Assembly: GCA_002069945.1 (NCBI GenBank) | Contig: MWCH01000001.1 | Span: 90,923 to 154,922, forward strand | Reading direction: 5' to 3' | Source of the DNA: Microgenomates group bacterium ADurb.Bin219 | GTDB taxonomy: Bacteria; Patescibacteriota; Microgenomatia; UM-FILTER-40-11 | Length of the DNA stretch: 64,000 nt | In this document: piece by piece, positions 1-64,000 of the stretch | Position numbering within the stretch: position 1 is the stretch's first letter | Layout: each line of letters begins with the position of its first letter | The notes under the pieces: model-generated | The model's input: only the letters and a program-made list of their open reading frames with translations | Databases searched by the model: none | Told to the model about the DNA's origin: nothing | Translations under genes and position numbers: made by a program

Positions 1-1
1 T

Positions 2-130
2 ACTCTTGACGCCAGGAAGATATTAGGTAAAATTAAAAGGAGCAGACAATATCAAAAGAAGATGGAAGACGCTACCGCGGCGGCTGTTATGTTAGAATTA
101 TATTTAGAAAGGCAGGGTAAAAATGTTTAA
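2..130 (+). CDS. ruvX: 3' end of a Holliday-junction resolvase-like RuvX/YqgF gene (partial, runs off the window start)
   Basis: The frame-2 translation ...LDARKILGKIKRSRQYQKKMEDATAAAVMLELYLERQGKNV* resembles the RuvX C-terminus (R-K-K-R-K...AA..IL..YL). RuvX commonly sits upstream of mltG. Confidence 0.45.
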   Translation, partial: TLDARKILGKIKRSRQYQKKMEDATAAAVMLELYLERQGKNV

Positions 131-323
131 AAACATTATCGCTCCGGTCCAGGCTTGGTTACTTTCAAAAGGACAATGTGTTGGATGCGGTTCTCCTTTA
201 AAACAGGGGGAAAAAGTCAAGAGAAACGACGGCACCGAAAAAGTAACTTGCAAGTGCGGTCGGGTCTTTATTTTTGACCCCAAGAAAAATACTTACCGAC
301 GGGCTCTTTTTGAGGAAGTATAA
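123..323 (+). CDS. Small (66 aa) zinc-ribbon protein, hypothetical
   Basis: ORF with CVGCG...CKCG (two CxxC pairs). It overlaps the putative ruvX end by 8 nt. Confidence 0.35.
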   Translation: MFKNIIAPVQAWLLSKGQCVGCGSPLKQGEKVKRNDGTEKVTCKCGRVFIFDPKKNTYRRALFEEV

Positions 324-342
324 AATATTAAAATAACCTTCT

Positions 343-1419
343 TTGGAAAACAGTTACAGGGAAAGGAATTTTCCTCTTTCTTTCTCAAGATTAATAAAAA
401 TGGCAAAAAAGAAAAATTTTAGAGGACTTTTCATTTTATTGATTGTTTTAAGTTGGTTGACAACCGGATGTGTTGTTTGGTGGCTTTTGGCTCAGCAGCC
501 GGTTTGTCGATATTCTTTTGACAGGAAAGAATGCCCCGAGGTTTTATTGACAATTGGAAAAGGGGATGGGTTATCTTTAATTTCGGCAAAGCTTAAAGAA
601 AAAAAATTAATTCGCAATACTTTGGCTTTTAAGATTTTTGCCTTAGTGGGCAGATATGCGCGTCGTTTTCAAGCCGGCGATTTTTATCTTTCTCCGGCCG
701 ATTCGCTCCCGACGATCGCCCGGGCGTTAACCAAGGGAACCGCTGATAAAAAAATTACCTTGATTGAGGGATGGCGGCTTGAAGAGATCGGTGAATATTT
801 AAATAAACAGGGATTTAATTTTGATCTTAAAAAATGGCGAAGTTTAATTCTTCAGGCGAATTTGGAAGGGTCCCTCTTCCCCGATACTTATTTTGTTCCC
901 AAGGCAGCGACTCCGGAAAAAATAATTGAAATTTTGACCAAAAATTTTAATTTAAAATTTAATCAGGAATTGGAAAAAGCTGCTTTGGCAAAGGGAATGG
1001 ACAAGCAAAGCGTTTTGATTTTGGCTTCATTAATTGAGAGGGAAATCCACCGCGAGGAAGACCGGCCAATTGTAGCGGGGATTTTATTGAAAAGAATTAC
1101 TTCCGGTTGGCCGCTTCAAGTTGATGCCACGGTTCAATATGTGGTTTCAAGCGTTCGTTGTAAATTGGGAGCCGGTTGCGATTGGTGGCCCAAAAGAATC
1201 AGTCAATCAGATTTGAAAATTATTTCGCCCTTCAATACTTATTTAAACAAAGGATTGCCCCCGGCGCCGATTTGTAATCCGGGGCTTTCTGCGATCAGGG
1301 CGGTTATCTATTCTCGGGAGTCGCCATTTTGGTATTATCTTTCGGACGAAAAAGGAGAAACACATTTTGCCAAGACAAATGAAGAACATTCCCAAAACAT
1401 TCGTCAGTATCTTCAATAA
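343..1419 (+). CDS. mltG: MltG/YceG-family endolytic murein transglycosylase (paralog 1). An alternative start at 400 (MAKKK...) is possible.
   Basis: N-terminal transmembrane anchor, the YceG signature ...DATVQYV..., and Pro/Gly-rich C-terminal motifs shared with the second copy at 33347. Confidence 0.75.
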   Translation: MENSYRERNFPLSFSRLIKMAKKKNFRGLFILLIVLSWLTTGCVVWWLLAQQPVCRYSFDRKECPEVLLTIGKGDGLSLISAKLKEKKLIRNTLAFKIFALVGRYARRFQAGDFYLSPADSLPTIARALTKGTADKKITLIEGWRLEEIGEYLNKQGFNFDLKKWRSLILQANLEGSLFPDTYFVPKAATPEKIIEILTKNFNLKFNQELEKAALAKGMDKQSVLILASLIEREIHREEDRPIVAGILLKRITSGWPLQVDATVQYVVSSVRCKLGAGCDWWPKRISQSDLKIISPFNTYLNKGLPPAPICNPGLSAIRAVIYSRESPFWYYLSDEKGETHFAKTNEEHSQNIRQYLQ

Positions 1420-1448
1420 TTGGTTTACAAAGGTAGCGAAAGTCCCCC

Positions 1449-1477
1449 TTGACAAGGAGTGGTATTTCTCTTAGAAT
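1449..1477 (+). promoter_or_regulatory. Sigma70-like promoter for rpoBC (TTGACA-17-TAGAAT)
   Basis: TTGACA at 1449-1454 and TAGAAT at 1472-1477 with a 17-nt spacer. A weak hairpin plus U-run in the leader at 1507-1530 (ACGGGC-GUUUU-GUCCGU-UUCUUUU) could act as an attenuator. Confidence 0.5.
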
Positions 1478-1572
1478 CTTCCCATCTTAGATTGAATAAA
1501 ACGAAAACGGGCGTTTTGTCCGTTTCTTTTGCGTTCGCCAAAAGAAAAAAATAAGGCGGACATTTTTTTGTC

Positions 1573-4500
1573 TTGAAAATGAAATTGCAACAAGCGAGAA
1601 CATTTTGGGGAAATGCAAAAATCAAACTTCCTTTAGTTGATTTATTGGCCGTTCAAAAACGTTCTTGGCAAAACTTTTTAAAAGAAGGCATTTGGGAGTC
1701 GATTCAAGAAATTAATCCGGTTGAAGATTTTACGGGAAAAAATTGGGAGCTCCAGTTTTTATCCTTTTCTTTTGATCAAGTTTCCCGTACTCCAGCCGAG
1801 GCGAAGAAAAAAGGTTTAAATTATGACGCTCCGTTAAAAGCAAAAGTCAAACTGATTAATAAGCAAAACGGAAAAGAGGTAATTCAGGAAGTTTTTTTGG
1901 GAGACGTGCCCCAGATGACTTCGGAAGGAACTTTCATCATTAATGGAGTTGAAAGATGTGTTGTCAATCAAATCATCCGTTCTCCGGGTGTTTTCTTTAC
2001 GGGTGAAGTTGATCCCGCTACCGGGAAAACTTTTTACAACGCGGAAATCCGGCCTGTTCACGGAACCTGGCTTGAGTTTTTGGTTTCCCGTAATGGAGTA
2101 GTTTCAGCCCGGGTCGACCGGCGGAGGAAATTTGCCGCCACGACTATTTTAAGAGCCATGGGCCTTTCAACCGATGAAGAAATTATAGAAGCTTTTTCCT
2201 GGAATTCAAGCAAAGAAAACAATCCCCAGAATGAAGAATTTTCATTTCTTCAAAAAACTCTTGATCACGATTCGGCCAAAACAACCGAAGAAGCAATTAT
2301 TGAAATTTATCGGAAGATGAGACCGGGCGAACCGGCAATTTTGGCCAACGCCCAGAGTTTCTTTAACGATTTGTTTTTCAACCCACGACGCTATAACCTA
2401 GGAAAGGTTGGCCGCTATAAGGTCAATAAAAGGTTAAAAATAGAAGTTCCCAATATTGAAAAAAATTATGTTTTAACCACCAAGGATGTGGTTGAAACCA
2501 TAAAATATTTGATTTCTTTACAGACTGGCAAGGGAGAGACTGACGATATTGACCATTTGGCGAACCGAAGGATTCGTTGCGTCGGTGAACAAGTGGCCCA
2601 GAGCGCTTTCCGGATCGGCCTTTTAAGATTGGAAAGAATGATTAAAGAAAGAATGAGTTTAATTTCAGCCGACGAAAAAGTTTTACCGACAACTTTAATC
2701 AATGCCCGTCCTTTGATTTCGGCTATTAATGAATTCTTCCGGTCAAATCAACTTTCAACAATTCTTGATCAAACCAATCCCTTGTCCGAATTGGACAACT
2801 TAAGACGACTTTCGGTTACGGGCCAGGGCGGGATTACCAGAGAAAGAGCTTCTTTCTCCATCAGGGACATTGACTCGTCTCAATATAGCCGAATTTGCCC
2901 TGTCCGTTCCCCGGAAGGTCCGAATATCGGACTGGTTACTTATCTTGCTCTTTTTGCCAATGTTAACGATTACGGATTTTTGGAAGCTCCTTACCGGAAA
3001 ATTATAAAGGAAAAATCAGGAGCCGCGATAAAGATGAAAGTTACCGACGAAATTGTTTATCTCCAGGCGGATGACGAAAAGGAATATTACATTACACACG
3101 CAAAAGTTAATGTCGACGAAAAAGGTTATATTACCGACAAATGGGTTCCTGTTCGTTATCAGGGGGGATTTACGGAAACCAGTGTCGAAAAAGTTTCTTT
3201 TATGGATGTTGCTCCGTCACAGGTTGTTGGCATGTCTGCATCTTTAATTCCCTTTTTGGCTAATGACGAGGCGAATCGAGCCTTAATGGGCACTCACATG
3301 CAGTGCCAAGCGGTTCCGCTTTTGGCTCCGGAAGCGCCAATGGTAGGAACAGGGATGGAAGCGGTTGTAACCCAGACAACAAAGAAAATCGTTAGAGCAA
3401 GACATTCGGGGAAAATAGTTTATGCGGACGCGAGAAAAGTTGTTTTAAGGGTTAGCGGTAAAGTTAAAAAAGATTTACCGGAAGAGGAAAATATTGAAAT
3501 TGAAGGCAATTTGGAAACTTATTACTTGGATAAGTTTTCTCGGACTAACCCCTACGGAACCTGTTATTCTCAGCGGTTGGTGGTAGAGACCGGAGAAGAA
3601 GTTAAGGAAGGCGATCTCTTGATTGACGGCCCGGCTTCGGAAAAAGGCGAATTGGCCTTGGGAAGAAACTTGGTAATCGCTTACTGCTCTTTTGAGGGTT
3701 TGGGTTTTGAAGATGCGATTATTATTTCTCAAAGATTGGTGAAAGAAGACGTTTTCACCTCAATTTCTATTGAAGAATACGAAACTCAGGTAGTTGATAC
3801 CAAGCTCGGTCCCGAAGAGTTAACTCGCGATATTCCCAATGTGAGCGAACAGGATTTGGCTAATTTGGGCGAAGACGGCATTGTTGTTATCGGAGCGGAA
3901 GTTCAGCAAAATGATATCCTGGTCGGAAAAATTGCTCCAAAAGGGGAAACGGAACTTTCGGCCGAAGAAAGGTTGTTGCGAGCGATTTTTGGTGAAAAGG
4001 CTAGAGAAGTTCGGGATACCAGTTTAAGGATGCCTCACGGCGAAAGAGGAACCGTTATTGACATTCAGATTCTTGATCGGGAAAAAGGAGACGAACTGGA
4101 ACCGGGAGTAAACATGACGATTAAGGTTAAGGTTGCCCAGATAAGAAAAATTACCGAAGGAGATAAATTGGCCGGAAGACACGGAAACAAAGGGGTTATT
4201 TCCAAAATTGTTCCCGTTTACGACATGCCTCATTTAGAAGACGGTACCCCGGTTGATATTATTATTTCCCCTCTTTCGGCCTTGGCCAGAATGAATTTGG
4301 GTCAGCTTTTGGAAGCTCATCTTGGCTGGCTTTGTAAAAAGGAAAATCTTAAGGTTTCGGTTCCGGTTTTTGAGAAAACCAATGAAGATTTGATTTGGCA
4401 GGAATTTGAAAAAATGGGTTTCCCCAGTGACGGCAAGGTTACTCTTTATGATGGCCGGACAGGAGAACCCTTTGACCAAAAAGTGACTGTCGGCGTTGCT

Positions 4501-4989
4501 TATATCATGAAACTAATTCATATGGTTGAAGATAAAACCCATGCGCGGTCTACCGGTCCATACTCTCTGATCACTCAACAACCTTTGGGCGGGAAAGCCC
4601 AAATGGGAGGTCAAAGATTGGGAGAAATGGAAGTTTGGGCCCTGGAAGCCCATCGGGCGGCTCATGTTTTGCAGGAAATGTTAACGATCAAAAGCGATGA
4701 TGTTGTCGGTCGGGCAAAAGCGTTTGAAGCAATCGTCAAAGGAGCCGATATTCCCCAGGCTTCGGTTCCGGAGTCTTTCAATGTTTTAGTAAATGAGTTA
4801 AAGGCTTTGGGTTTAAATATCGTTCCCCGGGGAGTGGTGGAAAAGAAAGTTCCCGAAGAAGGAGAAATTAACGAAGTCGATCAAAAAGAAGCCGAAGAAT
4901 TAGCCCAGGCTTCCGGAGCGGCCGTTATTAATGATTCCGGAGCGGTTTTAACCGAAGATTCAGGTAAAAATTTATCTGAGGAAAGTTAA
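1573..4989 (+). CDS. rpoB: DNA-directed RNA polymerase beta subunit
   Basis: 1138-aa ORF with canonical beta-subunit motifs ([30 protein letters not shown]-like). Confidence 0.97.
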
Positions 4990-5000
4990 ATTTTAAAAAT

Positions 5001-8000
5001 ATGATGAAAGGTATTGTCGATTTCAAATCTCTACAAATTAAATTAGCCTCGCCCGAGGAAATTAAAGGCTGGTCTCACGGAGAAGTGACCAAGCCTGAAA
5101 CGATAAATTACCGGACCTTGAAGCCGGAAAAAGACGGTCTTTTTTGCGAAAAGATCTTCGGTCCGACAAAGGATTGGGAGTGTTATTGCGGAAAATACAA
5201 GAGAATCCGTTATCGGGGTATCGTTTGCGATAAGTGTGGCGTTGAAGTAACTCTTTCGCGGGTAAGAAGAGAAAGAATGGGCCATATCAATTTAGCCTGT
5301 CCGGTCGCTCATGTTTGGTATTTTCGAGGAGCCCCTTCAAAAATTTCTTTACTTTTGGATATTGCTCCCAAAAGCCTGGAAGGAGTCATTTATTTTGCTC
5401 AATATATTGTTACGGAAGTTAATGAGGAAGAAAGAAAAGAAGCGGTAGACAAAATAAATCAGTATCTGGAGGAAAAATTGATTGATTTAGAGAAGGAAAC
5501 GGAAAAAAGATTAAAAGAGGCCGAAGACACCAACGGAGACAAGATAAAAGAGATGAAAAAGAGAGTCAAAAATCCGGAGCAAGTTGCCTTGGCCACCGAA
5601 GAGCTAAATCTTTCTTTAAGACAAAAAATTCAGCAGATCAAGGAAGAAAAAGCCGAAGAAGAAGAAGATATTAAAAGAGGTTTTTCTCTTTTGGTTGATA
5701 AAGCCAGGGGATTAAGAATGATGTCTATTATCTCTGAAGACGACCTTTTCCGCCTGAGAGAGGCTAAGGCTGATCATTTTATCAAAGTTGGTATGGGAGC
5801 GGAAAGTTTACTGGAGATTATCAAGAAGATTAATCTTAAGAAAATGGAAGAAGAATTGAAAGAACAGGTTTTGAAAACTTCAGGACAAAAACACGCCAAA
5901 GCTTCCAAGAGATTAAGGATCGTTGAAAAAATGGTTAAAGCCGGGATTAATCCTTCATGGATGATTCTGACTGCTTTGCCGGTAATTCCTCCTGATTTGC
6001 GGCCGATGGTTCAGCTGATCGGAGGTCGTTTCGCTTCAAGCGATTTGAACGATCTTTTGCGTCGGGTGATTAACCGGAACAACCGGCTTAAACACTTGGT
6101 TGATTTGGGAGCGCCGGAAATTATTTTGAGAAACGAGAAAAGAATGCTTCAGGAAGCGGTTGATGCTCTCATTGATTCGGCTAAGGCGGTCAGAGAAAAA
6201 AGAAGAGTAAAGAAAATCAAAATGAGATCGCTTTCGGATATGTTGAGGGGTAAACAAGGACGATTTAGGCAAAATCTTTTAGGGAAAAGGGTTGATTATT
6301 CGGGCAGGTCGGTTATTGTTGTTGGTCCGGAATTGAGATTGAATCAATGCGGCCTTCCCAAGGAAATGGCTCTAGAAATGTTTAAGCCTTTTGTTTTAAG
6401 GGAGATGATTCTTAAGGGAGTTGCTCCGAATGTTCGCAGTGCTCGCAATATGTTGGAAAGAAGGCCGCCGGAAATTTTTGATATTTTGGAAGAAATTACC
6501 AAAAATCACCCAGTGATGCTTAACCGGGCGCCGACTCTTCATAAGTTGGGAATATTGTCTTTTTATCCGATTTTGATTGAAGGAAACGCTATCCGGATTC
6601 ATCCTTGCGTCTGCTCTGGATTTAATGCTGATTTTGACGGAGACCAGATGGCGGTTCACGTTCCTCTTTCTTCGGCTTCGCGGGAAGAAGCGTGTCGCTT
6701 GATGCTTCCGAATAAGAATTTGTTAAGGCCGTCCGACGGCTCTCCGATTACGGTTCCGGCGACAAAAGAGATGTCCTTGGGAATTTATTATTTGACTTCA
6801 ACCCCCTTAAATTTACCGGAAAGCAAGATTATTTGCGCCGATTTTAGCGAAGCCATTTTTGCTTACCAAAGCGGAAAAATCCAACTGAGGCAAAAAATTA
6901 AAGTTCATTACCACGATTCTTTATTGGAAACCACAGTCGGAAGAATCTTTTTCAACGAAGTAATTCCCGAATCTTTGAGATTTATTAACGAACCGGTAAA
7001 ACAAAGCACGGTTAAACAGCTTTTTGAGAAGGCCTTCAAGACTTGCAGCGAAGAAGAATTGATGAAGATGGTTGACAGCTTGAAAGATTTGGGCTTTTGG
7101 TCCGGAACTATTTCCGGAGTTTCCCTTTCGGTTAAAGATTGTGAGCTTTTGCCGGAAAAACAGGCGATCATTGAGGATTCAAACCGAAAAGTGGCGGAAA
7201 TTGAAGAAAATTTCAAGCAAGGGTTAATTACCCAGGAAGAAAAAAAGAGGCTTTCTCAAGAAGTTTGGCTGGAAACAACGGAAGATTTAGCGGAAAAAAC
7301 CTGGGAAAAGTTTCATGAAGGCAATCCAATAAAGATCGTTATTGAGGCGGGAGTCGGCCGGATTTCCAAAGATACTTTAAAACAAATTTCGGCAATCAGA
7401 GGCTTGGTGGTTGATCCTTTGGGCAAGGTCGTAGATTTGCCGACTAAATCCAACTTTAGAGAAGGGCTTTCGGTTTTTGAGTATGTTACTACCACCAGGG
7501 GTTCAAGAAAAGGCTTAACCGATATGGCCTTAAAAACAGCGGATGCCGGTTATTTGACCCGGAAACTGGTTGATGTTGCCCATGATGCGATTATTCACGA
7601 AGAAGATTGTTTGACCAAAGAAGGGATTGAGATTATTAAATCCGGTCCCAGGGAAAAAGCTTTCTTAAAAAGAATTTTGGGTCGGATTTTGGCAAAAGAT
7701 TTGACAGATCCGAAGACCAAAAAAATAATTTTCAAGAAAGGTGAAGAAATTGACGAGAAAAAGTTAAAGACGATTGAAGAAAGCGCTGCTGTCTCCGTTT
7801 GGGTCAGATCTCCCTTAACCTGCGCGTCAAAGTTTGGTTTTTGCGCTGCCTGTTACGGATGGGATTTTTCTACCCGGAAAATGGTGGAAATCGGGACTCC
7901 GGTTGGGGTTATTACCGCTCAATCAATCGGCGAGCCGGGAACACAATTAACCTTAAAATCAAAACATACGGCCGGAGTTGTCGGTTTGGATGTAACTCAG

Positions 8001-8726
8001 GGCTTGCCGAGGGTAACTGAGCTTTTTGAGGTAAGAATTCCTAAAGTTCTTTCTCCCCTGGCGGAGATTTCCGGTAAGGTAGAAATTCACCCGGAAAATT
8101 TTGGCAATCGGGTGGTTGTTCGGGAACAGAAGAAAAGCGGAGAAGTTCGGGAATATTTGGTGCCGTTAACAAGCTCTCTAAAAGTTAGCGAAGGAGAGGA
8201 AATTTTGGCGGGCACCCAGATTGCCTCCGGATCTTTGGATATTAAAGAGATTTTGCAAATAAAAGGTTTAAGGGAGGCCCAGATTTATTTGGTTGACGAA
8301 ATTCAAAAAGTCTACGAATCCCAGGGTATTCCGATTAACGATCGTTATTTTGAGGTTATTGTCAGGAAAATGAGCGAAAAGGTCAGAATTAAAAATCAGG
8401 GAGCGACTTCAATTTTACCGGGAGAAATTGTGGAAGAAAAAGTCTTTGAAGAGGAAAATTCCAAAATCAAAGATCCCGAGCAAAAGGCGACGGCACAGAA
8501 AATAATTTTAGGAATTACCCAGGCGGCTTTGAAAACCGAATCCTGGCTTTCCGCCGCTTCTTTTCAGGAAACAACCAGTGTCTTGTCCGATTCTGCCCTG
8601 GAAGGTAAAGAAGACGCGCTCCGGGGACTTAAAGAAAACGTTATTATCGGGAGACTGATTCCGGTCAGTTTGGAAGCGGCTAGAGAACTGACGAAAGATG
8701 TGGTAAAATCAGAGCCGGAAAAATAA
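5001..8726 (+). CDS. rpoC: DNA-directed RNA polymerase beta' subunit
   Basis: 1241-aa ORF with the Zn finger [23 protein letters not shown] and the [16 protein letters not shown] catalytic loop. Confidence 0.97.
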
Positions 8727-8734
8727 TTAAAACT

Positions 8735-9193
8735 ATGCCTACAATTTCACAATTAGTCAGAAAAGGACGCAAAAAAATTGTCAAAAAAATTAAGGCGACC
8801 GCCTTAAGAAAATCTTACAATTCCCGGAAAAGGGTTTTGGTGAATTCGGTCAGTCCCCAAAAAAGAGGGGTAGTTACTTTAGTGAAAACAATTACTCCCA
8901 AAAAGCCAAATTCCGGTTTAAGAAAAGTGGCCAAGGTCAGATTATCAAACAAGCAGGAAATTACCGCTTATATTCCCGGAATCGGCCACGAATTGGCGGA
9001 GCATTCTATCGTGATGGTTCGGGCCGGTCGGGTTAAGGATTTGGTTGGGATTAAATACCATGTTGTTAGGGGAAAATATGATACTACCGGGGTTGTCGGG
9101 CGGAAAAAAGGTCGATCAAAATACGGAACCAAGATTAGTGGAGGAGGCGCTTCGGGAAGGGCCAGCCAAACGGCCGCTTCGGCGACGACTTAA
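8735..9193 (+). CDS. rpsL: 30S ribosomal protein S12, with N-terminal insertion and Gly/Ser/Ala-rich C-terminal extension
   Basis: [11 protein letters not shown]...VRGKYDT core; 152 aa versus about 124 typical. Confidence 0.95.
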
Positions 9194-9202
9194 TAAACAA
9201 CT

Positions 9203-9682
9203 ATGCCAAGATCGGGAGCAATTAAAAAAAGAGAAGTCCTTGAAGACTCTGTTTATAAAAGTAAACTGATCAGTAAATTAATTAACCGAACGATGCGCTC
9301 CGGGAAAAAACAGGTGGCGGAAAAACAAATTTACCGTGCTTTTGATTTGGTTAAAGAAAAAAGCAAGAGTGATCCGCTGGTTGTTTTTAACAAGGCGATG
9401 GATAATATCCGGCCCTTGATGGAGGTTAGACCGAGACGAATCGGCGGCGCCGCTTATCAGGTGCCGATGCCGGTAAGGGGTGATCGCCGAGATTCTTTGG
9501 CCATTCGTTGGTTGATTACGGCCACTTTAGCCAGGCCGAGCCGGGAATACCATACTTTTGCCGAAAAACTGGCCGCCGAGTTGATTGATGCTTCCAACGG
9601 TCTTGGTGGCGCAGTTAAAAGAAGAGAAGATACCCACAAGATGGCCGAAGCAAACAAAGCTTTCTCGCACTTCCGCTGGTAA
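9203..9682 (+). CDS. rpsG: 30S ribosomal protein S7
   Basis: S7 motifs (GKKQVAEKQIY, RRIGGAAYQVP). Confidence 0.95.
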   Translation: MPRSGAIKKREVLEDSVYKSKLISKLINRTMRSGKKQVAEKQIYRAFDLVKEKSKSDPLVVFNKAMDNIRPLMEVRPRRIGGAAYQVPMPVRGDRRDSLAIRWLITATLARPSREYHTFAEKLAAELIDASNGLGGAVKRREDTHKMAEANKAFSHFRW

Positions 9683-9792
9683 AGAAAAAGATTTCTTTCC
9701 GAATATTCCATTAGGATATCCCTTCTTGTTTTTTTTTAAAAAATATTGCATGATAATTTTGCTTAGAAAAATAAATAAGGAGGTGATTTTTA

Positions 9793-10092
9793 ATGAAAGG
9801 TTTTATGGAATTTATCAGAGAACAGGGAGTTGTCGGTTTGGCGGTCGGTTTTATTTTGGGCGGAGCGATTTCAAAATTGGTGGCGGCAATTGTTTCCGAT
9901 TTGATTAATCCTTTTCTGGGTTTGATTTTAGGTGTGGCCAAGGGTTTAGATACGGCTTCTTTATCCTTGGGTCCGTCCAAAATTCTTTATGGTCACTTTG
10001 TCACCACCTTAATTGATTTCTTGGTGGTGGCTCTGGTTGTCTATTATGGAATAAAATTACTTAAGCTGGACAAATTGGATAAGAAAAAGTAA
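9793..10092 (+). CDS. mscL: Large-conductance mechanosensitive channel MscL (99 aa)
   Basis: FMEFIREQGVVGLAVGFILGGAISKLVAAIVSDLINPFLGLILG aligns with the MscL TM1 consensus. A perfect SD, AAGGAGGTGA at 9777-9786, lies 7 nt upstream. Confidence 0.8.
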   Translation: MKGFMEFIREQGVVGLAVGFILGGAISKLVAAIVSDLINPFLGLILGVAKGLDTASLSLGPSKILYGHFVTTLIDFLVVALVVYYGIKLLKLDKLDKKK

Positions 10093-10095
10093 CCG

Positions 10096-10281
10096 ATGAA
10101 ACAAATAGCAAAAAAAAGATTATTATTTTTGATTGGTATTTTAATTGTTTTTGTAATATTGTTATCTTTAAGATTTCTTTTGGCTGGTCCGGAAGATAGT
10201 TGGGTTTGCAACGGGAGCGAATGGGTAAAACACGGCAATCCTTCAACGCCCAAACCAATAGGCGGCTGCGGAAGCCGGTAA
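10096..10281 (+). CDS. Small membrane-anchored protein (61 aa), hypothetical
   Basis: N-terminal transmembrane helix and a short Cys-containing tail. No recognisable family. Confidence 0.3.
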   Translation: MKQIAKKRLLFLIGILIVFVILLSLRFLLAGPEDSWVCNGSEWVKHGNPSTPKPIGGCGSR

Positions 10282-10339
10282 AAGTTCACGGCAAAAGACA
10301 AGAAAGAATTTTAGAAATAAGTTTTTAAACCGAAAAATT

Positions 10340-10603
10340 ATGAAAATTAACGAAATAATGAATCAAAACCTATTTTTTGCAGTTTTTCTTTTTTGGAGTT
10401 TTTTTTGGAAAACTTGGGCTTTATGGAAGGCGGCCGGAAAAAAACATTTGGTTTGGTTTATCCTTTTGATGGTTATTAATACTTTTGGATTGTTGGAAAT
10501 TGCTTATATTTTTTACCTTAACCGTTGGGATATTGATAAAGGTCGGTTATTGAAAATTCTTCAAAAAAGGTTTTCCAAAGAAAAAAAAGGTCACCATCAA
10601 TAA
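10340..10603 (+). CDS. Small two-transmembrane protein (87 aa), possibly a PLD-nuclease N-terminal-like (PLDc_N) domain
   Basis: The pattern W..W.AAGKK..W.ILL....G..EIAY..Y..R resembles the short PLDc_N membrane domain. Confidence 0.35.
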   Translation: MKINEIMNQNLFFAVFLFWSFFWKTWALWKAAGKKHLVWFILLMVINTFGLLEIAYIFYLNRWDIDKGRLLKILQKRFSKEKKGHHQ

Positions 10604-10608
10604 ACCAG

Positions 10609-10638
10609 TTGATTTTATCTCCGGAAATTTGATAGAAT
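10609..10638 (+). promoter_or_regulatory. Sigma70-like promoter for fusA-tuf (TTGATT-18-TAGAAT)
   Basis: TTGATT at 10609-10614 and TAGAAT at 10633-10638. It is followed by a leader of about 125 nt with alternative pairings (10660-10752). Confidence 0.45.
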
Positions 10639-10771
10639 ACTTAAGGTTGAAGTAAAACTGCTTTCCCCTCGTTTCCTTCGCTGAGAATAAAGCTAGGGGT
10701 AAGGCCCCTTCCAGTCAGTATCTTTCCGGCGAAGAGAGAAAGCGGTTTTTTTATTACCAAAAAAATAAAAC

Positions 10772-12868
10772 ATGGCACAAATTTTAAAAACAACCGAAAG
10801 AATCGTTTCTTTGGACAAAGTCCGGAATATCGGCATTATCGCCCATATTGATGCCGGCAAAACGACTACGACCGAGCGGATTCTTTTTTATACCGGCAAA
10901 ACCTACAAACTCGGGAATATTGACGAGGGAACGACGGTAACTGATTGGATGCCTCAGGAAAGAGAAAGAGGAATTACCATTGTTTCGGCGGCGATTACGA
11001 CTTTTTGGCAGGATCACCGGATCAATATTATTGATACGCCCGGTCACGTTGATTTTACGGCGGAAGTGGAACGATCTTTGCGGGTATTGGACGGAGCGGT
11101 TATGATTTTTGATGCCGCTTCCGGCGTTCAAAGCCAGTCGGAAACCGTTTGGCACCAGGCGGACAAATATTCCGTTCCCCGATTGATCTTCATGAATAAA
11201 ATGGATGTTTTGGGCGCCGATTTTAAAGCTAGTTTGAAGATGATTAAAGATAGGTTGAGTATTAAACCGGCGGTTATTACTTATCCTATTGGTGCAGAGC
11301 AATCTTTCAAGGGGGTAATTTCTTTATTGGAGAGGAAGGCTTTATTTTGGGAAAAAGATCCATTGGGAATTCAATTTGAAGAAGGGCCGATTCCGTCGGG
11401 GATGGAAACGGAAGTTGAAGCTGCCAGAAGCGATCTAATTGAACAGATTTGCGCGGAGGATGAAGGTCTTTTGGCCCAATATCTTGACGGGAAAGAGCCG
11501 GCCTTGGCAGATTTGAAGAAAGTTTTACGCCAGGCAACCATCAATTTAAAGTTGGTGCCTTTGTTTGTCGGTTCCTCTTTAAGAAATAAAGGGGTTCAAC
11601 CGGTTTTGGACGGAGTGGTAGATTTTCTTCCTTCGCCTTTAGATATTCCGGCGGTAAAAGGAATTAATCCCATTACCGGCCAAGAGGAAGAAAGAGAAAC
11701 CAGAAACGATTCGCCCCTATCTGCCTTGGCTTTTAAAATTCAGGTTGATCCTCATGTCGGGAAATTAACTTATTTGAGGGTTTACTCCGGGACTTTAAAG
11801 TCGGGCAGTTCGGTGATGAATACTTCCAAAAGAAACGAAGAAAGAATCGGCCGGTTGCTTTTAATGCATGCCGACAAAAGAGAGGAAATTACCGAAGCTT
11901 ATGCCGGCGAGATTGTGGCGGCTATCGGTTTGACAAAAACTTCTACGGGTGATACCTTGGCCGATTCCGGGAAACAGATTATTTTGGAATCAATTACTTT
12001 TCCGGAACCTGTTATCTCTTTGGCAATTGAGCCGAAAACGAAGGCCGACCAGGAAAAATTGGGCAATGCTTTAAATCGACTTTCGGAAGAAGATCCTACT
12101 TTTAAAATCAAATCCAATCGCGAAACCGGACAGACTATTATTTCCGGAATGGGCGAATTACATTTGGATATTATTGTCGATCGGATGAAAAGGGAATTCG
12201 GAGTGGAAGCCAATACCGGCGCCCCCCAGGTCGCCTATAAGGAAACGGTCAAGAAAATTGCCAACGGAGAGGGAAAATATATTCATCAGTCCGGCGGTCG
12301 CGGGCAATATGGTCACTGTCTTTTGAGGGTGGAACCGAAAAACCGGGGTGAAGGTTATGAATTTGCCTCGGAAATTAAAGGCGGCGCGATTCCGACGGAA
12401 TTTATTTCTCCGATTGAAAAAGGCGTTAAGGAAGCGATGGAAAATGGCGTGCTGGCCGGTTTTCCCTTGGTGGACATGAAGGTCGTTGTTTATGACGGTA
12501 GTTTCCATGAAGTTGATTCTTCGGAAATTGCTTTTAAAATCGCCGGTTCCATGGCACTTCAGGATGCGGTAAAAAATGCGGATTTGACGTTATTGGAACC
12601 GATTATGAAAGTGGAAGTAACGACACCGGAGGAATTTTTAGGGACGGTTATCGGTGATTTGTCCAGCCGACGGGCTCAAATTTTGGGAACGGAAAACCGC
12701 GGCGCAATGAGGATGATCAAAGCCATGGTTCCTTTATCGGAGATTCCCGGCTATACCACAACCTTAAGAAGCATGACCCAGGGTCGAGCCTCCTATTATA
12801 TGGAACCTTCTCATTATGAAGAGATGCCAAAAAATGTTCAAAGCCAGGTTCTTGCAAAAAAAGCCTGA
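10772..12868 (+). CDS. fusA: Elongation factor G
   Basis: GTPase G1-G4 motifs (AHIDAGKTT, DTPGHVDF, NKMD), 698 aa. Confidence 0.97.
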   Translation: MAQILKTTERIVSLDKVRNIGIIAHIDAGKTTTTERILFYTGKTYKLGNIDEGTTVTDWMPQERERGITIVSAAITTFWQDHRINIIDTPGHVDFTAEVERSLRVLDGAVMIFDAASGVQSQSETVWHQADKYSVPRLIFMNKMDVLGADFKASLKMIKDRLSIKPAVITYPIGAEQSFKGVISLLERKALFWEKDPLGIQFEEGPIPSGMETEVEAARSDLIEQICAEDEGLLAQYLDGKEPALADLKKVLRQATINLKLVPLFVGSSLRNKGVQPVLDGVVDFLPSPLDIPAVKGINPITGQEEERETRNDSPLSALAFKIQVDPHVGKLTYLRVYSGTLKSGSSVMNTSKRNEERIGRLLLMHADKREEITEAYAGEIVAAIGLTKTSTGDTLADSGKQIILESITFPEPVISLAIEPKTKADQEKLGNALNRLSEEDPTFKIKSNRETGQTIISGMGELHLDIIVDRMKREFGVEANTGAPQVAYKETVKKIANGEGKYIHQSGGRGQYGHCLLRVEPKNRGEGYEFASEIKGGAIPTEFISPIEKGVKEAMENGVLAGFPLVDMKVVVYDGSFHEVDSSEIAFKIAGSMALQDAVKNADLTLLEPIMKVEVTTPEEFLGTVIGDLSSRRAQILGTENRGAMRMIKAMVPLSEIPGYTTTLRSMTQGRASYYMEPSHYEEMPKNVQSQVLAKKA

Positions 12869-12924
12869 GTTTGGTATGATTAGAAACACGATTTTAATTT
12901 AAATTTATTATCAAGGAGGAACTT

Positions 12925-14124
12925 ATGGCAGAAACAGCAGGAAAAAAATTTGAGCGGACCAAGCCGCATCTTAATATAGGAACGATTGGTCATGTTGATC
13001 ATGGAAAATCTACTTTAACGGCCGCGATTACCCGCGTACTTTCCAAGCAGCCGGGTAATACAACCAAAGGTTTGGATTTTTTTGAAGTTGACAACGCTCC
13101 GGAAGAAAAGGCCCGCGGTGTCACCATTAATATTCATCACTGCGAGTACGAAACAGAAAAACGCCATTATGCCCACATTGATTGTCCGGGCCATGCCGAT
13201 TTTGTTAAAAACATGATTACCGGCGCTGCTCAGATGGATGGTGCCATTTTGGTTGTTTCGGCTCCGGATGGACCGATGCCCCAAACAAGAGAGCACGTTT
13301 TGTTGGCCCGCCAGGTTAATGTTCCGGCAATTGTCGTCGCTTTAAATAAAGTCGATTTGATTGACGACAAGGAACTTTTGGATCTGGTTGAAATGGAAAT
13401 CCGGGAACTTTTAAAGAAATATCAATTTCCCGGAGACGAAATCCCGATCGTCCGGGTTTCCGCTCTTAAGGCCTTTGAGGGAGATCCCCAAGGAGAGCAA
13501 TCAATTTTGGACTTAATGAAAGCGGTTGACGAATATGTTCCGACTCCGGTCAGAGATCTGGAAAAACCCTTTTTGATGCCGGTCGAAGATGTCTTTTCCA
13601 TTAAAGGAAGAGGAACGGTTGTTACCGGCCGGGTTACCCGCGGCCTTGTTAAGGTTAATGACGAAGTGGAAATTATCGGCCTTAAGCCGACCAAGAAAGT
13701 CGTCGTTACCGGCGTAGAAATGTTCCGCAAGACCTTGGATGAAGGGCAAGCCGGTGACAATGTTGGAGTTTTGCTTAGAGGAATTGAGAAAGACGATGTT
13801 GAGAGAGGTCAAATTTTGGCCAAACCGGGAAGTATTCAGCCTCATACCAAGTTTGAAGCTGAAGTTTACATTTTGACCAAAGAGGAAGGTGGAAGACACA
13901 CTCCTTTCTTTACCGGTTATAGACCTCAATTCTTTATCAGTACGGCTGACGTTACCGGCAATGTTACCTTACCTCAAGGGGTAGAAATGGTGATGCCCGG
14001 TGACAGTGCCAAAATGACGGCGGAATTAATTGTTCCGGTAGCCATGGAAGAAGGTTTGAGGTTTGCTATCAGAGAAGGCGGTCATACTATCGGCGCCGGA
14101 GCGATCTCAAAAATTATCAGTTAA
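12925..14124 (+). CDS. tuf: Elongation factor Tu
   Basis: [22 protein letters not shown]; 399 aa. SD AAGGAGGA upstream. Confidence 0.97.
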
Positions 14125-14160
14125 GTAAGTTATTAATTGATTTTTAATTTTGCTTGAGAA

Positions 14161-14198
14161 AATATGGAGCCTGGGAGTCTTAACTCAGGCTCCATATT
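14161..14198 (+). other. Strong 13-15-bp stem-loop downstream of tuf without a U-tract; a processing site or factor-dependent terminator
   Basis: AATATGGAGCCTG(GGAG)...CAGGCTCCATATT is a near-perfect inverted repeat with a 6-8-nt loop. Confidence 0.4.
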
Positions 14199-14236
14199 CA
14201 AGCAGAAAAAGCTGATTAAAAATTAAGAGCAGAAAT

Positions 14237-14545
14237 ATGCCTAAAGGAAGAATCAGGGTACGTTTAAAATCATACGATCATCGGGTTATTGATGAAGCGG
14301 CCGCAAAAATTGTGGATTCGGCTTTATCTTCGGGCGCAAAAGTTTCCGGACCGATTCCTTTACCGACAAAGAGGAAATTGGTGGTGGTTACTTCCAGCCC
14401 CCATGTTGATAAAAATGCCCGGGAGGAATTTCAAATTCTTACTCATCGCCGGTTAATTGATATTTTGGATCCAACCGGCAAGACAATCGAAAGCCTGCAA
14501 AATTTGGATCTGCCGGCCGGCGTGGATATTGAAATCAAGATGTAA
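14237..14545 (+). CDS. rpsJ: 30S ribosomal protein S10
   Basis: [15 protein letters not shown]...PLPTKRK..TV..SPH.DK..REQFE. Confidence 0.95.
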
Positions 14546-14616
14546 TCGACTCCTTCTTCTGGAAAGATTTAATTGATTTTCCTCTGATTGTTTCGGTATA
14601 GTTTCCTGGTTAAAGT

Positions 14617-14627
14617 TGTGATATAAT
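14617..14627 (+). promoter_or_regulatory. Candidate extended -10 promoter (TGTGATATAAT) in the rpsJ-rplC spacer
   Basis: TGtgaTATAAT at 14617-14627. No convincing -35. Low confidence. Confidence 0.25.
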
Positions 14628-14684
14628 CAGCTGCGTGAAGTTAAAACATAATTGAGCCGGGTCACTTTGGCAAAAGGAAAAAGG

Positions 14685-14707
14685 AAGTGCCTGAGGCACT
14701 TTTTTTA
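14685..14707 (+). terminator. Intrinsic terminator or attenuator between rpsJ and rplC
   Basis: GAAGUGCC-UGAG-GCACUU followed by UUUUUUAUU. Confidence 0.55.
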
Positions 14708-14747
14708 TTGTAAATTTTTGTCGATTCATGAAAGTTATAAAAACAAA

Positions 14748-15350
14748 ATGAAAGAAATTATCGGTAAAAAAGGCGAAATGAAGCAAATATTCTCCAAAGA
14801 AGGAGAGAGATTTCCGGTGACGGAAATTATTGCCGGACCCTGCCGGGTTGCTTTTGAAAGAACTAAAGAAAAAGACGGCTATTCGGCCTTAGGCCTGGCT
14901 TGGGAGTCCAAAAAGAAAAAGCCTTTTCTCAAGGAGATCCGGATAGAAGTTGAAGATAGATTGCCCGTTGGTGAAATTGTTACGGCGGAAAAAGTTTTTC
15001 AGGCAGGAGATTTAATTGACGTCAAGGGAAAAAGCAAAGGTCTTGGTTTTGCCGGAGTGGTCAAACGCTATCATTTTAAAGGCGGTCCTCAGACTCACGG
15101 ACAATCCGATCGCGAAAGGGCTCCCGGATCAATCGGTTCTACGACAACTCCGGGAAGGGTGATGAAGGGAAAGAGGATGGCGGGCAAAGAGGGAGATAAA
15201 TACCGAACCGTTAAAAATCTTTTGGTGGTTATGGTTGATAGGGAGACAAACAAAATTTTGGTCAAGGGAGCAATCCCCGGGAAAAAGAATGATTTCGTTA
15301 TTTTAAAAAAGGTGGGGAATGATCCCCGATTTAAAGCCGAAATTATCTGA
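14748..15350 (+). CDS. rplC: 50S ribosomal protein L3
   Basis: MKEIIGKKGEMKQIF...VTEIIAGPC matches the L3 N-terminus. The ORF-finder start at 14652 adds a non-homologous 32 aa. Confidence 0.9.
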   Translation: MKEIIGKKGEMKQIFSKEGERFPVTEIIAGPCRVAFERTKEKDGYSALGLAWESKKKKPFLKEIRIEVEDRLPVGEIVTAEKVFQAGDLIDVKGKSKGLGFAGVVKRYHFKGGPQTHGQSDRERAPGSIGSTTTPGRVMKGKRMAGKEGDKYRTVKNLLVVMVDRETNKILVKGAIPGKKNDFVILKKVGNDPRFKAEII

Positions 15351-15370
15351 ATTTAAACATTATTTAAACG

Positions 15371-16123
15371 ATGAAGGCAAAAGTTTATAATCTTAAATCT
15401 CTTGAATCCGAAAGTAAGGAATTACCGGAACAAATTTTTGGTCTTAAAAAAAATCCCGTATTGCTTGCTCGGGCGGTTAGGGTTTATTTGGCCAACCAAA
15501 GAAAGTCGCGAGCCAGAGCTAAGACCAGGGCCGATATTTCCGGTTCGGGTAAGAAAATCTGGCGGCAGAAAGGAACCGGCCGCGCCCGGCACGGAGATCG
15601 CTATTCGCCGATATTTGTCGGCGGAGGAGCAGCCCATGGTCCGACCGGAAAGGAAAATTGGCAGCTTTCCCTACCTAAGCAATTGAGAACGAAAGCCTTG
15701 TTTTTAGCTTTAAGCGCCAAATTGGCGGAAGGAAATTTGTTTTTTGTAAATAGTTTTGCGGATTTGGGGTCAAAGACAAAAACGGCAGCGCTTTTATTTT
15801 CCGGACTGTTAGTGAAAGTTGCCGATTTAAAAAAAGATTGGCAGGATTTTGATTTATGTCTGGTGGCTGCCAAATCAGATGCCGATTGGTTAAGATCGGT
15901 GGCCAATCTTAAAAACGTTCAGGTCTTAAAAGCCGATAATCTTAACGCTTACGAAGTATTGAATAACGATTTTTTGATTATTGAAAGCGATTCGTTGCCC
16001 GTTATAAAAAAAGGTCGATCGGTTGCCAAAGAGCTTGAGGTTGAGGCAGGTGAAGAAAAGAAAATAAAAAAAGTTGCCCGAAAAACGGTTAAAAAAACAA
16101 GCATAACGAAGAAAAATGGCTAA
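15371..16123 (+). CDS. rplD: 50S ribosomal protein L4, with Lys-rich C-terminal extension
   Basis: L4 core (RQKGTGRARHG); 250 aa. Confidence 0.9.
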   Translation: MKAKVYNLKSLESESKELPEQIFGLKKNPVLLARAVRVYLANQRKSRARAKTRADISGSGKKIWRQKGTGRARHGDRYSPIFVGGGAAHGPTGKENWQLSLPKQLRTKALFLALSAKLAEGNLFFVNSFADLGSKTKTAALLFSGLLVKVADLKKDWQDFDLCLVAAKSDADWLRSVANLKNVQVLKADNLNAYEVLNNDFLIIESDSLPVIKKGRSVAKELEVEAGEEKKIKKVARKTVKKTSITKKNG

Positions 16124-16454
16124 AATTGAAAAAGCAAATAATTTAGATTCTGTTTCGGAAATTAAAGTTAAGCCGCTGATTACGGAGAAATCATTTGATA
16201 AAGCAAATAAGGGCTGGTATTCGTTTTTGGTGGAAAAGAAAGTTAATAAAAATCAGGCAAGAAAAGCAATTGAGAAGACTTTTTCCGTCAGCGTTACGGG
16301 AATAAGATCGGTAGTTAAAAAAGGTAAAAACAAACGATCTTGGAAGACCAGGAGATTAAGTCGGCAAAACGACAGTAAAAAAATCATGGTTAAATTGGCG
16401 AAAGATCAAAAAATTGAAATTTTTGAAACCGGAGGACAAGCGGCAAAACAGTAA
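16116..16454 (+). CDS. rplW: 50S ribosomal protein L23
   Basis: KPLITEKS...YSFLV...A.K.QAR.A.E. pattern; overlaps the rplD end. Confidence 0.88.
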
Positions 16455-16458
16455 AAAA

Positions 16459-17211
16459 ATGAGTCGTCAAGAAAGAAAATTGAAAAAAATCTTAAAAAGA
16501 TCCGGCGGTAGGGGTTCGAACGGAACGATTTCCGTTCGTCATCAGGGTGGCGGCAGTAAGAGATTTCTCCGGACAATTGATTGGAAAAGAAGCAAAACCG
16601 ATTTACCGGCAAGGGTTTTGGGTATTGAGTATGACCCAAATCGCAATGCCGATTTGGCTTTATTACAATATAGTGACGGAGAGAGAAGCTATATTTTAAG
16701 GCCCGAGGGTTTAAAGGTCGGTGATTCGGTTATTTCCGGAGAGAACGTAGAAATCAAAGTCGGCAATTGTCTTCCTTTGGTCAAAATTCCGGTAGGAATG
16801 GCGATACATTGTTTGGAGATAATTCCCGGTAAGGGCGCTCAATTGGTTCGTGGGGCCGGCGGAGCAGCTTATATCATGTCTCGCGAAGGCGGTTTAGTTA
16901 CCGTTAAATTGCCTTCCGGAGAAATCAGACTTTTTCCGGAAACAGGGAAGGCGACTATCGGTCAGTTGGGTAATCTTGATTGGAAAACAAGGATAATCGG
17001 AACCGCCGGTCGGAAGATTCGGATGGGTATTCGACCAACAGTCAGAGGAGTTGTTCAGGATCCCCGTTCCCATCCGCATGGAGGAGGTAACGGCCGTTCG
17101 GGAATTGGTATGCCTTCTCCGGTCACTCCTTGGGGCAAAAAGACCTTGGGGTTTAAAACTAGGAAGTCAAAAAAATATTCCGATAAATTAATAGTTAAAA
17201 GAAGGAGGTAA
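16459..17211 (+). CDS. rplB: 50S ribosomal protein L2. The ATG at 16459 is preferred over the upstream in-frame start at 16414, which overlaps rplW.
   Basis: [20 protein letters not shown] and GKAT.GQLGN motifs. Confidence 0.9.
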
Positions 17212-17301
17212 TGTTTTTGTCTTGGTGAGTAACAGGTAAACAGCCGGTTTGTTTAAAATTTAAAAACCAAAACCGGTAACCAAAAACAAGAACTTGATAC
17301 C

Positions 17302-17586
17302 ATGTCCAGAAGTTCAAAAAAAGGTCCTTATATAGATCAAAAATTGTTAAAAAAAGTATTGGCTCAAAAACAATCCGGAAAAAAAGAGACTTTAAAAACG
17401 TGGGCAAGAAGATCGCAAATCCCGCCGGAATTTGTCGGCTATACTTTTGGCGTTCATAACGGCCATGTTTTTATTGATGTTTTTGTTACCGAGGAAATGG
17501 TCGGTCACCGTTTGGGCGAATTTTCTCCGACGAGAACTTTTAGAGGACACGGAAAAATTGTTAAAAGAGTTTTGGAAAAAACTTAA
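17302..17586 (+). CDS. rpsS: 30S ribosomal protein S19
   Basis: [14 protein letters not shown]...[39 protein letters not shown]. Confidence 0.95.
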
Positions 17587-17995
17587 TATGATAATTAAAG
17601 CAAGCGGAAAATATTTGAGGGGCAGTCCCCGAAAGGCCAGATTGGTGGCCAAAAGCGTTATCGGTTTAACGGCCGGAAAGGCTGTGGCTAAATTACGGTT
17701 CATGACTAAACGGCCGGCCGATTTGATTTTAAAAGTTGTTCTTCAAGGAGTGGCCAATGCCAAAAATAATTTGAAATTGGCCAAACCGGAAGAGATAAAG
17801 ATTGTCAATATTTTGGTTGACGAAGGCCCGCGGATGAAAAGACAGGATCGCTCTCACGGGGCAAGATTTGACAGCGGAATTATCAGGAAAAGATTTTACC
17901 ATTTAACCGTTATTTTTGAAAGCAAAGAGGAGGCAGTTCTTCCTGCGCCGGAATCAATTAAACTGGCCGGAGAACTTAAAAAAAGTGGGCAATAA
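17587..17995 (+). CDS. rplV: 50S ribosomal protein L22, with C-terminal extension
   Basis: MIIKASGKYLRGSPRKARLVA...GPRMKR. The 187-aa ORF from 17432 is an artefactual N-terminal extension through rpsS. Confidence 0.88.
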
Positions 17996-18629
17996 AGTTA
18001 ATCCAAGCGTTTTTAGATTGGGTGTAATTTACGATTGGAAGGCTCGTTGGTATGGCCGGAAAACTAATTATCAAAAATATCTTTTGGAAGATGTTAAAAT
18101 CAGAAAATTGCTTTTCCGGAAATTGCAGTTGGCGGGAATCGTTTCCGTAGAAATTGAAAGATCAATTAATAAAATCAGAATTATAATTGCCGTTTCCCGT
18201 CCGGGTGTTGTTATCGGCCGCGGCGGTTCCGGCTTGGAAGAACTGAAAAAAGAACTGGTAAAGTTAATTTCTATTCCCAATCCGGAGAAAAATCTGGAAA
18301 TTATTGCTCAAGAAGTAAAAAGTCCTGATTTATCCGCCTATTTTGTTGCGCAAAGGATTGCCGAGCAGGTTGAAAAAAGGATGTCTCCCCGGAGAATCGT
18401 TCAAAAAACGATTGCCCGGGTAATGTCCGCCGGAGCGAAAGGGATTAAAGTTATTTTTACCGGAAGAATTGATGGAGCGGAAATTGCCCGGCGTCAGACT
18501 TTTTCCGAAGGTAAAATCCCGCTTTCTACCTTAAGAGCGGATGTTGATTACGCCAGTTGTCCGGCCCTAACCAGATCAGGATACGTAGGTATTAAAGTTT
18601 GGATTTATAAAGGAGAAAAAAGTGTTTGA
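17985..18629 (+). CDS. rpsC: 30S ribosomal protein S3 (GTG start)
   Basis: VGNKVNPSVFRLGV... matches the S3 N-terminus; KH and C-terminal domains present. Confidence 0.88.
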   Translation: MGNKVNPSVFRLGVIYDWKARWYGRKTNYQKYLLEDVKIRKLLFRKLQLAGIVSVEIERSINKIRIIIAVSRPGVVIGRGGSGLEELKKELVKLISIPNPEKNLEIIAQEVKSPDLSAYFVAQRIAEQVEKRMSPRRIVQKTIARVMSAGAKGIKVIFTGRIDGAEIARRQTFSEGKIPLSTLRADVDYASCPALTRSGYVGIKVWIYKGEKSV

Positions 18630-19032
18630 ACCAAAAAAACAAAAATATCGCAAATGCTTTCGCGGGAAGATGAGAGGCTTTGCCTATAACGGCAGCGACT
18701 TAAATTTTGGAGAATTTGGTTTGCGGTCTTTTGGCCGGGGCTGGTTGACCGGAGCTCAAATTGAAGCGGCCAGAAAGGCAATTACCCATTACACCAAAAG
18801 AGGCGGTAAAATTTGGGTCAGAGTTTTCCCGGACAAACCGGTTTCCGGTAAAAGCGCCGGAGTAAGAATGGGTGGAGGAAAAGGAGAAAATAAAGAGTTT
18901 GTGGCGGTAATCAAACCCGGAAGAATTATTTTTGAGTTAACAGGGGTTCCTTTAAAAGACGCCCAGAAAGCCTTAAAACTGGCGGCGGCCAAATTGCCTT
19001 TTCCGGTTAAGTTTGTCTCAAAAAATCAATAA
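18622..19032 (+). CDS. rplP: 50S ribosomal protein L16
   Basis: PKKQKYRK..RG...G..L.FG..GL. Confidence 0.95.
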   Translation: MFEPKKQKYRKCFRGKMRGFAYNGSDLNFGEFGLRSFGRGWLTGAQIEAARKAITHYTKRGGKIWVRVFPDKPVSGKSAGVRMGGGKGENKEFVAVIKPGRIIFELTGVPLKDAQKALKLAAAKLPFPVKFVSKNQ

Positions 19033-19052
19033 TATAATCAAAAAATTAAAAA

Positions 19053-19298
19053 ATGAAGAAAAAAGAATTTGATCAGCTTAAAGGAATGAGTCTGTCGGAA
19101 CTAAAGGAAAAAATGATGAAAGAAAAAAATGAGGCGGCCAAAATCCGTCTTGAAATTGGCCAAGGAAAAGTCAAAAATGTTCATGGCTACTTGGCAAAGA
19201 GAAAGGAAATTGCTAAAATATTAACCTTGATTTCCGAGAAATCACTTCTTCCGGTTAAGGAAGAAGAATCTCGGATTGAAAAAAGGATGGAAAAATGA
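19053..19298 (+). CDS. rpmC: 50S ribosomal protein L29 (extended)
   Basis: LKGMSLSELKEK...LRLE...GKVKN.H. Confidence 0.88.
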   Translation: MKKKEFDQLKGMSLSELKEKMMKEKNEAAKIRLEIGQGKVKNVHGYLAKRKEIAKILTLISEKSLLPVKEEESRIEKRMEK

Positions 19299-19522
19299 AA
19301 ATTTTTATCGGGAAAATTATCAGCAATAAAATGAATCGGGCGGCGATTGTGGAAGTGTCTTTCGTCAAAAAACACCCTTTATACCATAAAAGGATGCAAA
19401 TCAAAAGAAAAATTCATGCCCAAAATTTAATTGGCGCCAAAAACGGAGATTTAGTAAAAATTACAGAATGTCGTCCGTTAAGCAAAACGATTTCTTTTAA
19501 AATACAGGAGGTTGTTTCATGA
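19295..19522 (+). CDS. rpsQ: 30S ribosomal protein S17
   Basis: GKIISNKMNRAAIVEV...KHPLYHKR...KI.A. Confidence 0.92.
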   Translation: MKIFIGKIISNKMNRAAIVEVSFVKKHPLYHKRMQIKRKIHAQNLIGAKNGDLVKITECRPLSKTISFKIQEVVS

Positions 19523-19887
19523 TCCAATTAAGAACAGTTTTGACACCGGCGGATAACTGCGGCGCCAAGTCAATAAAAGTAATTCATGTTTACGGCGGTT
19601 CCAAAAGAACTTACGGAAGCGTCGGCGATGTTGTTGCCGGAGTTGTTGATCAGGCTTTGCCGACCGGAGTGGTTAAAGATGCGGAGATAGTCAGAGTAGT
19701 TATTGTCAGAACCAATAAAGAATTTTCCCGGAAAGACGGAACCTATGTTCGGTTTGATGACAACGCGGGCGTGATAATTGATAAAACCGGCAATCCTCGG
19801 GGAACCAGGGTTTTCGGACCGATTGCCCGGGAAATTAAAGAAAAAGGTTATTCCAAGATTGCTTCCATGGCGAAAGAGGTTATTTAA
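19519..19887 (+). CDS. rplN: 50S ribosomal protein L14
   Basis: MIQLRTVL.PADN.GAK.I.VI.V.GGS. Confidence 0.95.
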   Translation: MIQLRTVLTPADNCGAKSIKVIHVYGGSKRTYGSVGDVVAGVVDQALPTGVVKDAEIVRVVIVRTNKEFSRKDGTYVRFDDNAGVIIDKTGNPRGTRVFGPIAREIKEKGYSKIASMAKEVI

Positions 19888-19896
19888 AAAAGAAAA

Positions 19897-20208
19897 ATGA
19901 AAATTAAAAAAGGCGACAAAGTAGTCATTACCCGGGGTAAAGATAAAGGCAAAAAAACCTCAGTGGAAAAGGTTTTTCCCGGAGAAGCCAAGGTTTTATT
20001 GACCGGAGCCAATTTATTCAAAAAACATTTGAAACCCCGCGGTGAAGGTAAGCCGGGGGGAATTATTGATGTCGGCCGGCCATTATCGGTTAGCAGTCTT
20101 GCTTTGATTTGTCCGAAATGCAATCAGCCAACCAGAATCGGCTATTTGTTGTCAAAAAACAATAAAGAAAAGACCCGAATTTGCCGCAAGTGTAAAAATC
20201 AGATTTAA
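19897..20208 (+). CDS. rplX: 50S ribosomal protein L24 with an acquired C-terminal C4 zinc ribbon
   Basis: KOW motif KIKKGDKVVITRGKDKGKK, then CPKCNQPT...RICRKCKNQ replacing the usual non-Cys tail. Confidence 0.88.
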   Translation: MKIKKGDKVVITRGKDKGKKTSVEKVFPGEAKVLLTGANLFKKHLKPRGEGKPGGIIDVGRPLSVSSLALICPKCNQPTRIGYLLSKNNKEKTRICRKCKNQI

Positions 20209-20225
20209 AGAAAAAAGAAAAAAAT

Positions 20226-20780
20226 ATGGATAAAGAAGAAAAATTATCAACAAAATATCAGAAGGAAATCAGGCCAAAGTTGCAGAAAGAATTTGGCTTG
20301 GCCAATTTTTTGGCCGCGCCTCGTCTTAAAAAAGTGGTTGTCTCAATGGGAGTGAAAGAAGGAGCCAAAGATAAAGGTATTATTGAAAAAGCCAAGGGTC
20401 AGTTGGCGGCCATAACCGGACAAAACCCAAAGGTTTGTCGGGCGAAAAAATCAATCGCCGCTTTTAATTTGGCGGTGGCCAGCCCGATCGGGTTGACGGT
20501 AACTTTAAGAGGGGAAAAGATGTTTAATTTTTTGGAAAAGCTGATGGGTATTGTCTTGCCCAGGACCAGGGATTTCCACGGAGTTCCCGTGACCGGATTT
20601 GATAAAAATAATAATTATTCCCTTGGGATCAGAGAGATGGTTATTTTTCCCGAAGTAGATTATACTCAATTGGATAAAAATCGAGGGCTGGAAGTCACCT
20701 TTGTTCTTGAGTCGGCAGACCAAATTCAATCAAGAAGATTATTAGAAGAATTGGGAATGCCCTTTGTTAAAAATAATTAA
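20226..20780 (+). CDS. rplE: 50S ribosomal protein L5
   Basis: L5 core (PRLKKVV.SMGV, RDFHG). Confidence 0.95.
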   Translation: MDKEEKLSTKYQKEIRPKLQKEFGLANFLAAPRLKKVVVSMGVKEGAKDKGIIEKAKGQLAAITGQNPKVCRAKKSIAAFNLAVASPIGLTVTLRGEKMFNFLEKLMGIVLPRTRDFHGVPVTGFDKNNNYSLGIREMVIFPEVDYTQLDKNRGLEVTFVLESADQIQSRRLLEELGMPFVKNN

Positions 20781-20785
20781 AAAAT

Positions 20786-20971
20786 ATGGCCAGAGTCGCA
20801 AAATTTGTAAAACAAAAGAAAAGTCCGAAATTTAGTTCCCGTTTTCGGAATCGTTGTCATTTGTGCGGACGGTCGAGAGGTTATTTAAGAATGTTTGGTG
20901 TCTGCCGGCTTTGTTTTCGGGAATTGGCCCATAAGGGTGAACTGCCGGGGATTACCAGGGCAAGTTGGTAA
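20786..20971 (+). CDS. rpsN: 30S ribosomal protein S14 type Z (zinc-binding, 61 aa)
   Basis: CHLCGRSRGYLRMFGVCRLCFRELA. Confidence 0.92.
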   Translation: MARVAKFVKQKKSPKFSSRFRNRCHLCGRSRGYLRMFGVCRLCFRELAHKGELPGITRASW

Positions 20972-21369
20972 AAAAGATTATGACTGATTCAATTTCTCAA
21001 CTTATTTCCTGCCTTAAAAACGGTTGTCTTGCCGGAAAGAAAGAAGTGGTTTTACCCTATTCTCGGATGAAAGAAGGCATCTTGCGGATTTTGCAAAAAG
21101 AAAATTATTTGGAAAAAGTGGAAATTAAAGGAGAAAAGGCCAAAAAGGTTTTGGTTTGTTCTCTTAAAGAGAAAAAAGACGGAAAAGGAATTCAACAAAT
21201 CAAGATTGTTTCCAAACCCGGGCTGAGAGTTTATCAAAAAGCGTGCGGCGGTAAAAAGGTTTTGGGAGGATTGGGTCTTAAAATTATTTCTACCCCGAAA
21301 GGTTTACTGACCGATAAGGAAGCCGCCAAGGCGAACGTCGGAGGAGAAATTGTCTTGGAGGTTTATTAA
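20965..21369 (+). CDS. rpsH: 30S ribosomal protein S8
   Basis: Signature MTDSISQL...ISTPKGLLTDKEA...GGEIV.EVY, 134 aa. Confidence 0.94.
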   Translation: MVKKIMTDSISQLISCLKNGCLAGKKEVVLPYSRMKEGILRILQKENYLEKVEIKGEKAKKVLVCSLKEKKDGKGIQQIKIVSKPGLRVYQKACGGKKVLGGLGLKIISTPKGLLTDKEAAKANVGGEIVLEVY

Positions 21370-21384
21370 TCTTAAGTAATATTT

Positions 21385-21954
21385 ATGTCAAGAATTGGAA
21401 AAAAAATAATTTTATTGTCACCGGGAACTAATTTTTCCCTTGACCAAAACAAGGTCGTGGTTTCTGGACCTTTGGGCGAAATTGTTTTGACGGTTCCAGA
21501 AGGGTTGGAGATTAAAAAAGAAGAAAACCAAATCTCAATTGTTAACCATTCGGACGAAGAAAAGACGGCTATGATGCACGGAACTTTCCGACAAACACTT
21601 TTTAATGCGATTCAGGGAGTAACTCAGGGTTGGAAAAAAGAACTGGAAGTAAAAGGTACAGGCTTTAAAGCTCAACTTGAGGCCGAAAATTTAATTTTAA
21701 ACGTGGGTTTTTGTCATCCGGTTAAAGTTCCTCCACCGGACAAGATAAAATATGAAGTTAAGGAAAATAAAATTACCATTATTGGTCCAGATAAAGTTAA
21801 AGTCGGTTTGTTGGCGGACAAGATCCGCAAAATTTATCCACCCGATTCCTATAAAGGAAAAGGGATCCGTTATTTTGGAGAAAAAATTGTTCTTAAACCA
21901 GGCAAGGCAGCCAAAGTCGGTGCTGTTGGCGGAGTTGGAGGAGGAGCGAAATGA
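21385..21954 (+). CDS. rplF: 50S ribosomal protein L6
   Basis: SRIGKK.I....G...GP.G.L..... two-domain L6, with a short Gly-rich tail. Confidence 0.94.
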   Translation: MSRIGKKIILLSPGTNFSLDQNKVVVSGPLGEIVLTVPEGLEIKKEENQISIVNHSDEEKTAMMHGTFRQTLFNAIQGVTQGWKKELEVKGTGFKAQLEAENLILNVGFCHPVKVPPPDKIKYEVKENKITIIGPDKVKVGLLADKIRKIYPPDSYKGKGIRYFGEKIVLKPGKAAKVGAVGGVGGGAK

Positions 21955-22304
21955 GAAGCAAAAAAGAAAAAATTCAACAGAAAAAAAACCGTGTTCGGTC
22001 CAGAATAAGTCAGGATTTGCCGCGTTTGTCTGTTTTCCGGTCGGGAAAATATATTTACGCTCAAATAATTGACGACAAGACAAGAAAAACGCTTGTGTCT
22101 GTCAACGAAAAAGAGATTGAGAATCAAAAAGAGAAGGGAAAAAAGAGTAAAATGACAAGATCGACTTTAGTGGGAGAAATAATTGCCCAAAAAGCTTTGG
22201 CGGCAGGAGTCAAAAAAGTGGTTTTTGACCGTAATTATTATCTTTATCACGGAAGAGTTAAAGCTTTAGCCGAAGCGGCCAGAAAAGCCGGTCTTGGTTT
22301 TTAA
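21951..22304 (+). CDS. rplR: 50S ribosomal protein L18
   Basis: RLSVFRSGKYIYAQIIDD...AAG...VFDR..Y.YHGRVKALAEAAR.AGL. Confidence 0.92.
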   Translation: MRSKKEKIQQKKNRVRSRISQDLPRLSVFRSGKYIYAQIIDDKTRKTLVSVNEKEIENQKEKGKKSKMTRSTLVGEIIAQKALAAGVKKVVFDRNYYLYHGRVKALAEAARKAGLGF

Positions 22305-22324
22305 TATTTTTCTTTAAAGTATTT

Positions 22325-22801
22325 ATGATTAAAAATTTTTCTAAAAACGGACCAGCCCAGTCGGGTAACGATGAATTTTCGGAAAAAGTTGTCCGCGTTA
22401 GCCGGGTGTCTAAAAAAAGAGCCGGAGGAAGTAAAATATCATTTTCAGCCATCGTGGTTGTCGGTGATAAAAAAGGAAAAGTTGGTGTCGGATTAGGTAA
22501 GGCGCCGACGGTTTCCTTGGCCGTTGCCAAGGGATCCGCTTACGCCAAAAGACATTTGGTGGAAATTACTTTAAGAAAAGGAACCATAATTCACGAAGTT
22601 CGGGTAAAACGAGGAGCTGCCAAAATTTTATTAAAACCGGCGCCGGAAGGCTCGGGAATCATTGCCGGCGGTTCGGTAAGAGCAGTCGTGGAAATGGCGG
22701 GAATTAAAAACATTTCCTCCAAGATTTTGGGCACGGGCAATCAGGCTTCCAATATTTATGCTACCCTGGAAGCTTTGAAACAATTGAGCGTTTCCCAATA
22801 A
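22325..22801 (+). CDS. rpsE: 30S ribosomal protein S5
   Basis: VVRVSRVSKKRAGGSKISFSAIVVVGDKKGKVGVGLGKA... Confidence 0.95.
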   Translation: MIKNFSKNGPAQSGNDEFSEKVVRVSRVSKKRAGGSKISFSAIVVVGDKKGKVGVGLGKAPTVSLAVAKGSAYAKRHLVEITLRKGTIIHEVRVKRGAAKILLKPAPEGSGIIAGGSVRAVVEMAGIKNISSKILGTGNQASNIYATLEALKQLSVSQ

Positions 22802-22846
22802 ACTATTTGGCCAGATTAAAAGAATAAACCAAAAATAAGGAGAAAA

Positions 22847-23329
22847 ATGAAACTTTCTAATTTACCCAAAACAATTCAAAAATCCAAAAAAAGAATCGGC
22901 CGTGGTCGTGGTTCGGGTAAGGGCGGTCACACGGTTGGCCGGGGAAAATATGGCCAAAAGTCAAGAGAAAAAGTCGGCCTTCTTTTTGAGGGAACCAAAT
23001 TAAAAAAGTCGCTTTTAAAGAGGCTGCCCTTATTGCGAGGCAAAGGCAAATTTAAACCCGGTATAAAGCCTTTAATTGTCAATCTTAAGTATTTGAATCT
23101 TTTTAAAGACGGGGAGACAATTAATTTGGAAAGTTTGGCCGAAAAGGGAATAATTAAAAAAGACGAAGGAATTAAATACGGAGTAAAAATTCTCGGTGAA
23201 GGAAATCTTGAACGTTCCTTGACTATAAATTTGCCTACTTCCAATTCGGCCAAAGAAAAGATTGAGAAAGCCAAAGGCAAGGTTGTCCTGACCACAAAAA
23301 CAGCGAAAGAAAAAGATGAAAAAAATTAA
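22847..23329 (+). CDS. rplO: 50S ribosomal protein L15. It follows rpsE directly, with no L30 gene between.
   Basis: [26 protein letters not shown]. Confidence 0.92.
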
Positions 23330-24608
23330 AGAAACCCTAAGAACAATCTTTAGCTTTCCCGAACTCAAAAACAAGATTCTCTTTACTCTCCTGATCCTCT
23401 TTGTTTTTCGTTTATGCGCTCACGTCCCCGTTCCGGGAGTTGATACCGATTCTTTGAAAAATCTTTTTCGTCAAAATCAGTTTTTGGGATTATTGGATAT
23501 GTTTTCCGGAGGGACCTTGGCCAATTTTTCGGTAATGGCTTTGGGCTTGGGTCCTTATATTAATTCGTCAATTATTCTTCAATTGCTGACCATGATTTTT
23601 CCCAAACTGGAAGAGCTGTCAAAAGAAGGAGAATACGGTCAGGAAAAAATCAATCAATACACCCGTTTTTTGACCTTGCCCCTTTCTTTACTCCAAGGAA
23701 TCGGAATGTATTTTCTTTTAAAAAATGCCAATATTATTTTTGCTTCTAATCCGATTGCTTTCCTTTCTTTGGTGGCGACGATGTCCGCCGGCACTTATTT
23801 TTTGATGTGGCTGGGAGAAATGATCACCGAAAAAGGAATCGGCAACGGGATTTCTTTAATAATTTTTGCCGGAATCGTTAATCGTTTGCCGATTGAGATT
23901 AGTCAGACGGTTGCCGTTACAGGAGCCGAGAATTTTTTTAATGTTTTGGTTTTTTTCGGCTTGAGTATTTTGGTCATCGCGGCGGTTATCTTTACCGACG
24001 AAGCGATTAGAAAGATCAGAATAGAGTATGCCAAAAGAATTTCGGGAGGAAAAATGTACGGCGGTCAATCAACGTTTTTACCTTTAAAGATTAACCAGGC
24101 GGGTGTTATTCCGATAATCTTTGCCGTTTCTTTTGTTTTGATTCCTTCCTTAATCGGCCGATTTTTGGAACAGGTTCCGAATCCGGCAATTGCCGGTTTT
24201 GGCAGAATTTTAAGTCGTTTGTTTGATCCCAACGGAGCGGTTTACAACTTTATTTATTTTATCCTGGTTGTTGGTTTTACCTATTTTTATACTTCTATGG
24301 TTTTCAATTCGCAGAAAATTGCCGAAGAAATCAAAAAGGCCGGCGGTTTTATTCCCGGAATCAGACCGGGAACACCAACCGCAGAATACTTAAATTTTAT
24401 TTTGACGCGGATTACCTTTGCCGGAGCTTTGTTTTTAGGGGTGATTGCTATTCTGCCCAATATTGCCCAAAAGATTTTTGGCATTAGCACTCTTTCTTTG
24501 GGAGGGACGGGAATTTTAATCGTTGTTTCCGTTATTCTGGAAACGACCAAGACAATTCAGAGCATGATTCAAATGAGAGGGTATGAGAAATTTCTGGAAA
24601 AGTTCTAA
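23316..24608 (+). CDS. secY: Preprotein translocase SecY
   Basis: Ten-transmembrane SecY with [15 protein letters not shown] and the plug region; 430 aa. Confidence 0.95.
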
Positions 24609-24689
24609 CGCTCGGGAAACTTTGGAGAAATTTCTGGAAAAGTTCTAACGCTCGGGAAACTTTGGAGAAATTTCTGGAAAAGTTCTAAT
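24586..24689. repeat. Perfect 40-bp direct tandem repeat (2.6 copies) spanning the secY stop codon
   Basis: The unit GAGAAATTTCTGGAAAAGTTCTAACGCTCGGGAAACTTTG occurs identically at 24586-24625 and 24626-24665, with a 24-nt partial third copy at 24666-24689. Confidence 0.9.
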
Positions 24690-24718
24690 TTTTAGTAATT
24701 TGGAGAATTTTAAAAAAA

Positions 24719-25375
24719 ATGAATATTGTTCTTATCGGTCAACCGGCATCGGGAAAAGGAACTCAGGCCGAAAAGCTGGTGGAAAAATACGGATTGGCTT
24801 ATGTTGAGATGGGGGGAATCTTAAGAAAAATTTCCAAAGAGGATTCCGATCTTGGCCGACAAATAAAAAGCATTATTGAAGAAGGGAAGTTGGTGCCTGA
24901 TCAAATGACGATTGAAATTTTGATTAAACACCTGGAAAATCTTAATCGGCTTGACGGAATCATTTTTGACGGCTTCCCTCGGATGATTACCCAGGCGGAA
25001 GCTTTTGAAAAGTATTTGGCCGAGAAAGAAAAAAAAATAGATCTGGCTATATATTTGGATCTTCCCCGGGAAGAGGTCTTTAAAAGATTGGTTAATCGCC
25101 GCTTGTGCGAAAAATGCGGGAAAACCTTTAATCTTTTGACTAAACCTTCCCAGGCCGGAGATTTATGCGATTCTTGCGGCGGAAAACTGGTGGTTCGCTC
25201 CGACGAGACACCGGAAAAAGTCAATGTCCGACTTGATTTGTTTGAACAACAAACCCGTCCGGTAATCGAATATTTCGCCCAAAAAGGAATTTTGGAAAAA
25301 GTTGACGGGAACCGGTCAATTGAAGATATCTTTGCCGAAATTGCTTTAAGAATTAGCCGGCGGAATTTGGTTTAA
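24719..25375 (+). CDS. adk: Adenylate kinase (Zn-lid type)
   Basis: GQPASGKGTQ P-loop; lid CEKCG...CDSCGG. Confidence 0.95.
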   Translation: MNIVLIGQPASGKGTQAEKLVEKYGLAYVEMGGILRKISKEDSDLGRQIKSIIEEGKLVPDQMTIEILIKHLENLNRLDGIIFDGFPRMITQAEAFEKYLAEKEKKIDLAIYLDLPREEVFKRLVNRRLCEKCGKTFNLLTKPSQAGDLCDSCGGKLVVRSDETPEKVNVRLDLFEQQTRPVIEYFAQKGILEKVDGNRSIEDIFAEIALRISRRNLV

Positions 25376-25377
25376 GA

Positions 25378-26160
25378 GTGAAGATGATTCATTTAAAGTC
25401 ACCGGCAGAAATTAACTTGATGGTTGAAGGCGGAAAAAAACTGGCGGAGATCAGGAATTTATTGGTTTCCCGGGCAAAAAGTGGAGTAACAACGCAGGCG
25501 CTGGACGAATTGGCCAAAAAGGAAATACTGGCTTTTGGCGGCCGGCCATCATTTACGACTGTCAGACACTATCCTTATACAACCTGTATTTCCGTTAACG
25601 ACGAAGTTGTTCATGGATTGCCCGGAAAGAGGAAGCTTGCCTTGGGCGATGTGGTTAAAATTGATTTGGGCATGATTTACGGCGATTTACATACGGACAC
25701 GACGGATACGATTCAGGTTGACGCTGAGCGAAGCCGAAGTATTGAAGGTAAAAACGAATCGGAAACGGAAAGATTTTTAAGAGTGGGGAAAGAAACGTTG
25801 GGAAAAGCAATCGGGGTGGTTAAACCGGGTAACCGTATTGGCCATATTAGCCAAGCAATTCAGGAAAATATTGAAAAGGCAGGTTATTCGGAGGTTAAAG
25901 TTTTGACCGGACACGGAATCGGTCGGGTTTTGCACGAAGAGCCGATGATTCCTCAATTTCTAGACGGTCCAATAGAAAATACTCCGGAAATTAAACCAGG
26001 AATGACATTTGCGATTGAAGTGATTTATAATTTAGGTACGGGTTTGGTAGTCATGAGACCTGACGGCTGGACAATTGCTTCGGAAGATGGTAAAATATCA
26101 GCTACTTTTGAAAAAAGTTTAGCCGTAGGCGAAAAAGGAGTGATTGTTCTTACTCCTTAA
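25378..26160 (+). CDS. map: Methionine aminopeptidase type I
   Basis: MetAP metal-ligand pattern (D..D..H..E..E) and VHGLPG motif. Confidence 0.93.
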   Translation: MKMIHLKSPAEINLMVEGGKKLAEIRNLLVSRAKSGVTTQALDELAKKEILAFGGRPSFTTVRHYPYTTCISVNDEVVHGLPGKRKLALGDVVKIDLGMIYGDLHTDTTDTIQVDAERSRSIEGKNESETERFLRVGKETLGKAIGVVKPGNRIGHISQAIQENIEKAGYSEVKVLTGHGIGRVLHEEPMIPQFLDGPIENTPEIKPGMTFAIEVIYNLGTGLVVMRPDGWTIASEDGKISATFEKSLAVGEKGVIVLTP

Positions 26161-26202
26161 AAAAAATTATGAGGGGAAACCCTCTAATTTAATGTAAAAA
26201 TT

Positions 26203-26424
26203 ATGGTTCAAAAAGGAATTTCCGAATTAGACGGTTTTGTTTTGGAAAGTTTACCGAACGCAAATTTTAAAGTGGAAATTGGAGAAGGAAAAGTGGTTTT
26301 ATGCCATGTTTCCGGAAAAATGAGGCTGAATCATATCCGGATCATGCCGGGTGACAGGGTCAAGCTGGAGATGACTCCTTATGACCAAAACCGGGGAAGA
26401 ATTGTTTATAAATATAACCGATAG
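26203..26424 (+). CDS. infA: Translation initiation factor IF-1
   Basis: LPNANFKVE...G..VL.H.SGKMR...I...GD.V..E...YD..RGRI.. Confidence 0.95.
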
Positions 26425-26482
26425 AGTAAGAGAGGTTAGAGATTAGAGTAAAGGTGCAGAACTCTAAGCTCTCTACAATAAA

Positions 26483-26596
26483 ATGAAAGTCCAATCATCA
26501 GTCAAAAAAAGATGCCGGAATTGTAAAATTGTTTGCCGGAAAGGCCGGATTTATATTATTTGTAAAAACCCGAAACACAAACAAAGACAAGGGTAA
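26483..26596 (+). CDS. rpmJ: 50S ribosomal protein L36 (37 aa, Zn-ribbon form), absent from the ORF track
   Basis: Hand translation gives [37 protein letters not shown]. Confidence 0.88.
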
Positions 26597-26616
26597 TCTA
26601 ATTTAAGATAAAGATA

Positions 26617-27048
26617 ATGATCAGAATTGCCGGAGTTGATTTACAAGACAACAAAATTGTCAGAATTGGCTTGACAAAAATTTTTGGTCTCGGTCGGAGT
26701 AACGTCGAGAAGGTTTTACAGGAAACCGGGATTGAAGGAGGAAAAAGAATTAAAGAATTAACCGACGAGGAGGTTTCCCGGATTCAAAAGTTTATTGATG
26801 CCAAGATTAAAGTTGAGGGTGATTTACGCCAGGAAATTCAGGATAATATTTTTCGTCTTAAAAGAATTGCCGCCTATCGCGGTAAACGTCACGCTGCCAA
26901 TTTGCCTGTTCGGGGTCAAAGAACCAGGACCAATGCCCGAACCAAAAGGGGCAAAAGAGTGACCATCGGTGCCTTAAAGAAAGAAGCGTTAAATAAAATT
27001 GAACAAGCAAAAATAGGAAGCGATAAACAGGCAAATGAAAAAAAGTAA
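26617..27048 (+). CDS. rpsM: 30S ribosomal protein S13
   Basis: MIRIAGVDL....V..GLT.I.G.GRS. Confidence 0.95.
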   Translation: MIRIAGVDLQDNKIVRIGLTKIFGLGRSNVEKVLQETGIEGGKRIKELTDEEVSRIQKFIDAKIKVEGDLRQEIQDNIFRLKRIAAYRGKRHAANLPVRGQRTRTNARTKRGKRVTIGALKKEALNKIEQAKIGSDKQANEKK

Positions 27049-27409
27049 TTTGGAAACAAAAACAATTGAAAAAGCCCAAATCCACGTTGCCGCAACTTTT
27101 AATAATACTTTAGTGGCGGTAACCGATACGGAAGGCAAGGTTTTAACCAGCCTTTCTTCCGGAGCGGTTGGTTTTAAAGGCGCAAGAAAAGCAACCCCTT
27201 TTGCCGCAACGGTAACCGTGGAAAAAGCTTTGGAAAAGGTTAGAAATCTAGGGATTAAATCGGTTGAAATATTTATTAAAGGACCTGGTGCCGGCAGAGA
27301 CGCCGCTTTGAGGGCTATCCGGGCCGCTAATTTTAAAATTGATTTGATCGGCGACGTGACTCCTATTCCCCACAATGGCTGTCGGCCGAAAAAAAGAAGA
27401 AGGATGTAA
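27035..27409 (+). CDS. rpsK: 30S ribosomal protein S11
   Basis: IHV.ATFNNT.V..TD..G.....SSG..GFKG..K.TPFAA. Confidence 0.95.
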   Translation: MKKSNLETKTIEKAQIHVAATFNNTLVAVTDTEGKVLTSLSSGAVGFKGARKATPFAATVTVEKALEKVRNLGIKSVEIFIKGPGAGRDAALRAIRAANFKIDLIGDVTPIPHNGCRPKKRRRM

Positions 27410-27443
27410 GGATTAAAAATAATTAATATTTAATATTTAATTT

Positions 27444-28073
27444 ATGTCAAGATATTTAGGACCAAAATGTCGCCTTTGCCGCCGGGAGGGGAAAAAGCTC
27501 TTTTTAAAAGGAGCCAGGTGCAGCTCTCCGAAATGTCCTTTGGAGAAAAAGGGAGCGGTTATCCCCGGCCAGCACGGTTCCCGAAGATTTAGCGGAAAAA
27601 GTTCCGAGTATAGTTTGCAGTTAAGGGAAAAACAAAAAGCAAAAAGAACTTATCAGGTTTTCGAAAAACAAATTAAGATCTATTACGAAGAGGCAAAAAA
27701 ACAAAAGTCGGCAACCGGGAAAGCCTTATTAAGACTTTTGGAAACGAGGTTGGATAATGTTTTGTACCGATTGGGTTTTTCCGCCTCCCGCTCTTCTGCC
27801 CGACAGTTAATTCGCCACGGTCACGTTACGGTTGACGGAAAAAAGGTCAATATCCCTTCTTTCTTGGTTAAGAAAGACCAATTGATTGGTCTTGACCAAA
27901 AGGCGTTAAAAATTGTTGAAGTTAAAAAAGCAGTTGAAGATAAGGATTATAAATTACCTCTTTGGTTGGAACGAAAGGCGGCAGTCGGAAAGATTATCAG
28001 ATTGCCCGATAATGACGATTTACCTACAGAAATTGACGATCAATTAATAGTAGAATTTTATTCACGCGCCTAG
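27444..28073 (+). CDS. rpsD: 30S ribosomal protein S4 (Zn-ribbon N-terminus)
   Basis: SRYLGPKCRLCRREG.KLFLKG.RC.SPKC; S4 domain. Confidence 0.95.
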   Translation: MSRYLGPKCRLCRREGKKLFLKGARCSSPKCPLEKKGAVIPGQHGSRRFSGKSSEYSLQLREKQKAKRTYQVFEKQIKIYYEEAKKQKSATGKALLRLLETRLDNVLYRLGFSASRSSARQLIRHGHVTVDGKKVNIPSFLVKKDQLIGLDQKALKIVEVKKAVEDKDYKLPLWLERKAAVGKIIRLPDNDDLPTEIDDQLIVEFYSRA

Positions 28074-28110
28074 TCGGAAATTATTACCGACGGCTAAATG
28101 AGGAGGAAAT

Positions 28111-29028
28111 ATGATTGAACCAATCTTTGAAGTAAAAAAGGAAAAAGAAACCGCTGATTTCGGTTTGTTTATTATTGAACCGTTACAGCAAGGTTATGGC
28201 CATACTTTAGGCAATGCCCTGAGGAGAGTTTTGTTGTCTTCTTTGCCCGGAGCGGCCGTTGTTCAGGTTAAAATTCCCGGAGTAAGACACCCATTTTCCA
28301 CGATTAGCGGTTTAAAAGAGGATGTCGTTTCCTTGATTCTTAATTTGAAGAAAATAAGATTGGAATATCTGGGAGAAAAACCGCAAAAAATTATTCTTGA
28401 TAAAACCGGACCGGGCGTGGTAAAAGCTTCCGATATTGAAGCGCCGACCGGCGTCAAGATAATTAATGGCGATTTGATTTTAGGAACCCTGGCGGATAAA
28501 AAATCCCGCTTAAAGATGGAAATGATTGTTGAAAGAGGTTACGGTTATTCTCCCGCCGAGGAAAGACCGTCGGAGGAAATTGGGGTTATTCCGATTGACG
28601 CTTCTTTTTCGCCGGTAATCAGAGTAAATTACCAGGTTAGCGCTACCCGTGTCGGAAGGGTGATTAATTGGGATAAAATTTCTCTGGAAATTTGGACCGA
28701 CGGCACTATCTCTCCGTCCCGGGCGTTTGACGAATCGGCCAAAGTTTTGGAAAGTTTTTATCAACAGATTGTCAATCCCAAAAAAGAAAAGAAAGAAGCG
28801 GCGATAAAAGAAGAAAAAATTTCCAAGGAAGTTTTGGAAATGTCGGTCGAAGAATTGGAATTGCCGACAAGGATTGCCAATTCTTTAGCTAAGGGCGGTT
28901 TGGCTCAAGTCGGCGACATTTTAGCGGCCGGAAGGAAAAAGATTGTCAAAGTTAAAAATTTAGGGACGAAATCAATAAAAATCATCGAGGCCGCCTTGAA
29001 GCAAAAAGGGATTGAGTTGACCGATTGA
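28111..29028 (+). CDS. rpoA: DNA-directed RNA polymerase alpha subunit
   Basis: Alpha N-terminal domain and a C-terminal helix-hairpin-helix domain (LELPTRIANSL...VKNLGTKSI.EI). Confidence 0.94.
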   Translation: MIEPIFEVKKEKETADFGLFIIEPLQQGYGHTLGNALRRVLLSSLPGAAVVQVKIPGVRHPFSTISGLKEDVVSLILNLKKIRLEYLGEKPQKIILDKTGPGVVKASDIEAPTGVKIINGDLILGTLADKKSRLKMEMIVERGYGYSPAEERPSEEIGVIPIDASFSPVIRVNYQVSATRVGRVINWDKISLEIWTDGTISPSRAFDESAKVLESFYQQIVNPKKEKKEAAIKEEKISKEVLEMSVEELELPTRIANSLAKGGLAQVGDILAAGRKKIVKVKNLGTKSIKIIEAALKQKGIELTD

Positions 29029-29558
29029 TTATTTTTACTGTTATGAAACACCGAGTTGCCGGAAAAAAATTCAGCCGTAATACCAAAGAACGAAAAGCTT
29101 TATTTTTATCTTTAGTTCGTTCTTTGGTGGAAAGAGGAGTTTTGGTTACTACTCTGACAAAAGCCAAAACTACCAAAAGATTAACCGAAAAACTGGTAAC
29201 TTCGGGGAAAAAAAATTCGGTTGCCGGCCGTCGGGAGGTTTTTTCCTTTTTGCGCGATAAAAAACTGGCAAATTATTTGGTTGACGAGATTGTCCCTCTT
29301 TTTAAACAAAGATCCGGTGGTTATTTGCGCTTAATTCATTTACCTCCCCGAAAAGGAGATGCGGCGCCGATGGCCAAAGTGGAATGGGTTGAATTATTGC
29401 CGAAAAAGGAAGTTAAAGAAGAAGTAAAATCTTTGGTCAAGAAAGATTCTGATTCAAAAGTAGAGAAAACTGAGCCGGTTGGAAAAGAGAAAGAACCGGA
29501 AAAGACCAAAAAAACCGTTAAAGAGATAAAAGAAAAAAAGGATAAAAATGAAAAATAA
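29025..29558 (+). CDS. rplQ: 50S ribosomal protein L17, with a long Lys/Glu-rich C-terminal extension
   Basis: HRVAGKKFSRNTKERKALF..L...L. Confidence 0.92.
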   Translation: MIIFTVMKHRVAGKKFSRNTKERKALFLSLVRSLVERGVLVTTLTKAKTTKRLTEKLVTSGKKNSVAGRREVFSFLRDKKLANYLVDEIVPLFKQRSGGYLRLIHLPPRKGDAAPMAKVEWVELLPKKEVKEEVKSLVKKDSDSKVEKTEPVGKEKEPEKTKKTVKEIKEKKDKNEK

Positions 29559-29973
29559 TCTTAAACCAACCAAGAAAAACGAGATTAAAAGGGAGTGGCA
29601 TTTAATTGATGCCGGAGAGAAAATTTTAGGCAGATTGACCAGTGAAATTACTTCCTTATTGATCGGAAAGAACAAACCGTATTTTGTCAATTATTTGGAT
29701 TGCGGCGATTATGTTGTTGTTGTCAACGCCGCCCAAATTAAAACAACTGGCGAAAAGGAAAAAAATAAAAAATACACCCGTTATTCCGGTTATCCGGGCG
29801 GTTTGAAAACAATTACTCTGGAAAAATTAAGAGTTGAACATCCGGAAAGAATTATTGAGTATGCAGTGCGGAATATGTTGCCGAAAAATAAGCATAGGGA
29901 TCAGCGGATGGCCAGACTCAAAATATTTGCCGGTGACCAGCATCCTTATCAGGATAAGTTTAAAAAAGGTTAA
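29548..29973 (+). CDS. rplM: 50S ribosomal protein L13
   Basis: REWHLIDA....LGRL.S.I...L.GK.KP.F. Confidence 0.95.
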   Translation: MKNNLKPTKKNEIKREWHLIDAGEKILGRLTSEITSLLIGKNKPYFVNYLDCGDYVVVVNAAQIKTTGEKEKNKKYTRYSGYPGGLKTITLEKLRVEHPERIIEYAVRNMLPKNKHRDQRMARLKIFAGDQHPYQDKFKKG

Positions 29974-29986
29974 AAAAGGAAAAATT

Positions 29987-30481
29987 ATGCCAAAAATAAA
30001 GAAATCCCCAAAAACAGAAGAAACAAAGGCCGAAGTTATAATGCAAAAAGAAATCAAAACGGAGAAAAAGCCGAAAACAGAAGCGAAAAAGATAAAATAT
30101 ATTTTTTCAGTCGGCAGAAGAAAAAGAAGCGTTGCTTTGGTCAAGCTTTATGCCGGTAAGGGTAAATCTGTTGTAAACGGAAAGCCGATTGAAGAGTATT
30201 TTTTAGGACGGACTGCCGCAATTCTTTATCGCCGGCCGTTGGCTCTTCTTGGAGCGGAGGAAAATTATTATTGCACTTCAAGTATTAAAGGTGGCGGAAA
30301 AGCCGGTCAGTTGGAAGCTTTTATTCATGCTTTATCCCGCGCTCTAGTCCAAGCCGATAAACAGAATCGAAAAATCCTAAAGGAGAATTTATTTCTCAGA
30401 AGAAATCCCAAGGAAAAAGAAAGAAGAAAACCGGGTTTGGCAGGAAAAGCCCGCAAGAGGAAACAATCACCGAAAAGATGA
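29987..30481 (+). CDS. rpsI: 30S ribosomal protein S9 with a Lys-rich N-terminal extension. The start is the ATG at 29987, not 29834.
   Basis: GRRKRSVALVKL..G.G...NG....Y............GGG..GQ..A...A.SRAL. Confidence 0.9.
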   Translation: MPKIKKSPKTEETKAEVIMQKEIKTEKKPKTEAKKIKYIFSVGRRKRSVALVKLYAGKGKSVVNGKPIEEYFLGRTAAILYRRPLALLGAEENYYCTSSIKGGGKAGQLEAFIHALSRALVQADKQNRKILKENLFLRRNPKEKERRKPGLAGKARKRKQSPKR

Positions 30482-31026
30482 AAAAACAACTTGCCGGTTT
30501 TACTTTACGGCTGACAGTTTTTTTACTGTTTACCGTTTATTATTTACTGTTCATCACTCCCATCCGGGCCGTTTGTCCGGTCTGCACCGTCGCGGTTGGC
30601 GGCGGTTTACTTATTTCCCACTACCTCGGAGTGGACGATTTAATTGCCGGAGTTTGGATCGGAGGATTGATTTTATCTTTTGGTTTGTGGACGGGATCTT
30701 CCCTGAAGAGAAAATATTTTAAGTATCAGGAGTGGTTTTGGACGGCCGGATTGTGGATAATGACCATCTTTGGGTTAAAACAAGCGGGATTTATCGGCCA
30801 CCCAACCTGTAAAATTCACGGCCACGACAAGTTGCTTTCGGGCATCGTTTTTGGCACCATTGCTTTTGTTTTGGGATTTTTGTTGGACTTATTTTTAAGG
30901 AAAATGAATAAGACCAATAAAGGGAAAGCTCTTTTTCCTTATCAGAAAGTAATTTCTCCCTTAATATTTTTAATCTTGGCAACCGTTTTTTCGGCTCAAC
31001 TTTGTCGGTTGGGTCTTAAACCATGA
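30478..31026 (+). CDS. Hypothetical polytopic membrane protein (182 aa) with a CPVC motif and a His-rich loop
   Basis: Four or five hydrophobic helices. AVCPVCTVAV at the end of TM1, and HPTCKIHGHD in a later loop. The start overlaps the rpsI stop (translational coupling). Confidence 0.5.
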   Translation: MKKQLAGFTLRLTVFLLFTVYYLLFITPIRAVCPVCTVAVGGGLLISHYLGVDDLIAGVWIGGLILSFGLWTGSSLKRKYFKYQEWFWTAGLWIMTIFGLKQAGFIGHPTCKIHGHDKLLSGIVFGTIAFVLGFLLDLFLRKMNKTNKGKALFPYQKVISPLIFLILATVFSAQLCRLGLKP

Positions 31027-31535
31027 AAGACGAAATTAAAATTCAGCAATTATTGGCCAAAGTGAAAACAGTGGAAAAGGGGGAGAAACTTGATCTTTCT
31101 TCGGCCGAAGATCTTTCCATTGCGGTCATGAATTTAATTTCCATTGAGGAACATTTATTCTTTTCCGGCGCCAAAACCGGTGATGATAAATATTACGATC
31201 TTTTAAATGAGATTCGGGAGATGCGCAAATCCTTATTAAAAAATATCATTAAGGATTATCAGGGAGAAGATTGGTGCATTTCCAAACACTTGTTGGCCGG
31301 CTGTATGAGATTGATGGAGGTTGGGACGAAAAGTCTTTCCGCGGGAAATAAAAAAGAGGCTCAAAATTATTTCAAAATGGCTTATTCGCTTTACAATCTT
31401 TTTTGGGGCCTTAATTTAAAACTGGTAAATTCTTCCGAATTGAAAAAAGCCAAGTTCGACCCTGATGCGGCCAAAGGCTTTGTTGGAAAATTGGGAGAAA
31501 TTATCAAAAAGGCAATTGATTGCTGTCGGGAATAA
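31023..31535 (+). CDS. Hypothetical soluble protein (170 aa)
   Basis: ORF overlapping the upstream membrane-protein stop by 4 nt. No recognisable motifs. Confidence 0.4.
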   Translation: MKDEIKIQQLLAKVKTVEKGEKLDLSSAEDLSIAVMNLISIEEHLFFSGAKTGDDKYYDLLNEIREMRKSLLKNIIKDYQGEDWCISKHLLAGCMRLMEVGTKSLSAGNKKEAQNYFKMAYSLYNLFWGLNLKLVNSSELKKAKFDPDAAKGFVGKLGEIIKKAIDCCRE

Positions 31536-31557
31536 TCTCCTTTTTCTAGAAAAATTT

Positions 31558-32876
31558 ATGGCGATTTTTCTTTTCTTTTTTTCTTTGTTTTTAAGACTTT
31601 ATCATTTTCCGGAAATTGAATTTAAACTGGACGAATCTTTAGCGGTTTTAAAGGCAAGCCAATACTGGTTAACCGGAAAATTACCCTTAAGCGGTTTGGT
31701 TTCCAGTACCTTAGCCAGGAATCCGCCTTTGTTTATTTATCTTTTGTCGCCTTTAACCATCATCTCGTCGGATCCGCTTTTCTTGACCTTCTTCTTTGCT
31801 TTATCGGGCAGCCTGGCCGTTTGGCTTCTTTACCGGTTATTAAAAAAATTTTCTTCCACTTGGGCATTTTTTTCGTCAATCTTGTTTGCCACTTCCGCCT
31901 GGCCGGTTCTTTTTTTCGGAAGATTTGGGCGCAAAATCTTTTACCCCTGTTTTCAATAATGATTATTTATTTGGCCTCGCGGTTGGCAACCAGGAAGGAC
32001 GGAAAAACGGTTTTTTTGCTGGTGGTTTTATCTTTTTGGTCATTTCAAATTCATTTTTCCGGTATTTTAACTATTCCCTGCCTCATTCTTCTCTTTATTT
32101 TTTTACGGGTAAGAAATTTTAAACAAATTATTGGCGGATTATTGGTTGGACTTCTTCCTTTAACGCCGTATTTACTTGAACAAAATCGATCTGGTTTTCG
32201 CGACCTGGCCTTACTTTTTTCCAGCTAGCAGGGAGGATATTTTGATTTTCACTCTTTTATCACTCCCTTTCGTATCGGTTCCGGTTTTTATTTTGCCCGG
32301 GTATTGGGAGCCGATTATTTTGAGTTTTTTTCAACCTTACCTTTCAGACAATTGATCTTGCCGGTTTTTAATTTGATGACTTTATTGGTTGGAATAGGAT
32401 TGCCTTTTTCCTTTTTTAAAGGAAAGAAAACGCTGGTTTTTAATTTCTTTTTTCTTTTGATGATGCTGGTTTCTTTTTTAAGCCGGCGGCCGGCCATGCC
32501 TTTTTACGAAGAACTGTATTTTCCGTTAATTTTTATTTTTGCCGGTTTGGCATTAACGCAATTGTCCGCAATTTCCCGATACGGTCGATTATTTAGCGGA
32601 ATTTTTGTTTCTTTAATTGTTTTTGCCAATCTTGTTTTTCTTTTTCATTTTTATCGTTTTGTTCATCTTAAGCAGCAAATCCAGGGAGATTACGGTTTGG
32701 TTTATTCCCAAAAAAAGGTTTTAATTGATCAATTCGTTAATCGATATCGGCTAGAGTCGGAGGAAAAAAGGGTTCGCTTGTACGGCCAGGTAATTTTCAG
32801 CAATTATTTTTACGATACCGAAAAAAAAACTATTTTCCTAATAAAGAGCTTTTGTCGCTGGTCAATTATGAATTAA
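31558..32876 (+). pseudogene. Disrupted GT-C (ArnT/PMT, GT39/GT83-like) membrane glycosyltransferase
   Basis: The N-terminus FLRLYHFPEIEFKLDESLAVLKASQYWL matches the GT39/ArnT first-loop DE motif. A frame-1 to frame-0 switch occurs near 31920-31935 (homopolymer-rich), and an in-frame TAG at 32226-32228 separates two same-frame fragments. The whole region is hydrophobic and polytopic. Confidence 0.55.
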
Positions 32877-33301
32877 ACAATTTTCAGCTCTTGGGCAACT
32901 TTGGGGTCCAGCGAAGTGGTGAAAAGATTTTTTAATTCCGTCGGGTTGACCCAGACGACTTCGGTGATTTCTTCCGGTTCGGACGGTTTTTGTATCGGCT
33001 GGCTTTCTTCCAATTGGCAAAGGTGGTAAGCGGCCAAAATAGGCAAGTCGGGATGAACACGCAAAGAAAGTTCTTTAACCGCCTTAACCTTATAACCCGT
33101 CTCGACCAAAATTTCCCTGACAACACATTCGGATCGGGATTCGTTGCTTCTTTGTCTGCCGCCCGGAAACGCCCACTTGAGGATTTTATCTCCCCTTACT
33201 TTTTCTTCTACCGTTCTTTTAACGACCAAAACTTCGCCTTTATCGTTGAGGACGATTCCGAGGTTGATAAAATTTTTACTTTCTCTGACCGGTTCTTCCA
33301 T
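32873..33301 (-). CDS. NUDIX hydrolase (142 aa)
   Basis: Nudix box GGRQRSNESRSECVVREILVETGY (GX5EX7REUXEEXGU). Confidence 0.8.
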   Translation of the reverse strand: MEEPVRESKNFINLGIVLNDKGEVLVVKRTVEEKVRGDKILKWAFPGGRQRSNESRSECVVREILVETGYKVKAVKELSLRVHPDLPILAAYHLCQLEESQPIQKPSEPEEITEVVWVNPTELKNLFTTSLDPKVAQELKIV

Positions 33302-33308
33302 CCGTAGT

Positions 33309-33336
33309 ATTTTACCAGAAATTTATTTAATGGTAA
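33309..33336. promoter_or_regulatory. Operator-like inverted repeat TTTACCA-N14-TGGTAAA in the NUDIX/mltG divergent promoter region
   Basis: Perfect 7-bp arms at 33309-33315 and 33330-33336. Confidence 0.3.
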
Positions 33337-33346
33337 ACTAAGGCTG

Positions 33347-34375
33347 ATGAAATTTATTAAAACGGTAATTTACGGGGGAGTTTTACTTTGTTTCGGGATT
33401 GCTTTTTTTTGGTTTTACCATCAATTTAGGGGTACGTCGGAAAAGGGTTCGAGCCAGAGGTTTATTATCGGGCTCAATACGACCAACGGGCAACTGGCGG
33501 ACGATCTACAAAATAAGGGCTTTATCAAAAACAAAAAACTTTTTTGGATATTTCTCAATGTTGTCTGTCGGCAAAGGAAAACTTGTTTAAAAGGAGATCC
33601 AAAATTGGAGCCCGGTGCATATTTGATTTCCCAGAAAATGAATCTTTATCAATTGGCCGGGACTTTGGCTTACGGTCCATTTCAGAAATGGGTTTTGATT
33701 CCGCCGGGAAAAAGAAAGGAGCAAACCGCCTTAATTTTACAGAAGGCCTTAAATTGGTCCGATCAAATTGTCCTTTCTTTTATTAACGAAGCCGAAGAGG
33801 GATATTTATTTCCGGATACTTATTTGATTGATATTGACGCCGATCCCCAACAGGTTGTCCAAAAATTGCTTAACAATTTTAACGAAAAATTTGATGCTCA
33901 GTTGCAAAAAGATTTATTGGCCAATAATATTCGTAACGACACGGCTTTAAAAATTGCCTCTTTGGTGGAAAGAGAAAGCGGCGGCGACGAAGACAAGCCT
34001 TTAATTGCCGGTATTATTTGGAATCGGGTGGAAAAGAAAATGAGGTTGGAGATTGATGCTACGGTTCAGTATGCCATCGTTTCTCAACAGATTGCTACTC
34101 TAGCCGCCAGTTATCAGCCGCCAACAGCCGACTTTAATTTTTGGCCGATTTTGGGTCCCGGTATAGTCAGGACAATTGACTCGCCTTATAATACCTATCG
34201 GATTAAGGCTTTACCGCCCGGACCGATTTGTTCTCCTGGCCTTTCTTCGCTTAAGGCGGTAGCTTATCCGGCGGAAACCGACGCCTTATATTATCTTCAT
34301 TCCGGCGATAAACAAATTCATACGGCCAAAACCTATAAAGAACACCTGGAAAATATAAAAAAATATCTGGAATAA
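33347..34375 (+). CDS. mltG: MltG/YceG-family endolytic murein transglycosylase (paralog 2)
   Basis: N-terminal transmembrane anchor, DATVQYAIVS, and the same Pro/Gly-rich C-terminal motifs as the 343..1419 copy. Confidence 0.75.
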   Translation: MKFIKTVIYGGVLLCFGIAFFWFYHQFRGTSEKGSSQRFIIGLNTTNGQLADDLQNKGFIKNKKLFWIFLNVVCRQRKTCLKGDPKLEPGAYLISQKMNLYQLAGTLAYGPFQKWVLIPPGKRKEQTALILQKALNWSDQIVLSFINEAEEGYLFPDTYLIDIDADPQQVVQKLLNNFNEKFDAQLQKDLLANNIRNDTALKIASLVERESGGDEDKPLIAGIIWNRVEKKMRLEIDATVQYAIVSQQIATLAASYQPPTADFNFWPILGPGIVRTIDSPYNTYRIKALPPGPICSPGLSSLKAVAYPAETDALYYLHSGDKQIHTAKTYKEHLENIKKYLE

Positions 34376-34443
34376 AATTGGCAAAGAAGCATTTTTGGCC
34401 GCTTAATTAATTATTAAAAGTTAATATATAACGAGGAGGTAAT

Positions 34444-35496
34444 ATGAGCGAAACCGTTAACAAACCTTCTGTCGAGCAACAAATTGCCGGTTATCGCCAA
34501 TTTGCCGAAGAACAAGCGAAAGAGGGTTATCGTGTAGGAGAAAAGGTTTTAAAACAGCTTGAGGAAGAATCCCAAAAAAGATTGGCGGTCAAAGAATCTC
34601 CCGGGAAAAAGATTTTGATTATTGATTGTTCCGAGGGAATCGGGCTTGGTCCATTGACGATGATTGCCGACCAGCGGCTTACCGGAGCCAACTGCCGGGT
34701 AATTGATATTGATAAAAATCAGGAGTTGCCGACTGATTTAACCGATGTTGCCGGAGTTATTATTACCGGCTCTCCGGCGGATACAAACGAGAAAGAAGCA
34801 AAAAAGTGGATTGGCCAATTGGAAAAATTTATCCAAGAAGCAAGCAACAAAGTTCCGGTTCTTGGAATTTGCTTTGGAATGCAGGCGGAAATGGAGGCTA
34901 CAGGCAGGGAAATAATTAATCTTAAAAAAGTTGACGAGAGAGGAAGACCGAGACCGGCCGGAAATAGAAAGAGCAGTAACTGGGGTTTGAATAAAGTCTC
35001 TCTTTGGCTTGATAAACAATCTCCCCATCGGGATCATCCTCTTTTCCGCGGTTTAAAATTTCAAGAAGATAAGGAAAGGAATAGGTCTTGTGTTTTTGAT
35101 GTGCCTGTTCATCATTCCTACAGTCTAAAAATGCAAACGGGAACGGCGGAAACCGATCGTAAAAACCTCATTGGGGTCGAATATCCGGAAAACGCCGGTT
35201 ACGCAGGAATTAATATTAATGGTAATCTGATTGGTGTCCAATTTCATCCGGAAAGATTGACCGAAATTGGCTTCCTTTGCGCTTATACGGTGGCCCAGGT
35301 TACAGGAGAGGAGATTTTAAATAGCAAAGAAAGCTCTGAAGAAAAATTGAGACAATTGCAGGAATGGAAGGAGAGACTGGCCCAGCTTAAGCAATTTAAG
35401 GAAGAATGGATAGGCGGTCCCAAAAAGGAAGAAACTCCCCCGGGTTTAAAAATTCTTCAAAATTTTGTTAGCTTGGCCTTAGATGTAGAAAAATAA
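34444..35496 (+). CDS. Stand-alone class-I glutamine amidotransferase-like (GATase1 / peptidase C26-like) protein with a large insertion and a coiled C-terminal tail
   Basis: Nucleophile elbow VLGICFGMQ and His/Glu dyad GVQFHPE. Strong SD GAGGAGGT upstream. Confidence 0.7.
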   Translation: MSETVNKPSVEQQIAGYRQFAEEQAKEGYRVGEKVLKQLEEESQKRLAVKESPGKKILIIDCSEGIGLGPLTMIADQRLTGANCRVIDIDKNQELPTDLTDVAGVIITGSPADTNEKEAKKWIGQLEKFIQEASNKVPVLGICFGMQAEMEATGREIINLKKVDERGRPRPAGNRKSSNWGLNKVSLWLDKQSPHRDHPLFRGLKFQEDKERNRSCVFDVPVHHSYSLKMQTGTAETDRKNLIGVEYPENAGYAGININGNLIGVQFHPERLTEIGFLCAYTVAQVTGEEILNSKESSEEKLRQLQEWKERLAQLKQFKEEWIGGPKKEETPPGLKILQNFVSLALDVEK

Positions 35497-35497
35497 T

Positions 35498-36400
35498 TTA
35501 GGATTTGTGGAGAAATAGATTAAGGCTCGGCTTGTTTATCGTTTTCTCTGGTTTTATTAATTCGTTTAAAATATCGTTGAGCTTAGATTCTGGGAAAAGA
35601 TCTTTGGGAAAAATTTTTATTAGTCTTAGATCATTCTTCTTGATAATTTTTAATTTCTTCATCATTAATTTATCATAAGTTTTAAGCGCACCGGTTAACC
35701 CGAAAAATTCAATAAAGATGTCATTAACTTTGAAATCTGCGGTGAATAAGGTATTTAAATATTTAGCGTTTTTTAAGTGAAAGATTTTTTTGGAGAAAAG
35801 CCAATCGTCAATTATTTTTTCAGACAGAGAATCGCAACGGTGACCATCTTTAGCCGTAAATTTTTTCGCAAATTTTACCGGATTGGGTTCAAATCCGGCC
35901 GCTAATACAGCTTTGTTCCAGGTTCCAAACCGAAATCTGGCAGCCTTCCAATGAAAATATTCTCTTTTAAAAGGAATTCTTCCTCTTCCTTTATAAAATT
36001 TTTTAATTTCTTGAATTATTTGCTCTTTGGGAATAATGGTCGTTTTAGGAAGACAAATAGACGAGCAATATTTTCTCCGTCCGGAAAAATAAGACCCACA
36101 ATTGGGGCAAATCTTTAATTTTGGTTTTCTTTTTCGTGACCTTTGGTTATTAACGACAGCGGCACAGGAACGGGAACAAAAACATATTTTTGATATAGAA
36201 ATTTCATGTAAAGATCTGAAAAATATTTTATTGCAGTTGGGATTTCCACATTGAAGCGAAACCATTGCTCTCTTGGCCAAGGAATGACAATTGCCGGAAC
36301 AATATTGTTTCCAGCCAAATTTTTTAGCTTCATTTATTCTTCTTAATTCTCTCGGAAAGATTTTTTTACAATAATCACAGGCTACTTCAACAATTGTCAC
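35498..36400 (-). CDS. Putative selfish or homing-type nuclease: three zinc ribbons, a homing-endonuclease-associated repeat and a DUF559/Vsr-like PD-(D/E)xK-type tail
   Basis: Three C-x2-C...C-x3-C ribbons (CDYCKK..CSGNC, CGNPNCNK..CSRSC, CPNCGSY..CSSIC). FGTWNKAVLAAGF matches the FGSWNnALkaAGL repeat. The C-terminus DSLSEKIIDDWL...ADFKVNDIFIEFFG resembles the DUF559 motif (T.aE..LW...vDF...iE.DG). Confidence 0.5.
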   Translation of the reverse strand: MTIVEVACDYCKKIFPRELRRINEAKKFGWKQYCSGNCHSLAKRAMVSLQCGNPNCNKIFFRSLHEISISKICFCSRSCAAVVNNQRSRKRKPKLKICPNCGSYFSGRRKYCSSICLPKTTIIPKEQIIQEIKKFYKGRGRIPFKREYFHWKAARFRFGTWNKAVLAAGFEPNPVKFAKKFTAKDGHRCDSLSEKIIDDWLFSKKIFHLKNAKYLNTLFTADFKVNDIFIEFFGLTGALKTYDKLMMKKLKIIKKNDLRLIKIFPKDLFPESKLNDILNELIKPEKTINKPSLNLFLHKS

Positions 36401-36443
36401 TAAGCCATAATACCAAATAAAACCCGAAGGTTACAATAAGCAA

Positions 36444-36470
36444 AAAAACCAGTTTGAAGCTGGTTTTTTT
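36444..36470. terminator. Bidirectional intrinsic terminator
   Basis: AAAAAAA-CCAGTTTGAAGCTGG-TTTTTTT: a perfect 6-bp stem flanked by A- and T-tracts. Confidence 0.6.
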
Positions 36471-36476
36471 GGCCTT

Positions 36477-36549
36477 TCGGAGGTGACGGTACTGCCCCGT
36501 CCGCCTCACGGACCCCATCCGTGCGTTCTACTATCTGAACTAACCTCCG
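36477..36549 (-). tRNA. tRNA-like cloverleaf, anticodon GGG (Pro) with U33 and G37, but non-canonical D-loop (no G18) and T-loop (GGCAGUA instead of TPsiCRA); atypical tRNA, tRNA pseudogene or tRNA-like element
   Basis: Manual fold of the minus strand gives CGGAGGU-UA-GUUC-AGAUAGUA-GAAC-G-CACGG-AUGGGGU-CCGUG-AGGCG-GACGG-GGCAGUA-CCGUC-ACCUCCG-A. All four stems are fully Watson-Crick. The plus-strand reading has C33, so the minus strand is preferred. No encoded CCA. Confidence 0.35.
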
Positions 36550-36645
36550 TAATAAATTTTTCCTTGTTGAATTTTATCATTTATTGTGGAAAAATTAAAA
36601 CGCTTTCGTTTTAATAATTTTTTCCTGCCCGGAAAGTGAATTGAT

Positions 36646-37725
36646 ATGGCCAATAAAGATAAAGATCCCAAAGAAGTCAATGAAGCCAAGATCTCCCCTA
36701 AAATTCAAGCCGTCCGCTTAGCGATGGAACAGATCGAAAAACAATACGGCAAGGGTTCCATAATGCGTCTAGGCGAACAGCCGGCCGATAGGTTAGCGAT
36801 AGACGTTATTCCAACCGGATCAATCGCCTTGGATATTGCTTTAGGGGTTGGCGGTGTTCCCCGGGGAAGAATTATTGAGATTTACGGTCCGGAAGCTTCG
36901 GGAAAAACAACGGTGGCTCTTTCCATTATTGCCCAGGCCCAAAAAACGGGCGGAACCGCCGCTTTTGTTGACGCGGAACACGCTTTGGATCCGATTTGGG
37001 CCCAGGAATTGGGAGTAAATTTGGACGATCTTTTGGTTTCCCAGCCGGATACGGGCGAGCAGGCTTTGGAAATTGTGGAAACCTTGGTTCGTTCCGGAGC
37101 GGTTGACGTCATCATTATTGATTCGGTGGCGGCTTTGGTTCCTCGGGCGGAGATTGAAGGCGAGATGGGCGATGCGATGTTGGGAGTTCAGGCAAGATTG
37201 ATGTCCCAGGCATTGCGGAAGTTGACGGGAGCGATTTCCAAATCAAAAACAGCGGTGATTTTTACCAACCAATTGAGGCAAAAAATCGGGATTATGTTCG
37301 GTAATCCGGAAGTAACTCCCGGAGGGTTGGCCCTTAAATTTTATTCTTCCGTCAGGTTGGATACCCGAAAGATTGAAAGCTTGAAGGAAGGCGATAATGT
37401 TGTCGGCTCCCGCCATCGGGTCAGAGTTGTCAAGAATAAAGTTTCCCCGCCTTTTAAAGTGGCGGAATTTGATATTTATGCCAAGGGAGGTATTTCCAAA
37501 ACTGGCGGGATTTTTGATGTTGCCTTGGAATTGGGAATTACCAGCAAGTCGGGCGCTTTTTTCCGCTACGGCGAAACCATGCTTGGCCAAGGCCGGGCTG
37601 CCGCCACGATGTTTTTGGAGGAAAACCCCAAAATTACCAAGGAAATTGAAGAAAAAATTTGGAAGTTTGTCAAAGAAGGCAAGGCAGTGGAAAAAAAGGT
37701 AATGGGCGAAGAAGCGGAAGAATAA
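36646..37725 (+). CDS. recA: Recombinase RecA
   Basis: GPEASGKTT Walker [11 protein letters not shown]1/L2 loops; 359 aa. An inverted repeat AAAACG-N4-CGTTTT lies about 45 nt upstream. Confidence 0.97.
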
Positions 37726-37732
37726 TTTACCT

Positions 37733-38365
37733 GTGGCAATAGTTACCAAAATCAAGCTCCAAAAAACAAAAAAAAGGTTAAATATTTTTCTTGACGGTAA
37801 ATACGCTTTTAGCCTTTTGCCGGAAGAAGCGGTTAAAGAAAAAGTTAAAATTGGAGCGGAAATTTCTTCGGAAAAAATTCAAAGTCTTATCAAGGAGAGT
37901 GATTTTCAGGCCTCCTTGGAAAAAGCCTACAATTTTCTTTCTTTCCGGCCGCGTTCTTTGGCGGAAGTAACCGATTATTTGACCAAAAAAGGAATAGGAG
38001 AAGAAACAGGCAAGCAAGTAATTGACAAATTGAAGGAATTGCGGATGGTTGACGATTTGAAGTTTAGCCAATGGTGGTTGGAGCAAAGGCAGGCTTTTCA
38101 TCCGGTCGGGAAAAAACTATTGGCCTTGGAATTAAAAAAGAAAGGCATTGCTCGGGAAATTATTGACCGGGTCTTGGCCGACCAACGGGGAACCGATGAA
38201 ATCTTGACGGCCAGACAGCTTTTGTCAAAAAAGTCCGGTCGCTGGCAGAATTTAACTTTCGCGGAATTCAGGAAAAAAGCCGGCGATTTTCTTTTAAGGA
38301 GGGGTTTTTCCTGGGAGACGGTTAACAACCTGATAACCGAATTTAAGAAAGACTTTTCCGGTTGA
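37733..38365 (+). CDS. recX: RecA regulator RecX (GTG start)
   Basis: LDGKYAFSL...GAEIS.E....L.. and three-helix repeats, immediately downstream of recA. Confidence 0.75.
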   Translation: MAIVTKIKLQKTKKRLNIFLDGKYAFSLLPEEAVKEKVKIGAEISSEKIQSLIKESDFQASLEKAYNFLSFRPRSLAEVTDYLTKKGIGEETGKQVIDKLKELRMVDDLKFSQWWLEQRQAFHPVGKKLLALELKKKGIAREIIDRVLADQRGTDEILTARQLLSKKSGRWQNLTFAEFRKKAGDFLLRRGFSWETVNNLITEFKKDFSG

Positions 38366-38570
38366 AAAAAAGCCAAAAAGGAGTAGAATACCCTTATCTG
38401 ACTGAAAAACGGATTAAACCGCGAAAAACGGTTAATGAGCAGAAAATGAAATACTTGAATTTAATTTATCTTCTCTCGGGAAGCCTACAACTTAGGTAAT
38501 TCTTCCGTATCTTTCCGTCAGTTTTAAAATTGTAATTAAGGAGAGTCGCGCATGACGCGGCTAACAAGAA

Positions 38571-40082
38571 ATGTCGTTATTCGGTGATTTGGCCGGGTTA
38601 TTTAAAACTACCGGCAAAACGGAAAAAGTAAAAACTAAGCCCCAGTCTTTTGAAAATAAACCCAAACCCCAACCGCAACTGGTTAATTCTCCCCGGGCGC
38701 CAAAAGTTGATTTGGAAAAACTGGAAAAGTTTGAGGTTCAGGCTCGGGAAATTATTGCCGAAGCCAGGGAAGAAGCGGCTAAAATCAGGGAAGAGGCAGC
38801 CAGAACAAGAACGGAAATTTTCAGCAAGGAAGCGGAAGTGGATCGCCGCGCCGGTGCGATTGAAGAACGGGAGAAAATATTAAGAGTGGGCAAGGAAGAA
38901 GTTGACCGAAAATTAGCCGAAGTTGAGGAAGTAAAAAAACAACAATTGGCCAAATTGGAAAGAATTGCCAATTTAAAGAAAGACGAAGCGCGGCAACTGA
39001 TTTTGGACGCGACGGAGAAAAGATTGGCCGAGGAGGTCGCCAAAAAAATTACCGAAGCGGAGATTCAAATTAAAGCGACGGCCGAGGAAAAAGCCAAAGA
39101 AATCTTGATTGATGCGATGAAACACGGAGCGGTTGATTATGTTCCGGAATATACGGTTTCCAGTATTAAGCTTCCGGACGAAGAGATGAAGGGAAGAATC
39201 ATTGGCAAGGAAGGCCGCAATATCCGCAGTTTTGAAGTGGCTACTGGTGTGGAAGTGGAATTGGACGAAACCTTGGATATCCGGCTTTCGTCTTTTGATC
39301 CGGTAAGAAGAGAAATTGCCAAGAGATCATTGGAAAAACTGATTAAGGACGGCCGGATTCAGCCCCAAAGAATTGAAGAAATTGTGGCCAAGACCAAACA
39401 GGAAGTGGACCGGATTTTATTGGAAGAAGGAGAAAAACTTTGCCATTCCTTAAAAGTTTACAATTTACATCCAGATTTGGTCAAACTTCTTGGCCGCTAT
39501 AAATTTCGTTTTTCTTACGGCCAAAATATGATTGTTCATACTTTGGAAGAAACTCAAATAGGGGTGGCGATTGCCCAGGAATTGAAAGCCAATGTCGCCG
39601 TTGTCCGCTTAGGCTGTCTTCTTCACGATATCGGTAAAATCGTGACCGAAGAGGAAGGAACACATATTCAATTGGGAGTTGATTTGCTTAAAAAGTATCG
39701 TTTACCCGAATCGGTGGTTAATTGCGTTGCCGAGCATCACGAAGATAAACCTTTTTCTTCAATTGAATCGGCGATTACCTGGGTAGCGGATGCCATTTCC
39801 GGCAGCCGCCCGGGCGCCCGTTATGAACCGCACGAAGATTATTTAAAACGGATGACCCACGTTGAAGAAGTGGTCAAATCGTTTGTGGAAGTTGCCGAGG
39901 TGGCCGCTTACCAGGCCGGTCGGGAAGTTCGGGTAATTGTTAAACCGGAAACGGTTTCCGATTCCGAGTTGACGGTTTTGACGGAAAAAATTGCCAAAAA
40001 ACTGGAAGAAGATGCCAAATGGGCCGGTCAGATAAAAGTGACGGCCATCAGGGAAACAAGAGCGGTCGGAATTGCTAAATAA
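38571..40082 (+). CDS. rny: Ribonuclease Y (KH + HD)
   Basis: Coiled-coil N-terminus, KH (GRIIGKEGRNIRSFE), HD (LLHDIGK...EHHED). The recA-recX-rny order mirrors the Firmicutes-type arrangement. Confidence 0.9.
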   Translation: MSLFGDLAGLFKTTGKTEKVKTKPQSFENKPKPQPQLVNSPRAPKVDLEKLEKFEVQAREIIAEAREEAAKIREEAARTRTEIFSKEAEVDRRAGAIEEREKILRVGKEEVDRKLAEVEEVKKQQLAKLERIANLKKDEARQLILDATEKRLAEEVAKKITEAEIQIKATAEEKAKEILIDAMKHGAVDYVPEYTVSSIKLPDEEMKGRIIGKEGRNIRSFEVATGVEVELDETLDIRLSSFDPVRREIAKRSLEKLIKDGRIQPQRIEEIVAKTKQEVDRILLEEGEKLCHSLKVYNLHPDLVKLLGRYKFRFSYGQNMIVHTLEETQIGVAIAQELKANVAVVRLGCLLHDIGKIVTEEEGTHIQLGVDLLKKYRLPESVVNCVAEHHEDKPFSSIESAITWVADAISGSRPGARYEPHEDYLKRMTHVEEVVKSFVEVAEVAAYQAGREVRVIVKPETVSDSELTVLTEKIAKKLEEDAKWAGQIKVTAIRETRAVGIAK

Positions 40083-40117
40083 AAAAAGCAAGGGAGTATT
40101 TTCAACATAATTGGTTA

Positions 40118-40146
40118 TTGACAAGCCGGGGAAATTTGGCTATTCT
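40118..40146 (+). promoter_or_regulatory. Sigma70-like promoter for hup (TTGACA-17-TATTCT)
   Basis: TTGACA at 40118-40123 and TATTCT at 40141-40146. Confidence 0.45.
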
Positions 40147-40210
40147 GGGGGAAAATTATTATTATATTCATTTAGGACAGGAGGTCCGTCCAAACCGGCG
40201 GATTGGAAAA

Positions 40211-40483
40211 ATGAAAAAATCAGATCTGATCAAGGTCGTTTCCATAAAAGCCCATTTAACCAAAAAAGCCAGCACGGAAGCTTTGGAAGTAATCTTTGGA
40301 GAAATTCAAAAGACTTTACAAAAAGGCGAAAAAGTTGTTCTTTCCGGATTTGGAACTTTTAAAACCACTTTGGTTAAAGACAAGATGGTCAAATTTCCCG
40401 GCAGCGGTGAGAAAAAAGTGGTCAAGTCCCACCGGGAAGCCCGTTTTTCTCCGGGCAGAGAATTGAAAAAAATCGTCAAATAA
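40211..40483 (+). CDS. hup: HU/IHF-family DNA-binding protein (90 aa)
   Basis: MKKSDLIKVVS...LSGFGTF.....K...PG.G....V....A.FS.G..LK. The TTG at 40118 is an ORF-finder artefact. Confidence 0.85.
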   Translation: MKKSDLIKVVSIKAHLTKKASTEALEVIFGEIQKTLQKGEKVVLSGFGTFKTTLVKDKMVKFPGSGEKKVVKSHREARFSPGRELKKIVK

Positions 40484-40502
40484 TTCCTCTGTATTTTTTT
40501 AA

Positions 40503-40546
40503 GGTTTATAAACCCTGTTGATTTGTTCTTTGGGTAAACTTATTAT
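40503..40546 (+). promoter_or_regulatory. Perfect 12-bp palindrome GGTTTATAAACC abutting a TTGATT-17-TATTAT promoter; the ABC operon ATG lies 9 nt after the -10
   Basis: Palindrome 40503-40514, -35 at 40518-40523, -10 at 40541-40546, ATG at 40556. Confidence 0.4.
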
Positions 40547-40555
40547 TGGTTTGAT

Positions 40556-41545
40556 ATGCAAAAACCGATAATTGAAGTTAATAACCTCAAAAAGTATTTT
40601 TTGATTCACAAAAAGGAACCGGGATTGGTTGGTTCCTTAAAATCTTTATTTGATCGCCGTTACGAAGAAATTAAGGCGGTTGAAAATGTCTCGTTTTCAA
40701 TAAACGAAGGGGAGTTGGTTGGTTTTATCGGTCCAAACGGAGCCGGGAAAACAACAACTTTAAAATGTCTTTCGGGGTTACTATATCCGACTTCGGGGAA
40801 TGTTTCGGTGATGGGTTTTAATCCCCGGAAAAGGGAATATCCCTTTTTAAAGCAAATATCATTGGTCATGGGTCAAAAAAATCAACTTTGGTGGGATCTC
40901 CCGGCGATTGAGTCATTTATTTTAAATCGTGAGATTTACGAAATCCCCCGATCACAGTATGAAGAAACTTTGGCGGAATTGACTTCTTTACTTGAGGTTA
41001 AAGATATTTTAAAAATCCAAGTCAGAAAACTATCTTTGGGCCAAAGAATGAAATGCGAATTAATCGCGTCATTGCTCCACTGCCCAAAAGTTCTTTTTCT
41101 GGACGAGCCGACAATTGGCTTGGATGTGGTAATGCAAAAAAAGATGCGTGATTTTATTAAAGAATACAACCGACGGAATAGATCAACCGTGATTTTAACT
41201 TCTCACTATATGGGGGATGTTAAAGAGCTTTGCAAGAGAGTAATTATTATAGATAAAGGAAGATTGATTTTTGACGGAGATCTGGCAGAAATCGTAGAAA
41301 AATACGCCGATCATAAGATCTTATCGGTTGTTTTTTCTAAAGAAATTGACCCGAAAAAATTAGAAAAGATAGGAACAGTTAAAGAATATTGTTATCCCCG
41401 GGCGGTAATTTCGATAAAGAGAGAAGCGATTTCGGCAGCAGCCGCCGAATTGCTTCAAAATTTTCCGGTAGCGGATTTAAATGTTGAAGAAATTTCTATA
41501 GAAGAAATTATTCGCGAAGTCTTTACGGGTAAAGATGTTGCTTAA
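40556..41545 (+). CDS. ABC transporter ATP-binding protein (ABC-2 exporter type)
   Basis: Walker A GPNGAGKTT, signature LSLGQRMK, Walker B LFLDEPT. Confidence 0.9.
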   Translation: MQKPIIEVNNLKKYFLIHKKEPGLVGSLKSLFDRRYEEIKAVENVSFSINEGELVGFIGPNGAGKTTTLKCLSGLLYPTSGNVSVMGFNPRKREYPFLKQISLVMGQKNQLWWDLPAIESFILNREIYEIPRSQYEETLAELTSLLEVKDILKIQVRKLSLGQRMKCELIASLLHCPKVLFLDEPTIGLDVVMQKKMRDFIKEYNRRNRSTVILTSHYMGDVKELCKRVIIIDKGRLIFDGDLAEIVEKYADHKILSVVFSKEIDPKKLEKIGTVKEYCYPRAVISIKREAISAAAAELLQNFPVADLNVEEISIEEIIREVFTGKDVA

Positions 41546-41547
41546 AA

Positions 41548-42345
41548 GTGAAAAAATATCTTCAGATCATTAAAATAACCTTTCAGGAGTATTTTGAGTA
41601 TCGGTTGAATTTTATTCTTTGGCGTTTTCGAAATCTAATTTCCTTGTTTGTCTTGTTGTCTTTTTGGCTGGCGTTATTTGGTGAAAAAACTGATTTTTTG
41701 GATTACAGCAAGTCGCAAATTTTGACCTACGTTCTGGGAATTTCTTTACTTAAAAGTATTGTTATCGCATCGCGGTCAATTGATTTGGGTGGCCAAATAA
41801 AAAGTGGATATTTGACCAAGTTATTAATTCAACCGATAAATTTGTTTAAGTTTTGGTTTTCGCGGGATTTGGCAGACAAGTTAATGAACATTTTTTTTAT
41901 GATTTTTGAAATTTTCCTGGTTATCAAAATTTTTAATTTAAATTTACTCTTCCCAAAAGACCCGGCGACTTATTTCGTTTTTTTTATTTTGGTTTTTTTG
42001 GCTACCGGACTATATTTTTATTTAAGTTTTCTTCTTTCCTGTTTGGCTTTTTGGACCGATGAAATTTGGGCGACCCGTTTTCTTTTTGGCTTTATTTTTC
42101 TTGAATTTTTTTCCGGATCACTTTTCCCGATTGATATTCTCCCCGGTGTTTTAAAAAAAATTGCGTTTTGCTCGCCGTTTCCTTATTTAATTTATTATCC
42201 GTTAAAGTTTTGGTTGGGGCAAATTTCATTCAAATCTGTTTTTTGGGTAATTTTGATGGAAATATTTTGGCTGATTTTATTTAAAAAATTGGCTCTTTAT
42301 TTCTGGGAAAAAGGATCGAAAGATTACGGAGCTTATGGAGGATAA
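41548..42345 (+). CDS. ABC-2 family transporter permease
   Basis: Six-transmembrane hydrophobic protein immediately after the ATPase. Confidence 0.65.
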   Translation: MKKYLQIIKITFQEYFEYRLNFILWRFRNLISLFVLLSFWLALFGEKTDFLDYSKSQILTYVLGISLLKSIVIASRSIDLGGQIKSGYLTKLLIQPINLFKFWFSRDLADKLMNIFFMIFEIFLVIKIFNLNLLFPKDPATYFVFFILVFLATGLYFYLSFLLSCLAFWTDEIWATRFLFGFIFLEFFSGSLFPIDILPGVLKKIAFCSPFPYLIYYPLKFWLGQISFKSVFWVILMEIFWLILFKKLALYFWEKGSKDYGAYGG

Positions 42346-43159
42346 ACGAAATTTAAAATTTAATAAAAAGCCCAATTTTAGGTTAATAAAAATTTGGTTA
42401 ATGGTGGCTTCACGCGCAGCGCAAACTCAACTTTTAACCAATTGGGGCGGTTTGCTTTTTTTGATCGGGAAAATTGTGAGGTTTTCAATTTTTTTGGTTT
42501 TTCTCCTTACGGTTTCCGGTCCGCAAAAGATTTTTTTGGGTTATTCAAAACAGCAGGTAATAATTTTTTATTTGATTTTTAACCTTATGGATAGTGTTTC
42601 CCAATTTCTTTTTCGAGGCGCATATTTATTTCGGAACTTAATAGTTACAGGAAACTACGATTTGGACCTTTTAAAACCGTTGCCTTCATATTTTCGGCCT
42701 GTTTTCGGTTGGACCGATATCTTGGATTTTTTAACTCTTCCGCCTTTACTCTTTTATCTTTTTTGGTATCTCGAAAAAAATTTTTATTTGGTTAGTATTT
42801 TTAATCTTATCCAATTTTTCTTTTTATTTGCCATCGGTTTGACAATTTCTTTTGCTTTTCATTTGATAATTTGCGCCATTTGCGTTCTAACAACAGAAAT
42901 AGACAGTTTAATTTTAATATACCGCGATATTTCTTCAATGGGACGATTTCCCATTGATATTTACCCCCAAATTATTCAGGATATTCTAACTTTTATTATT
43001 CCAATTGCCGTTATGATGACGATTCCGGCAAAAGCATTAACCGGCTTGCTTTCCTGGCAAGGGATGATAATACCTTCTTTAATTGGAGTATTTTTCTCTT
43101 TAATTTCTTTCCGTTTTTGGCGATTCGCCCTAAGAAAGTATTCCTCAGCTTCAAGCTAG
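42335..43159 (+). CDS. ABC-2 family transporter permease (second subunit)
   Basis: Polytopic membrane protein overlapping the previous permease by 11 nt. Confidence 0.65.
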   Translation: MEDKRNLKFNKKPNFRLIKIWLMVASRAAQTQLLTNWGGLLFLIGKIVRFSIFLVFLLTVSGPQKIFLGYSKQQVIIFYLIFNLMDSVSQFLFRGAYLFRNLIVTGNYDLDLLKPLPSYFRPVFGWTDILDFLTLPPLLFYLFWYLEKNFYLVSIFNLIQFFFLFAIGLTISFAFHLIICAICVLTTEIDSLILIYRDISSMGRFPIDIYPQIIQDILTFIIPIAVMMTIPAKALTGLLSWQGMIIPSLIGVFFSLISFRFWRFALRKYSSASS

Positions 43160-43239
43160 TCGTCATACTGTATAATTATTTTTGCCGTTACAACTAAGCT
43201 TTTGTTATTGTCGGCAAAAATATTAATTATCGGAGATTA

Positions 43240-44310
43240 ATGAAAAGAAATAACTATTATTTTATAAAAACTTTCGGTTGCCAAATGAATGTGGCCGATT
43301 CGGAAAGAATCGCCGGTTGGTACGAAAACCGCGGTTGGAAACCGGCGGATAAAATTGAAAAAGCCGACGAAGCGGTAATTAATTCCTGTTCGGTAAGGCA
43401 ATCGGCGGAAAATCGGGTTTTCGGGTTGGTAAATAATCTTTCAAAAATAAAAAATAAAAACCCCAAATTTAAAATAATTTTGACCGGTTGCATGCTTCGC
43501 TATCCGCTTGCGGATTTAAGAAAAAAACTTCCCGGGGTAAATGAATTCAAAAAAATTTCCGAATTTCTCCTTGATTCAAAATTCATAATTCATAATTCAA
43601 GTGTTCATGCTTATATTCCCATTATGGAAGGTTGTAATAATTTTTGTTCTTATTGCGTTGTTCCTTATGCCCGGGGCAGAGAAAAATCTAAGCCGCTTAA
43701 GGAAATACTTTGTGAGGCAAAAGAACTTGTCGAAAGAGGTTATCGGGAAATTACCTTGCTTGGACAGAACGTCAATAGTTACGGAAAAGACAGCCAAATC
43801 TCTAAATCAAAAAGCAAAACAAAAAATTTCAAGGTTCCTTTTGCGGAATTGTTAAAAGAATTAAGCAAAATAGAAAAATTGGAAAAGATTTCCTTTATGA
43901 CTTCCAATCCGTGGGATTTAACCGATGACATTATTGAGACGATGAGTTTGCCTAAAATCGACCGTTATTTACATTTGGCGGTTCAGTCCGGAAACAACGA
44001 AATATTGAAAAAAATGAACAGAAAGTATTCGGCTAAAGATTTTCTCGCTTTAGTCAAAAAAATCAGACAAAAAATTCCCGAAATTAAAATAGGAACCGAC
44101 ATTATTGTCGGTTTTCCCGGCGAAAGCGAAAAGCAATTTCAAGAAACGGTTGCTCTTTGCCGGAAGATCGGTTTTACAAAAGCTTATATTTCCCTTTATT
44201 CCCCGCGTCCGGGGACAGGAGCGTTTAGACTAAAAGATGATGTTTCTTATCGGGAGAAAAAAAGGCGCTGGTTAATTTTAGACCGGTTAATTAACCAACA
44301 TGTGTTTTAG
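43240..44310 (+). CDS. miaB: MiaB/RimO-family radical-SAM methylthiotransferase, apparently lacking the C-terminal TRAM domain
   Basis: MTTase N-terminus [11 protein letters not shown]...NSCSVR and the radical-SAM [15 protein letters not shown]. The protein ends at 356 aa. Its 3' end overlaps the convergent gpmA by 20 nt. Confidence 0.75.
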
Positions 44311-45052
44311 CGGTTTTTCCTTGATTTTTAACTTCTTCAATTAAAAGGCGAATATTCTCTTCTTGGCCAAGATAATAATGTTTTAATGGTTTAAGGTTTT
44401 CGTCCAATTCATAGACTAAAGGTATTCCGGTCGGTAAATTAAGTTCCTCAATTTCTTTTTCGGAAAGATTGTCCAAATATTTTATTAATGCCCTTAGGCT
44501 GTTGCCGTGGGCGGAGATTAAAACTCTCTTTCCTTTTTTAACCAAAGGCGCAATTTCTTTTTCCCAACAAGGAAGAACGCGGTTAACAACATCGGCCAAT
44601 GATTCCGTTAGCGGCAGTTGTTTCGGATCGACATTTTGATATAAAGGGTCTTTTGCCGGCGAAGTCGGATCATCCGGACTAAGACCGGGCGGTCGGACGG
44701 CATAACTGCGGCGCCAGATTTTAACCTGTTCTTCTCCGTATTTGGCTGCCGTTTCCGCTTTATTTAAACCTTGCAGATTTCCGTAATGGCGCTCGTTCAA
44801 ACGCCAATCTTTGATAAGGGGAATATTAGCTAAGGCCATTTCTCTTAAGACTAACTCTGTAGTTTGGGTCGCTCTTTTTAAAACGGAAGTAAAAATACAG
44901 TCAAAAGAATAACCTTCCTTTTTTAAGGTTTGGCCGGCAATTTCCGCTTCTTTTTTTCCCTTCTCGGTTAGGCCGACATCAATCCAGCCGGTAAAACGGT
45001 TTTCTTTGTTCCAAAGGCTTTCTCCATGGCGAAGCAATACCAGCTTAATCAT
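44291..45052 (-). CDS. gpmA: 2,3-bisphosphoglycerate-dependent phosphoglycerate mutase (start [15 protein letters not shown] at 45052)
   Basis: LLRHGES.WN, ...[10 protein letters not shown]. The ORF-finder start at 45163 adds 37 non-homologous residues. Confidence 0.9.
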
Positions 45053-46314
45053 TTTTTTTTGGCTAGGGATTCTCCAATTCGCAATAAGCGATTGTATTTG
45101 GCGACTCTTTCTCCGCGGTCCGGGCCGCCGAATTTTGATTGCCAGGAACCGGTTCCGACGCAAAGATCGGCGATTAAATCGTCATTGGTTTCTCCGCCGC
45201 GGTGAGAAATTACCGAAGTAAATCCGGCCGAATCGGCCAACTTTATCGCTTTGATGGTTTCGGTTATTGTTCCGATTTGGTTAACCTTAATCAAAACACT
45301 GTTACAGGCTTTCAAATCAATGGCTTTTTGAATTCTTTGCGCATTGGTGGTTAAAAGATCGTCACCGACGATTTGACACCGGTTGCCGATTCTGGCGGTG
45401 AGCTTGGTCCAAGATTCCCAATCTTCCTGTTCAAACATGTCTTCCAAAGACCAGAGGGGATATCTTTCCGACCAATCGACAATTTTTTCCAGCCATTCTT
45501 CTTTTGTCAGCGTTAAATTATCTTCGCTTTTAAGTTCGTATTTGCCTGCCTCAGAGAATTCTGAAGCGGCGGCATCTACTCCCAGCAAAATTTGCTCATC
45601 CATTTTGTAACCGGCTTTTTCCGAGGCTTGGATCATCAATTCAAAAGCCTCTTCGTTGGTTTTCATCTCTTTGGGCATATAAGCGCCTTCAAAGCCGACG
45701 CCGACAGCATAGCCTTTATCGTTAAGAATTTTTTCCATTGACCGAAAGATTTCGGCTCCTGCCCGTAAACGGTCACGGAAATTCGGGAAAGCTTCTTTCT
45801 TGGGAATAACGAAGAATTCCTGACAGTCGGTTGCCCAATTGCCGTGTTTGCCTCCCTCCAGAATTAAAACCAGAGGCTGGGGCAGAACAAATCGGGAATT
45901 TTGAGACAGCTGGCCAAAATATTGGTAAAGGGGCAGTTTTTGGGAACGGGCTGCCGCCCGGCAAATTGCCATAGAAACTCCGGTCAGGGCATTTCCTCCC
46001 AATTTGGATTTATTTTCCGTGCCGTCCAAAGCAATTAAAATTTCGTCAATTTTTTGCTGGTCGTAGGCGTCTTGGCCGACAAGAGCTTGTTTAATCGGGC
46101 CGTTAATGTTGGCGATGGCCTTAAGGACACCTTTTCCCAAATAGCGAGACGGGTCGTTATCCCTCATTTCAAAGGCTTCGGTCGCTCCGGTTGAAGCTCC
46201 CGAAGGAACCCCGCCCAAAGCCTTAATACCGTTTTCCAGCGTGACTTCCGCTTCAACTGTGGGATTGCCTTTGGAGTCCAGAATTTCCCGTCCGAATAAA
46301 TTAGTAATTTTCAT
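45049..46314 (-). CDS. eno: Enolase
   Basis: [16 protein letters not shown]...SGASTG; [10 protein letters not shown]; SHRSGETED-like (SHRGGETND). Confidence 0.97.
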
Positions 46315-46359
46315 AACATTTTTTTGACTTCTTAAAGATAAATTTTAGCACCTTTTTCT

Positions 46360-46368
46360 CCGGTTAGG
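46360..46368 (+). promoter_or_regulatory. TAGGTATAAT -10 element only 10 nt upstream of the miaA ATG (near-leaderless)
   Basis: TATAAT at 46363-46368 and ATG at 46379. Confidence 0.35.
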
Positions 46369-46378
46369 TATAATCAAG

Positions 46379-47389
46379 ATGTTTATGAGCAGGAAATTAT
46401 TGGTTATCGCCGGTCCGACGGCAACCGGCAAGACGAATTTGGCGATCGGATTGGCCAATAAATTTGACGGGGAAATCGTTTCCGCCGACAGCCGTCAGGT
46501 ATATAAGGATATGAATATTGGGACAGGCAAGGACGTTGGCAATGAAAAATTAAAAATCAAAAATGAAAAATTACAAAGCAAAGTTGGAAAAGAGATAAAT
46601 AAAAAATTTACCTTAGGCGTATACGAATTAAAGGGAATCCCCGTTTGGTTATATGATGTGACGGAACCGGATTTTCAATTTTCCGCAGCGGATTATGTTA
46701 GATGTGCCAAGTTGGTAATTAACGACATTTGGCAGCGGGAAAAATTGCCCATTTTGGTTGGCGGAACCGGTTTTTATATTAAAGCCTTGGTGGATGGGGT
46801 TGAAACATTGGGAATGGAACCGGATTGGGAATTAAGAAAGCGATTGGGCAATTTGGGAATTGATCAATTAAGGGAAATTTTAGAGAAAACTTGTCCCGAG
46901 CGCATTAGAAAGATGAACGAGAGCGACAGGTCTAATCCGAGAAGGTTAATCAGAGCGATTGAGATTGCGACGCAGCCGCAAAGTGCGAAGTGCAAAGCGA
47001 AAAGTTCAAAGTTAAAGATTGGCAATTTACTGATAATCGGCCTAAAAGCACCTTATAAAATTCTTTACCAAAGAATTGATAAAAGAGTGAAGGAAAGAGT
47101 GGCGCAGGGAGTAGAAAAAGAGATTGAGGGTTTAATAAAGAAAGGCTTTAATTTTGAGAATTCGGTTTTGGAAACAACCATCGGTTATAAGGAGTGGCAA
47201 ATTCTGATATCCAATATCAAGCATCCGATATCGGATATTATTGTCCGTTGGCAATTAAATGAACACCAATACGCCAAAAGGCAAATGACTTGGTTTAAGG
47301 CCGATTCGCGGATTCGCTGGTTTGACGTCACCAAAACAAATTTTGGAAGCGAGGTAGAAACCCTTGTCAAACAATGGTATGATAAATGA
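46379..47389 (+). CDS. miaA: tRNA dimethylallyltransferase
   Basis: P-loop AGPTATGKT, ...ADSRQVY, with an insert of about 30 aa; ends with TGA. Confidence 0.9.
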   Translation: MFMSRKLLVIAGPTATGKTNLAIGLANKFDGEIVSADSRQVYKDMNIGTGKDVGNEKLKIKNEKLQSKVGKEINKKFTLGVYELKGIPVWLYDVTEPDFQFSAADYVRCAKLVINDIWQREKLPILVGGTGFYIKALVDGVETLGMEPDWELRKRLGNLGIDQLREILEKTCPERIRKMNESDRSNPRRLIRAIEIATQPQSAKCKAKSSKLKIGNLLIIGLKAPYKILYQRIDKRVKERVAQGVEKEIEGLIKKGFNFENSVLETTIGYKEWQILISNIKHPISDIIVRWQLNEHQYAKRQMTWFKADSRIRWFDVTKTNFGSEVETLVKQWYDK

Positions 47390-47390
47390 T

Positions 47391-48377
47391 ATGAAGCCTC
47401 TGAAGATTGAAATTTCCCATCGGACCATAATTTTTACCGCCGTTTTTATTTTTGCTTTATGGCTGGTTTCCGAGATAAAAGACATTCTTTTTCTTTTGTT
47501 CATTGCTTTGATGATGATGGCGGCGCTTGAGCCTCTGGTAAAAAAGCTGGAATCTTTAAAACTTCCTCGTTGGTTGGCAATCGTTTTTATTTATATTTTT
47601 TTAATTTCCTTTTTCGGAATCGCCTTTGCCGGCATAATTCCGCCCTTGGTTGATCAAACATCGGTTTTGATTAATAGCTTACCCGCACTGATAAAAGAAA
47701 TAGATCTAATTGGGATTGACCAGACAATTGTTAACGGATTTGTCTCCCAATTGGGGAATGCTCCGGCCGGAGTAATCGGTTTTTTTATCAGTCTTTTTTC
47801 CAATTTGGCTACTGTTTTGGTGGTGGCCATCCTCAATTTCTATTTATTGATGGAAAGAAAAAATCTTAATCAATATTTGGCCAAGCTTTTGGAAAAAGAG
47901 GGGGAAAGGCAAGTGATCGAAATTTTGGAAAAAATTGAAATTCGCTTGGGATCTTGGATCCGGGCGGAAATAACTTTAATGACCTTTGTCGGGATCATTT
48001 CCTATTTCGGCTTTCGTCTTTTGGGTTTGGAATTTGCCTTGCCGTTGGCCATCATTGCCGGGATTTTGGAAATTATTCCCAATTTCGGACCGATTGCCGC
48101 GACGATTCCGGCCGTCTTGGCGGGATTGGCAATGTCCGGCTGGCATGCGTTGGCAGCTCTCTCCTGGTGCTTTATTGTTCAGCAGCTGGAAAATAATTTC
48201 ATTGTTCCCCGGGTGATGAAAAAAGTCGTCGGTCTAAATCCTCTGGTGACCATTCTTTCTTTAAGTGTCGGCTTGAGGCTGGCCGGAATTGCCGGTGCGA
48301 CTTTGGCGATTCCGGTGGTTTTGGCTTTGGAAGTAGTATTTGCCGAATTTGCTCGCCAAAAATCTCTCTTAAAATAG
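47391..48377 (+). CDS. AI-2E (PerM/UPF0118) family transporter. The start is probably the ATG at 47391, right after the miaA stop; the ORF track gives TTG at 47364.
   Basis: Polytopic protein with the ...QQLENNFIVPRVM... AI-2E signature. Confidence 0.8.
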   Translation: MKPLKIEISHRTIIFTAVFIFALWLVSEIKDILFLLFIALMMMAALEPLVKKLESLKLPRWLAIVFIYIFLISFFGIAFAGIIPPLVDQTSVLINSLPALIKEIDLIGIDQTIVNGFVSQLGNAPAGVIGFFISLFSNLATVLVVAILNFYLLMERKNLNQYLAKLLEKEGERQVIEILEKIEIRLGSWIRAEITLMTFVGIISYFGFRLLGLEFALPLAIIAGILEIIPNFGPIAATIPAVLAGLAMSGWHALAALSWCFIVQQLENNFIVPRVMKKVVGLNPLVTILSLSVGLRLAGIAGATLAIPVVLALEVVFAEFARQKSLLK

Positions 48378-48412
48378 TTGCTTTTTAGCTTCAAAAGGAG
48401 TAAAATACCCCC

Positions 48413-48822
48413 GGAAGTCGGACAGCTGCCCCACGTCGCCGGGCCCTGTGCTCAGCTATGAGGGGAGGAAAGTCCAGACAACAGCAGGCAGGGTGTCCGG
48501 TGCAAGCCGGAGTAACTCCGTCCGCCGATTTGGCGGACGAGAGACCAGTAAGAGCAACAGTGACGATACGGGTGGCGCCGGGTGAAACGACCAAGCCTCA
48601 GGGTTTTCGACATTGTTCAGGGTTAACCTGAGCGAAGTCCCGCCTGGCGGGACGAGTCGAAGGGCAATCCTTCCCGTTGCAATCTTCGAATAGTCCGTTT
48701 CCCGATTTTTCGGGAATAAGGTTGCTTGCCCGAGGACTAAGGTTTAAGAGCAAAGATAGATGGCTGTCATCCGCTCTCCGAATCGGAAGGCGGAACAGAA
48801 TCTGGCTTATAGACTTCCTTAT
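48413..48822 (+). ncRNA. rnpB: RNase P RNA (bacterial type A)
   Basis: Conserved P4 halves GAGGAAAGUCC(A)G..C and ACAGAAUCUGGCUUAU. CAGGGUG.C.GGU, GUAAGAGC and GGUUGCUUG blocks present. P1 pairing GGAAGUC...GACUUCC. Confidence 0.8.
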
Positions 48823-48828
48823 CGCTTA

Positions 48829-48866
48829 CGCCCCGCCTAAACGGCGGGGCGAAGTGTGTTTTTTCG
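48829..48866 (+). terminator. Intrinsic terminator after rnpB
   Basis: CGCCCCGCC-UAAA-CGGCGGGGCG followed by a U-tract. Confidence 0.6.
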
Positions 48867-48917
48867 GTTAATTGGCTATAATAAAAAGGCGGAACAAATT
48901 AAAAAACAACAAATAAA

Positions 48918-49706
48918 ATGACTTTAGGAAAAATAATTATCTTGGCGGTTCTTCAGGGAGTAACGGAATTTTTGCCGGTTTCTTCCTCCGGTCATTTATT
49001 GATCGCGCAAAAATTTTTTGATTTTTCCGGTGTTCCTTTGGCTTTTGATGTTTTGCTTCATTTGGGAAGCTTAATCGCGATTCTGTTTTTTTTTAGAATT
49101 GAAATAAAGAATCTTATAACGGGAAAGGATATTGACGGAAACTATAAAGAAAAAGAAAGAAAAAAAATATTTTTTTTGGTAATACTGGCTTCCTTGCCGG
49201 TGGTAGTTTCCGGTTTGTTTTTTAAGGAAAATCTTCCGCTTTTTTTTGAATCCCTAGGGGTGCTTGGGGTTTGTTTTTTAATCTCTGCCGCCTTGCTTTT
49301 TTCAACAAAACTGTTTGATAAAAAAAGAGGAAAAAAATTTGCGGAGATTTCCGTTTTTGATGCGTTGTTTGTCGGGTTGGTTCAGGCTTTGGCAATTTTG
49401 CCGGGGGTTTCCCGATCCGGAGCTACCATCGCCGCGGGAATTTGGTCCGGTTTTTCTTTGGTGGCGGCATTTGTTTTTTCCTTTCTATTGGCGATTCCGG
49501 CTATTGCCGGAGCCTTTCTTTTGGAATTACCAAAAGTAGCGGAGCAAAGCGGCGGCTGGCAATTCGGACTGATTGGGCTCTTTGTTTCCTCTCTGGCAAG
49601 TTTTTTTTCCTTAAAACTGCTGAAAAATTTACTGGAGAAAGAGAAACTATTTTGGCTGGGAGGGTATTGTTTATTGGTCGGGCTTGGCCTTCTCTTTTTC
49701 GGATAA
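48918..49706 (+). CDS. uppP: Undecaprenyl-diphosphatase (BacA/UppP)
   Basis: LQGVTEFLPVSSSGHL and PGVSRSGATI motifs. Confidence 0.92.
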   Translation: MTLGKIIILAVLQGVTEFLPVSSSGHLLIAQKFFDFSGVPLAFDVLLHLGSLIAILFFFRIEIKNLITGKDIDGNYKEKERKKIFFLVILASLPVVVSGLFFKENLPLFFESLGVLGVCFLISAALLFSTKLFDKKRGKKFAEISVFDALFVGLVQALAILPGVSRSGATIAAGIWSGFSLVAAFVFSFLLAIPAIAGAFLLELPKVAEQSGGWQFGLIGLFVSSLASFFSLKLLKNLLEKEKLFWLGGYCLLVGLGLLFFG

Positions 49707-49714
49707 GAAACTGA

Positions 49715-49723
49715 TGTTATAAT
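49715..49723 (+). promoter_or_regulatory. Extended -10 (TGTTATAAT) upstream of the 580-aa hypothetical gene
   Basis: TGnTATAAT at 49715-49723, 29 nt upstream of the ATG at 49752. Confidence 0.35.
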
Positions 49724-49751
49724 GAGGCCAGTTTAATTTTGACAATAAGCG

Positions 49752-51494
49752 ATGAATTCCATGACTTTATTTGAAAAAAAAGAAATTCCGGTTGAAAACG
49801 GGGAGTTGCCGGTTAAAACTTTAGAAGAAGAAAACAACCGGCAAAAAGAACCCGCCAATTCTGAACCGTTGTCCTATCCGATTGATAGACTGATCCGAAA
49901 ATACAGGGAAAGTCTTGCTCCCCGTTCAAGATCAGAGGTTGCGACCATCCACGTTGACGAGATTGCTTCCAAAATTGCTTTTTTTTACGAAAAGGTAAGA
50001 AAAATTATTGATTGGAAAGAGGATAATCTTTTGCGCCGGAATGCGATTGTGCGGATTTTAAAAAGAAATTTGGTCTCCGAAATTTCCAGTCTGAAATTTA
50101 TCAAGGTAGACATTAATAAAGTAGCCGAGCCTTTGGTTTTGGAGCTTATTCGCGGCGGCCATCTTCCTAACGACGAAGTTCCTGAAGAAAAAATTACCGA
50201 AGTGGATAAGGTCTTAAAAAAATATTTTTATATTCTTCAAAATGCTCCATTTTCAACTACCAATTCAAATTTTCTTGCCAAAAAGAAAATCAATTTCTTT
50301 GAGTGGATTTTGGAAGTAGCGGCTTGCGAGATTGAAGAAGTGTTGGCTTTTCCGGCAAAAGAAAATGCTTTGATTGAGACGATGACGGTCTTGATGAACG
50401 AAAGGATTAAGATTATTCCGGCGGACCGACTGACCGAAGAAGAGAAAATTATCCAAACTTATATTGCCGCCCATCGGACGCTTTACGATCTTGACGACGC
50501 GATTATCGCTTATCATCTTTTAAAATACCGATATCAGGAATGGACCAACCCTTCTGAAGATTTTGTCAAGGAAAAAACTCGGGACATATTTACGATTTGG
50601 GACGGGATTCAGGACGATTTGGTTCGGCCGATAAGAAAAGAATTTTTCGGTATTTGCGAAAGAACCGATACCAGCTTTACCCTTTTAGGTGATGTTTTGG
50701 ATTATTTTCAAAAGGAGCCGGAAAAACTGACTTCGGCCATAACTGACAGAAACAATTTTAAAGAATTATTGAGTAAGTTTTACCGGAAACGATTGGCGAC
50801 TTTAAAAAACCGTCTTTTTAAAATTGCCGTTTTTTCCAGTCTTTCCGTTTTTGTTTCCAATTGGTTTACCTACTTTATTGTGGAAGTGCCTTTGGCCTAT
50901 TTGTTTCTTGAAAGGTTCAGTTTATTGGCGGCAATTGTTGACTTTATTTTACCGACCTTGGCGATGTTTATTATTTTGATTGTCATTAAACCGCCGCCGG
51001 CAAGCAATCTGGAAAAGGTAATTGAGTTGACCAACAGTTTTGTTTATAAAAACGAAGAAAAAAAGATTTACGAAATCAAATTGGGGAAAAAGAGAAGACC
51101 ATTGACGAATTTTATTATTGCCATCATTTATCTGGTGGTAGCTTTAACTTTCTTTAGTTTTGTCGCTTGGGTTTTTTATCTGGCGAGGATTCCGGTTACT
51201 TCCATTGTTTTGGATACTTTAATGATTGCGATCAATATTTTTGCCGCTTTGGTTGTCAGAAACAAATCAAGAGAACTAACTGTGGAAGAAAAATCTTCCT
51301 TCGGTGAGTTTTTACTGGACATTATATCCATCCCGGCGGCCGAGGTTGGTTCCTGGTTGGGAAACAAATGGCGCGAATATAATATTGTCGGCGTTTTCTT
51401 TAATGTGGTCGTGGAAACTCCTTTTGTTTCCGTTGTGGAATTTGTTGAAGATTGGCGTAACTTCTTAAAAGAAAAGAAGGCAGAAATTCATTAG
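49752..51494 (+). CDS. Large hypothetical protein (580 aa): soluble N-terminal domain of about 330 aa plus a C-terminal 4-5 transmembrane bundle
   Basis: Long clean ORF; hydrophobic helices from about residue 345. No recognised catalytic motif. Confidence 0.5.
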   Translation: MNSMTLFEKKEIPVENGELPVKTLEEENNRQKEPANSEPLSYPIDRLIRKYRESLAPRSRSEVATIHVDEIASKIAFFYEKVRKIIDWKEDNLLRRNAIVRILKRNLVSEISSLKFIKVDINKVAEPLVLELIRGGHLPNDEVPEEKITEVDKVLKKYFYILQNAPFSTTNSNFLAKKKINFFEWILEVAACEIEEVLAFPAKENALIETMTVLMNERIKIIPADRLTEEEKIIQTYIAAHRTLYDLDDAIIAYHLLKYRYQEWTNPSEDFVKEKTRDIFTIWDGIQDDLVRPIRKEFFGICERTDTSFTLLGDVLDYFQKEPEKLTSAITDRNNFKELLSKFYRKRLATLKNRLFKIAVFSSLSVFVSNWFTYFIVEVPLAYLFLERFSLLAAIVDFILPTLAMFIILIVIKPPPASNLEKVIELTNSFVYKNEEKKIYEIKLGKKRRPLTNFIIAIIYLVVALTFFSFVAWVFYLARIPVTSIVLDTLMIAINIFAALVVRNKSRELTVEEKSSFGEFLLDIISIPAAEVGSWLGNKWREYNIVGVFFNVVVETPFVSVVEFVEDWRNFLKEKKAEIH

Positions 51495-51533
51495 TTTTGA
51501 CAACTTTCGCTGCCCTCTTCATAATATTAAGCA

Positions 51534-53081
51534 ATGCTGGCAAGAGTTTTTTCGGGAACAACGGTTGGGCTGGAGTCGGTTCCCATTGAAGTTGAAGTGG
51601 ATATCGCTTCGGGTGGTTTACCTTCTTTTACGATAGTCGGTTTGCCGGACAAGGCAGTCGAAGAAGCCAGGGAGAGAGTCAGATCGGCGATTAAAAATTC
51701 GGGTTGCAGTTTTCCGTCTCGAAAAATTACGGTAAATTTAGCTCCGGCCGATTTACCGAAAGCGGGCCCCTCCTTTGATTTACCGATTGCTTTGGGAATA
51801 TTATTGGCCGATAGGCAAATTTTAGCGGAAATTAAAGATTGCTTGGTTGTCGGTGAGTTGTCGCTGGACGGCTCTTTAAGGCATACGAACGGCGTTTTGG
51901 CGATGGCTCTTTTGGCCAAAGAAAAAAAATTCAAAAAAATATTTTTACCTCAAATAAACTCAAAAGAAGCGGCCATTATTAAAGGAGTGGCTGTCTATCC
52001 AGTTTCTTCGCTTTTGGATCTTTTTAAGCATTTAAACGGTCTGGAACAAATTGAAATTCAAAAAACGGTTTCTTTAAAGGAAGTCGGTTCCAAGATTGAT
52101 TACGAATTTGATTTTGCCGATATTGCCGGCCAGGAACATGCCAAAAGGGCAATGGAGATTGTAGCGGCTGGAGGCCACAACATTTTTTTGCGGGGAATTC
52201 CCGGTGCTGGAAAGACAATGATGGCGCGAGCCTTACCGGGAATCTTGCCGGATTTAACCGAAGAGGAAGCTTTGGAAGTGACCAAAATTTATTCCATTAC
52301 CGGCAATTTACCTCAAGGAGAATCTTTTATCGGTTTTCGTCCTTTTCGTAGTCCCCATCATACTACCAGCCGGATCGGATTAATCGGCGGAGGGACCCAT
52401 CCTCTACCGGGGGAAATTTCCTTAGCCCACCGCGGTGTTTTGTTTTTGGACGAATTTCCCGAGTTTCCCCGTCATGTTTTGGAATCTATCCGTCAGCCGA
52501 TGGAAGACGGCAGGGTGACCGTTTCCCGGGCGGCCGGCACTTTGACCTTTCCTGCCAAGTTTGTCCTCGTTGCCGCCTCCAATCCCTGCCCTTGCGGTTA
52601 TTTTGGTGACCCGAATAAAAAATGCCGTTGTTTGCCGGGAATGATCAGCCGTTATCAAAAAAGAATTTCCGGTCCGATTTTGGACCGGATTGATTTACAC
52701 CTTGAGTTATCGGCGGTTCAGGTAGAAAAGCTATCCCCACTTCGCCAGGGAGCTGCGGAAGGGCAGGCAGTAGAGAGTTCAAAAAAGATTAAAGGACGGG
52801 TGCAGAAGGCTAGGGATAGGCAAACAAAAAGATTTCGCGCGACCAAACTGATCTGCAATGCGGAAATGACGACCAAAGATGTTAAAGAATTCTGCCCGCT
52901 TTCGCAAGAATGTCTTAATCTTTTACATCAGGCGGTTTCCCAATTCCAACTTTCCGCCCGCTCTTATTTCCGGATGATAAAAGTAGCCAGAACCATTGCC
53001 GATTTGGCGGGAGAAAAAGAAATTTCGTTGGCTCATATTGCAGAGGCTTTACAATATAGACCAAAAACAGAAGAGATATGA
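51534..53081 (+). CDS. yifB: YifB/ComM-family Mg-chelatase-like AAA+ ATPase
   Basis: Lon-like N-terminus, Walker A GIPGAGKT, ChlI-type C-terminal domain. Confidence 0.9.
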   Translation: MLARVFSGTTVGLESVPIEVEVDIASGGLPSFTIVGLPDKAVEEARERVRSAIKNSGCSFPSRKITVNLAPADLPKAGPSFDLPIALGILLADRQILAEIKDCLVVGELSLDGSLRHTNGVLAMALLAKEKKFKKIFLPQINSKEAAIIKGVAVYPVSSLLDLFKHLNGLEQIEIQKTVSLKEVGSKIDYEFDFADIAGQEHAKRAMEIVAAGGHNIFLRGIPGAGKTMMARALPGILPDLTEEEALEVTKIYSITGNLPQGESFIGFRPFRSPHHTTSRIGLIGGGTHPLPGEISLAHRGVLFLDEFPEFPRHVLESIRQPMEDGRVTVSRAAGTLTFPAKFVLVAASNPCPCGYFGDPNKKCRCLPGMISRYQKRISGPILDRIDLHLELSAVQVEKLSPLRQGAAEGQAVESSKKIKGRVQKARDRQTKRFRATKLICNAEMTTKDVKEFCPLSQECLNLLHQAVSQFQLSARSYFRMIKVARTIADLAGEKEISLAHIAEALQYRPKTEEI

Positions 53082-53857
53082 CGCCAGTAGGAGTAAGAGA
53101 CAGAGATAGAGAAGATTTGGGGCAATTTTTTTTAGAGGATGAATCAATCTTACAAAAAATTGTGGATTTGGCGGAGATTCGTCCAAATGAAGTAGTCTTG
53201 GAAATCGGTGCCGGTGACGGCAGGATGACCAGATTACTGGCCGAAAAAGCAAAAAAAGTAATTGCCGTTGAAATCGACAAAAGATTTTCTTCGGATTTGA
53301 AAAAAATAGCCAAAAACGTAGAGGTAGTTATCCAAGATGCCCTGAAATATTTATCCGCCGATTCGAAAATCAAACTTGATATCGTTATCGGCAATCTTCC
53401 TTCCACTTTGGTGGAGCCGATTTTTCCCAAATTGATTAAAGTTAACTTCCGCTTGGCGATTTTCCTTGTTCCGGAAAAATTTGCTTACAAATTAAAAAGC
53501 CATTCGGTATTGGGCACTTATTTTGAAATTAAATTGATTGATAAAGTTGCCAAAAAATCGTTTTCGCCGGTTCCAAGAACGAATTGGAAAATAGTTTTAC
53601 TGGAAAAAGCAGCCGATCCGTCAAAAAGCGACCGACCGGATTTGTTTTTAACTCGTTTTGTTGCCGATCATCCCAAAGCCAAATTAAAAAATTCCTTGAT
53701 GGAGGGAATGATCAGGTGGTCGGCGGCTCAAGGAAAAATTATAACCAAAAACGAATCCCGAGAGTTAGTCGCCGGATTAAAAATTGAAAAAAAATATTTG
53801 GAGTCGGTTCCGAAGAACCTGTCAATCTTGGAAAAAATAATTTTTAAAAACTTCTAA
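53078..53857 (+). CDS. rsmA: 16S rRNA (adenine1518/1519-N6)-dimethyltransferase KsgA/RsmA
   Basis: LGQFFL.D......I......NEVVLEIGAGDGRMT. Confidence 0.85.
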   Translation: MTPVGVRDRDREDLGQFFLEDESILQKIVDLAEIRPNEVVLEIGAGDGRMTRLLAEKAKKVIAVEIDKRFSSDLKKIAKNVEVVIQDALKYLSADSKIKLDIVIGNLPSTLVEPIFPKLIKVNFRLAIFLVPEKFAYKLKSHSVLGTYFEIKLIDKVAKKSFSPVPRTNWKIVLLEKAADPSKSDRPDLFLTRFVADHPKAKLKNSLMEGMIRWSAAQGKIITKNESRELVAGLKIEKKYLESVPKNLSILEKIIFKNF

Positions 53858-53887
53858 AAACCCCCCGTTTCCGGAGGGTTTTTAATT
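53858..53887. terminator. Bidirectional terminator (AAAA-CCCCCCG-UUUC-CGGAGGG-UUUUU)
   Basis: Imperfect 7-bp GC-rich stem flanked by A- and T-tracts, between convergent rsmA and the small minus-strand gene. Confidence 0.5.
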
Positions 53888-53915
53888 TCTTTGCAAAACT
53901 TTACAAAGAAGCTTT

Positions 53916-54056
53916 TTACGCACCGATTTTGAACATTTTGGTGCCGCAGGAAGGACAAGTGCCTTTTTTGGCTTTCTTGCCGTTCTTCATGGTGACGACT
54001 TGCTCGTCCTTAGCTTCTCTTTTGGCGCGGCATTTAACACAATACATCGTGGTCAT
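53916..54056 (-). CDS. Small (46 aa) zinc-ribbon protein, DUF5679-like; absent from the ORF track
   Basis: Hand translation gives MTTMYCVKCRAKREAKDEQVVTMKNGKKAKKGTCPSCGTKMFKIGA*. Strong SD AGGGGGTG sits 8 nt upstream on the minus strand. Confidence 0.6.
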   Translation of the reverse strand: MTTMYCVKCRAKREAKDEQVVTMKNGKKAKKGTCPSCGTKMFKIGA

Positions 54057-54072
54057 TATTCTTCACCCCCTT

Positions 54073-54390
54073 TCAACCAAAATTTAAATTTATGGGCAGA
54101 TTAATATTAATGGCCGGTAATTTTATTTTACCCTGAAGTAGTAAAAACAAGGCTACCTCAAAGCTGATTGCCAGTATGGACAAGATTAAAGTCTTTGTCA
54201 AGTCCTTTTTAATTAATTGGACCGGATAGATATAGATTGATTGAGATTGTGCGGGGGAATTGGCGTTTAACCCAGGAGTAAAAATTGTTTTTTCTTCTTT
54301 TTGCGGAAGCGGCCGGCTAAAATTTTCCAGCGAAGAGATCTTTCTCCGGTAATCGGCAATAATTTTTTGCTTCTTGGTTTTTCTTGCCAT
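54073..54390 (-). CDS. Hypothetical protein (105 aa) with a C-terminal transmembrane helix
   Basis: ORF immediately upstream of and co-directional with the zinc-ribbon gene. Confidence 0.4.
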   Translation of the reverse strand: MARKTKKQKIIADYRRKISSLENFSRPLPQKEEKTIFTPGLNANSPAQSQSIYIYPVQLIKKDLTKTLILSILAISFEVALFLLLQGKIKLPAININLPINLNFG

Positions 54391-54457
54391 TATTAAAACA
54401 ATAACACAGTCTTTTGAAGCTGTCCAGCCTCAAAATATTATCGGCCAAAAACAGCAA

Positions 54458-54487
54458 TTGACATTCATTTATTAATTGACTTAAAAT
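54458..54487 (+). promoter_or_regulatory. TTGACA-18-TAAAAT promoter ending 8 nt before the ATG of the next gene (near-leaderless)
   Basis: -35 at 54458-54463, -10 at 54482-54487, ATG at 54496. Confidence 0.35.
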
Positions 54488-54495
54488 GGGTCAAG

Positions 54496-54981
54496 ATGTT
54501 ACTCAGTTCTGAAGCCGGCTTATTGATTTTCTTATTCCTTTTTGCCTGGCTTGCCGGGTTAACTTTTTTTGGCTTTCGTTTTTTCCGTTTCTTTAAGAGA
54601 CTGACGGCGAAAACAAGCGAAAAAGATTTAAAGTCCTTATTGGAAGAAATTTTGGGCCAAATAAAACTGGTAGACAAAGAAAAAGAAGAGTTGAAAGAAG
54701 GCCTGAAAAGGCTGGAAGATCAAAGCGTCTTTCATTTACAGAAAGTCGGTTTGGTCCGGTTTAATCCTTTTTCCGATACCGGCGGCAACCAAAGTTTTGT
54801 TCTGGCGCTTTTGGACGGAAACGATAACGGTTTGGTTATTACCGGTTTGCACAGTCGTGAACAAACCCGGATTTTTACCAAACCGGTGGAAAAAGGAAAA
54901 GAATTGGGGTACGAGTTTTCCAAGGAAGAAATTGAGGCAATTGTTAAAGCAAAAAAAAGCGACAATTTTAAAAAAAATTAA
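54496..54981 (+). CDS. DUF4446-like membrane-anchored protein (161 aa)
   Basis: N-terminal transmembrane helix, coiled-coil, then VGLVRFNPF.DTGGNQSF.LALLD..NG.VI..L..RE.TR. Confidence 0.5.
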   Translation: MLLSSEAGLLIFLFLFAWLAGLTFFGFRFFRFFKRLTAKTSEKDLKSLLEEILGQIKLVDKEKEELKEGLKRLEDQSVFHLQKVGLVRFNPFSDTGGNQSFVLALLDGNDNGLVITGLHSREQTRIFTKPVEKGKELGYEFSKEEIEAIVKAKKSDNFKKN

Positions 54982-55020
54982 AATCGATCAATATTAAATT
55001 AAATTGAGGAGCTTTAAATT

Positions 55021-56214
55021 ATGAAGAAAATTTCTTTATTGGTTTTTGTCGGCGTTTATTTGTTAACTACCGGAGTTTCTTTTGCAGTTTTTGACTTTTT
55101 GGGCAAACCTCAAGCCGAGGAGGTTTTGGTTTCTCCGGAAGTTACCAGCAAAAGTAAATTTGAGGCTTTGTTGGTTGGGCCAAAAGACCGGGAGTGTCCT
55201 TTAAACGGAGCCAAATTTACCCAAAAAGAAGAAGAGCTTTGGCAAGCGAGAAGACCGCTTTTGGTGATGATTGAAAATCACGCCGATTCCCGTCCGCAAT
55301 CGGGTCTTTCCCGGGCGGACGTGGTTTACGAGGCGATTGCCGAAGGAGCGATTGCCCGCTTTATGGCGGTTTTTTATTGCGGAACGGCGATTTATTCCGA
55401 GGAAGGTGAATACGATATCGGACCGGTTCGTTCGGCGAGAACCTATTTTCTTGATTGGGCTTCCGAATACGGCGACTATCCTTTATACGCCCATGTCGGC
55501 GGTGCCGGTCAGTGTTCCGATCCGACGGTTAATTCCAAAGCAAAAGCTTTGTGTCAACTGGAGCAGTATGGTTGGAAGAACAAAGGAACCTGGAGTGATC
55601 TGGATCAATTTTCTTTAGGTTTTAAAATTTGCCGACGGGAGCCGGATCGGACCGGTAAAACCGTGGCAACGGAACATTCCATGTATTGCGGCACTTATGC
55701 TCTTTGGAAAACGGCCGAAACCCGTGGGTTAACCAATTTGACCCTAAACAGCAAAAAACAAAATTCCTGGGATGTTAATTTTAAACAATGGCTTTTCAAA
55801 GATGATAGTCCTTCCGGAGAGGCGGTTTCTCCGGAATTCGAATTTTGGACCGACTACAAAGACTACGCGGTGAAATGGGAGTATGATGCCGCCGGTAACA
55901 ACTACAAAAGAATTAACGGTGGGGTTAGCCAGCAGGATTTTTACACCAAAGATTACCTGGTCGCCAAAAATATCGTTATTCAATTTATGAAAGAGACGGC
56001 CAATGTTGACGAGCATAAACATCTTTTGTACCAAACTACCGGCGAAGGAAAAGCAATTGTTTTTCAGGACGGCAAGGCGATTGTCGGCAAGTGGATTAAA
56101 AAAGACCGGACAAGCCGGACCCGTTTTGTTGACAGTTTGGGAAAAGAAATTCAATTCAACCGCGGCCAAATTTGGTTGGAGATTGTTCCGACAACTTCAA
56201 AAGTCAGTTATTGA
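55021..56214 (+). CDS. Secreted DUF3048 (YerB-like) protein
   Basis: Signal/transmembrane N-terminus, then PLLVMIENH.DSRPQSGLS.ADVVYEA.AEG.I.RFMAVFY. Confidence 0.65.
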   Translation: MKKISLLVFVGVYLLTTGVSFAVFDFLGKPQAEEVLVSPEVTSKSKFEALLVGPKDRECPLNGAKFTQKEEELWQARRPLLVMIENHADSRPQSGLSRADVVYEAIAEGAIARFMAVFYCGTAIYSEEGEYDIGPVRSARTYFLDWASEYGDYPLYAHVGGAGQCSDPTVNSKAKALCQLEQYGWKNKGTWSDLDQFSLGFKICRREPDRTGKTVATEHSMYCGTYALWKTAETRGLTNLTLNSKKQNSWDVNFKQWLFKDDSPSGEAVSPEFEFWTDYKDYAVKWEYDAAGNNYKRINGGVSQQDFYTKDYLVAKNIVIQFMKETANVDEHKHLLYQTTGEGKAIVFQDGKAIVGKWIKKDRTSRTRFVDSLGKEIQFNRGQIWLEIVPTTSKVSY

Positions 56215-56272
56215 GGTTGTTGTTTATAACTTATTTTGATGGAGGCAAACCGCCTCCGGCTGCCCGACGAGA

Positions 56273-56848
56273 ATGTTAAAAGATTTAATCATTTCAAAAG
56301 TTCGGGTAAAACTTCTGGAAATATTTTTTGCCCGGCCGAACGAGATTTACCACGTCAGGGATTTGGTCAGAAAAACCGAAGAGGAAATTAATGCGGTCAG
56401 AAGAGAACTTGCCCATATGGAGCAGGCGGGAATGGTTAAAAAAGAACCCCGCGGTAACCGGCTTTATTACTGGTTTAACAAAAACTATCTTTTTTATCCG
56501 GAACTGGCTTCAATAATGGCCAAAACTACCGGTCTGGGCAACGAAATCCTGAAAAACAAGAATAAAATCGGCCGGTTGAACTTTGTCATGTTTTCCGGAA
56601 AATTTGTCGGCAAGGCGGAAAGAAAACCAAATGAAGTTGATATCCTGGTTGTCGGAGAAGTTGTTATTCCGGAGTTGGCTGCCCTGATTAAAGCCGAAGA
56701 AAGCCGGACGCAAAAAGAAATTAATTATACGGTTATGACCCAGGAAGAGTTTTTGTTTCGGAAAAGAAGAAGAGATCCTTTTTTGATGGATGTTTTGGGT
56801 GGGAGCAGAGTCATGATTTACGGAGAAGAAAGCGATTTGGTCAGTTAG
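56273..56848 (+). CDS. Winged-helix transcriptional regulator with an uncharacterised C-terminal domain
   Basis: N-terminal helix-turn-helix-like region (RVKLLEIFFARPNEIYHVRDLVRKTEEEINAVRRELAHMEQAGMV). Confidence 0.5.
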   Translation: MLKDLIISKVRVKLLEIFFARPNEIYHVRDLVRKTEEEINAVRRELAHMEQAGMVKKEPRGNRLYYWFNKNYLFYPELASIMAKTTGLGNEILKNKNKIGRLNFVMFSGKFVGKAERKPNEVDILVVGEVVIPELAALIKAEESRTQKEINYTVMTQEEFLFRKRRRDPFLMDVLGGSRVMIYGEESDLVS

Positions 56849-56869
56849 CCGAATTTTAACTTCTTGCTT

Positions 56870-58210
56870 ATGAAAAGAAAAAATAATTTGTTTTGGCTGG
56901 TAATTTTTTTGACCGGTCTGGCAATTTTCATTGACCTGCCCGAAGAATTTAAGTTAAAAGGTCGCGTCGGAAGTAGGGAAATTAATTGGCAACTGAAAAA
57001 ACCCGAATTTAAATTTAAAATCGGCTCAAAAGAATTTAAAAAGGATTTAAAAATTGTCCAGGGTCTGGATTTACAGGGAGGAACCCATCTGGTTTTTGAG
57101 GCCCAAATGCAGTCCGTTCCCGAAACAGAAAAAGCAACGGCCTTGGAAGCGGCGAAAGTTAATATTGAAAGAAGAATCAACTATTTCGGCGTCAGCGAGC
57201 CGTTGATTCAAACGGCAAAAGTCGGTGATTCCCACCGGATCGTGGTGGAGATTGCCGGCGTAAAGGATATTAACCAGGCAATTGATTTGGTCGGGAAAAC
57301 GGCCCAATTGGAATTTTGGGAAGAAAACCCGGATCAGGAAGCGGCCAGCAAAAGCGGCGAGCTTTTTTTAAAAACAGACCTTACTGGCAAAGATTTAACC
57401 CGTTCCTCTGTTCAATTTGATCAACAAACCGGTCAGCCGGTTGTCAGTTTGGAGTTTTCCGCTGAGGGAGGAAACAAGTTTGAAAAAATTACAGAAAGAA
57501 ATATCGGCAAGATCGTGGCGATTTTTTTGGACGGGATGCCGGTTTCCACTCCGCGGGTAGAGGAAAAAATTACCGGCGGAAGCGCAGTTATCCGGGGAGA
57601 ATTTGACGTTAACGAAGCGAAAAAACTTTCAATTCAATTAAACGCCGGCGCCTTGCCGGTTCCGATAAAAATTATTGAACAAAAAAACATCGGCGCGACC
57701 TTGGGAGAAGAATCGATTCGGAAAAGTATTACCGCCGGCTTGGTCGGGATTCTCTTGGTTATTCTTTTTATGTGGCTGGTTTATGGTCGGTTGGGAATTT
57801 TAGCCAATCTTGCCTTGATCATTTACGGTCTTTGGACCCTGGCTTTGTATAAAATTATTCCCATTACCTTGTCCTTGCCGGGAATTGCCGGCTTTTTGCT
57901 TTCCATCGGGATGGCAGTTGATTCCAATATTCTGGTTTTTGAAAGAATGAAAGAAGAAACCAGGTCGGGCAAACCTTTGCCGGTCGCCATGGAATTGGGC
58001 TTTGGCCGGGCTTGGGATTCAATCCGAGACGCCAATATCACCACTTTAATTACCGCTTTTATCTTATACAATCCTTTTAATTGGGGTTTTTTGAATAACT
58101 CGGGAATGGTCAGGGGATTTTCCCTGACCTTGGTTTTGGGAACAGCCCTTTCTTTGTTTACGGGAATTGTGGTGACAAGGACGTTAATAAGAGTATTCTA
58201 TAGAGGTTAG
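56870..58210 (+). CDS. secD: Protein translocase subunit SecD (ATG at 56870; TTG at 56864 in the ORF track)
   Basis: Large periplasmic domain plus six-transmembrane C-terminal core. Confidence 0.92.
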   Translation: MKRKNNLFWLVIFLTGLAIFIDLPEEFKLKGRVGSREINWQLKKPEFKFKIGSKEFKKDLKIVQGLDLQGGTHLVFEAQMQSVPETEKATALEAAKVNIERRINYFGVSEPLIQTAKVGDSHRIVVEIAGVKDINQAIDLVGKTAQLEFWEENPDQEAASKSGELFLKTDLTGKDLTRSSVQFDQQTGQPVVSLEFSAEGGNKFEKITERNIGKIVAIFLDGMPVSTPRVEEKITGGSAVIRGEFDVNEAKKLSIQLNAGALPVPIKIIEQKNIGATLGEESIRKSITAGLVGILLVILFMWLVYGRLGILANLALIIYGLWTLALYKIIPITLSLPGIAGFLLSIGMAVDSNILVFERMKEETRSGKPLPVAMELGFGRAWDSIRDANITTLITAFILYNPFNWGFLNNSGMVRGFSLTLVLGTALSLFTGIVVTRTLIRVFYRG

Positions 58211-58278
58211 AGGACAGAGCAAGAGGGAAGAGAAAATTTATTTTTGCTCTATTCTCTTTTACTCTTTCGCTCTAAAGT

Positions 58279-59160
58279 ATGAACTTTATGCGTTTTAAAT
58301 GGTTTTACTTTTTGCTTTCGGCAATCGTAATTTTACCGGGATTTTTTTCCCTGGTTAAATACGGGCTAAGGCCTTCGGTTGATTTTACCGGCGGCAGTGT
58401 TTGGGAATTGAAATTTAAAGAGACGGCAATAGAAGATAAACGGGCGGTTATTGATAAGGTTTTAAAGGAAAGCAAGGTGGAAGTTAATTCTCTGCAGTTT
58501 TTTGGAGAAAAGCAGATTTTAGTTAAGATGAAACCCGTAACCAAAGAAGATGTTTCTTCGGCCAAGGCCGTCTTGGCAAAAGAGCTGGAAGAAATGCCGG
58601 AAGAAATTCGTTTTGAGGTTGTCGGCCCGGTTTTGGGAGGCGAATTGGTCAAAAAGACGATTACGGCCGTTATTTTGGCCTCGGCGGTGATTTTGATATA
58701 TATTGCCTGGCAGTTTAAGGATTTGATGTTTGGCGCCTGTGCGGTTTTGGGTATGTTTCATGACACTTTGGTTATTTTGGGAATATTCAGCCTTTTGGGG
58801 CATTATTCTGGAGTGGAGATTGATACCTTATTTGTGACCGCAATGCTGACGATTCTTTCTTTTTCCGTTCACGATACTGTTGTCGTTTATGACCGGATCC
58901 GCGAATCCCAGAAAAGGTATCCGAAGGTTCCTTTTGCCGAACTGGTAAACAAGGCGGTAACGGAGACATTGCCCCGTTCTATCAATAATTCAATGACTAT
59001 CATTTTTATGTTGATTGCCCTTTGGCTTTTGGGAGGAGAAACAATCAAATGGTTTGCTTTTGCTCTCTTGGTGGGAACCGTTTCGGGAACTTATTCCTCA
59101 ACTTTTACTTCGGCTCCTTTATTGGTGGTTTGGCAACAAATAAGATCCCGCAGAAATTAA
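58279..59160 (+). CDS. secF: Protein translocase subunit SecF
   Basis: SecF fold; GILADL-like FHDTLVILGIFSL... Confidence 0.92.
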   Translation: MNFMRFKWFYFLLSAIVILPGFFSLVKYGLRPSVDFTGGSVWELKFKETAIEDKRAVIDKVLKESKVEVNSLQFFGEKQILVKMKPVTKEDVSSAKAVLAKELEEMPEEIRFEVVGPVLGGELVKKTITAVILASAVILIYIAWQFKDLMFGACAVLGMFHDTLVILGIFSLLGHYSGVEIDTLFVTAMLTILSFSVHDTVVVYDRIRESQKRYPKVPFAELVNKAVTETLPRSINNSMTIIFMLIALWLLGGETIKWFAFALLVGTVSGTYSSTFTSAPLLVVWQQIRSRRN

Positions 59161-60530
59161 TTACTTGAAGTTTTAACTTCTTTTAGAAGGACCGATCGTT
59201 GATTTTTTATTTCTCCTTTTTCCACTTTTTCAAAAATTTGGTTTAAAATTTGTCCGACTTGCTTACCCGGTTTAAGACCGAGAATTTTCATTACGTCATA
59301 GCCGTCTATTTTTAAATCGGAAACGGAAAAAGGCTGTTTTTGAACTTCAATTAATCTTTGCTTGAATTTTTCCAAGCGCCAGGAAGTTTCCCTTGCGCCG
59401 CCGCCGAGACGGTCGCCGATACGCAGATCCAACATGTTCTGTAAATTTTCCTTGCCGACATTGCGGATGAATCTTCGGATAGCCGAATCGGTCTGTCTTT
59501 CGTCGCAGGTAAATTGGTGCCAACGGACCAAGTTTGTCAGTTTTTCCTTTTCCGTCTTGGAAAATTTGAGACGGTCGGCCAGATTTTCGGCCAGGCGGGC
59601 ACCCGCCATTTCGTGGTTGTAAAAAGTCCGGTTTTCGCCCTCGCCGCGGACGACTACCGGCTTACCGATATCGTGGATTAAAGTGGCCAGCCTGACAACC
59701 GGATCTTTGCTCGGGCAATACTTTAAAGAAAGCAAGGAATGATTCCAAACATCATAAAGATGGTGGCCTTTTTGGGCCATGCCGTAGCCCTTAATCAATT
59801 CGGGAATAATATAGGCAAGTAAGCCGGAGGTCATCAGGAGGGTTATTCCCTCGCTGGGATAATCGCTGGCCAATATTTTAAAAAGTTCTTCTCTGACTCT
59901 TTCCCGGGAAATTTTGTTTAGCAAAGAAGCGTTTTCTTTTATACCGCGGAAAGTATTATCTTCAATAACAAAGCCAAGCTGGGAAGCCAGCCGAACGGCC
60001 CTTAACATTCTTAAAGCATCTTCGGCAAATCTTTCGCTCGGGTTGCCGACAGCCCGGACAATTTTGTTTTTTAAATCTTCAAGTCCGCCGAATAAGTCAA
60101 TTAATTCAAATTCTTCTTCTTTTTGTTTCTTTCCAATGACAATGGCACTGATAGTAAATTCCCGGCGTTGTAAATCTTCTTCCAGGCTTTTGCCCCAAAA
60201 AACTTGGTCCGGATGGCGACTGTCGGAATAACCTCTTTCGCCGCGGTAAGTGGTAATTTCGTATTTTTCTTCCTTTTTACCTCTTTTGACAATTAAACCG
60301 ACGGTACCGAAACGGTTGTCGTAAAAACTGTCTGGGAAAAGAGTTTGGATTACTTCCGGATGGGCGTTCGTCGTAAAATCACAATTAATCGGGATTTTAT
60401 TAACCAGAATGTTTCTGACGCCGCCGCCGACCAGATAAATTTCATAACCGGCTTTTGTAAATTTTTCAAAAACCATCCTGACTTCCGGAGGAATTTTTTG
60501 AGCATTTTTGACTGGAAGAATGGTGCGCAT
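59157..60530 (-). CDS. cca: CCA-adding tRNA nucleotidyltransferase / poly(A) polymerase family with a C-terminal HD domain
   Basis: GGAVRD-like head (YLVGGGVRNIL), RRDFT-like, HD (LIHDIGK). Confidence 0.88.
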   Translation of the reverse strand: MRTILPVKNAQKIPPEVRMVFEKFTKAGYEIYLVGGGVRNILVNKIPINCDFTTNAHPEVIQTLFPDSFYDNRFGTVGLIVKRGKKEEKYEITTYRGERGYSDSRHPDQVFWGKSLEEDLQRREFTISAIVIGKKQKEEEFELIDLFGGLEDLKNKIVRAVGNPSERFAEDALRMLRAVRLASQLGFVIEDNTFRGIKENASLLNKISRERVREELFKILASDYPSEGITLLMTSGLLAYIIPELIKGYGMAQKGHHLYDVWNHSLLSLKYCPSKDPVVRLATLIHDIGKPVVVRGEGENRTFYNHEMAGARLAENLADRLKFSKTEKEKLTNLVRWHQFTCDERQTDSAIRRFIRNVGKENLQNMLDLRIGDRLGGGARETSWRLEKFKQRLIEVQKQPFSVSDLKIDGYDVMKILGLKPGKQVGQILNQIFEKVEKGEIKNQRSVLLKEVKTSSN

Positions 60531-60539
60531 GCTGCTAAA

Positions 60540-60640
60540 ATTATAGCACTTTAATGAATTAAAGGATTAACGGATTAAAAAATTAAAAGATTAACAAATT
60601 AAAATATTAACGGATTAACGAAATAACAAGATAACGATTT
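60540..60640. promoter_or_regulatory. AT-rich divergent cca/recJ intergenic region with about six copies of a GATTAAC / TTAACGGATTAA-type motif
   Basis: Visual: ...aaaGGATTAACGGATTAAaaaattaaaaGATTAACaaattaaaatATTAACGGATTAACgaaATAACaaGATAACgattt... Confidence 0.3.
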
Positions 60641-60645
60641 AATTT

Positions 60646-62328
60646 ATGAACTGGAAAATTATAAATGAACGGAAACCAGGAAACGGGAGAGCGAAGACGG
60701 AAGAAATAATTGAGATTCTCCTTAAAAATCGTGGCCTGAAAACCCGGAAGCAAATTGATGAGTTTTTATCTCCGATTGAACCGGAAGAATTAACGGCCAA
60801 AGACTTTGGCCTTAAACCGGAAGAAATTAAAAAGGCGGTCAAAAGGATTAAAAAAGCGATTAAAGAGACGGAACAAATTATTGTTTACGGCGATTACGAC
60901 GCCGACGGAATTTGCGCCACGGCCATATTGTGGGAAACCCTCTACCGCTTGACCAAAAAGGCCCTGCCTTATATTCCCGAAAGATTTGGCGAGGGCTACG
61001 GGTTTAACGAAGAGTCTTTAAACAAATTAAAAGAAAAATATCCCGATTTGAAGTTGATAATTGCCGTTGATCACGGAATTACGGAGGCAAAGAAAATTAA
61101 ATACGCAAAATCATTGGGAATTGAAGTTATTGTTTGCGATCACCATCAGCTCGGGAGCGAAATACCCGATTGCGCGGCGGTTATTCATACCGAAAAAGTT
61201 TGCGCCGCGGCGATTGCTTGGTATTTGACCAAAGAACTGGAAAAATCCGGATTGAAAACCCAAAACGATTTGGACTTAGTGGCTATTGCCACCATCGCCG
61301 ATTTACAGCCATTGATTGGAGTCAACCGGAATTTGGTTAAATTCGGATTGAAGGCGGTTAACGAAACCAAAAGATGCGGTTTGTTGGCGATCTTTGCCGA
61401 GGCGGGTTTAAAAGTTGGGGAAATCGGAACTTACGAAACAGGGTTTGTTATTGCCCCCCGTCTTAACGCCACGGGAAGGATGGAACACGCTTTGGAATCC
61501 TTAAGGCTGGTTTGTACTTCAAAACCGGACCAGGCGAGCAACCTGGCTTTAAAATTGGGTCAAACCAATCGGGAGCGCCAATTACTGACCGAAAAAACGG
61601 TCTTGGAAGCCAAAAAGATTTTAAAGGAAGAAAAAATGGGAAAATTGATTTTTTTAAGTTCCGAAAACTTTTTCGAAGGGATTATCGGTTTGGCTGCCGG
61701 AAAATTGACGGATGAATTTTCCCGACCGGCGATTGTGGTTTCCCGCGGCGAAGTTTATTCCAAAGCTTCGGCCAGGTCCGTTAGCGGCTTTAACATTATT
61801 GAGGCGATTAGGGCACAGTCGGATTTATTGGTTGATGCCGGCGGTCATCCGATGGCGGCCGGTTTTACCGTTGAAACAAACAAATTGGAAATTTTAAAGT
61901 CCAGATTGGAGGAATTGGCCGAAAAAGAATTGGCTGAATCGGACTTATTGAAAATTATCAAAATTGATTTGGAATTGGAACTGGCGGATCTGGATCATGA
62001 ATTATTCCGGGAAATCGGCAAATTGGCTCCTTTTGGTTTCGGCAATCCCGAGCCGGTTTTTGCGACCAGAAACGTAATCGTCGTTGACCCTCGGGTTGTC
62101 GGCAGCGAAGGAAAACACCTGAAGCTTGGTGTTTTTTCTTCTTCATCCCCGGCTTCCGGTTATCGGCCGCCGATTTTTAACGCAATTGCTTTTAATCAAG
62201 GTCATCTTTTATCCCGGTTGTCACCAAATCGGCCGGTGGATATTGCCTATACTCTTCAAATTAACCGCTGGAACGGCGAGGAAAAATTGGAATTAAAAAT
62301 AAAAGATATTTTATGGAAAAGCGTTTAA
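60646..62328 (+). CDS. recJ: Single-stranded-DNA-specific exonuclease RecJ
   Basis: DHH motifs (GDYDADG, VDHG, CDHH) and DHHA1 (GGHPMAAG). Confidence 0.93.
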   Translation: MNWKIINERKPGNGRAKTEEIIEILLKNRGLKTRKQIDEFLSPIEPEELTAKDFGLKPEEIKKAVKRIKKAIKETEQIIVYGDYDADGICATAILWETLYRLTKKALPYIPERFGEGYGFNEESLNKLKEKYPDLKLIIAVDHGITEAKKIKYAKSLGIEVIVCDHHQLGSEIPDCAAVIHTEKVCAAAIAWYLTKELEKSGLKTQNDLDLVAIATIADLQPLIGVNRNLVKFGLKAVNETKRCGLLAIFAEAGLKVGEIGTYETGFVIAPRLNATGRMEHALESLRLVCTSKPDQASNLALKLGQTNRERQLLTEKTVLEAKKILKEEKMGKLIFLSSENFFEGIIGLAAGKLTDEFSRPAIVVSRGEVYSKASARSVSGFNIIEAIRAQSDLLVDAGGHPMAAGFTVETNKLEILKSRLEELAEKELAESDLLKIIKIDLELELADLDHELFREIGKLAPFGFGNPEPVFATRNVIVVDPRVVGSEGKHLKLGVFSSSSPASGYRPPIFNAIAFNQGHLLSRLSPNRPVDIAYTLQINRWNGEEKLELKIKDILWKSV

Positions 62329-63790
62329 ACAAATTAATTGCCAAAATAAAAAAATACAATTCCCGGGCGGATTTTGAATTAATCAGGAAAGCTTACGAGT
62401 TTGCGACAATCGCTCATGCCAATCAAAAGCGTCTTTCGGGAGATCCGGTAATGGAACACCTGATGTCCATTGCCGAAATATTGGCCGAGCTGAAACTTGA
62501 TTCAACTTCAATCGCAACCGCTTTTTTGCACGATATTATTGAGGATACCGAAGTGACCAAAGAAGAATTGGAGAAGGAATTTGGAGCGGAAGTCGCTTTA
62601 TTGGTAGACGGAGTCAGTAAGGTCGGCCTTCTTAAATTAAGAGGAGAAAGACAAGCGGAGTTTGTGGAAAATTTAAGAAAGATGATATTGGTAATGGCTA
62701 AGGATTTGCGGGTGGTTTTTATCAAATTGGCAGACAGGTTGCACAATTTGCGGACTCTCCGATATTTGCCGGAGGAAAAACAATTCAGAATTGCCAAGGA
62801 AACTTTGGAAGTTTATGCGCCTTTGGCCGACCGGATGCAAATAGGCAAGCTAAAAGGAGAATTGGAGGATTTGGCTTTTCCTTATGTTTATCCGGAAGAA
62901 TACCGATGGTTGATTGAGACGGCTAAGCCTTTTTTAAAAAAAAGAGAAAGCGATTTGCGCGAGGCGATTAATTTATTGCAACAAAGCCTTTTAGACGAAA
63001 GGATTAAAGCGGAAGTTCACGGCCGGCCCAAACACCTTTATAGTCTTTACCGGAAGCTGCTCCGGCCGGAAATCGATCGGGAAATCGGGAAAATTCACGA
63101 TTTGATTGCCGTCAGAATTCTGGTTAAATCGGTTCGCGATTGCTATGCTTCTTTGGAGTGGTTCATAAAATTTGGCGGCCGGTTCCCCATGAGGGAATTT
63201 CCGATTTTATCGCCCAGCCGAAACCGAACGGTTACCGCTCAATTCACACAAAAGTTTTCGGTCCAAACGGAAGAATTATTGAAGTTCAAATAAGGACTTT
63301 TCAGATGCACGAAGAGGCGGAGAACGGAATTGCCGCCCATTGGCATTTTTCCGAAAAAAAAGAACAGGGAATCTCCGACGAAAAAGTCCAGAAGGGATTT
63401 TTTGCCCCGAATGATAAGTTGGCCTGGGTTAAGGAATTGGTCAATTGGCACCGGGAAATAGTTGATTCCAGCGAATTTCTTGACTCGCTAAAATTTGATG
63501 CTCTTGCTCATCGGATTTATGTCTTTTCTCCCAAGGGTGATGTTTACGATTTGCCTTTGGGCGCGACTCCGGTTGATTTTGCTTTTGCCGTTCATACGGA
63601 ATTAGGCCGAGAAGTTGACGGCGCCCGCATTAACGACAAGTTGGTTTCTCTTGCCACTAAACTTAAAAACGGAGACGTGGTGGAAATTATCAACAAAAAA
63701 CAAAGTCATCCTTCGGAGAGATGGTTGGAATTTGTCGTTACCACTTCCGCCAAACGGGAAATTTTAAAATATTTAAGGAAAAAGGTATAA
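62313..63790 (+). pseudogene. Small RelA/SpoT homolog (HD hydrolase + synthetase + TGS) interrupted by a 1-nt frameshift near 63145-63150
   Basis: Hydrolase motifs (HDIIEDT) run to ...DLIAVRILVKSVRDCY in frame A. The synthetase motif FGVVHKIWRPVP...DFIAQPKPNGYRSIHTKV...EVQIRTFQMHEEAENGIAAHW continues in frame B. A TGS-like segment lies at the end. Confidence 0.75.
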
Positions 63791-63831
63791 TTGTTGTTAT
63801 CGGCAAATTTTAATTTTTTGCCGAAAATTTT

Positions 63832-64000
63832 ATGACCAGGACACTAATTAAGGAAACGCCGGAAAAAATCGGCGAAGAGGTTCTTTTAAGAGGCTGGATT
63901 AACCGTTGCCGCGATCACGGAAAAATAATTTTTGTTGATTTGCGCGACCGGACGGGAATAATTCAGGTTGTCGGCGGCCAAGAGCTTAAGGATTTGCGTC
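63832..64000 (+). CDS. aspS: Aspartyl-tRNA synthetase, N-terminal anticodon-binding (OB) part, truncated by the window end
   Basis: [29 protein letters not shown] matches the AspRS N-terminus. Confidence 0.75.

Follow-up and report, generated by a model that had tools for sequence, protein, structure and literature searches.

Two coupled gene families of Patescibacteria appear to form the core of a cysteine-based module spanning the membrane

Three genes follow one another on the forward strand of the window, the 64 000-nucleotide stretch of DNA analysed here. The first, rpsI (29987–30481), encodes ribosomal protein S9 (Pfam Ribosomal_S9, 2.8e-30, residues 43–164), extended at its N-terminus by about 40 residues rich in Lys. 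The second, M (30478–31026), encodes a polytopic membrane protein of 182 aa and the third, S (31023–31535), a leaderless, all-helical protein of 170 aa; each represents a new family. Both junctions, read from the sequence, are ATGA overlaps. At 30478–30481 the TGA of rpsI (30479–30481) shares bases with the ATG of M, and at 31023–31026 the TGA of M (31024–31026) shares bases with the ATG of S. The three reading frames thus lie where a preliminary description had placed them, and the translational coupling it proposed is real. An AAGGA sequence precedes the ATG of rplM and of rpsI by 5–6 nt (rpsI: 6 nt). In the window sequence no AAGGA-type Shine–Dalgarno motif was found at a usable distance from the M and S starts, which fits reinitiation-type coupling. 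Translation of both genes may accordingly fall well below that of rpsI, and the very high co-expression put forward in the preliminary description is not supported as it stands. In relatives, the rpsI–M junction has gaps of 5–7 nt (122 nt in locus L092) instead of an overlap, and 57 nt separate M from S in L092. A programmed frameshift fusing M to S was considered and rejected, since the junction geometry differs among relatives (−4, +1, +5 and +57 nt). A promoter and terminator scan of the locus gave only a chance-level result, and no Rfam RNA element was found there.

Conservation argues that M and S are both real genes. At 90% identity the homologues of S form no fewer than 7981 clusters, and at 50% identity 645; they occur in at least 575 genomes at species level, with about 60% identity retained across classes. 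Those of M form 475 clusters. In 70 of 86 loci, M is the gene directly 5′ of S in the same orientation, and the two lie a median of 5 nt apart. In about half of these 70 (36–37), M is directly preceded, at a median gap of 1 nt, by the gene for c2, a glutaredoxin-like protein that is anchored in the membrane, has CPHC as its active site and is encoded outside the window. The rpsI–M–S triplet, whose conservation the preliminary description had proposed to check, is retained in one Shapirobacteria-like clade (8/8 loci; S identity 64–82%) and goes no further: among 80 other species-level Patescibacteria loci, none has rpsI, rplM, rplQ or rpoA within 5 kb of M–S, and synteny with rpsI is not conserved across the phylum. 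The conserved unit is M–S, not rpsI–M–S. Elsewhere M and S occupy a tight operon of their own, often c2–M–S, and the ribosomal operon link loses the defining status first given to it. Attachment to rpsI is best read from these comparisons as a lineage-specific relocation, with no sign of a ribosomal role.

M begins with a signal-peptide-like transmembrane segment (TM1, residues 8–25; 30499–30570), delimited by the alignment, column counts and the Lys + Arg profile. A small-x-Ala motif follows at residues 29–31 (A31 in 117 of 118 M sequences) and may mark a signal peptidase I site just ahead of V32–C33, at which the protein would be cleaved. The CPVC motif (C33-P34-V35-C36; 30574–30585) had been placed at the end of TM1. 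An AF2 model puts it after TM1, where the N-terminus of helix 2 lies (residues 34–49 are helical in the model). As CPxC it is invariant: C33, P34 and C36 are each present in 118/118 sequences. An acidic turn between helices 2 and 3, D53–D54 (30634–30639; D54 in 118/118 and D53 in 111/118), averages zero Lys + Arg and is predicted to be extracytoplasmic. Loop 75–84 (30700–30729), rich in Lys and Arg (mean 3.8 across 118 homologues), is predicted to be cytoplasmic. The F153-P-Y-Q156-K157 motif (30934–30948; Q156 in 118/118, F153 in 109/118) is likewise predicted on the cytoplasmic face, as a candidate docking site for S. By the positive-inside rule, then, CPxC and a hairpin loop are placed outside, loop 75–84 and FPYQK inside; in this topology the cytoplasmic face of the 118 sequences has no conserved Cys.

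The hairpin loop, G107–K118 (GHPTCKIHGHDK; 30796–30831), is predicted to be extracytoplasmic and has strand elements at residues 111–116 in the AF2 model. G107, P109, G115, D117 and K118 are family-wide, and C111 (30808–30810), H114 and H116 are clade-specific; outside the window clade the loop reads GHPxNKxxGxDK. The HPTCKIHGHD loop (residues 108–117) noted in the preliminary description is present in the window, although the His and Cys within it are clade-specific and not a family feature. H114 and H116 are already gone in L093, inside the rpsI-linked clade, and the histidines are sub-clade decoration. Other lineages have independently acquired CWC, CFC or CGC in this hairpin. C111 has a constant companion near the C-terminus, C176 (31003–31005): a C-terminal Cys is present in 57/57 M sequences that carry C111, and both residues occur in 8/8 rpsI-linked loci. 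The two are a candidate second (shuttle) disulfide pair on the outer face of M, a placement that, like that of CPxC, rests on the positive-inside inference. Most family members have CPxC alone. The module accordingly exists in two forms: a 2-Cys M with c2, and a 4-Cys M (CPVC plus the co-varying C111/C176) without adjacent c2, as in the window clade (8/8 loci). A search of the 64-kb window found neither a c2 homologue nor a thioredoxin-like CxxC protein.

Few Patescibacteria proteins without a known function are as strongly conserved as S, which is also an intein target. An alignment of 30 sequences contains about 50 invariant columns. Helix 2 (residues 24–44; 31092–31154), with the pattern D-L-S-S-x-E-D-L-S ... 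M-N-L-I-S-I-E-E-H, contributes D24, L25, S26, D30–S32, M36–L38, I41, E42, E43 and H44. The core motif W84-C85-I-S-K88-H89 (31272–31289) is at least 90% conserved, as W-C85-x-x-K-H89, in 150 divergent representatives of the 50% identity clusters. In two homologues (P0297, P0344) an intein interrupts it (...EDW[CLPP...VVHN]CISKH), Cys85 being the residue right after the intein; insertion at exactly this position suggests a functionally critical site. The C-terminus, D166-C167-C168-R-E170 (31518–31532), has a vicinal Cys-Cys with two residues after it. The pair is found in 201 of 250 family sequences, always two or three residues from the end, with the consensus [D/N]CCxE. These S motifs and the CPxC of M seem to be the features that matter, and the first reading had not brought them out. 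Tandem S–S proteins have a degenerate first copy without the Cys and His residues, which suggests a dimeric working unit. About 7 of 270 homologues have an N-terminal anchor, apparently N-in, which would place S outside; upstream of one of these (P0268) no M was found within 4 kb, and the contig ends about 375 bp downstream.

The partner c2 is of the thioredoxin/glutaredoxin fold. Its profile matches glutaredoxin 7c10 at E 7.9e-7, and thioredoxins as well, and the Cys pair of CPHC, the DsbA active-site motif, is invariant in 12 sequences. The flanks of its anchor carry a net charge of +2.3 on the N side and +0.6 on the C side, a bias consistent with an N-in anchor; c2 is accordingly proposed to face outward. 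Domains recurrently fused to S are exclusively of the thioredoxin fold: P0260 carries a Thioredoxin domain (28 bits) and P0285 a Glutaredoxin domain (33.7 bits, passing the Pfam threshold), the latter inserted and homologous to c2 (hhalign 99.1%, E 8.5e-19, all four Cys aligned). The neighbourhoods of M–S consist mostly of housekeeping genes, among which additional thioredoxin-fold genes and copper-export genes recur.

Profile and structure searches, which the preliminary description had called for, assign neither M nor S to a known family. Its view of the two as uncharacterised holds across Pfam, NCBIfam, PDB sequences and PDB folds; for the window proteins, neither Pfam nor NCBIfam gave a match above noise. 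Its suspicion that M has a thiol-redox or metal character is judged correct, as is its statement that M does not match DsbB or VKOR. DsbB (PF02600) gave no match at E ≤ 1 for the window protein and none at E ≤ 5 in 31 M members, and hhalign scored the M profile at 0.1% against a hand-typed E. coli DsbB sequence. VKOR (PF07884), with its four-helix core and CxxC in the last core helix, does not include M: 3/31 M proteins show a 30-aa local match around CxxC at 18.8 bits (threshold 27.5). No Pfam match to DsbD/CcdA (PF02683) was obtained for the window protein or the 31 members, and both invariant M cysteines lie within one CPxC, as against one Cys per homologous half in DsbD/CcdA. A fold search with M found no similarity to DsbD, DsbB or VKOR, and a sequence-profile search against PDB found no match. 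The sub-threshold hits of M to DUF3007 (12/31 members, over the CPxC hairpin), RseC (4/31) and VKOR were taken as composition or motif matches, not homology. Cys-motif metal transporters (MerT/MerC, HupE/UreJ, CDF, P1B-ATPase) gave no Pfam membership. For S, the AF2 model (pLDDT 83) matches generic helical bundles only, none significant against PDB; weak matches include rubrerythrin, sulerythrin and Dps bundles as well as HEPN and PhoU-like proteins. A sequence-profile search of S against PDB returned only designed proteins and TPR noise. S has neither a match to Erv/ALR (Evr1_Alr) nor the CxxC that adjoins FAD there, and the two E...ExxH sets of ferritin-like di-iron proteins (rubrerythrin, Dps) were not found in it. 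Three further candidates for S were rejected: the motifs of HEPN (Rx4-6H) and AhpD (CxxCxxxH) are absent, and a CaaX-like reading of CCxE, together with a weak ICMT fold match, was judged a coincidence.

Taken together, M and S appear from their sequences to be the constant core of a Cys-based, membrane-spanning module widespread in the Patescibacteria (CPR), through which electrons probably, or a soft metal possibly, would cross the membrane. The favoured reading, to which we assign a probability of about 0.45, is a transmembrane thiol–disulfide relay, similar in its working to DsbD/CcdA or DsbB/VKOR but not homologous to them. Such a module would move reducing or oxidizing equivalents over the membrane by thiol–disulfide exchange. 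(i) Leaderless S, lying on the cytoplasmic face, would work through a Cys85–His89 pair and a mobile arm bearing the C-terminal Cys-Cys, and would itself be recharged by thioredoxin- or glutaredoxin-type proteins. (ii) The arm would then exchange with the CPxC of M, located at the N-terminal end of a helix that is short and probably re-entrant. (iii) The disulfide or dithiol would finally be handed from M to extracytoplasmic c2; in the window clade, M's own outer pair C111/C176 would take the place of an adjacent c2. We infer both the physical contact between M and S and the position of CPxC in the bilayer. Several observations point to this relay: the tight M–S and c2–M–S operons, with the invariant CPxC of M and the Cys motifs of S; the fusions of S to thioredoxin-fold domains, one of them homologous to c2; the gain of a second M Cys pair in exactly the clade without adjacent c2; and the conserved M motifs on both predicted faces (CPxC, the DD turn and the hairpin outside, FPYQK inside). 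The thioredoxin-fold and copper-export genes nearby add to these, alongside the precedent of Scs, in which reductive envelope thiol pathways are tied to copper stress.

Topology is the weak point of the relay. With CPxC predicted on the outer side and no conserved inner Cys in M, S would have to reach a buried CPxC through a cavity. The few S homologues with N-in-looking anchors argue against the relay, as does the leaderless S–glutaredoxin fusion, which carries a domain homologous to outward-facing c2. The fold of M is unlike those of DsbD, DsbB and VKOR, and the same Cys features could bind a soft metal. S is over-conserved for a simple relay (invariant Glu, His, Arg, Tyr and Trp), which hints at a cofactor or catalysis beyond it. 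A bolder form of the proposal, and a distinctly doubtful one, would make the pair the Patescibacteria's own disulfide-handling pathway, a third solution built from two families without known relatives. S would belong to a new cytoplasmic class of helical-bundle thiol oxidoreductase or disulfide generator, working through a Cys–His site and a swinging Cys-Cys arm at its C-terminus; M would serve as a new kind of conduit, its single CPxC on a re-entrant helix conveying the disulfide or dithiol to an outer DsbA-like glutaredoxin. We found no paper addressing disulfide formation in Patescibacteria/CPR.

The main rival is a soft-metal relay, unlikely in our estimate though the best placed of the alternatives, in which a thiophilic metal ion such as Cu(I) or Zn(II) would pass by ligand exchange from c2 to M to S. 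The ligands would be the outer CxxC of c2, the CPxC and Asp of M, and the Cys-Cys arm and then the inner Cys85/His89 of S. The logic would be that of MerP–MerT–MerA, with S as the metallochaperone or acceptor in the cytoplasm. A heavy-metal P-type ATPase (HMA + E1-E2, CPC motif) lies within 5 kb in 12/86 loci, in varied arrangement; an ArsR (CVC motif)–Thioredoxin_3–ArsP_1 operon is found immediately upstream in several loci; and an ABC-3 metal permease lies 3′ of S in L046. Cleavage at the possible signal-peptidase site would bare V-C-P-V-C as the mature N-terminus of M, and some transporters bind metal through a processed N-terminus. The sub-clade of the window has a His3-Cys-Asp loop, and the vicinal Cys-Cys at the end of S recalls MerA, in which it is the device for handing off Hg(II). 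Yet the His-rich loop is not family-wide, being lost already within the clade; the recurrent fusions of S bring in thioredoxin or glutaredoxin and no HMA or other metal domain; c2 has a DsbA/Grx-type CPHC and no further metal ligands; and the housekeeping character of most neighbourhoods speaks against metal traffic, as does the lack of a Pfam match to metal-transporter families.

It is less likely still that S is a zinc-stabilized or redox-sensing regulator or scaffold, with M merely anchoring it or doing unrelated membrane work and the operon reflecting shared regulation. Cys-x3-His and Cys-Cys could combine into a Cys3–His site (C85, H89, C167, C168), and this idea would accommodate both the generic bundles (HEPN and PhoU-like among them) that S resembles and the TM-anchored variants, the one locus inspected (P0268) having no M nearby upstream. 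It explains neither the invariant CPxC of M, however, nor the fusions of S to thioredoxin and glutaredoxin, nor the second Cys pair gained where c2 is not adjacent, and no DNA-binding or sigma-factor partner is conserved in the vicinity. An oxidative version of the relay is improbable. Here S would be a new helical-bundle disulfide generator using a cofactor or metal and an external oxidant, and disulfides would flow from S through M to DsbA-like c2, which would let quinone-less organisms oxidize exported proteins. The CPHC of c2, the motif of the DsbA active site, fits this scheme, as do the numerous invariant Glu, His, Tyr and Trp of S, suggestive of a cofactor site, and the recurrence of rubrerythrin, sulerythrin and Dps bundles in its weak fold matches. 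The domain logic of S parallels that of Erv/QSOX (bundle, thioredoxin fusions, degenerate-copy tandem, terminal Cys pair), and the M of the window clade, with its four Cys, would resemble DsbB/VKOR in working with two pairs. A leaderless S, however, would have to make disulfides in the reducing cytoplasm for subsequent export; it has no CxxC beside a recognizable cofactor motif, no Evr1_Alr match and no di-iron ExxH pairs; and most of these organisms are regarded as anaerobes. A function in the ribosome or translation, suggested by the place of the pair at the end of the rplM–rpsI operon, the coupling of M to rpsI in the window and the eight related loci that keep the linkage, is very improbable given its absence from the 80 other loci, the integral membrane nature of M, and the lack of any RNA-binding or ribosomal family signal or Rfam element.

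A thiol relay, if correct, would account for the way in which bacteria that are ultrasmall, host-dependent and free of quinones control the redox state of the proteins they export, for example pili and the surface enzymes used in host attachment; Patescibacteria are not known to have quinones or respiratory chains. It would also answer a textbook problem in a third way, without homology to DsbB/VKOR or DsbD/CcdA. If the metal reading is right instead, the module would still define a new Cys-lined transport route. The conserved cysteines, natural fusions and two forms of the system offer handles for experiments in E. coli.

Known systems resemble the module in part. MerP–MerT–MerA shares the layout of an outer CxxC protein, a Cys pair in the membrane and, in the cytoplasm, a protein bearing Cys-Cys at its C-terminus; homology is lacking, however, c2 has a thioredoxin fold and not the ferredoxin-like HMA fold, and M–S is a housekeeping-type set spread over the whole phylum, unlike a resistance island. 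The Cys pair of S, 2–3 residues from a free C-terminus, recalls the Cys-Cys or Cys-Sec of high-Mr thioredoxin reductase, the arm of DsrC and the Cys-Cys tail of MerA, unrelated folds and enzymes with which only the device is shared; swinging arms of this kind shuttle electrons, sulfur or Hg(II) from one active site to another. Like Erv/ALR and QSOX, S combines a helical bundle, thioredoxin-fold fusions and a Cys pair on a terminal arm, and tandem S–S resembles the psi-Erv–Erv arrangement of QSOX, in which the first copy is without catalytic residues. S differs in having a single Cys85 with His89 and no bundle CxxC, no flavin-binding signature and a cytoplasmic location as judged by sequence. 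DsbB/VKOR with DsbA has in common with the module a membrane helix whose outer end bears a CxxC and a partner with DsbA-type CPHC, and the loop and C-terminal Cys pair of the window-clade M, if on the outer face as predicted, would match its two-pair logic; the fold differs, most M proteins have the CPxC pair only, and no quinone site is evident. In DsbD-type proteins, one Cys pair carries electrons through the membrane to outer thioredoxin-like proteins (PMC8238504). DsbD/CcdA and ScsB–ScsC share with M the plan of a small protein that crosses the membrane several times and depends on one essential Cys pair, and with the module as a whole the genetic coupling to an outward thioredoxin-fold protein and to cytoplasmic thioredoxin-type donors; Scs shares in addition the association with copper-homeostasis genes.

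Two small genes lie at the 3' end of the long ribosomal super-operon in the window, which extends from rpoB/rpoC by way of rpoA, rplQ and rplM to rpsI, in a genome of 41% GC. rplM (29548-29973; Pfam L13, 7e-45) precedes rpsI (29987-30481; Pfam S9, 2.8e-30), whose stop codon (TGA) shares bases with the start codon (ATG) of the gene here termed M (30478-31026), which encodes a membrane protein of 182 aa. The TGA of M in turn overlaps the ATG of S (31023-31535), which encodes a 170-aa soluble protein. Both overlaps, described in a preliminary description of this DNA, are confirmed by the ORF coordinates; its view that both genes are uncharacterised also stands, no Pfam or NCBIfam match having been obtained for either product. 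An AAGGA motif is placed 5-6 nt 5' of the start codon in both rplM and rpsI. No comparable motif lies at a usable distance from the starts of M and S, so that their translation probably depends on reinitiation. Scanning the region for promoters and terminators gave chance-level matches only, and an Rfam search found no RNA element. The flanking genes have peculiarities of their own: L17 has a Lys/Glu-rich C-terminal tail of ~55 aa (29390-29558) and S9 a Lys-rich N-terminal extension of ~40 aa (29987-30115), the Pfam match beginning at residue 43. Directly 3' of S is a PMT_2-like (GT39/ArnT-type) membrane glycosyltransferase gene (31558-32876, + strand), broken across three reading frames (31558-31959, 31821-32228 and 32304-32876) and thus either a pseudogene or the product of assembly frameshifts. 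In relatives this place is taken by Band_7, NUDIX or YceG genes, not by a PMT_2-like gene.

M and S are genuine conserved genes of Patescibacteria (CPR). Homologues of M form 475 clusters, every one unnamed or labelled hypothetical, with Woesebacteria, Beckwithbacteria, Moranbacteria and Staskawiczbacteria among the source names. Those of S fall into at least 7981 clusters (90% identity) or 645 (50% identity). When one genome per species was scanned by pattern, at least 575 genomes proved to encode S, in records titled as Microgenomates, Parcubacteria, Peregrinibacteria, Berkelbacteria, Wirthbacteria and Doudnabacteria. The conservation of S is unusual, with ~60% identity between these classes and ~50 invariant columns in 30 sequences. 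In most of the 80 best species-level loci, tblastn places M directly 5' of S on the same strand, and the median distance between them is 5 nt (70 loci). The expected synteny of the pair with rpsI is retained in the window's own clade, where the order rpoA-rplQ-rplM-rpsI-M-S is found in 8/8 loci (S identity 64-82%, spacing from overlaps to 122 nt, one record named Shapirobacteria), but not beyond it: none of the 80 loci has rpsI, rplM, rplQ or rpoA within 5 kb of M-S. M and S thus form an older unit of two genes, which moved to the ribosomal operon in one lineage. Some record titles invite caution. Among loci L001-L080, dozens of third-party MAG records with a CPR-type locus are titled 'uncultured Gammaproteobacteria', 'Pseudomonadales' or 'Bdellovibrionales', and these titles appear unreliable. 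A typical M-S pair (S identity 64%) in a DPANN bin, Candidatus Aenigmarchaeota archaeon ex4484_52 (L014), is probably a mis-binned Patescibacteria contig, transfer being the alternative. The S family also reaches beyond typical CPR contexts (proteins P0266, P0268, P0326, P0333, P0340, P0354 and P0360; loci L087 and L089). This group includes membrane-anchored forms and forms with Cys-rich tails (e.g. CGCG...SCCYGG); one member adjoins PNPase and guanylate cyclase, and one form with an inserted glutaredoxin domain sits on a GC-rich contig.

The AF2 model of M (pLDDT 84) has six helices (5-25, 34-49, 54-75, 84-102, 118-143 and 156-179) and a short hairpin (107-117). Residues C33, P34, C36, G51, D54, W60, G107, D117 and Q156 are invariant; A31, D53, W71, P109, G115, K118, F153 and P161 are nearly so. 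Mean K+R content over 118 homologues places the N-terminus (2.0) and the loops 75-84 (3.8) and 143-157 (3.4) inside, and the segment 26-54 (CPxC, helix 2 and the DD pair), the hairpin and the C-terminus outside. This predicted topology requires that helix 34-49 span only part of the membrane; it would be a re-entrant half-helix that begins with CPxC, a position in which a thiolate would be favoured by the helix dipole. TM1 resembles a signal peptide, with a positive N-region, a hydrophobic stretch and small-x-Ala just before V32-C33, A31 being present in 117/118 sequences. A single fusion, P0115 on a 2.9-kb contig, joins a NifX/Nitro_FeMo-Co domain (PF02579, 6.5e-15) to the N-terminus of M by an Arg-rich linker before TM1; it supports the N-in orientation, and may point to a connection with cofactors or metals. 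Sub-threshold Pfam matches to DUF3007, whose function is listed there as unknown, cover residues 29-75 (the hairpin of CPxC, helix 2 and helix 3) in 12/31 M proteins (best 19.5 bits versus a threshold of 25), and could reflect remote homology or mere likeness of composition.

The HPTCKIHGHD loop of M had been singled out in the preliminary description. C111 is present in 57/118 homologues, and in every case a C-terminal cysteine (in the window, C176) accompanies it; this second pair probably faces outward. The histidines are a sub-clade decoration: L093, a locus of the rpsI-linked clade, has lost His114 and His116 and kept the cysteine pair, which is therefore the clade trait. CWC, CFC or CGC has been gained independently in the same loop in other lineages.

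Sequence conservation in S centres on R65, R68, E82, W84, C85, K88, H89 and L91 (window numbering; at least 90% conserved in 150 divergent representatives). The protein ends in [D/N]-C-C-x-E, and in 201/250 sequences its Cys-Cys pair is 2 or 3 residues short of the C-terminus. Recurrent extra domains among the 150 representatives are restricted to thioredoxin folds (three proteins) and inteins (two). In P0260, S follows a thioredoxin-like domain (CGSC) that has no leader, and P0277 and P0285 join S to a glutaredoxin-like TCPHC domain, inserted in P0285 immediately ahead of the C-terminal helix ending SCCKE. In P0297 and P0344 a LAGLIDADG intein lies exactly between Trp84 and Cys85 (...W[C...HN]C85-ISKH). 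Inteins typically occupy functionally critical sites, and their position here marks Cys85 as critical; they are unusual in a small protein of unknown function. Tandem S-S proteins (P0241, P0243 and P0245), in which the first copy lacks Cys85, His89 and the Cys-Cys tail, point to a dimeric working unit.

Clustering all ORFs of 86 loci identified a third component, c2, a membrane-anchored glutaredoxin-like protein of ~124 aa. Its gene immediately precedes M in 36-37 loci; the median gap is 1 nt, and ten of the junctions are overlaps of the ATGA type. c2 consists of an N-terminal anchor (flanking net charge +2.3 versus +0.6, indicating N-in, C-out), a variable linker and a small thioredoxin-fold domain that contains CPHC plus another invariant pair of cysteines. 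Its profile matches a solved glutaredoxin (E 7.9e-7), and c2 is homologous to the domain inserted in P0285, hhalign (99.1%, E 8.5e-19) bringing the four cysteines of each into register. c2 adjoins 36/63 M forms with two cysteines and none of the eight rpsI-linked loci, all of which have the four-cysteine form; since these eight loci are one clade, the pattern counts as a single evolutionary event, not a statistical result. Neither c2 nor another thioredoxin-like CxxC protein was found in the 64-kb window. In the complete genome of Woesebacteria Ch104b (L067) c2 occurs twice within 5 kb: one copy accompanies M on the minus strand, and the second immediately precedes S, no M gene separating them. 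A pairing of c2 with M alone or with S alone is thus possible. Other recurrent neighbours include a heavy-metal P-type ATPase (CopA-type) within 5 kb (12 loci), an ArsR-Thioredoxin_3-ArsP_1 operon (7-8 loci), a second anchored thioredoxin-like protein with a CWSC motif (near four loci) and housekeeping genes such as those for ThrRS and ComF. At L041, L064, L067, L045 and L080 the operon of ArsR (CVC motif), Thioredoxin_3 and the ArsP_1 permease is directly 5' on the same strand, before c2-M-S or S. At L046 an ABC-3 metal permease and its ATPase lie 3' of S, the ATPase ORF overlapping the end of S.

Several features together point to thiol chemistry: the conserved cysteines, the motifs CPxC in M and CPHC in c2, the fusion of S to thioredoxin and glutaredoxin domains, and the close packing of c2, M and S in one operon. 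The layout has a thioredoxin-fold protein outside, a single essential pair of cysteines in the membrane protein and, in the cytoplasm, a partner linked to domains of thioredoxin type, which is the logic of DsbD-type transmembrane electron transfer (PMC8238504). c2-M-S is therefore best read as a transmembrane thiol-disulfide relay, a favoured interpretation held with limited confidence as to mechanism. The C-terminal Cys-Cys of S would serve as a swinging arm, and in the window's clade the C111/C176 pair of M would take over the role of c2. Several observations stand against the relay. (i) The predicted topology puts CPxC on the outer face, and cysteines are absent from the cytoplasmic side of M, so that the model needs a buried CPxC reachable from inside. 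(ii) About 7/270 S homologues have N-terminal anchors that look N-in, one of them with no M in the 4 kb upstream of its gene, on a contig that ends ~375 bp downstream. (iii) The glutaredoxin domain of the leaderless S fusion is a homologue of c2, which faces outward. The conservation of S also exceeds what a simple carrier would need, suggesting that S has a cofactor or a catalytic role. Electron flow in either direction fits: the thioredoxin fusions, cytoplasmic S and copper-export neighbours suit a reductive, Scs/DsbD-like relay, and an oxidative one would suit the CPHC motif, which is of DsbA type, and the domain logic of S, which resembles that of Erv/QSOX. A soft-metal relay on MerP-MerT-MerA logic would likewise explain these cysteines and the presence of metal genes nearby, but accounts less well for the thioredoxin-fold fusions.

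None of the papers searched addresses disulfide handling in these bacteria, and the module bears on both CPR biology and envelope redox biology. M belongs to none of the DsbB, VKOR, DsbD/CcdA or metal-transporter families, and S to neither the Erv/ALR nor the ferritin-like family, every sequence and fold test having been negative; for DsbB and VKOR this agrees with the mismatch in cysteine patterns already pointed out in the preliminary description. Although M is not homologous to them, c2-M-S may function like DsbB-, VKOR- and DsbD-type systems. With the same limited confidence in mechanism, M-S can be regarded as a non-homologous module of two uncharacterised protein families that is like these known systems in kind.

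What the first reader, a model, noticed from the sequence alone, without database searches (positions are those of the whole stretch)
36477..36549. Atypical tRNA-like cloverleaf (anticodon GGG) with a non-canonical T-loop
All four stems are perfectly Watson-Crick, with a 7-nt anticodon loop AUGGGGU (U33, G37). However, the D-loop lacks G18 and the T-loop is GGCAGUA rather than TPsiCRANY. This is a coordinated loss of the D/T elbow contacts, and no CCA is encoded. It lies directly upstream (on the minus strand) of a bidirectional terminator and the nuclease-like gene. It could be a highly divergent tRNA-Pro, a degenerate tRNA pseudogene marking an old integration site, or a tRNA-like structural element.
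Basis: seen in the sequence. Interest (0 to 1): 0.55.

Follow-up and report, generated by a model that had tools for sequence, protein, structure and literature searches.

The report
Hidden proline tRNA with rebuilt elbow
This is a real, conserved proline tRNA gene of an uncultured (CPR/Microgenomates) bacterium in which the two loops that form the tRNA "elbow" have changed together, so standard tRNA finders miss it.

Summary
The cloverleaf is real. On the minus strand of 36477-36549 all 21 stem pairs are Watson-Crick, and it is the only such cloverleaf in the 64-kb window (none in 10 shuffles). ARAGORN in standard mode and Rfam RF00005 miss it.

It is not a pseudogene or an integration scar. 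Fifteen distinct homologues from metagenomes and MAGs keep every stem: 294/294 cells are paired and 14/21 pairs show double-sided compensatory changes. All keep the bacterial tRNA-Pro features I recall (C1-G72, A73, G35, G36, G37), and many have their own extended -10 promoter.

Across this clade a tRNA-Pro(GGG) gene sits divergent from recA. Some relatives carry a fully canonical allele there (GG D-loop, UUCRANY T-loop), so the atypical gene is the local tRNA-Pro(GGG).

The elbow is remodelled, not lost. G19-C56 is kept, G18/U55 becomes A18/G55 with perfect coupling, and U54/A58 becomes G54/G58. The resulting GGCAG loop resembles riboswitch and rRNA T-loops, which use G at position 2 and an intercalating adenosine.

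The two alleles are interspersed on a RecA tree. The same loop changes sit on three different stem backbones, which is unexplained.

The neighbouring 300-aa gene is a Vsr-like, homing-endonuclease-like protein. It lies next to tRNA-Pro(GGG) genes of both types.

The parts
36477..36549 (-). Atypical tRNA-Pro(GGG) gene, 73 nt, no encoded CCA
   Evidence: Sequence. Only cloverleaf in the window. 15 distinct homologues with 100% paired stems and 14/21 covarying pairs. Own covariance model R1 scores it 101 bits, and it is the only hit in the window.
36529..36536 (-). D-loop AGAUAGUA (A14 ... A18 G19 ... A21): G18 replaced by A, G19 kept
   Evidence: A18 is coupled with G55 in all 15 distinct atypical sequences, and G18 with U55 in the 6 canonical relatives tabulated.
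36514..36516 (-). Anticodon GGG (positions 34-36), flanked by U33 and G37
   Evidence: ARAGORN -mt calls Pro(ggg). CCC+CCU make up 43% of Pro codons in 18 window ORFs.
36490..36496 (-). T-loop GGCAGUA (G54 G55 C56 A57 G58 U59 A60)
   Evidence: The T-loop was not part of the search pattern, yet G55, C56 and A60 are invariant and G54 and G58 occur in 14/15. GGCAG resembles the rRNA T-loop GGAAG and G-at-position-2 T-loops.
36571..36579 (-). Extended -10 promoter element TGATAAAAT; its 3' end lies 21 nt upstream of the tRNA 5' end
   Evidence: TGNTA(A/G)AAT lies within about 40 nt upstream of the tRNA (9-mer starting 18-41 nt upstream) in 9 of the 16 atypical loci listed and 4/6 canonical loci. 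The generic promoter scan did not call it.
36441..36471 (-). Intrinsic-terminator-like hairpin with flanking A and U runs, 5 nt after the tRNA 3' end
   Evidence: 12-pair stem, U tail. The sequence is symmetric, hence 'bidirectional' by sequence.
36407..36436 (-). Promoter-like site for the downstream ORF (TTGTAA-18-TATTAT with TG), overlapping a conserved CTTCGGG motif
   Evidence: The motif TTGACAnCTTCGGGTTTTAT recurs downstream of the tRNA in L095, L098, L101, L126 and L128.
35498..36400 (-). 300-aa ORF: three Zn-ribbon-like CxxC...CxxxC units, an HNH_repeat, and a Vsr-like (EDxHD-type) nuclease domain. A homing-endonuclease-like gene.
36646..37725 (+). recA, the syntenic anchor, transcribed divergently from the tRNA
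   Evidence: The tRNA-Pro(GGG)/recA arrangement is conserved in relatives.
59157..60530 (-). CCA-adding enzyme gene (context: needed because CCA is not encoded)
   Evidence: The Pfam families PolyA_pol, PolyA_pol_RNAbd, HD and tRNA_NucTran2_2 are recorded for the identical gene in L122/L123. L122 is 99.99% identical to the window.

Best explanation
This is the organism's functional tRNA-Pro(GGG) gene. It is a lineage-specific allele in Microgenomates-type CPR bacteria whose D-loop/T-loop elbow has been rebuilt.

**Shown**
- It is an independent gene, transcribed divergently from recA. It has an extended -10 element upstream and a terminator hairpin directly after it.
- All four stems are maintained by compensatory evolution.
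- The tRNA-Pro identity nucleotides (C1-G72, A73, G35, G36) and G37 are invariant.
- It occupies the locus where close relatives carry a canonical tRNA-Pro(GGG).
- The same strain carries at least one canonical tRNA (Gln) and a CCA-adding enzyme gene.

**Inferred**
- It is processed, receives CCA post-transcriptionally, is charged by ProRS, and reads CCC/CCU.
- The elbow still folds as a T-loop but of the type seen in riboswitches and rRNA. G54-G58 would replace the U54-A58 closing pair. G55 would replace U55 at T-loop position 2. A18 rather than G18 would intercalate and contact position 55. The outer G19-C56 pair, the face read by the ribosomal L1 stalk and RNase P, would be retained.
- Because positions 54, 55 and 58 are G, the usual m5U54, pseudouridine-55 and m1A58 modifications cannot be made on this tRNA.
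For: **Real and non-random.**

**Conservation.** The same gene lies next to recA in L081/82 and L086/87. A loops-only metagenome pattern gave 23 loci, 22 of them perfect cloverleaves.

**Covariation.** 294/294 cells are paired, 14/21 pairs changed on both sides, and 0/500 shuffles reach this. RNAalifold independently returns the cloverleaf.

**Core tertiary pairings co-vary.** A9 goes with U12-A23 and G9 with C12-G23. The 15:48 pair co-varies as G:G, A:A or G:C. I judge this consistent with standard tRNA core triples.

**Orthology.** Canonical tRNA-Pro(GGG) sits at the same locus in L083-85, L112/113, L116/117, L118/119, L126/127 and L128. L083 and L112 have the same anticodon arm as several atypical copies.

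**18/55 coupling.** A18+G55 occurs in 15 distinct sequences and G18+U55 in 6.

**T-loop precedent.** Non-tRNA T-loops are YGNRA with an intercalating adenosine, and an rRNA T-loop GGAAG exists (bioRxiv 10.1101/2022.12.26.521914).

**Expression signals.**

**Same-strain context.** A canonical tRNA-Gln is present and a CCA-adding enzyme gene. CCC+CCU are 43% of Pro codons.
Against: - There is no expression, processing or charging data.
- RF00005 and standard ARAGORN reject the window copy.
- I could not inventory a whole genome. A second, canonical tRNA-Pro(GGG) elsewhere in atypical-allele genomes is not excluded. If tRNA-Pro(UGG) reads all CCN codons, the translational role could be dispensable.
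- The D-loop, anticodon loop and AGG of the variable loop were fixed by my search pattern, so their invariance among the metagenome hits is partly by construction. The independent finds L081, L086 and L124 agree.
- The 3D elbow model is inference from sequence analogy only.
Confidence: 0.8

Rival explanations
1. It is a dedicated non-translational (non-proteinogenic) tRNA. It would be charged with proline but diverted from the ribosome to some tRNA-dependent transferase, or used as a regulatory or decoy tRNA. This would parallel the S. aureus tRNA-Gly species that lack the conserved D/T-loop nucleotides and feed cell-wall synthesis.
For: - Loss of G18 and U55 is a stated hallmark of the staphylococcal non-proteinogenic tRNA-Gly (PMC4574755).
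- Identity elements for charging are kept.
- I recall that tRNA-Pro(GGG) is dispensable in some bacteria.
Against: - It replaces the canonical tRNA-Pro(GGG) at the orthologous locus instead of being an extra copy beside it.
- G19-C56 is retained, unlike in the staphylococcal species.
- The anticodon loop, including U33, G37 and the 32/38 pair, is invariant, as expected for decoding.
- No Fem-like, cyclodipeptide-synthase-like or other tRNA-dependent transferase gene was seen among the called neighbours. The linked ORF has a DNA-endonuclease fold.
Confidence: 0.1
2. The remodelled loops are a by-product of genetic conflict. The adjacent free-standing homing-endonuclease-like gene would cleave within the canonical tRNA-Pro(GGG) gene. 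The atypical D- and T-loop DNA sequences would be a cleavage-resistant allele that spreads with the endonuclease by gene conversion, as markers near SegB do in the T4 tRNA region. The tRNA would still work in translation.
For: - The ORF is a Vsr-like/EDxHD-type homing-endonuclease relative.
- It lies immediately 3' of tRNA-Pro(GGG) in 9 independent loci, including one (L109) with no recA hit within the 12.8-kb contig.
- Canonical and atypical alleles are interspersed on the RecA tree. The canonical L083-85 lineage nests in a clade of atypical lineages with 193/200 bootstrap support, and neither allele class is monophyletic in any of 200 replicates.
- SegB is a precedent (PMC2330249).
Against: - The endonuclease-like gene also sits next to canonical alleles (L126/127, L128), so canonical genes coexist with it.
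- Most atypical loci lack it.
- One or two silent-equivalent changes would be enough for immunity, whereas the changes here are structurally coupled (18/55, 54/58).
- No cleavage data exist.
Confidence: 0.1
3. It is a decaying tRNA pseudogene or a chance cloverleaf.
For: Standard detectors reject it. No CCA is encoded.
Against: - No stem mismatch occurs in 15 distinct sequences spanning RecA identities of 76-99%, and 14/21 pairs show compensatory changes.
- There is no comparable cloverleaf in shuffles.
- Promoter and terminator are conserved.
Confidence: 0.01

Closest known systems
Canonical bacterial tRNA-Pro(GGG) (orthologues in L083, L112, L117, L118, L126, L128; E. coli proL type)
   Same: - Cloverleaf of 73 nt with C1-G72, A73, G35, G36 and G37.
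- U8, A14, A21, G26, the C13-G22-G46 triple, G19, C56 and G53-C61.
- The same genomic locus, divergent from recA.
- An anticodon arm identical to some canonical relatives.
   Different: - G18->A, U54->G, U55->G, A58->G and position 60->A.
- In the main type also a purine-purine 15:48 pair, A9 and an A/U-rich D stem.
- Usually no encoded CCA, whereas L083, L112 and L117 encode it.
- It scores below RF00005 gathering, whereas canonical relatives score 52-64 bits.
Staphylococcus aureus non-proteinogenic tRNA-Gly (NP1, NP2, NEW)
   Same: Bacterial tRNAs that lack the conserved elbow nucleotides G18 and U55 yet are charged and functional (PMC4574755).
   Different: - The staphylococcal species also lack G19/C56, exist alongside proteinogenic isoacceptors, and serve peptidoglycan synthesis.
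- Here G19-C56 is kept, the gene replaces the canonical one at its locus, and no transferase partner is seen.
Mitochondrial type II tRNAs and tRNA-Pyl
   Same: They lack the G18, G19 and T-Psi-C consensus and rely on alternative D/T or D/variable contacts (PMC7609411). ARAGORN recognises the element only in mitochondrial mode.
   Different: Here the loop sizes, stem lengths, U8-A14, 15:48, 9:12-23 and G19-C56 are all standard and the stems are G/C-rich. Only specific elbow nucleotides are exchanged.
Non-tRNA T-loop motifs (FMN/cobalamin riboswitch YGNRA T-loops; rRNA T-loop GGAAG)
   Same: G at T-loop position 2 with an intercalating adenosine. A G...G first/fifth position occurs in the rRNA loop GGAAG. 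The atypical tRNA has GGCAG plus A18.
   Different: Those motifs occur in riboswitches and rRNA, not in a tRNA elbow. The equivalence here rests on sequence analogy and is not structurally tested.
Free-standing homing endonucleases next to tRNA genes (phage T4 SegB) and the Vsr-like homing endonuclease I-Bth0305I
   Same: The neighbouring 300-aa ORF has the I-Bth0305I/Vsr fold and an HNH_repeat. Like SegB (PMC2330249), it lies beside a tRNA gene.
   Different: - SegB belongs to the GIY-YIG family and is phage-borne.
- This family is chromosomal, CPR-restricted as far as seen, about 283 aa long, and consistently tied to tRNA-Pro(GGG)/recA.
- Its activity and target are unknown.

Membership tests
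tRNA (class I elongator; Rfam RF00005) | Cloverleaf with 7-bp acceptor, 4-bp D, 5-bp anticodon and 5-bp T stems, a 7-nt anticodon loop and a 7-nt T-loop | tested here: met
tRNA (class I elongator; Rfam RF00005) | Stems maintained by compensatory substitutions across homologues | tested here: met
   294/294 cells paired, 14/21 pairs with double-sided changes, 0/500 shuffles reach this.
tRNA (class I elongator; Rfam RF00005) | Conserved core nucleotides U8, A14, A21, U33, G53-C61, G19-C56 | tested here: met
   All are invariant in 15 sequences. Those in the D-loop and anticodon loop were fixed by the search pattern for 12 of them.
tRNA (class I elongator; Rfam RF00005) | Elbow consensus G18 and U54-U55 ... 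A58 | tested here: not met
   A18, G54 (A in one type), G55 and G58 (U in one type).
tRNA (class I elongator; Rfam RF00005) | Score at or above the RF00005 gathering threshold, or a standard ARAGORN call | tested here: not met
   No RF00005 hit at gathering or at E<=10. ARAGORN standard mode calls only the L081-type variant. The control canonical relatives score 64 and 52 bits.
tRNA (class I elongator; Rfam RF00005) | Mature transcript with 3' CCA, aminoacylated | not testable with these tools
   No RNA data are available. A CCA-adding enzyme gene is present in the window.
Bacterial tRNA-Pro identity (ProRS, TrmD) | G35, G36, A73 and G72 (C1-G72), and G36-G37 for m1G37. The element set is from my own knowledge of E. 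coli ProRS and TrmD. | tested here: met
   All are invariant. C1-G72 and A73 were not in the search pattern.
Non-proteinogenic tRNA (S. aureus tRNA-Gly type) | An extra gene copy coexisting with a proteinogenic isoacceptor that has the same anticodon | tested here: inconclusive
   At the conserved locus it replaces the canonical gene, and there is no second copy in the window. Whole genomes could not be inventoried.
Non-proteinogenic tRNA (S. aureus tRNA-Gly type) | Loss of G18, G19, U55 and C56 | tested here: not met
   Only G18 and U55 are lost. G19 and C56 are invariant. Comparison from PMC4574755.
T-loop structural motif, G-at-position-2 type | A five-nucleotide loop with G at position 2, a non-canonical 1-5 pair, and an adenosine intercalating between positions 4 and 5 | tested here: inconclusive
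   The sequence fits (GGCAG/GGCGG/AGCGU with A18). The 3D geometry is not testable here.
Vsr-like / EDxHD homing endonuclease (for the neighbouring ORF) | Vsr-type nuclease fold with conserved acidic and histidine catalytic residues, plus DNA-binding modules | tested here: met
Vsr-like / EDxHD homing endonuclease (for the neighbouring ORF) | Site-specific DNA cleavage and homing | not testable with these tools
   Only the sporadic presence or absence at a fixed site is suggestive.

The most novel reading that the evidence does not exclude
The tRNA elbow of tRNA-Pro(GGG) exists in two discrete, internally co-adapted states in Microgenomates. One is canonical (G18/U54-U55/A58). The other is riboswitch-like (A18/G54-G55/G58). 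Lineages would have switched between them repeatedly: the same five or six loop substitutions arose or were transferred at least three times onto different stem backbones. The driver would be conflict (the adjacent homing endonuclease, or an elbow- or T-loop-directed tRNA nuclease or modification enzyme) or a non-ribosomal use of this tRNA.
Probability: 0.15. Interest if true: 0.8.

Novelty: new variant of a known kind. Interest (0 to 1): 0.6.

Why it matters
- **A rare exception.** To my knowledge G18 and U55 are among the most invariant nucleotides of cytosolic tRNAs. The exceptions found in the literature searched here are tRNA-Pyl, mitochondrial tRNAs and the staphylococcal cell-wall tRNAs.
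- **A natural experiment.** A free-living-type bacterial elongator tRNA has exchanged G18/U55 and U54/A58 for A18/G55 and G54/G58, with perfect coupling, while keeping everything else canonical. This tests which elbow features the translation and processing machinery really needs. It also suggests that the tRNA T-loop can be replaced by the T-loop flavour used in riboswitches and rRNA.
- **An annotation gap.** ARAGORN and Rfam RF00005 miss the gene, and tRNAscan-SE was not available to test. Pipelines that rely on such detectors would report tRNA-Pro(GGG) as missing in these CPR genomes, which biases completeness and codon-capacity estimates. The covariance model built here, or the loop pattern, recovers it.
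- **A tractable evolutionary puzzle.** The patchy allele distribution and the tight linkage to a Vsr-like homing-endonuclease-like gene can be followed up experimentally.

Tried and rejected
1. **The single genome-contig scan was spent badly.** I used RecA as the query. RecA is too conserved, and the 80 loci returned were from assorted phyla at 60-68% identity. They served only as negative controls for the covariance model.
2. **Rfam permissive mode** around the element gave only sub-threshold chance hits, such as RefA9 and OrzO-P on the terminator hairpin.
3. **Endonuclease specific to the atypical allele: rejected.** I had thought the endonuclease-like ORF occurs only beside the atypical allele, as a resistant allele hitch-hiking with it. 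Three further look-ups found the ORF beside canonical tRNA-Pro(GGG) in two of three new lineages. I keep the idea only as a low-probability rival.
4. **ORF300 phylogeny** does not separate the alleles. It is star-like at 45-62% identity.
5. **Viral origin: no support.** A viral-contig scan for the atypical anticodon-loop plus T-loop pattern gave three hits, all chance matches in G+C-rich coding DNA.
6. **Organism names.** Cluster look-ups gave no useful names. The taxonomic placement rests on source names of RecA and ORF300 homologues: Shapirobacteria, Gottesmanbacteria, Daviesbacteria, Patescibacteria group.
7. **Literature.** Eight searches found no description of this tRNA variant. The library is limited to open-access papers and bioRxiv.
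8. **Other tRNAs of the same genome.** Extending beyond the window start (L120) found none. Extending beyond the end (L122) found one canonical tRNA-Gln.

Full report
**1.

Read on the minus strand, window 36477-36549 is:

CGGAGGU UA GUUC AGAUAGUA GAAC G CACGG AUGGGGU CCGUG AGGCG GACGG GGCAGUA CCGUC ACCUCCG A.

- All 21 stem pairs are Watson-Crick.
- The anticodon loop is A32 U33 G34 G35 G36 G37 U38.
- The D-loop has A at position 18 and the T-loop reads GGCAGUA. No CCA follows.
- The minimum-free-energy fold is essentially the cloverleaf; it differs only in extending the anticodon stem and shifting the T arm (z = -3.7).
- A purpose-written scan for class-I cloverleaves with at most one mismatch found this as the only hit on either strand of the 64-kb window. 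It found none in ten Markov shuffles.

Standard detectors do not see it:

- ARAGORN finds no tRNA in the window, even at relaxed thresholds. Only its mitochondrial mode reports mtRNA-Pro(ggg), at exactly these coordinates.
- Rfam finds nothing at gathering threshold. RF00005 does not appear even at E<=10 on an 83-nt slice.

**2. Context**

The organism is a CPR/Patescibacteria bacterium of the Microgenomates type. RecA and ORF300 homologues carry the source names Shapirobacteria, Gottesmanbacteria and Daviesbacteria.

The local gene order is:

| Feature | Coordinates | Strand |
|---|---|---|
| mltG/yceG | 33347-34375 | + |
| GATase-like ORF | 34444-35496 | + |
| 300-aa ORF | 35498-36400 | - |
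| terminator hairpin | 36441-36471 | - |
| the tRNA | 36477-36549 | - |
| recA | 36646-37725 | + |
| recX | 37733-38365 | + |
| rny | 38571-40082 | + |

An extended -10 element, TGATAAAAT, lies at 36579-36571; its 3' end lies 21 nt upstream of the tRNA 5' end.

**3. It is a conserved gene, not a relic**

*Finding homologues.* I took RecA relatives from the protein database and fetched their contigs.

- L081/82 (RecA 85% identical) and L086/87 (83%) carry the same element at the same place. They show compensatory changes in the acceptor, anticodon and T stems.
- A metagenome scan then used a pattern that specified only loop nucleotides and left every stem free. It returned 23 loci, of which 22 are perfect cloverleaves and one is a chance match.
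- A further, more divergent member (L124/125, Daviesbacteria) was found independently through the neighbouring ORF. It has a 9-nt D-loop AGAUAGUUA and a T-loop GGCGGAA.

*Covariation.* On the 14 distinct sequences of the first alignment, 294 of 294 cells are standard pairs. Fourteen of 21 pairs have changes on both sides, none has a one-sided change, and no shuffle of 500 reaches these values. RNAalifold predicts the cloverleaf on its own.

*Caveat.* The D-loop, anticodon loop and AGG were fixed by the search pattern. The following were free and are nonetheless conserved:

- T-loop positions: G55, C56 and A60 are invariant, and G54 and G58 occur in 14/15 (A57 in 13/15).
- C1-G72 and A73.
- All stems.

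*Core tertiary pairings co-vary.*

- A9 accompanies U12-A23 and G9 accompanies C12-G23.
- C13-G22-G46 is constant.
- The 15:48 pair co-varies as G:G (12 sequences), A:A (2) or G:C (2).

I judge this consistent with standard tRNA core triples, which argues for a normal L-shaped core.

**4. It is the local tRNA-Pro(GGG)**

- The identity set that I recall for bacterial ProRS (G72, A73, G35, G36) and the G36-G37 element for TrmD are invariant.
- Throughout this clade a tRNA-Pro(GGG) gene lies upstream of, and divergent from, recA.
- In L083-85, L112/113, L116/117, L118/119, L126/127 and L128 that gene is fully canonical. Its D-loop is AGUUGGUA or similar and its T-loop is UUCRANY. L083, L112 and L117 also encode CCA.
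- L083 and L112 share their acceptor stem and whole anticodon arm with the atypical L093 and L096.
- As a control, RF00005 scores the canonical L084 and L117 genes at 64 and 52 bits in the same run in which seven atypical loci give no hit.
- My covariance model scores atypical genes at 86-102 bits and canonical relatives at 44-76 bits. It finds only one hit in the window.

Same-strain context:

- A flank from the same strain (L122, 99.99% identical over 13.4 kb) carries a canonical tRNA-Gln(CUG) about 6 kb beyond the window end. Its D-loop contains GG and its T-loop is UUCGAAU. At least this one other tRNA in the strain has the ordinary elbow.
- The window encodes a CCA-adding enzyme (59157-60530). 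This fits the absence of an encoded CCA.
- CCC and CCU together make up 43% of proline codons in 18 window ORFs.

**5. What changed, and how the elbow probably works**

Comparing atypical with canonical alleles gives these defining substitutions:

| Position | Canonical | Atypical |
|---|---|---|
| 18 | G | A |
| 54 | U | G (A in one type) |
| 55 | U | G |
| 58 | A | G (U in the type with A54) |
| 60 | pyrimidine | A |

- A16 also occurs in a canonical allele (L128), so it is not diagnostic.
- The 18/55 coupling is perfect in the sample: A18 with G55 in 15 distinct sequences and G18 with U55 in the 6 canonical ones tabulated.
- The 54/58 pair co-varies as G/G or A/U.

A study of T-loops gives the relevant background (bioRxiv 10.1101/2022.12.26.521914):

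- T-loops outside tRNA follow YGNRA, with G at position 2.
- Nature almost exclusively uses an adenosine to intercalate between positions 4 and 5.
- A distinct rRNA T-loop, GGAAG, exists.

The atypical tRNA loop GGCAG together with A18 therefore looks like the tRNA-type T-loop (U55 plus intercalating G18) exchanged for the general type (G55 plus intercalating A18). The outer G19-C56 pair is kept. This structural reading is inference; nothing here tests it.

One direct consequence follows: m5U54, pseudouridine-55 and m1A58 cannot be installed on this tRNA.

**6. Distribution is patchy, and the origin is unexplained**

- On a RecA neighbour-joining tree the canonical-allele lineage L083-85 nests inside a clade of atypical-allele lineages (window, L081/82, L106) with 193/200 bootstrap support.
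- Neither allele class is monophyletic in any of 200 replicates.
- This is a single-gene tree from the adjacent gene, so it is indicative only.

The three atypical types each resemble a different canonical tRNA in their stems more than they resemble one another:

| Atypical type | Closest canonical | Stem identity |
|---|---|---|
| B (L092) | L126 | 35/42 (acceptor 14/14, D stem 8/8) |
| C (L124) | L117 | 35/42 (D stem 8/8, T stem 10/10 including a G-U) |
| A (L093) | L083 | 34/42 |

Comparisons between different atypical types give only 20-30/42. Either the same coupled loop changes arose several times, or the loops have moved between alleles. I cannot decide between these.

**7. The neighbouring gene**

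The 300-aa ORF has these features:

- Three CxxC...CxxxC units, which I read from the sequence as Zn-ribbon-like.
- A Pfam HNH_repeat, the homing-endonuclease-associated repeat (E = 1e-11).
- A C-terminal domain with invariant D185, H187, D190, E194, D198, H208, D222 and E231.

The family has 323 detected members of about 283 aa. In every context I could inspect it lies immediately 3' of, and co-oriented with, a tRNA-Pro(GGG) gene:

- Atypical: window/L107, L093, L098 (frameshifted), L101/L114, L109 and L124.
- Canonical: L126 and L128.

The gene is therefore linked to tRNA-Pro(GGG) in general, not to the atypical allele. Most atypical loci lack it. A free-standing homing endonuclease whose homing site is this locus is the simplest reading. 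Whether it has anything to do with the allele switching is open.

**8. Comparison with what is known**

- The staphylococcal non-proteinogenic tRNA-Gly species lack G18, G19, U55 and C56 (PMC4574755).
- tRNA-Pyl and mitochondrial type II tRNAs also lack these consensus nucleotides (PMC7609411).
- None of these shows the specific A18/G55 and G54/G58 exchange with G19-C56 retained in an otherwise canonical elongator tRNA.
- I found no description of this variant in the searchable literature.
- No copy was found in viral contigs.

**9. Verdict**

This is a genuine, conserved tRNA-Pro(GGG) gene with a remodelled elbow, most probably functional in translation. It is a new variant of a known kind.

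- It is of real interest to tRNA structural biology, and to genome annotation because the detectors tested here miss it.
- Expression, charging and 3D structure remain untested.
- Whether it is the only GGG isoacceptor in its genome also remains untested.

Noticed in passing
window 35498-36400 (-); also L093 895-1746, L101 5359-6198, L109 8096-8947, L114 8873-9736, L124 8001-8846, L126 8001-8852, L128 8001-8810: A CPR-restricted family of about 283 aa (three Zn-ribbon-like units, an HNH_repeat and a Vsr-like/EDxHD-type nuclease domain; 323 members detected). It always lies immediately 3' of a tRNA-Pro(GGG) gene, canonical or atypical, and usually next to recA. It is probably a free-standing homing endonuclease with this locus as its homing site. 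The L098 copy is split into two reading frames.
   Followed up: partly
window 36417-36436 (-); L095, L098, L101, L126, L128 just downstream of the tRNA: A conserved motif TTGACAnCTTCGGGTTTTAT (TTGTAACCTTCGGGTTTTAT in the window) lies between the tRNA and the endonuclease-like ORF. It overlaps a promoter-like -35 element. Its role, as promoter or as a 5'-UTR element, is unknown.
   Followed up: no
L095 ~3035-3104 (+) and L112 ~9315-9384 (-), upstream of the tRNA: Tandem heptamer-like repeats (GTAGACN / GTAGTCN) fill the spacer upstream of tRNA-Pro(GGG) in one atypical and one canonical locus. They are absent from the window.
   Followed up: no
window 34444-35496 (+): A class-I glutamine-amidotransferase-like ORF (PF00117) with a long charged C-terminal extension sits between yceG and the endonuclease-like ORF. 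The relative L089 has yceG directly abutting the tRNA, so this gene is a lineage-specific insertion in a variable spot.
   Followed up: no
L112 184-9920 and L118 9551-9910: In canonical-allele relatives a 23S_rRNA_IVP/bAvd-like four-helix-bundle ORF lies between tRNA-Pro(GGG) and recA. In L112 an island lies on the tRNA's 3' side, with RadC, an N6/N4 methyltransferase, an OLD-family nuclease, a helicase and an HTH protein. The locus is an insertion hot spot.
   Followed up: no
window 400-1419 (+) and 33347-34375 (+): There are two MltG/YceG-family paralogues within 33 kb, one before rpoB and one after the ribosomal protein/rpoA block.
   Followed up: no
window 6418-6447 versus L120 16019-16028: The same-strain contig L120 is 100% identical to the window except for a 30-nt versus 10-nt segment inside rpoC. 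In L120 rpoC is called as two ORFs, whereas in the window it is one 1241-aa ORF. This is probably an assembly or strain indel.
   Followed up: no
L122 19428-19499 (+), about 6 kb beyond the window end: A canonical tRNA-Gln(CUG) lies inside a region that one gene call annotates as a 707-aa resolvase ORF on the opposite strand. That ORF call is probably spurious or overlaps the tRNA.
   Followed up: no
whole window 1-64000: Apart from the atypical tRNA-Pro, neither ARAGORN nor a cloverleaf scan finds any tRNA gene in 64 kb. At my rough assumption of about 1 Mb and about 45 tRNAs for a CPR genome, about three would be expected, so the region is somewhat tRNA-poor.
   Followed up: partly
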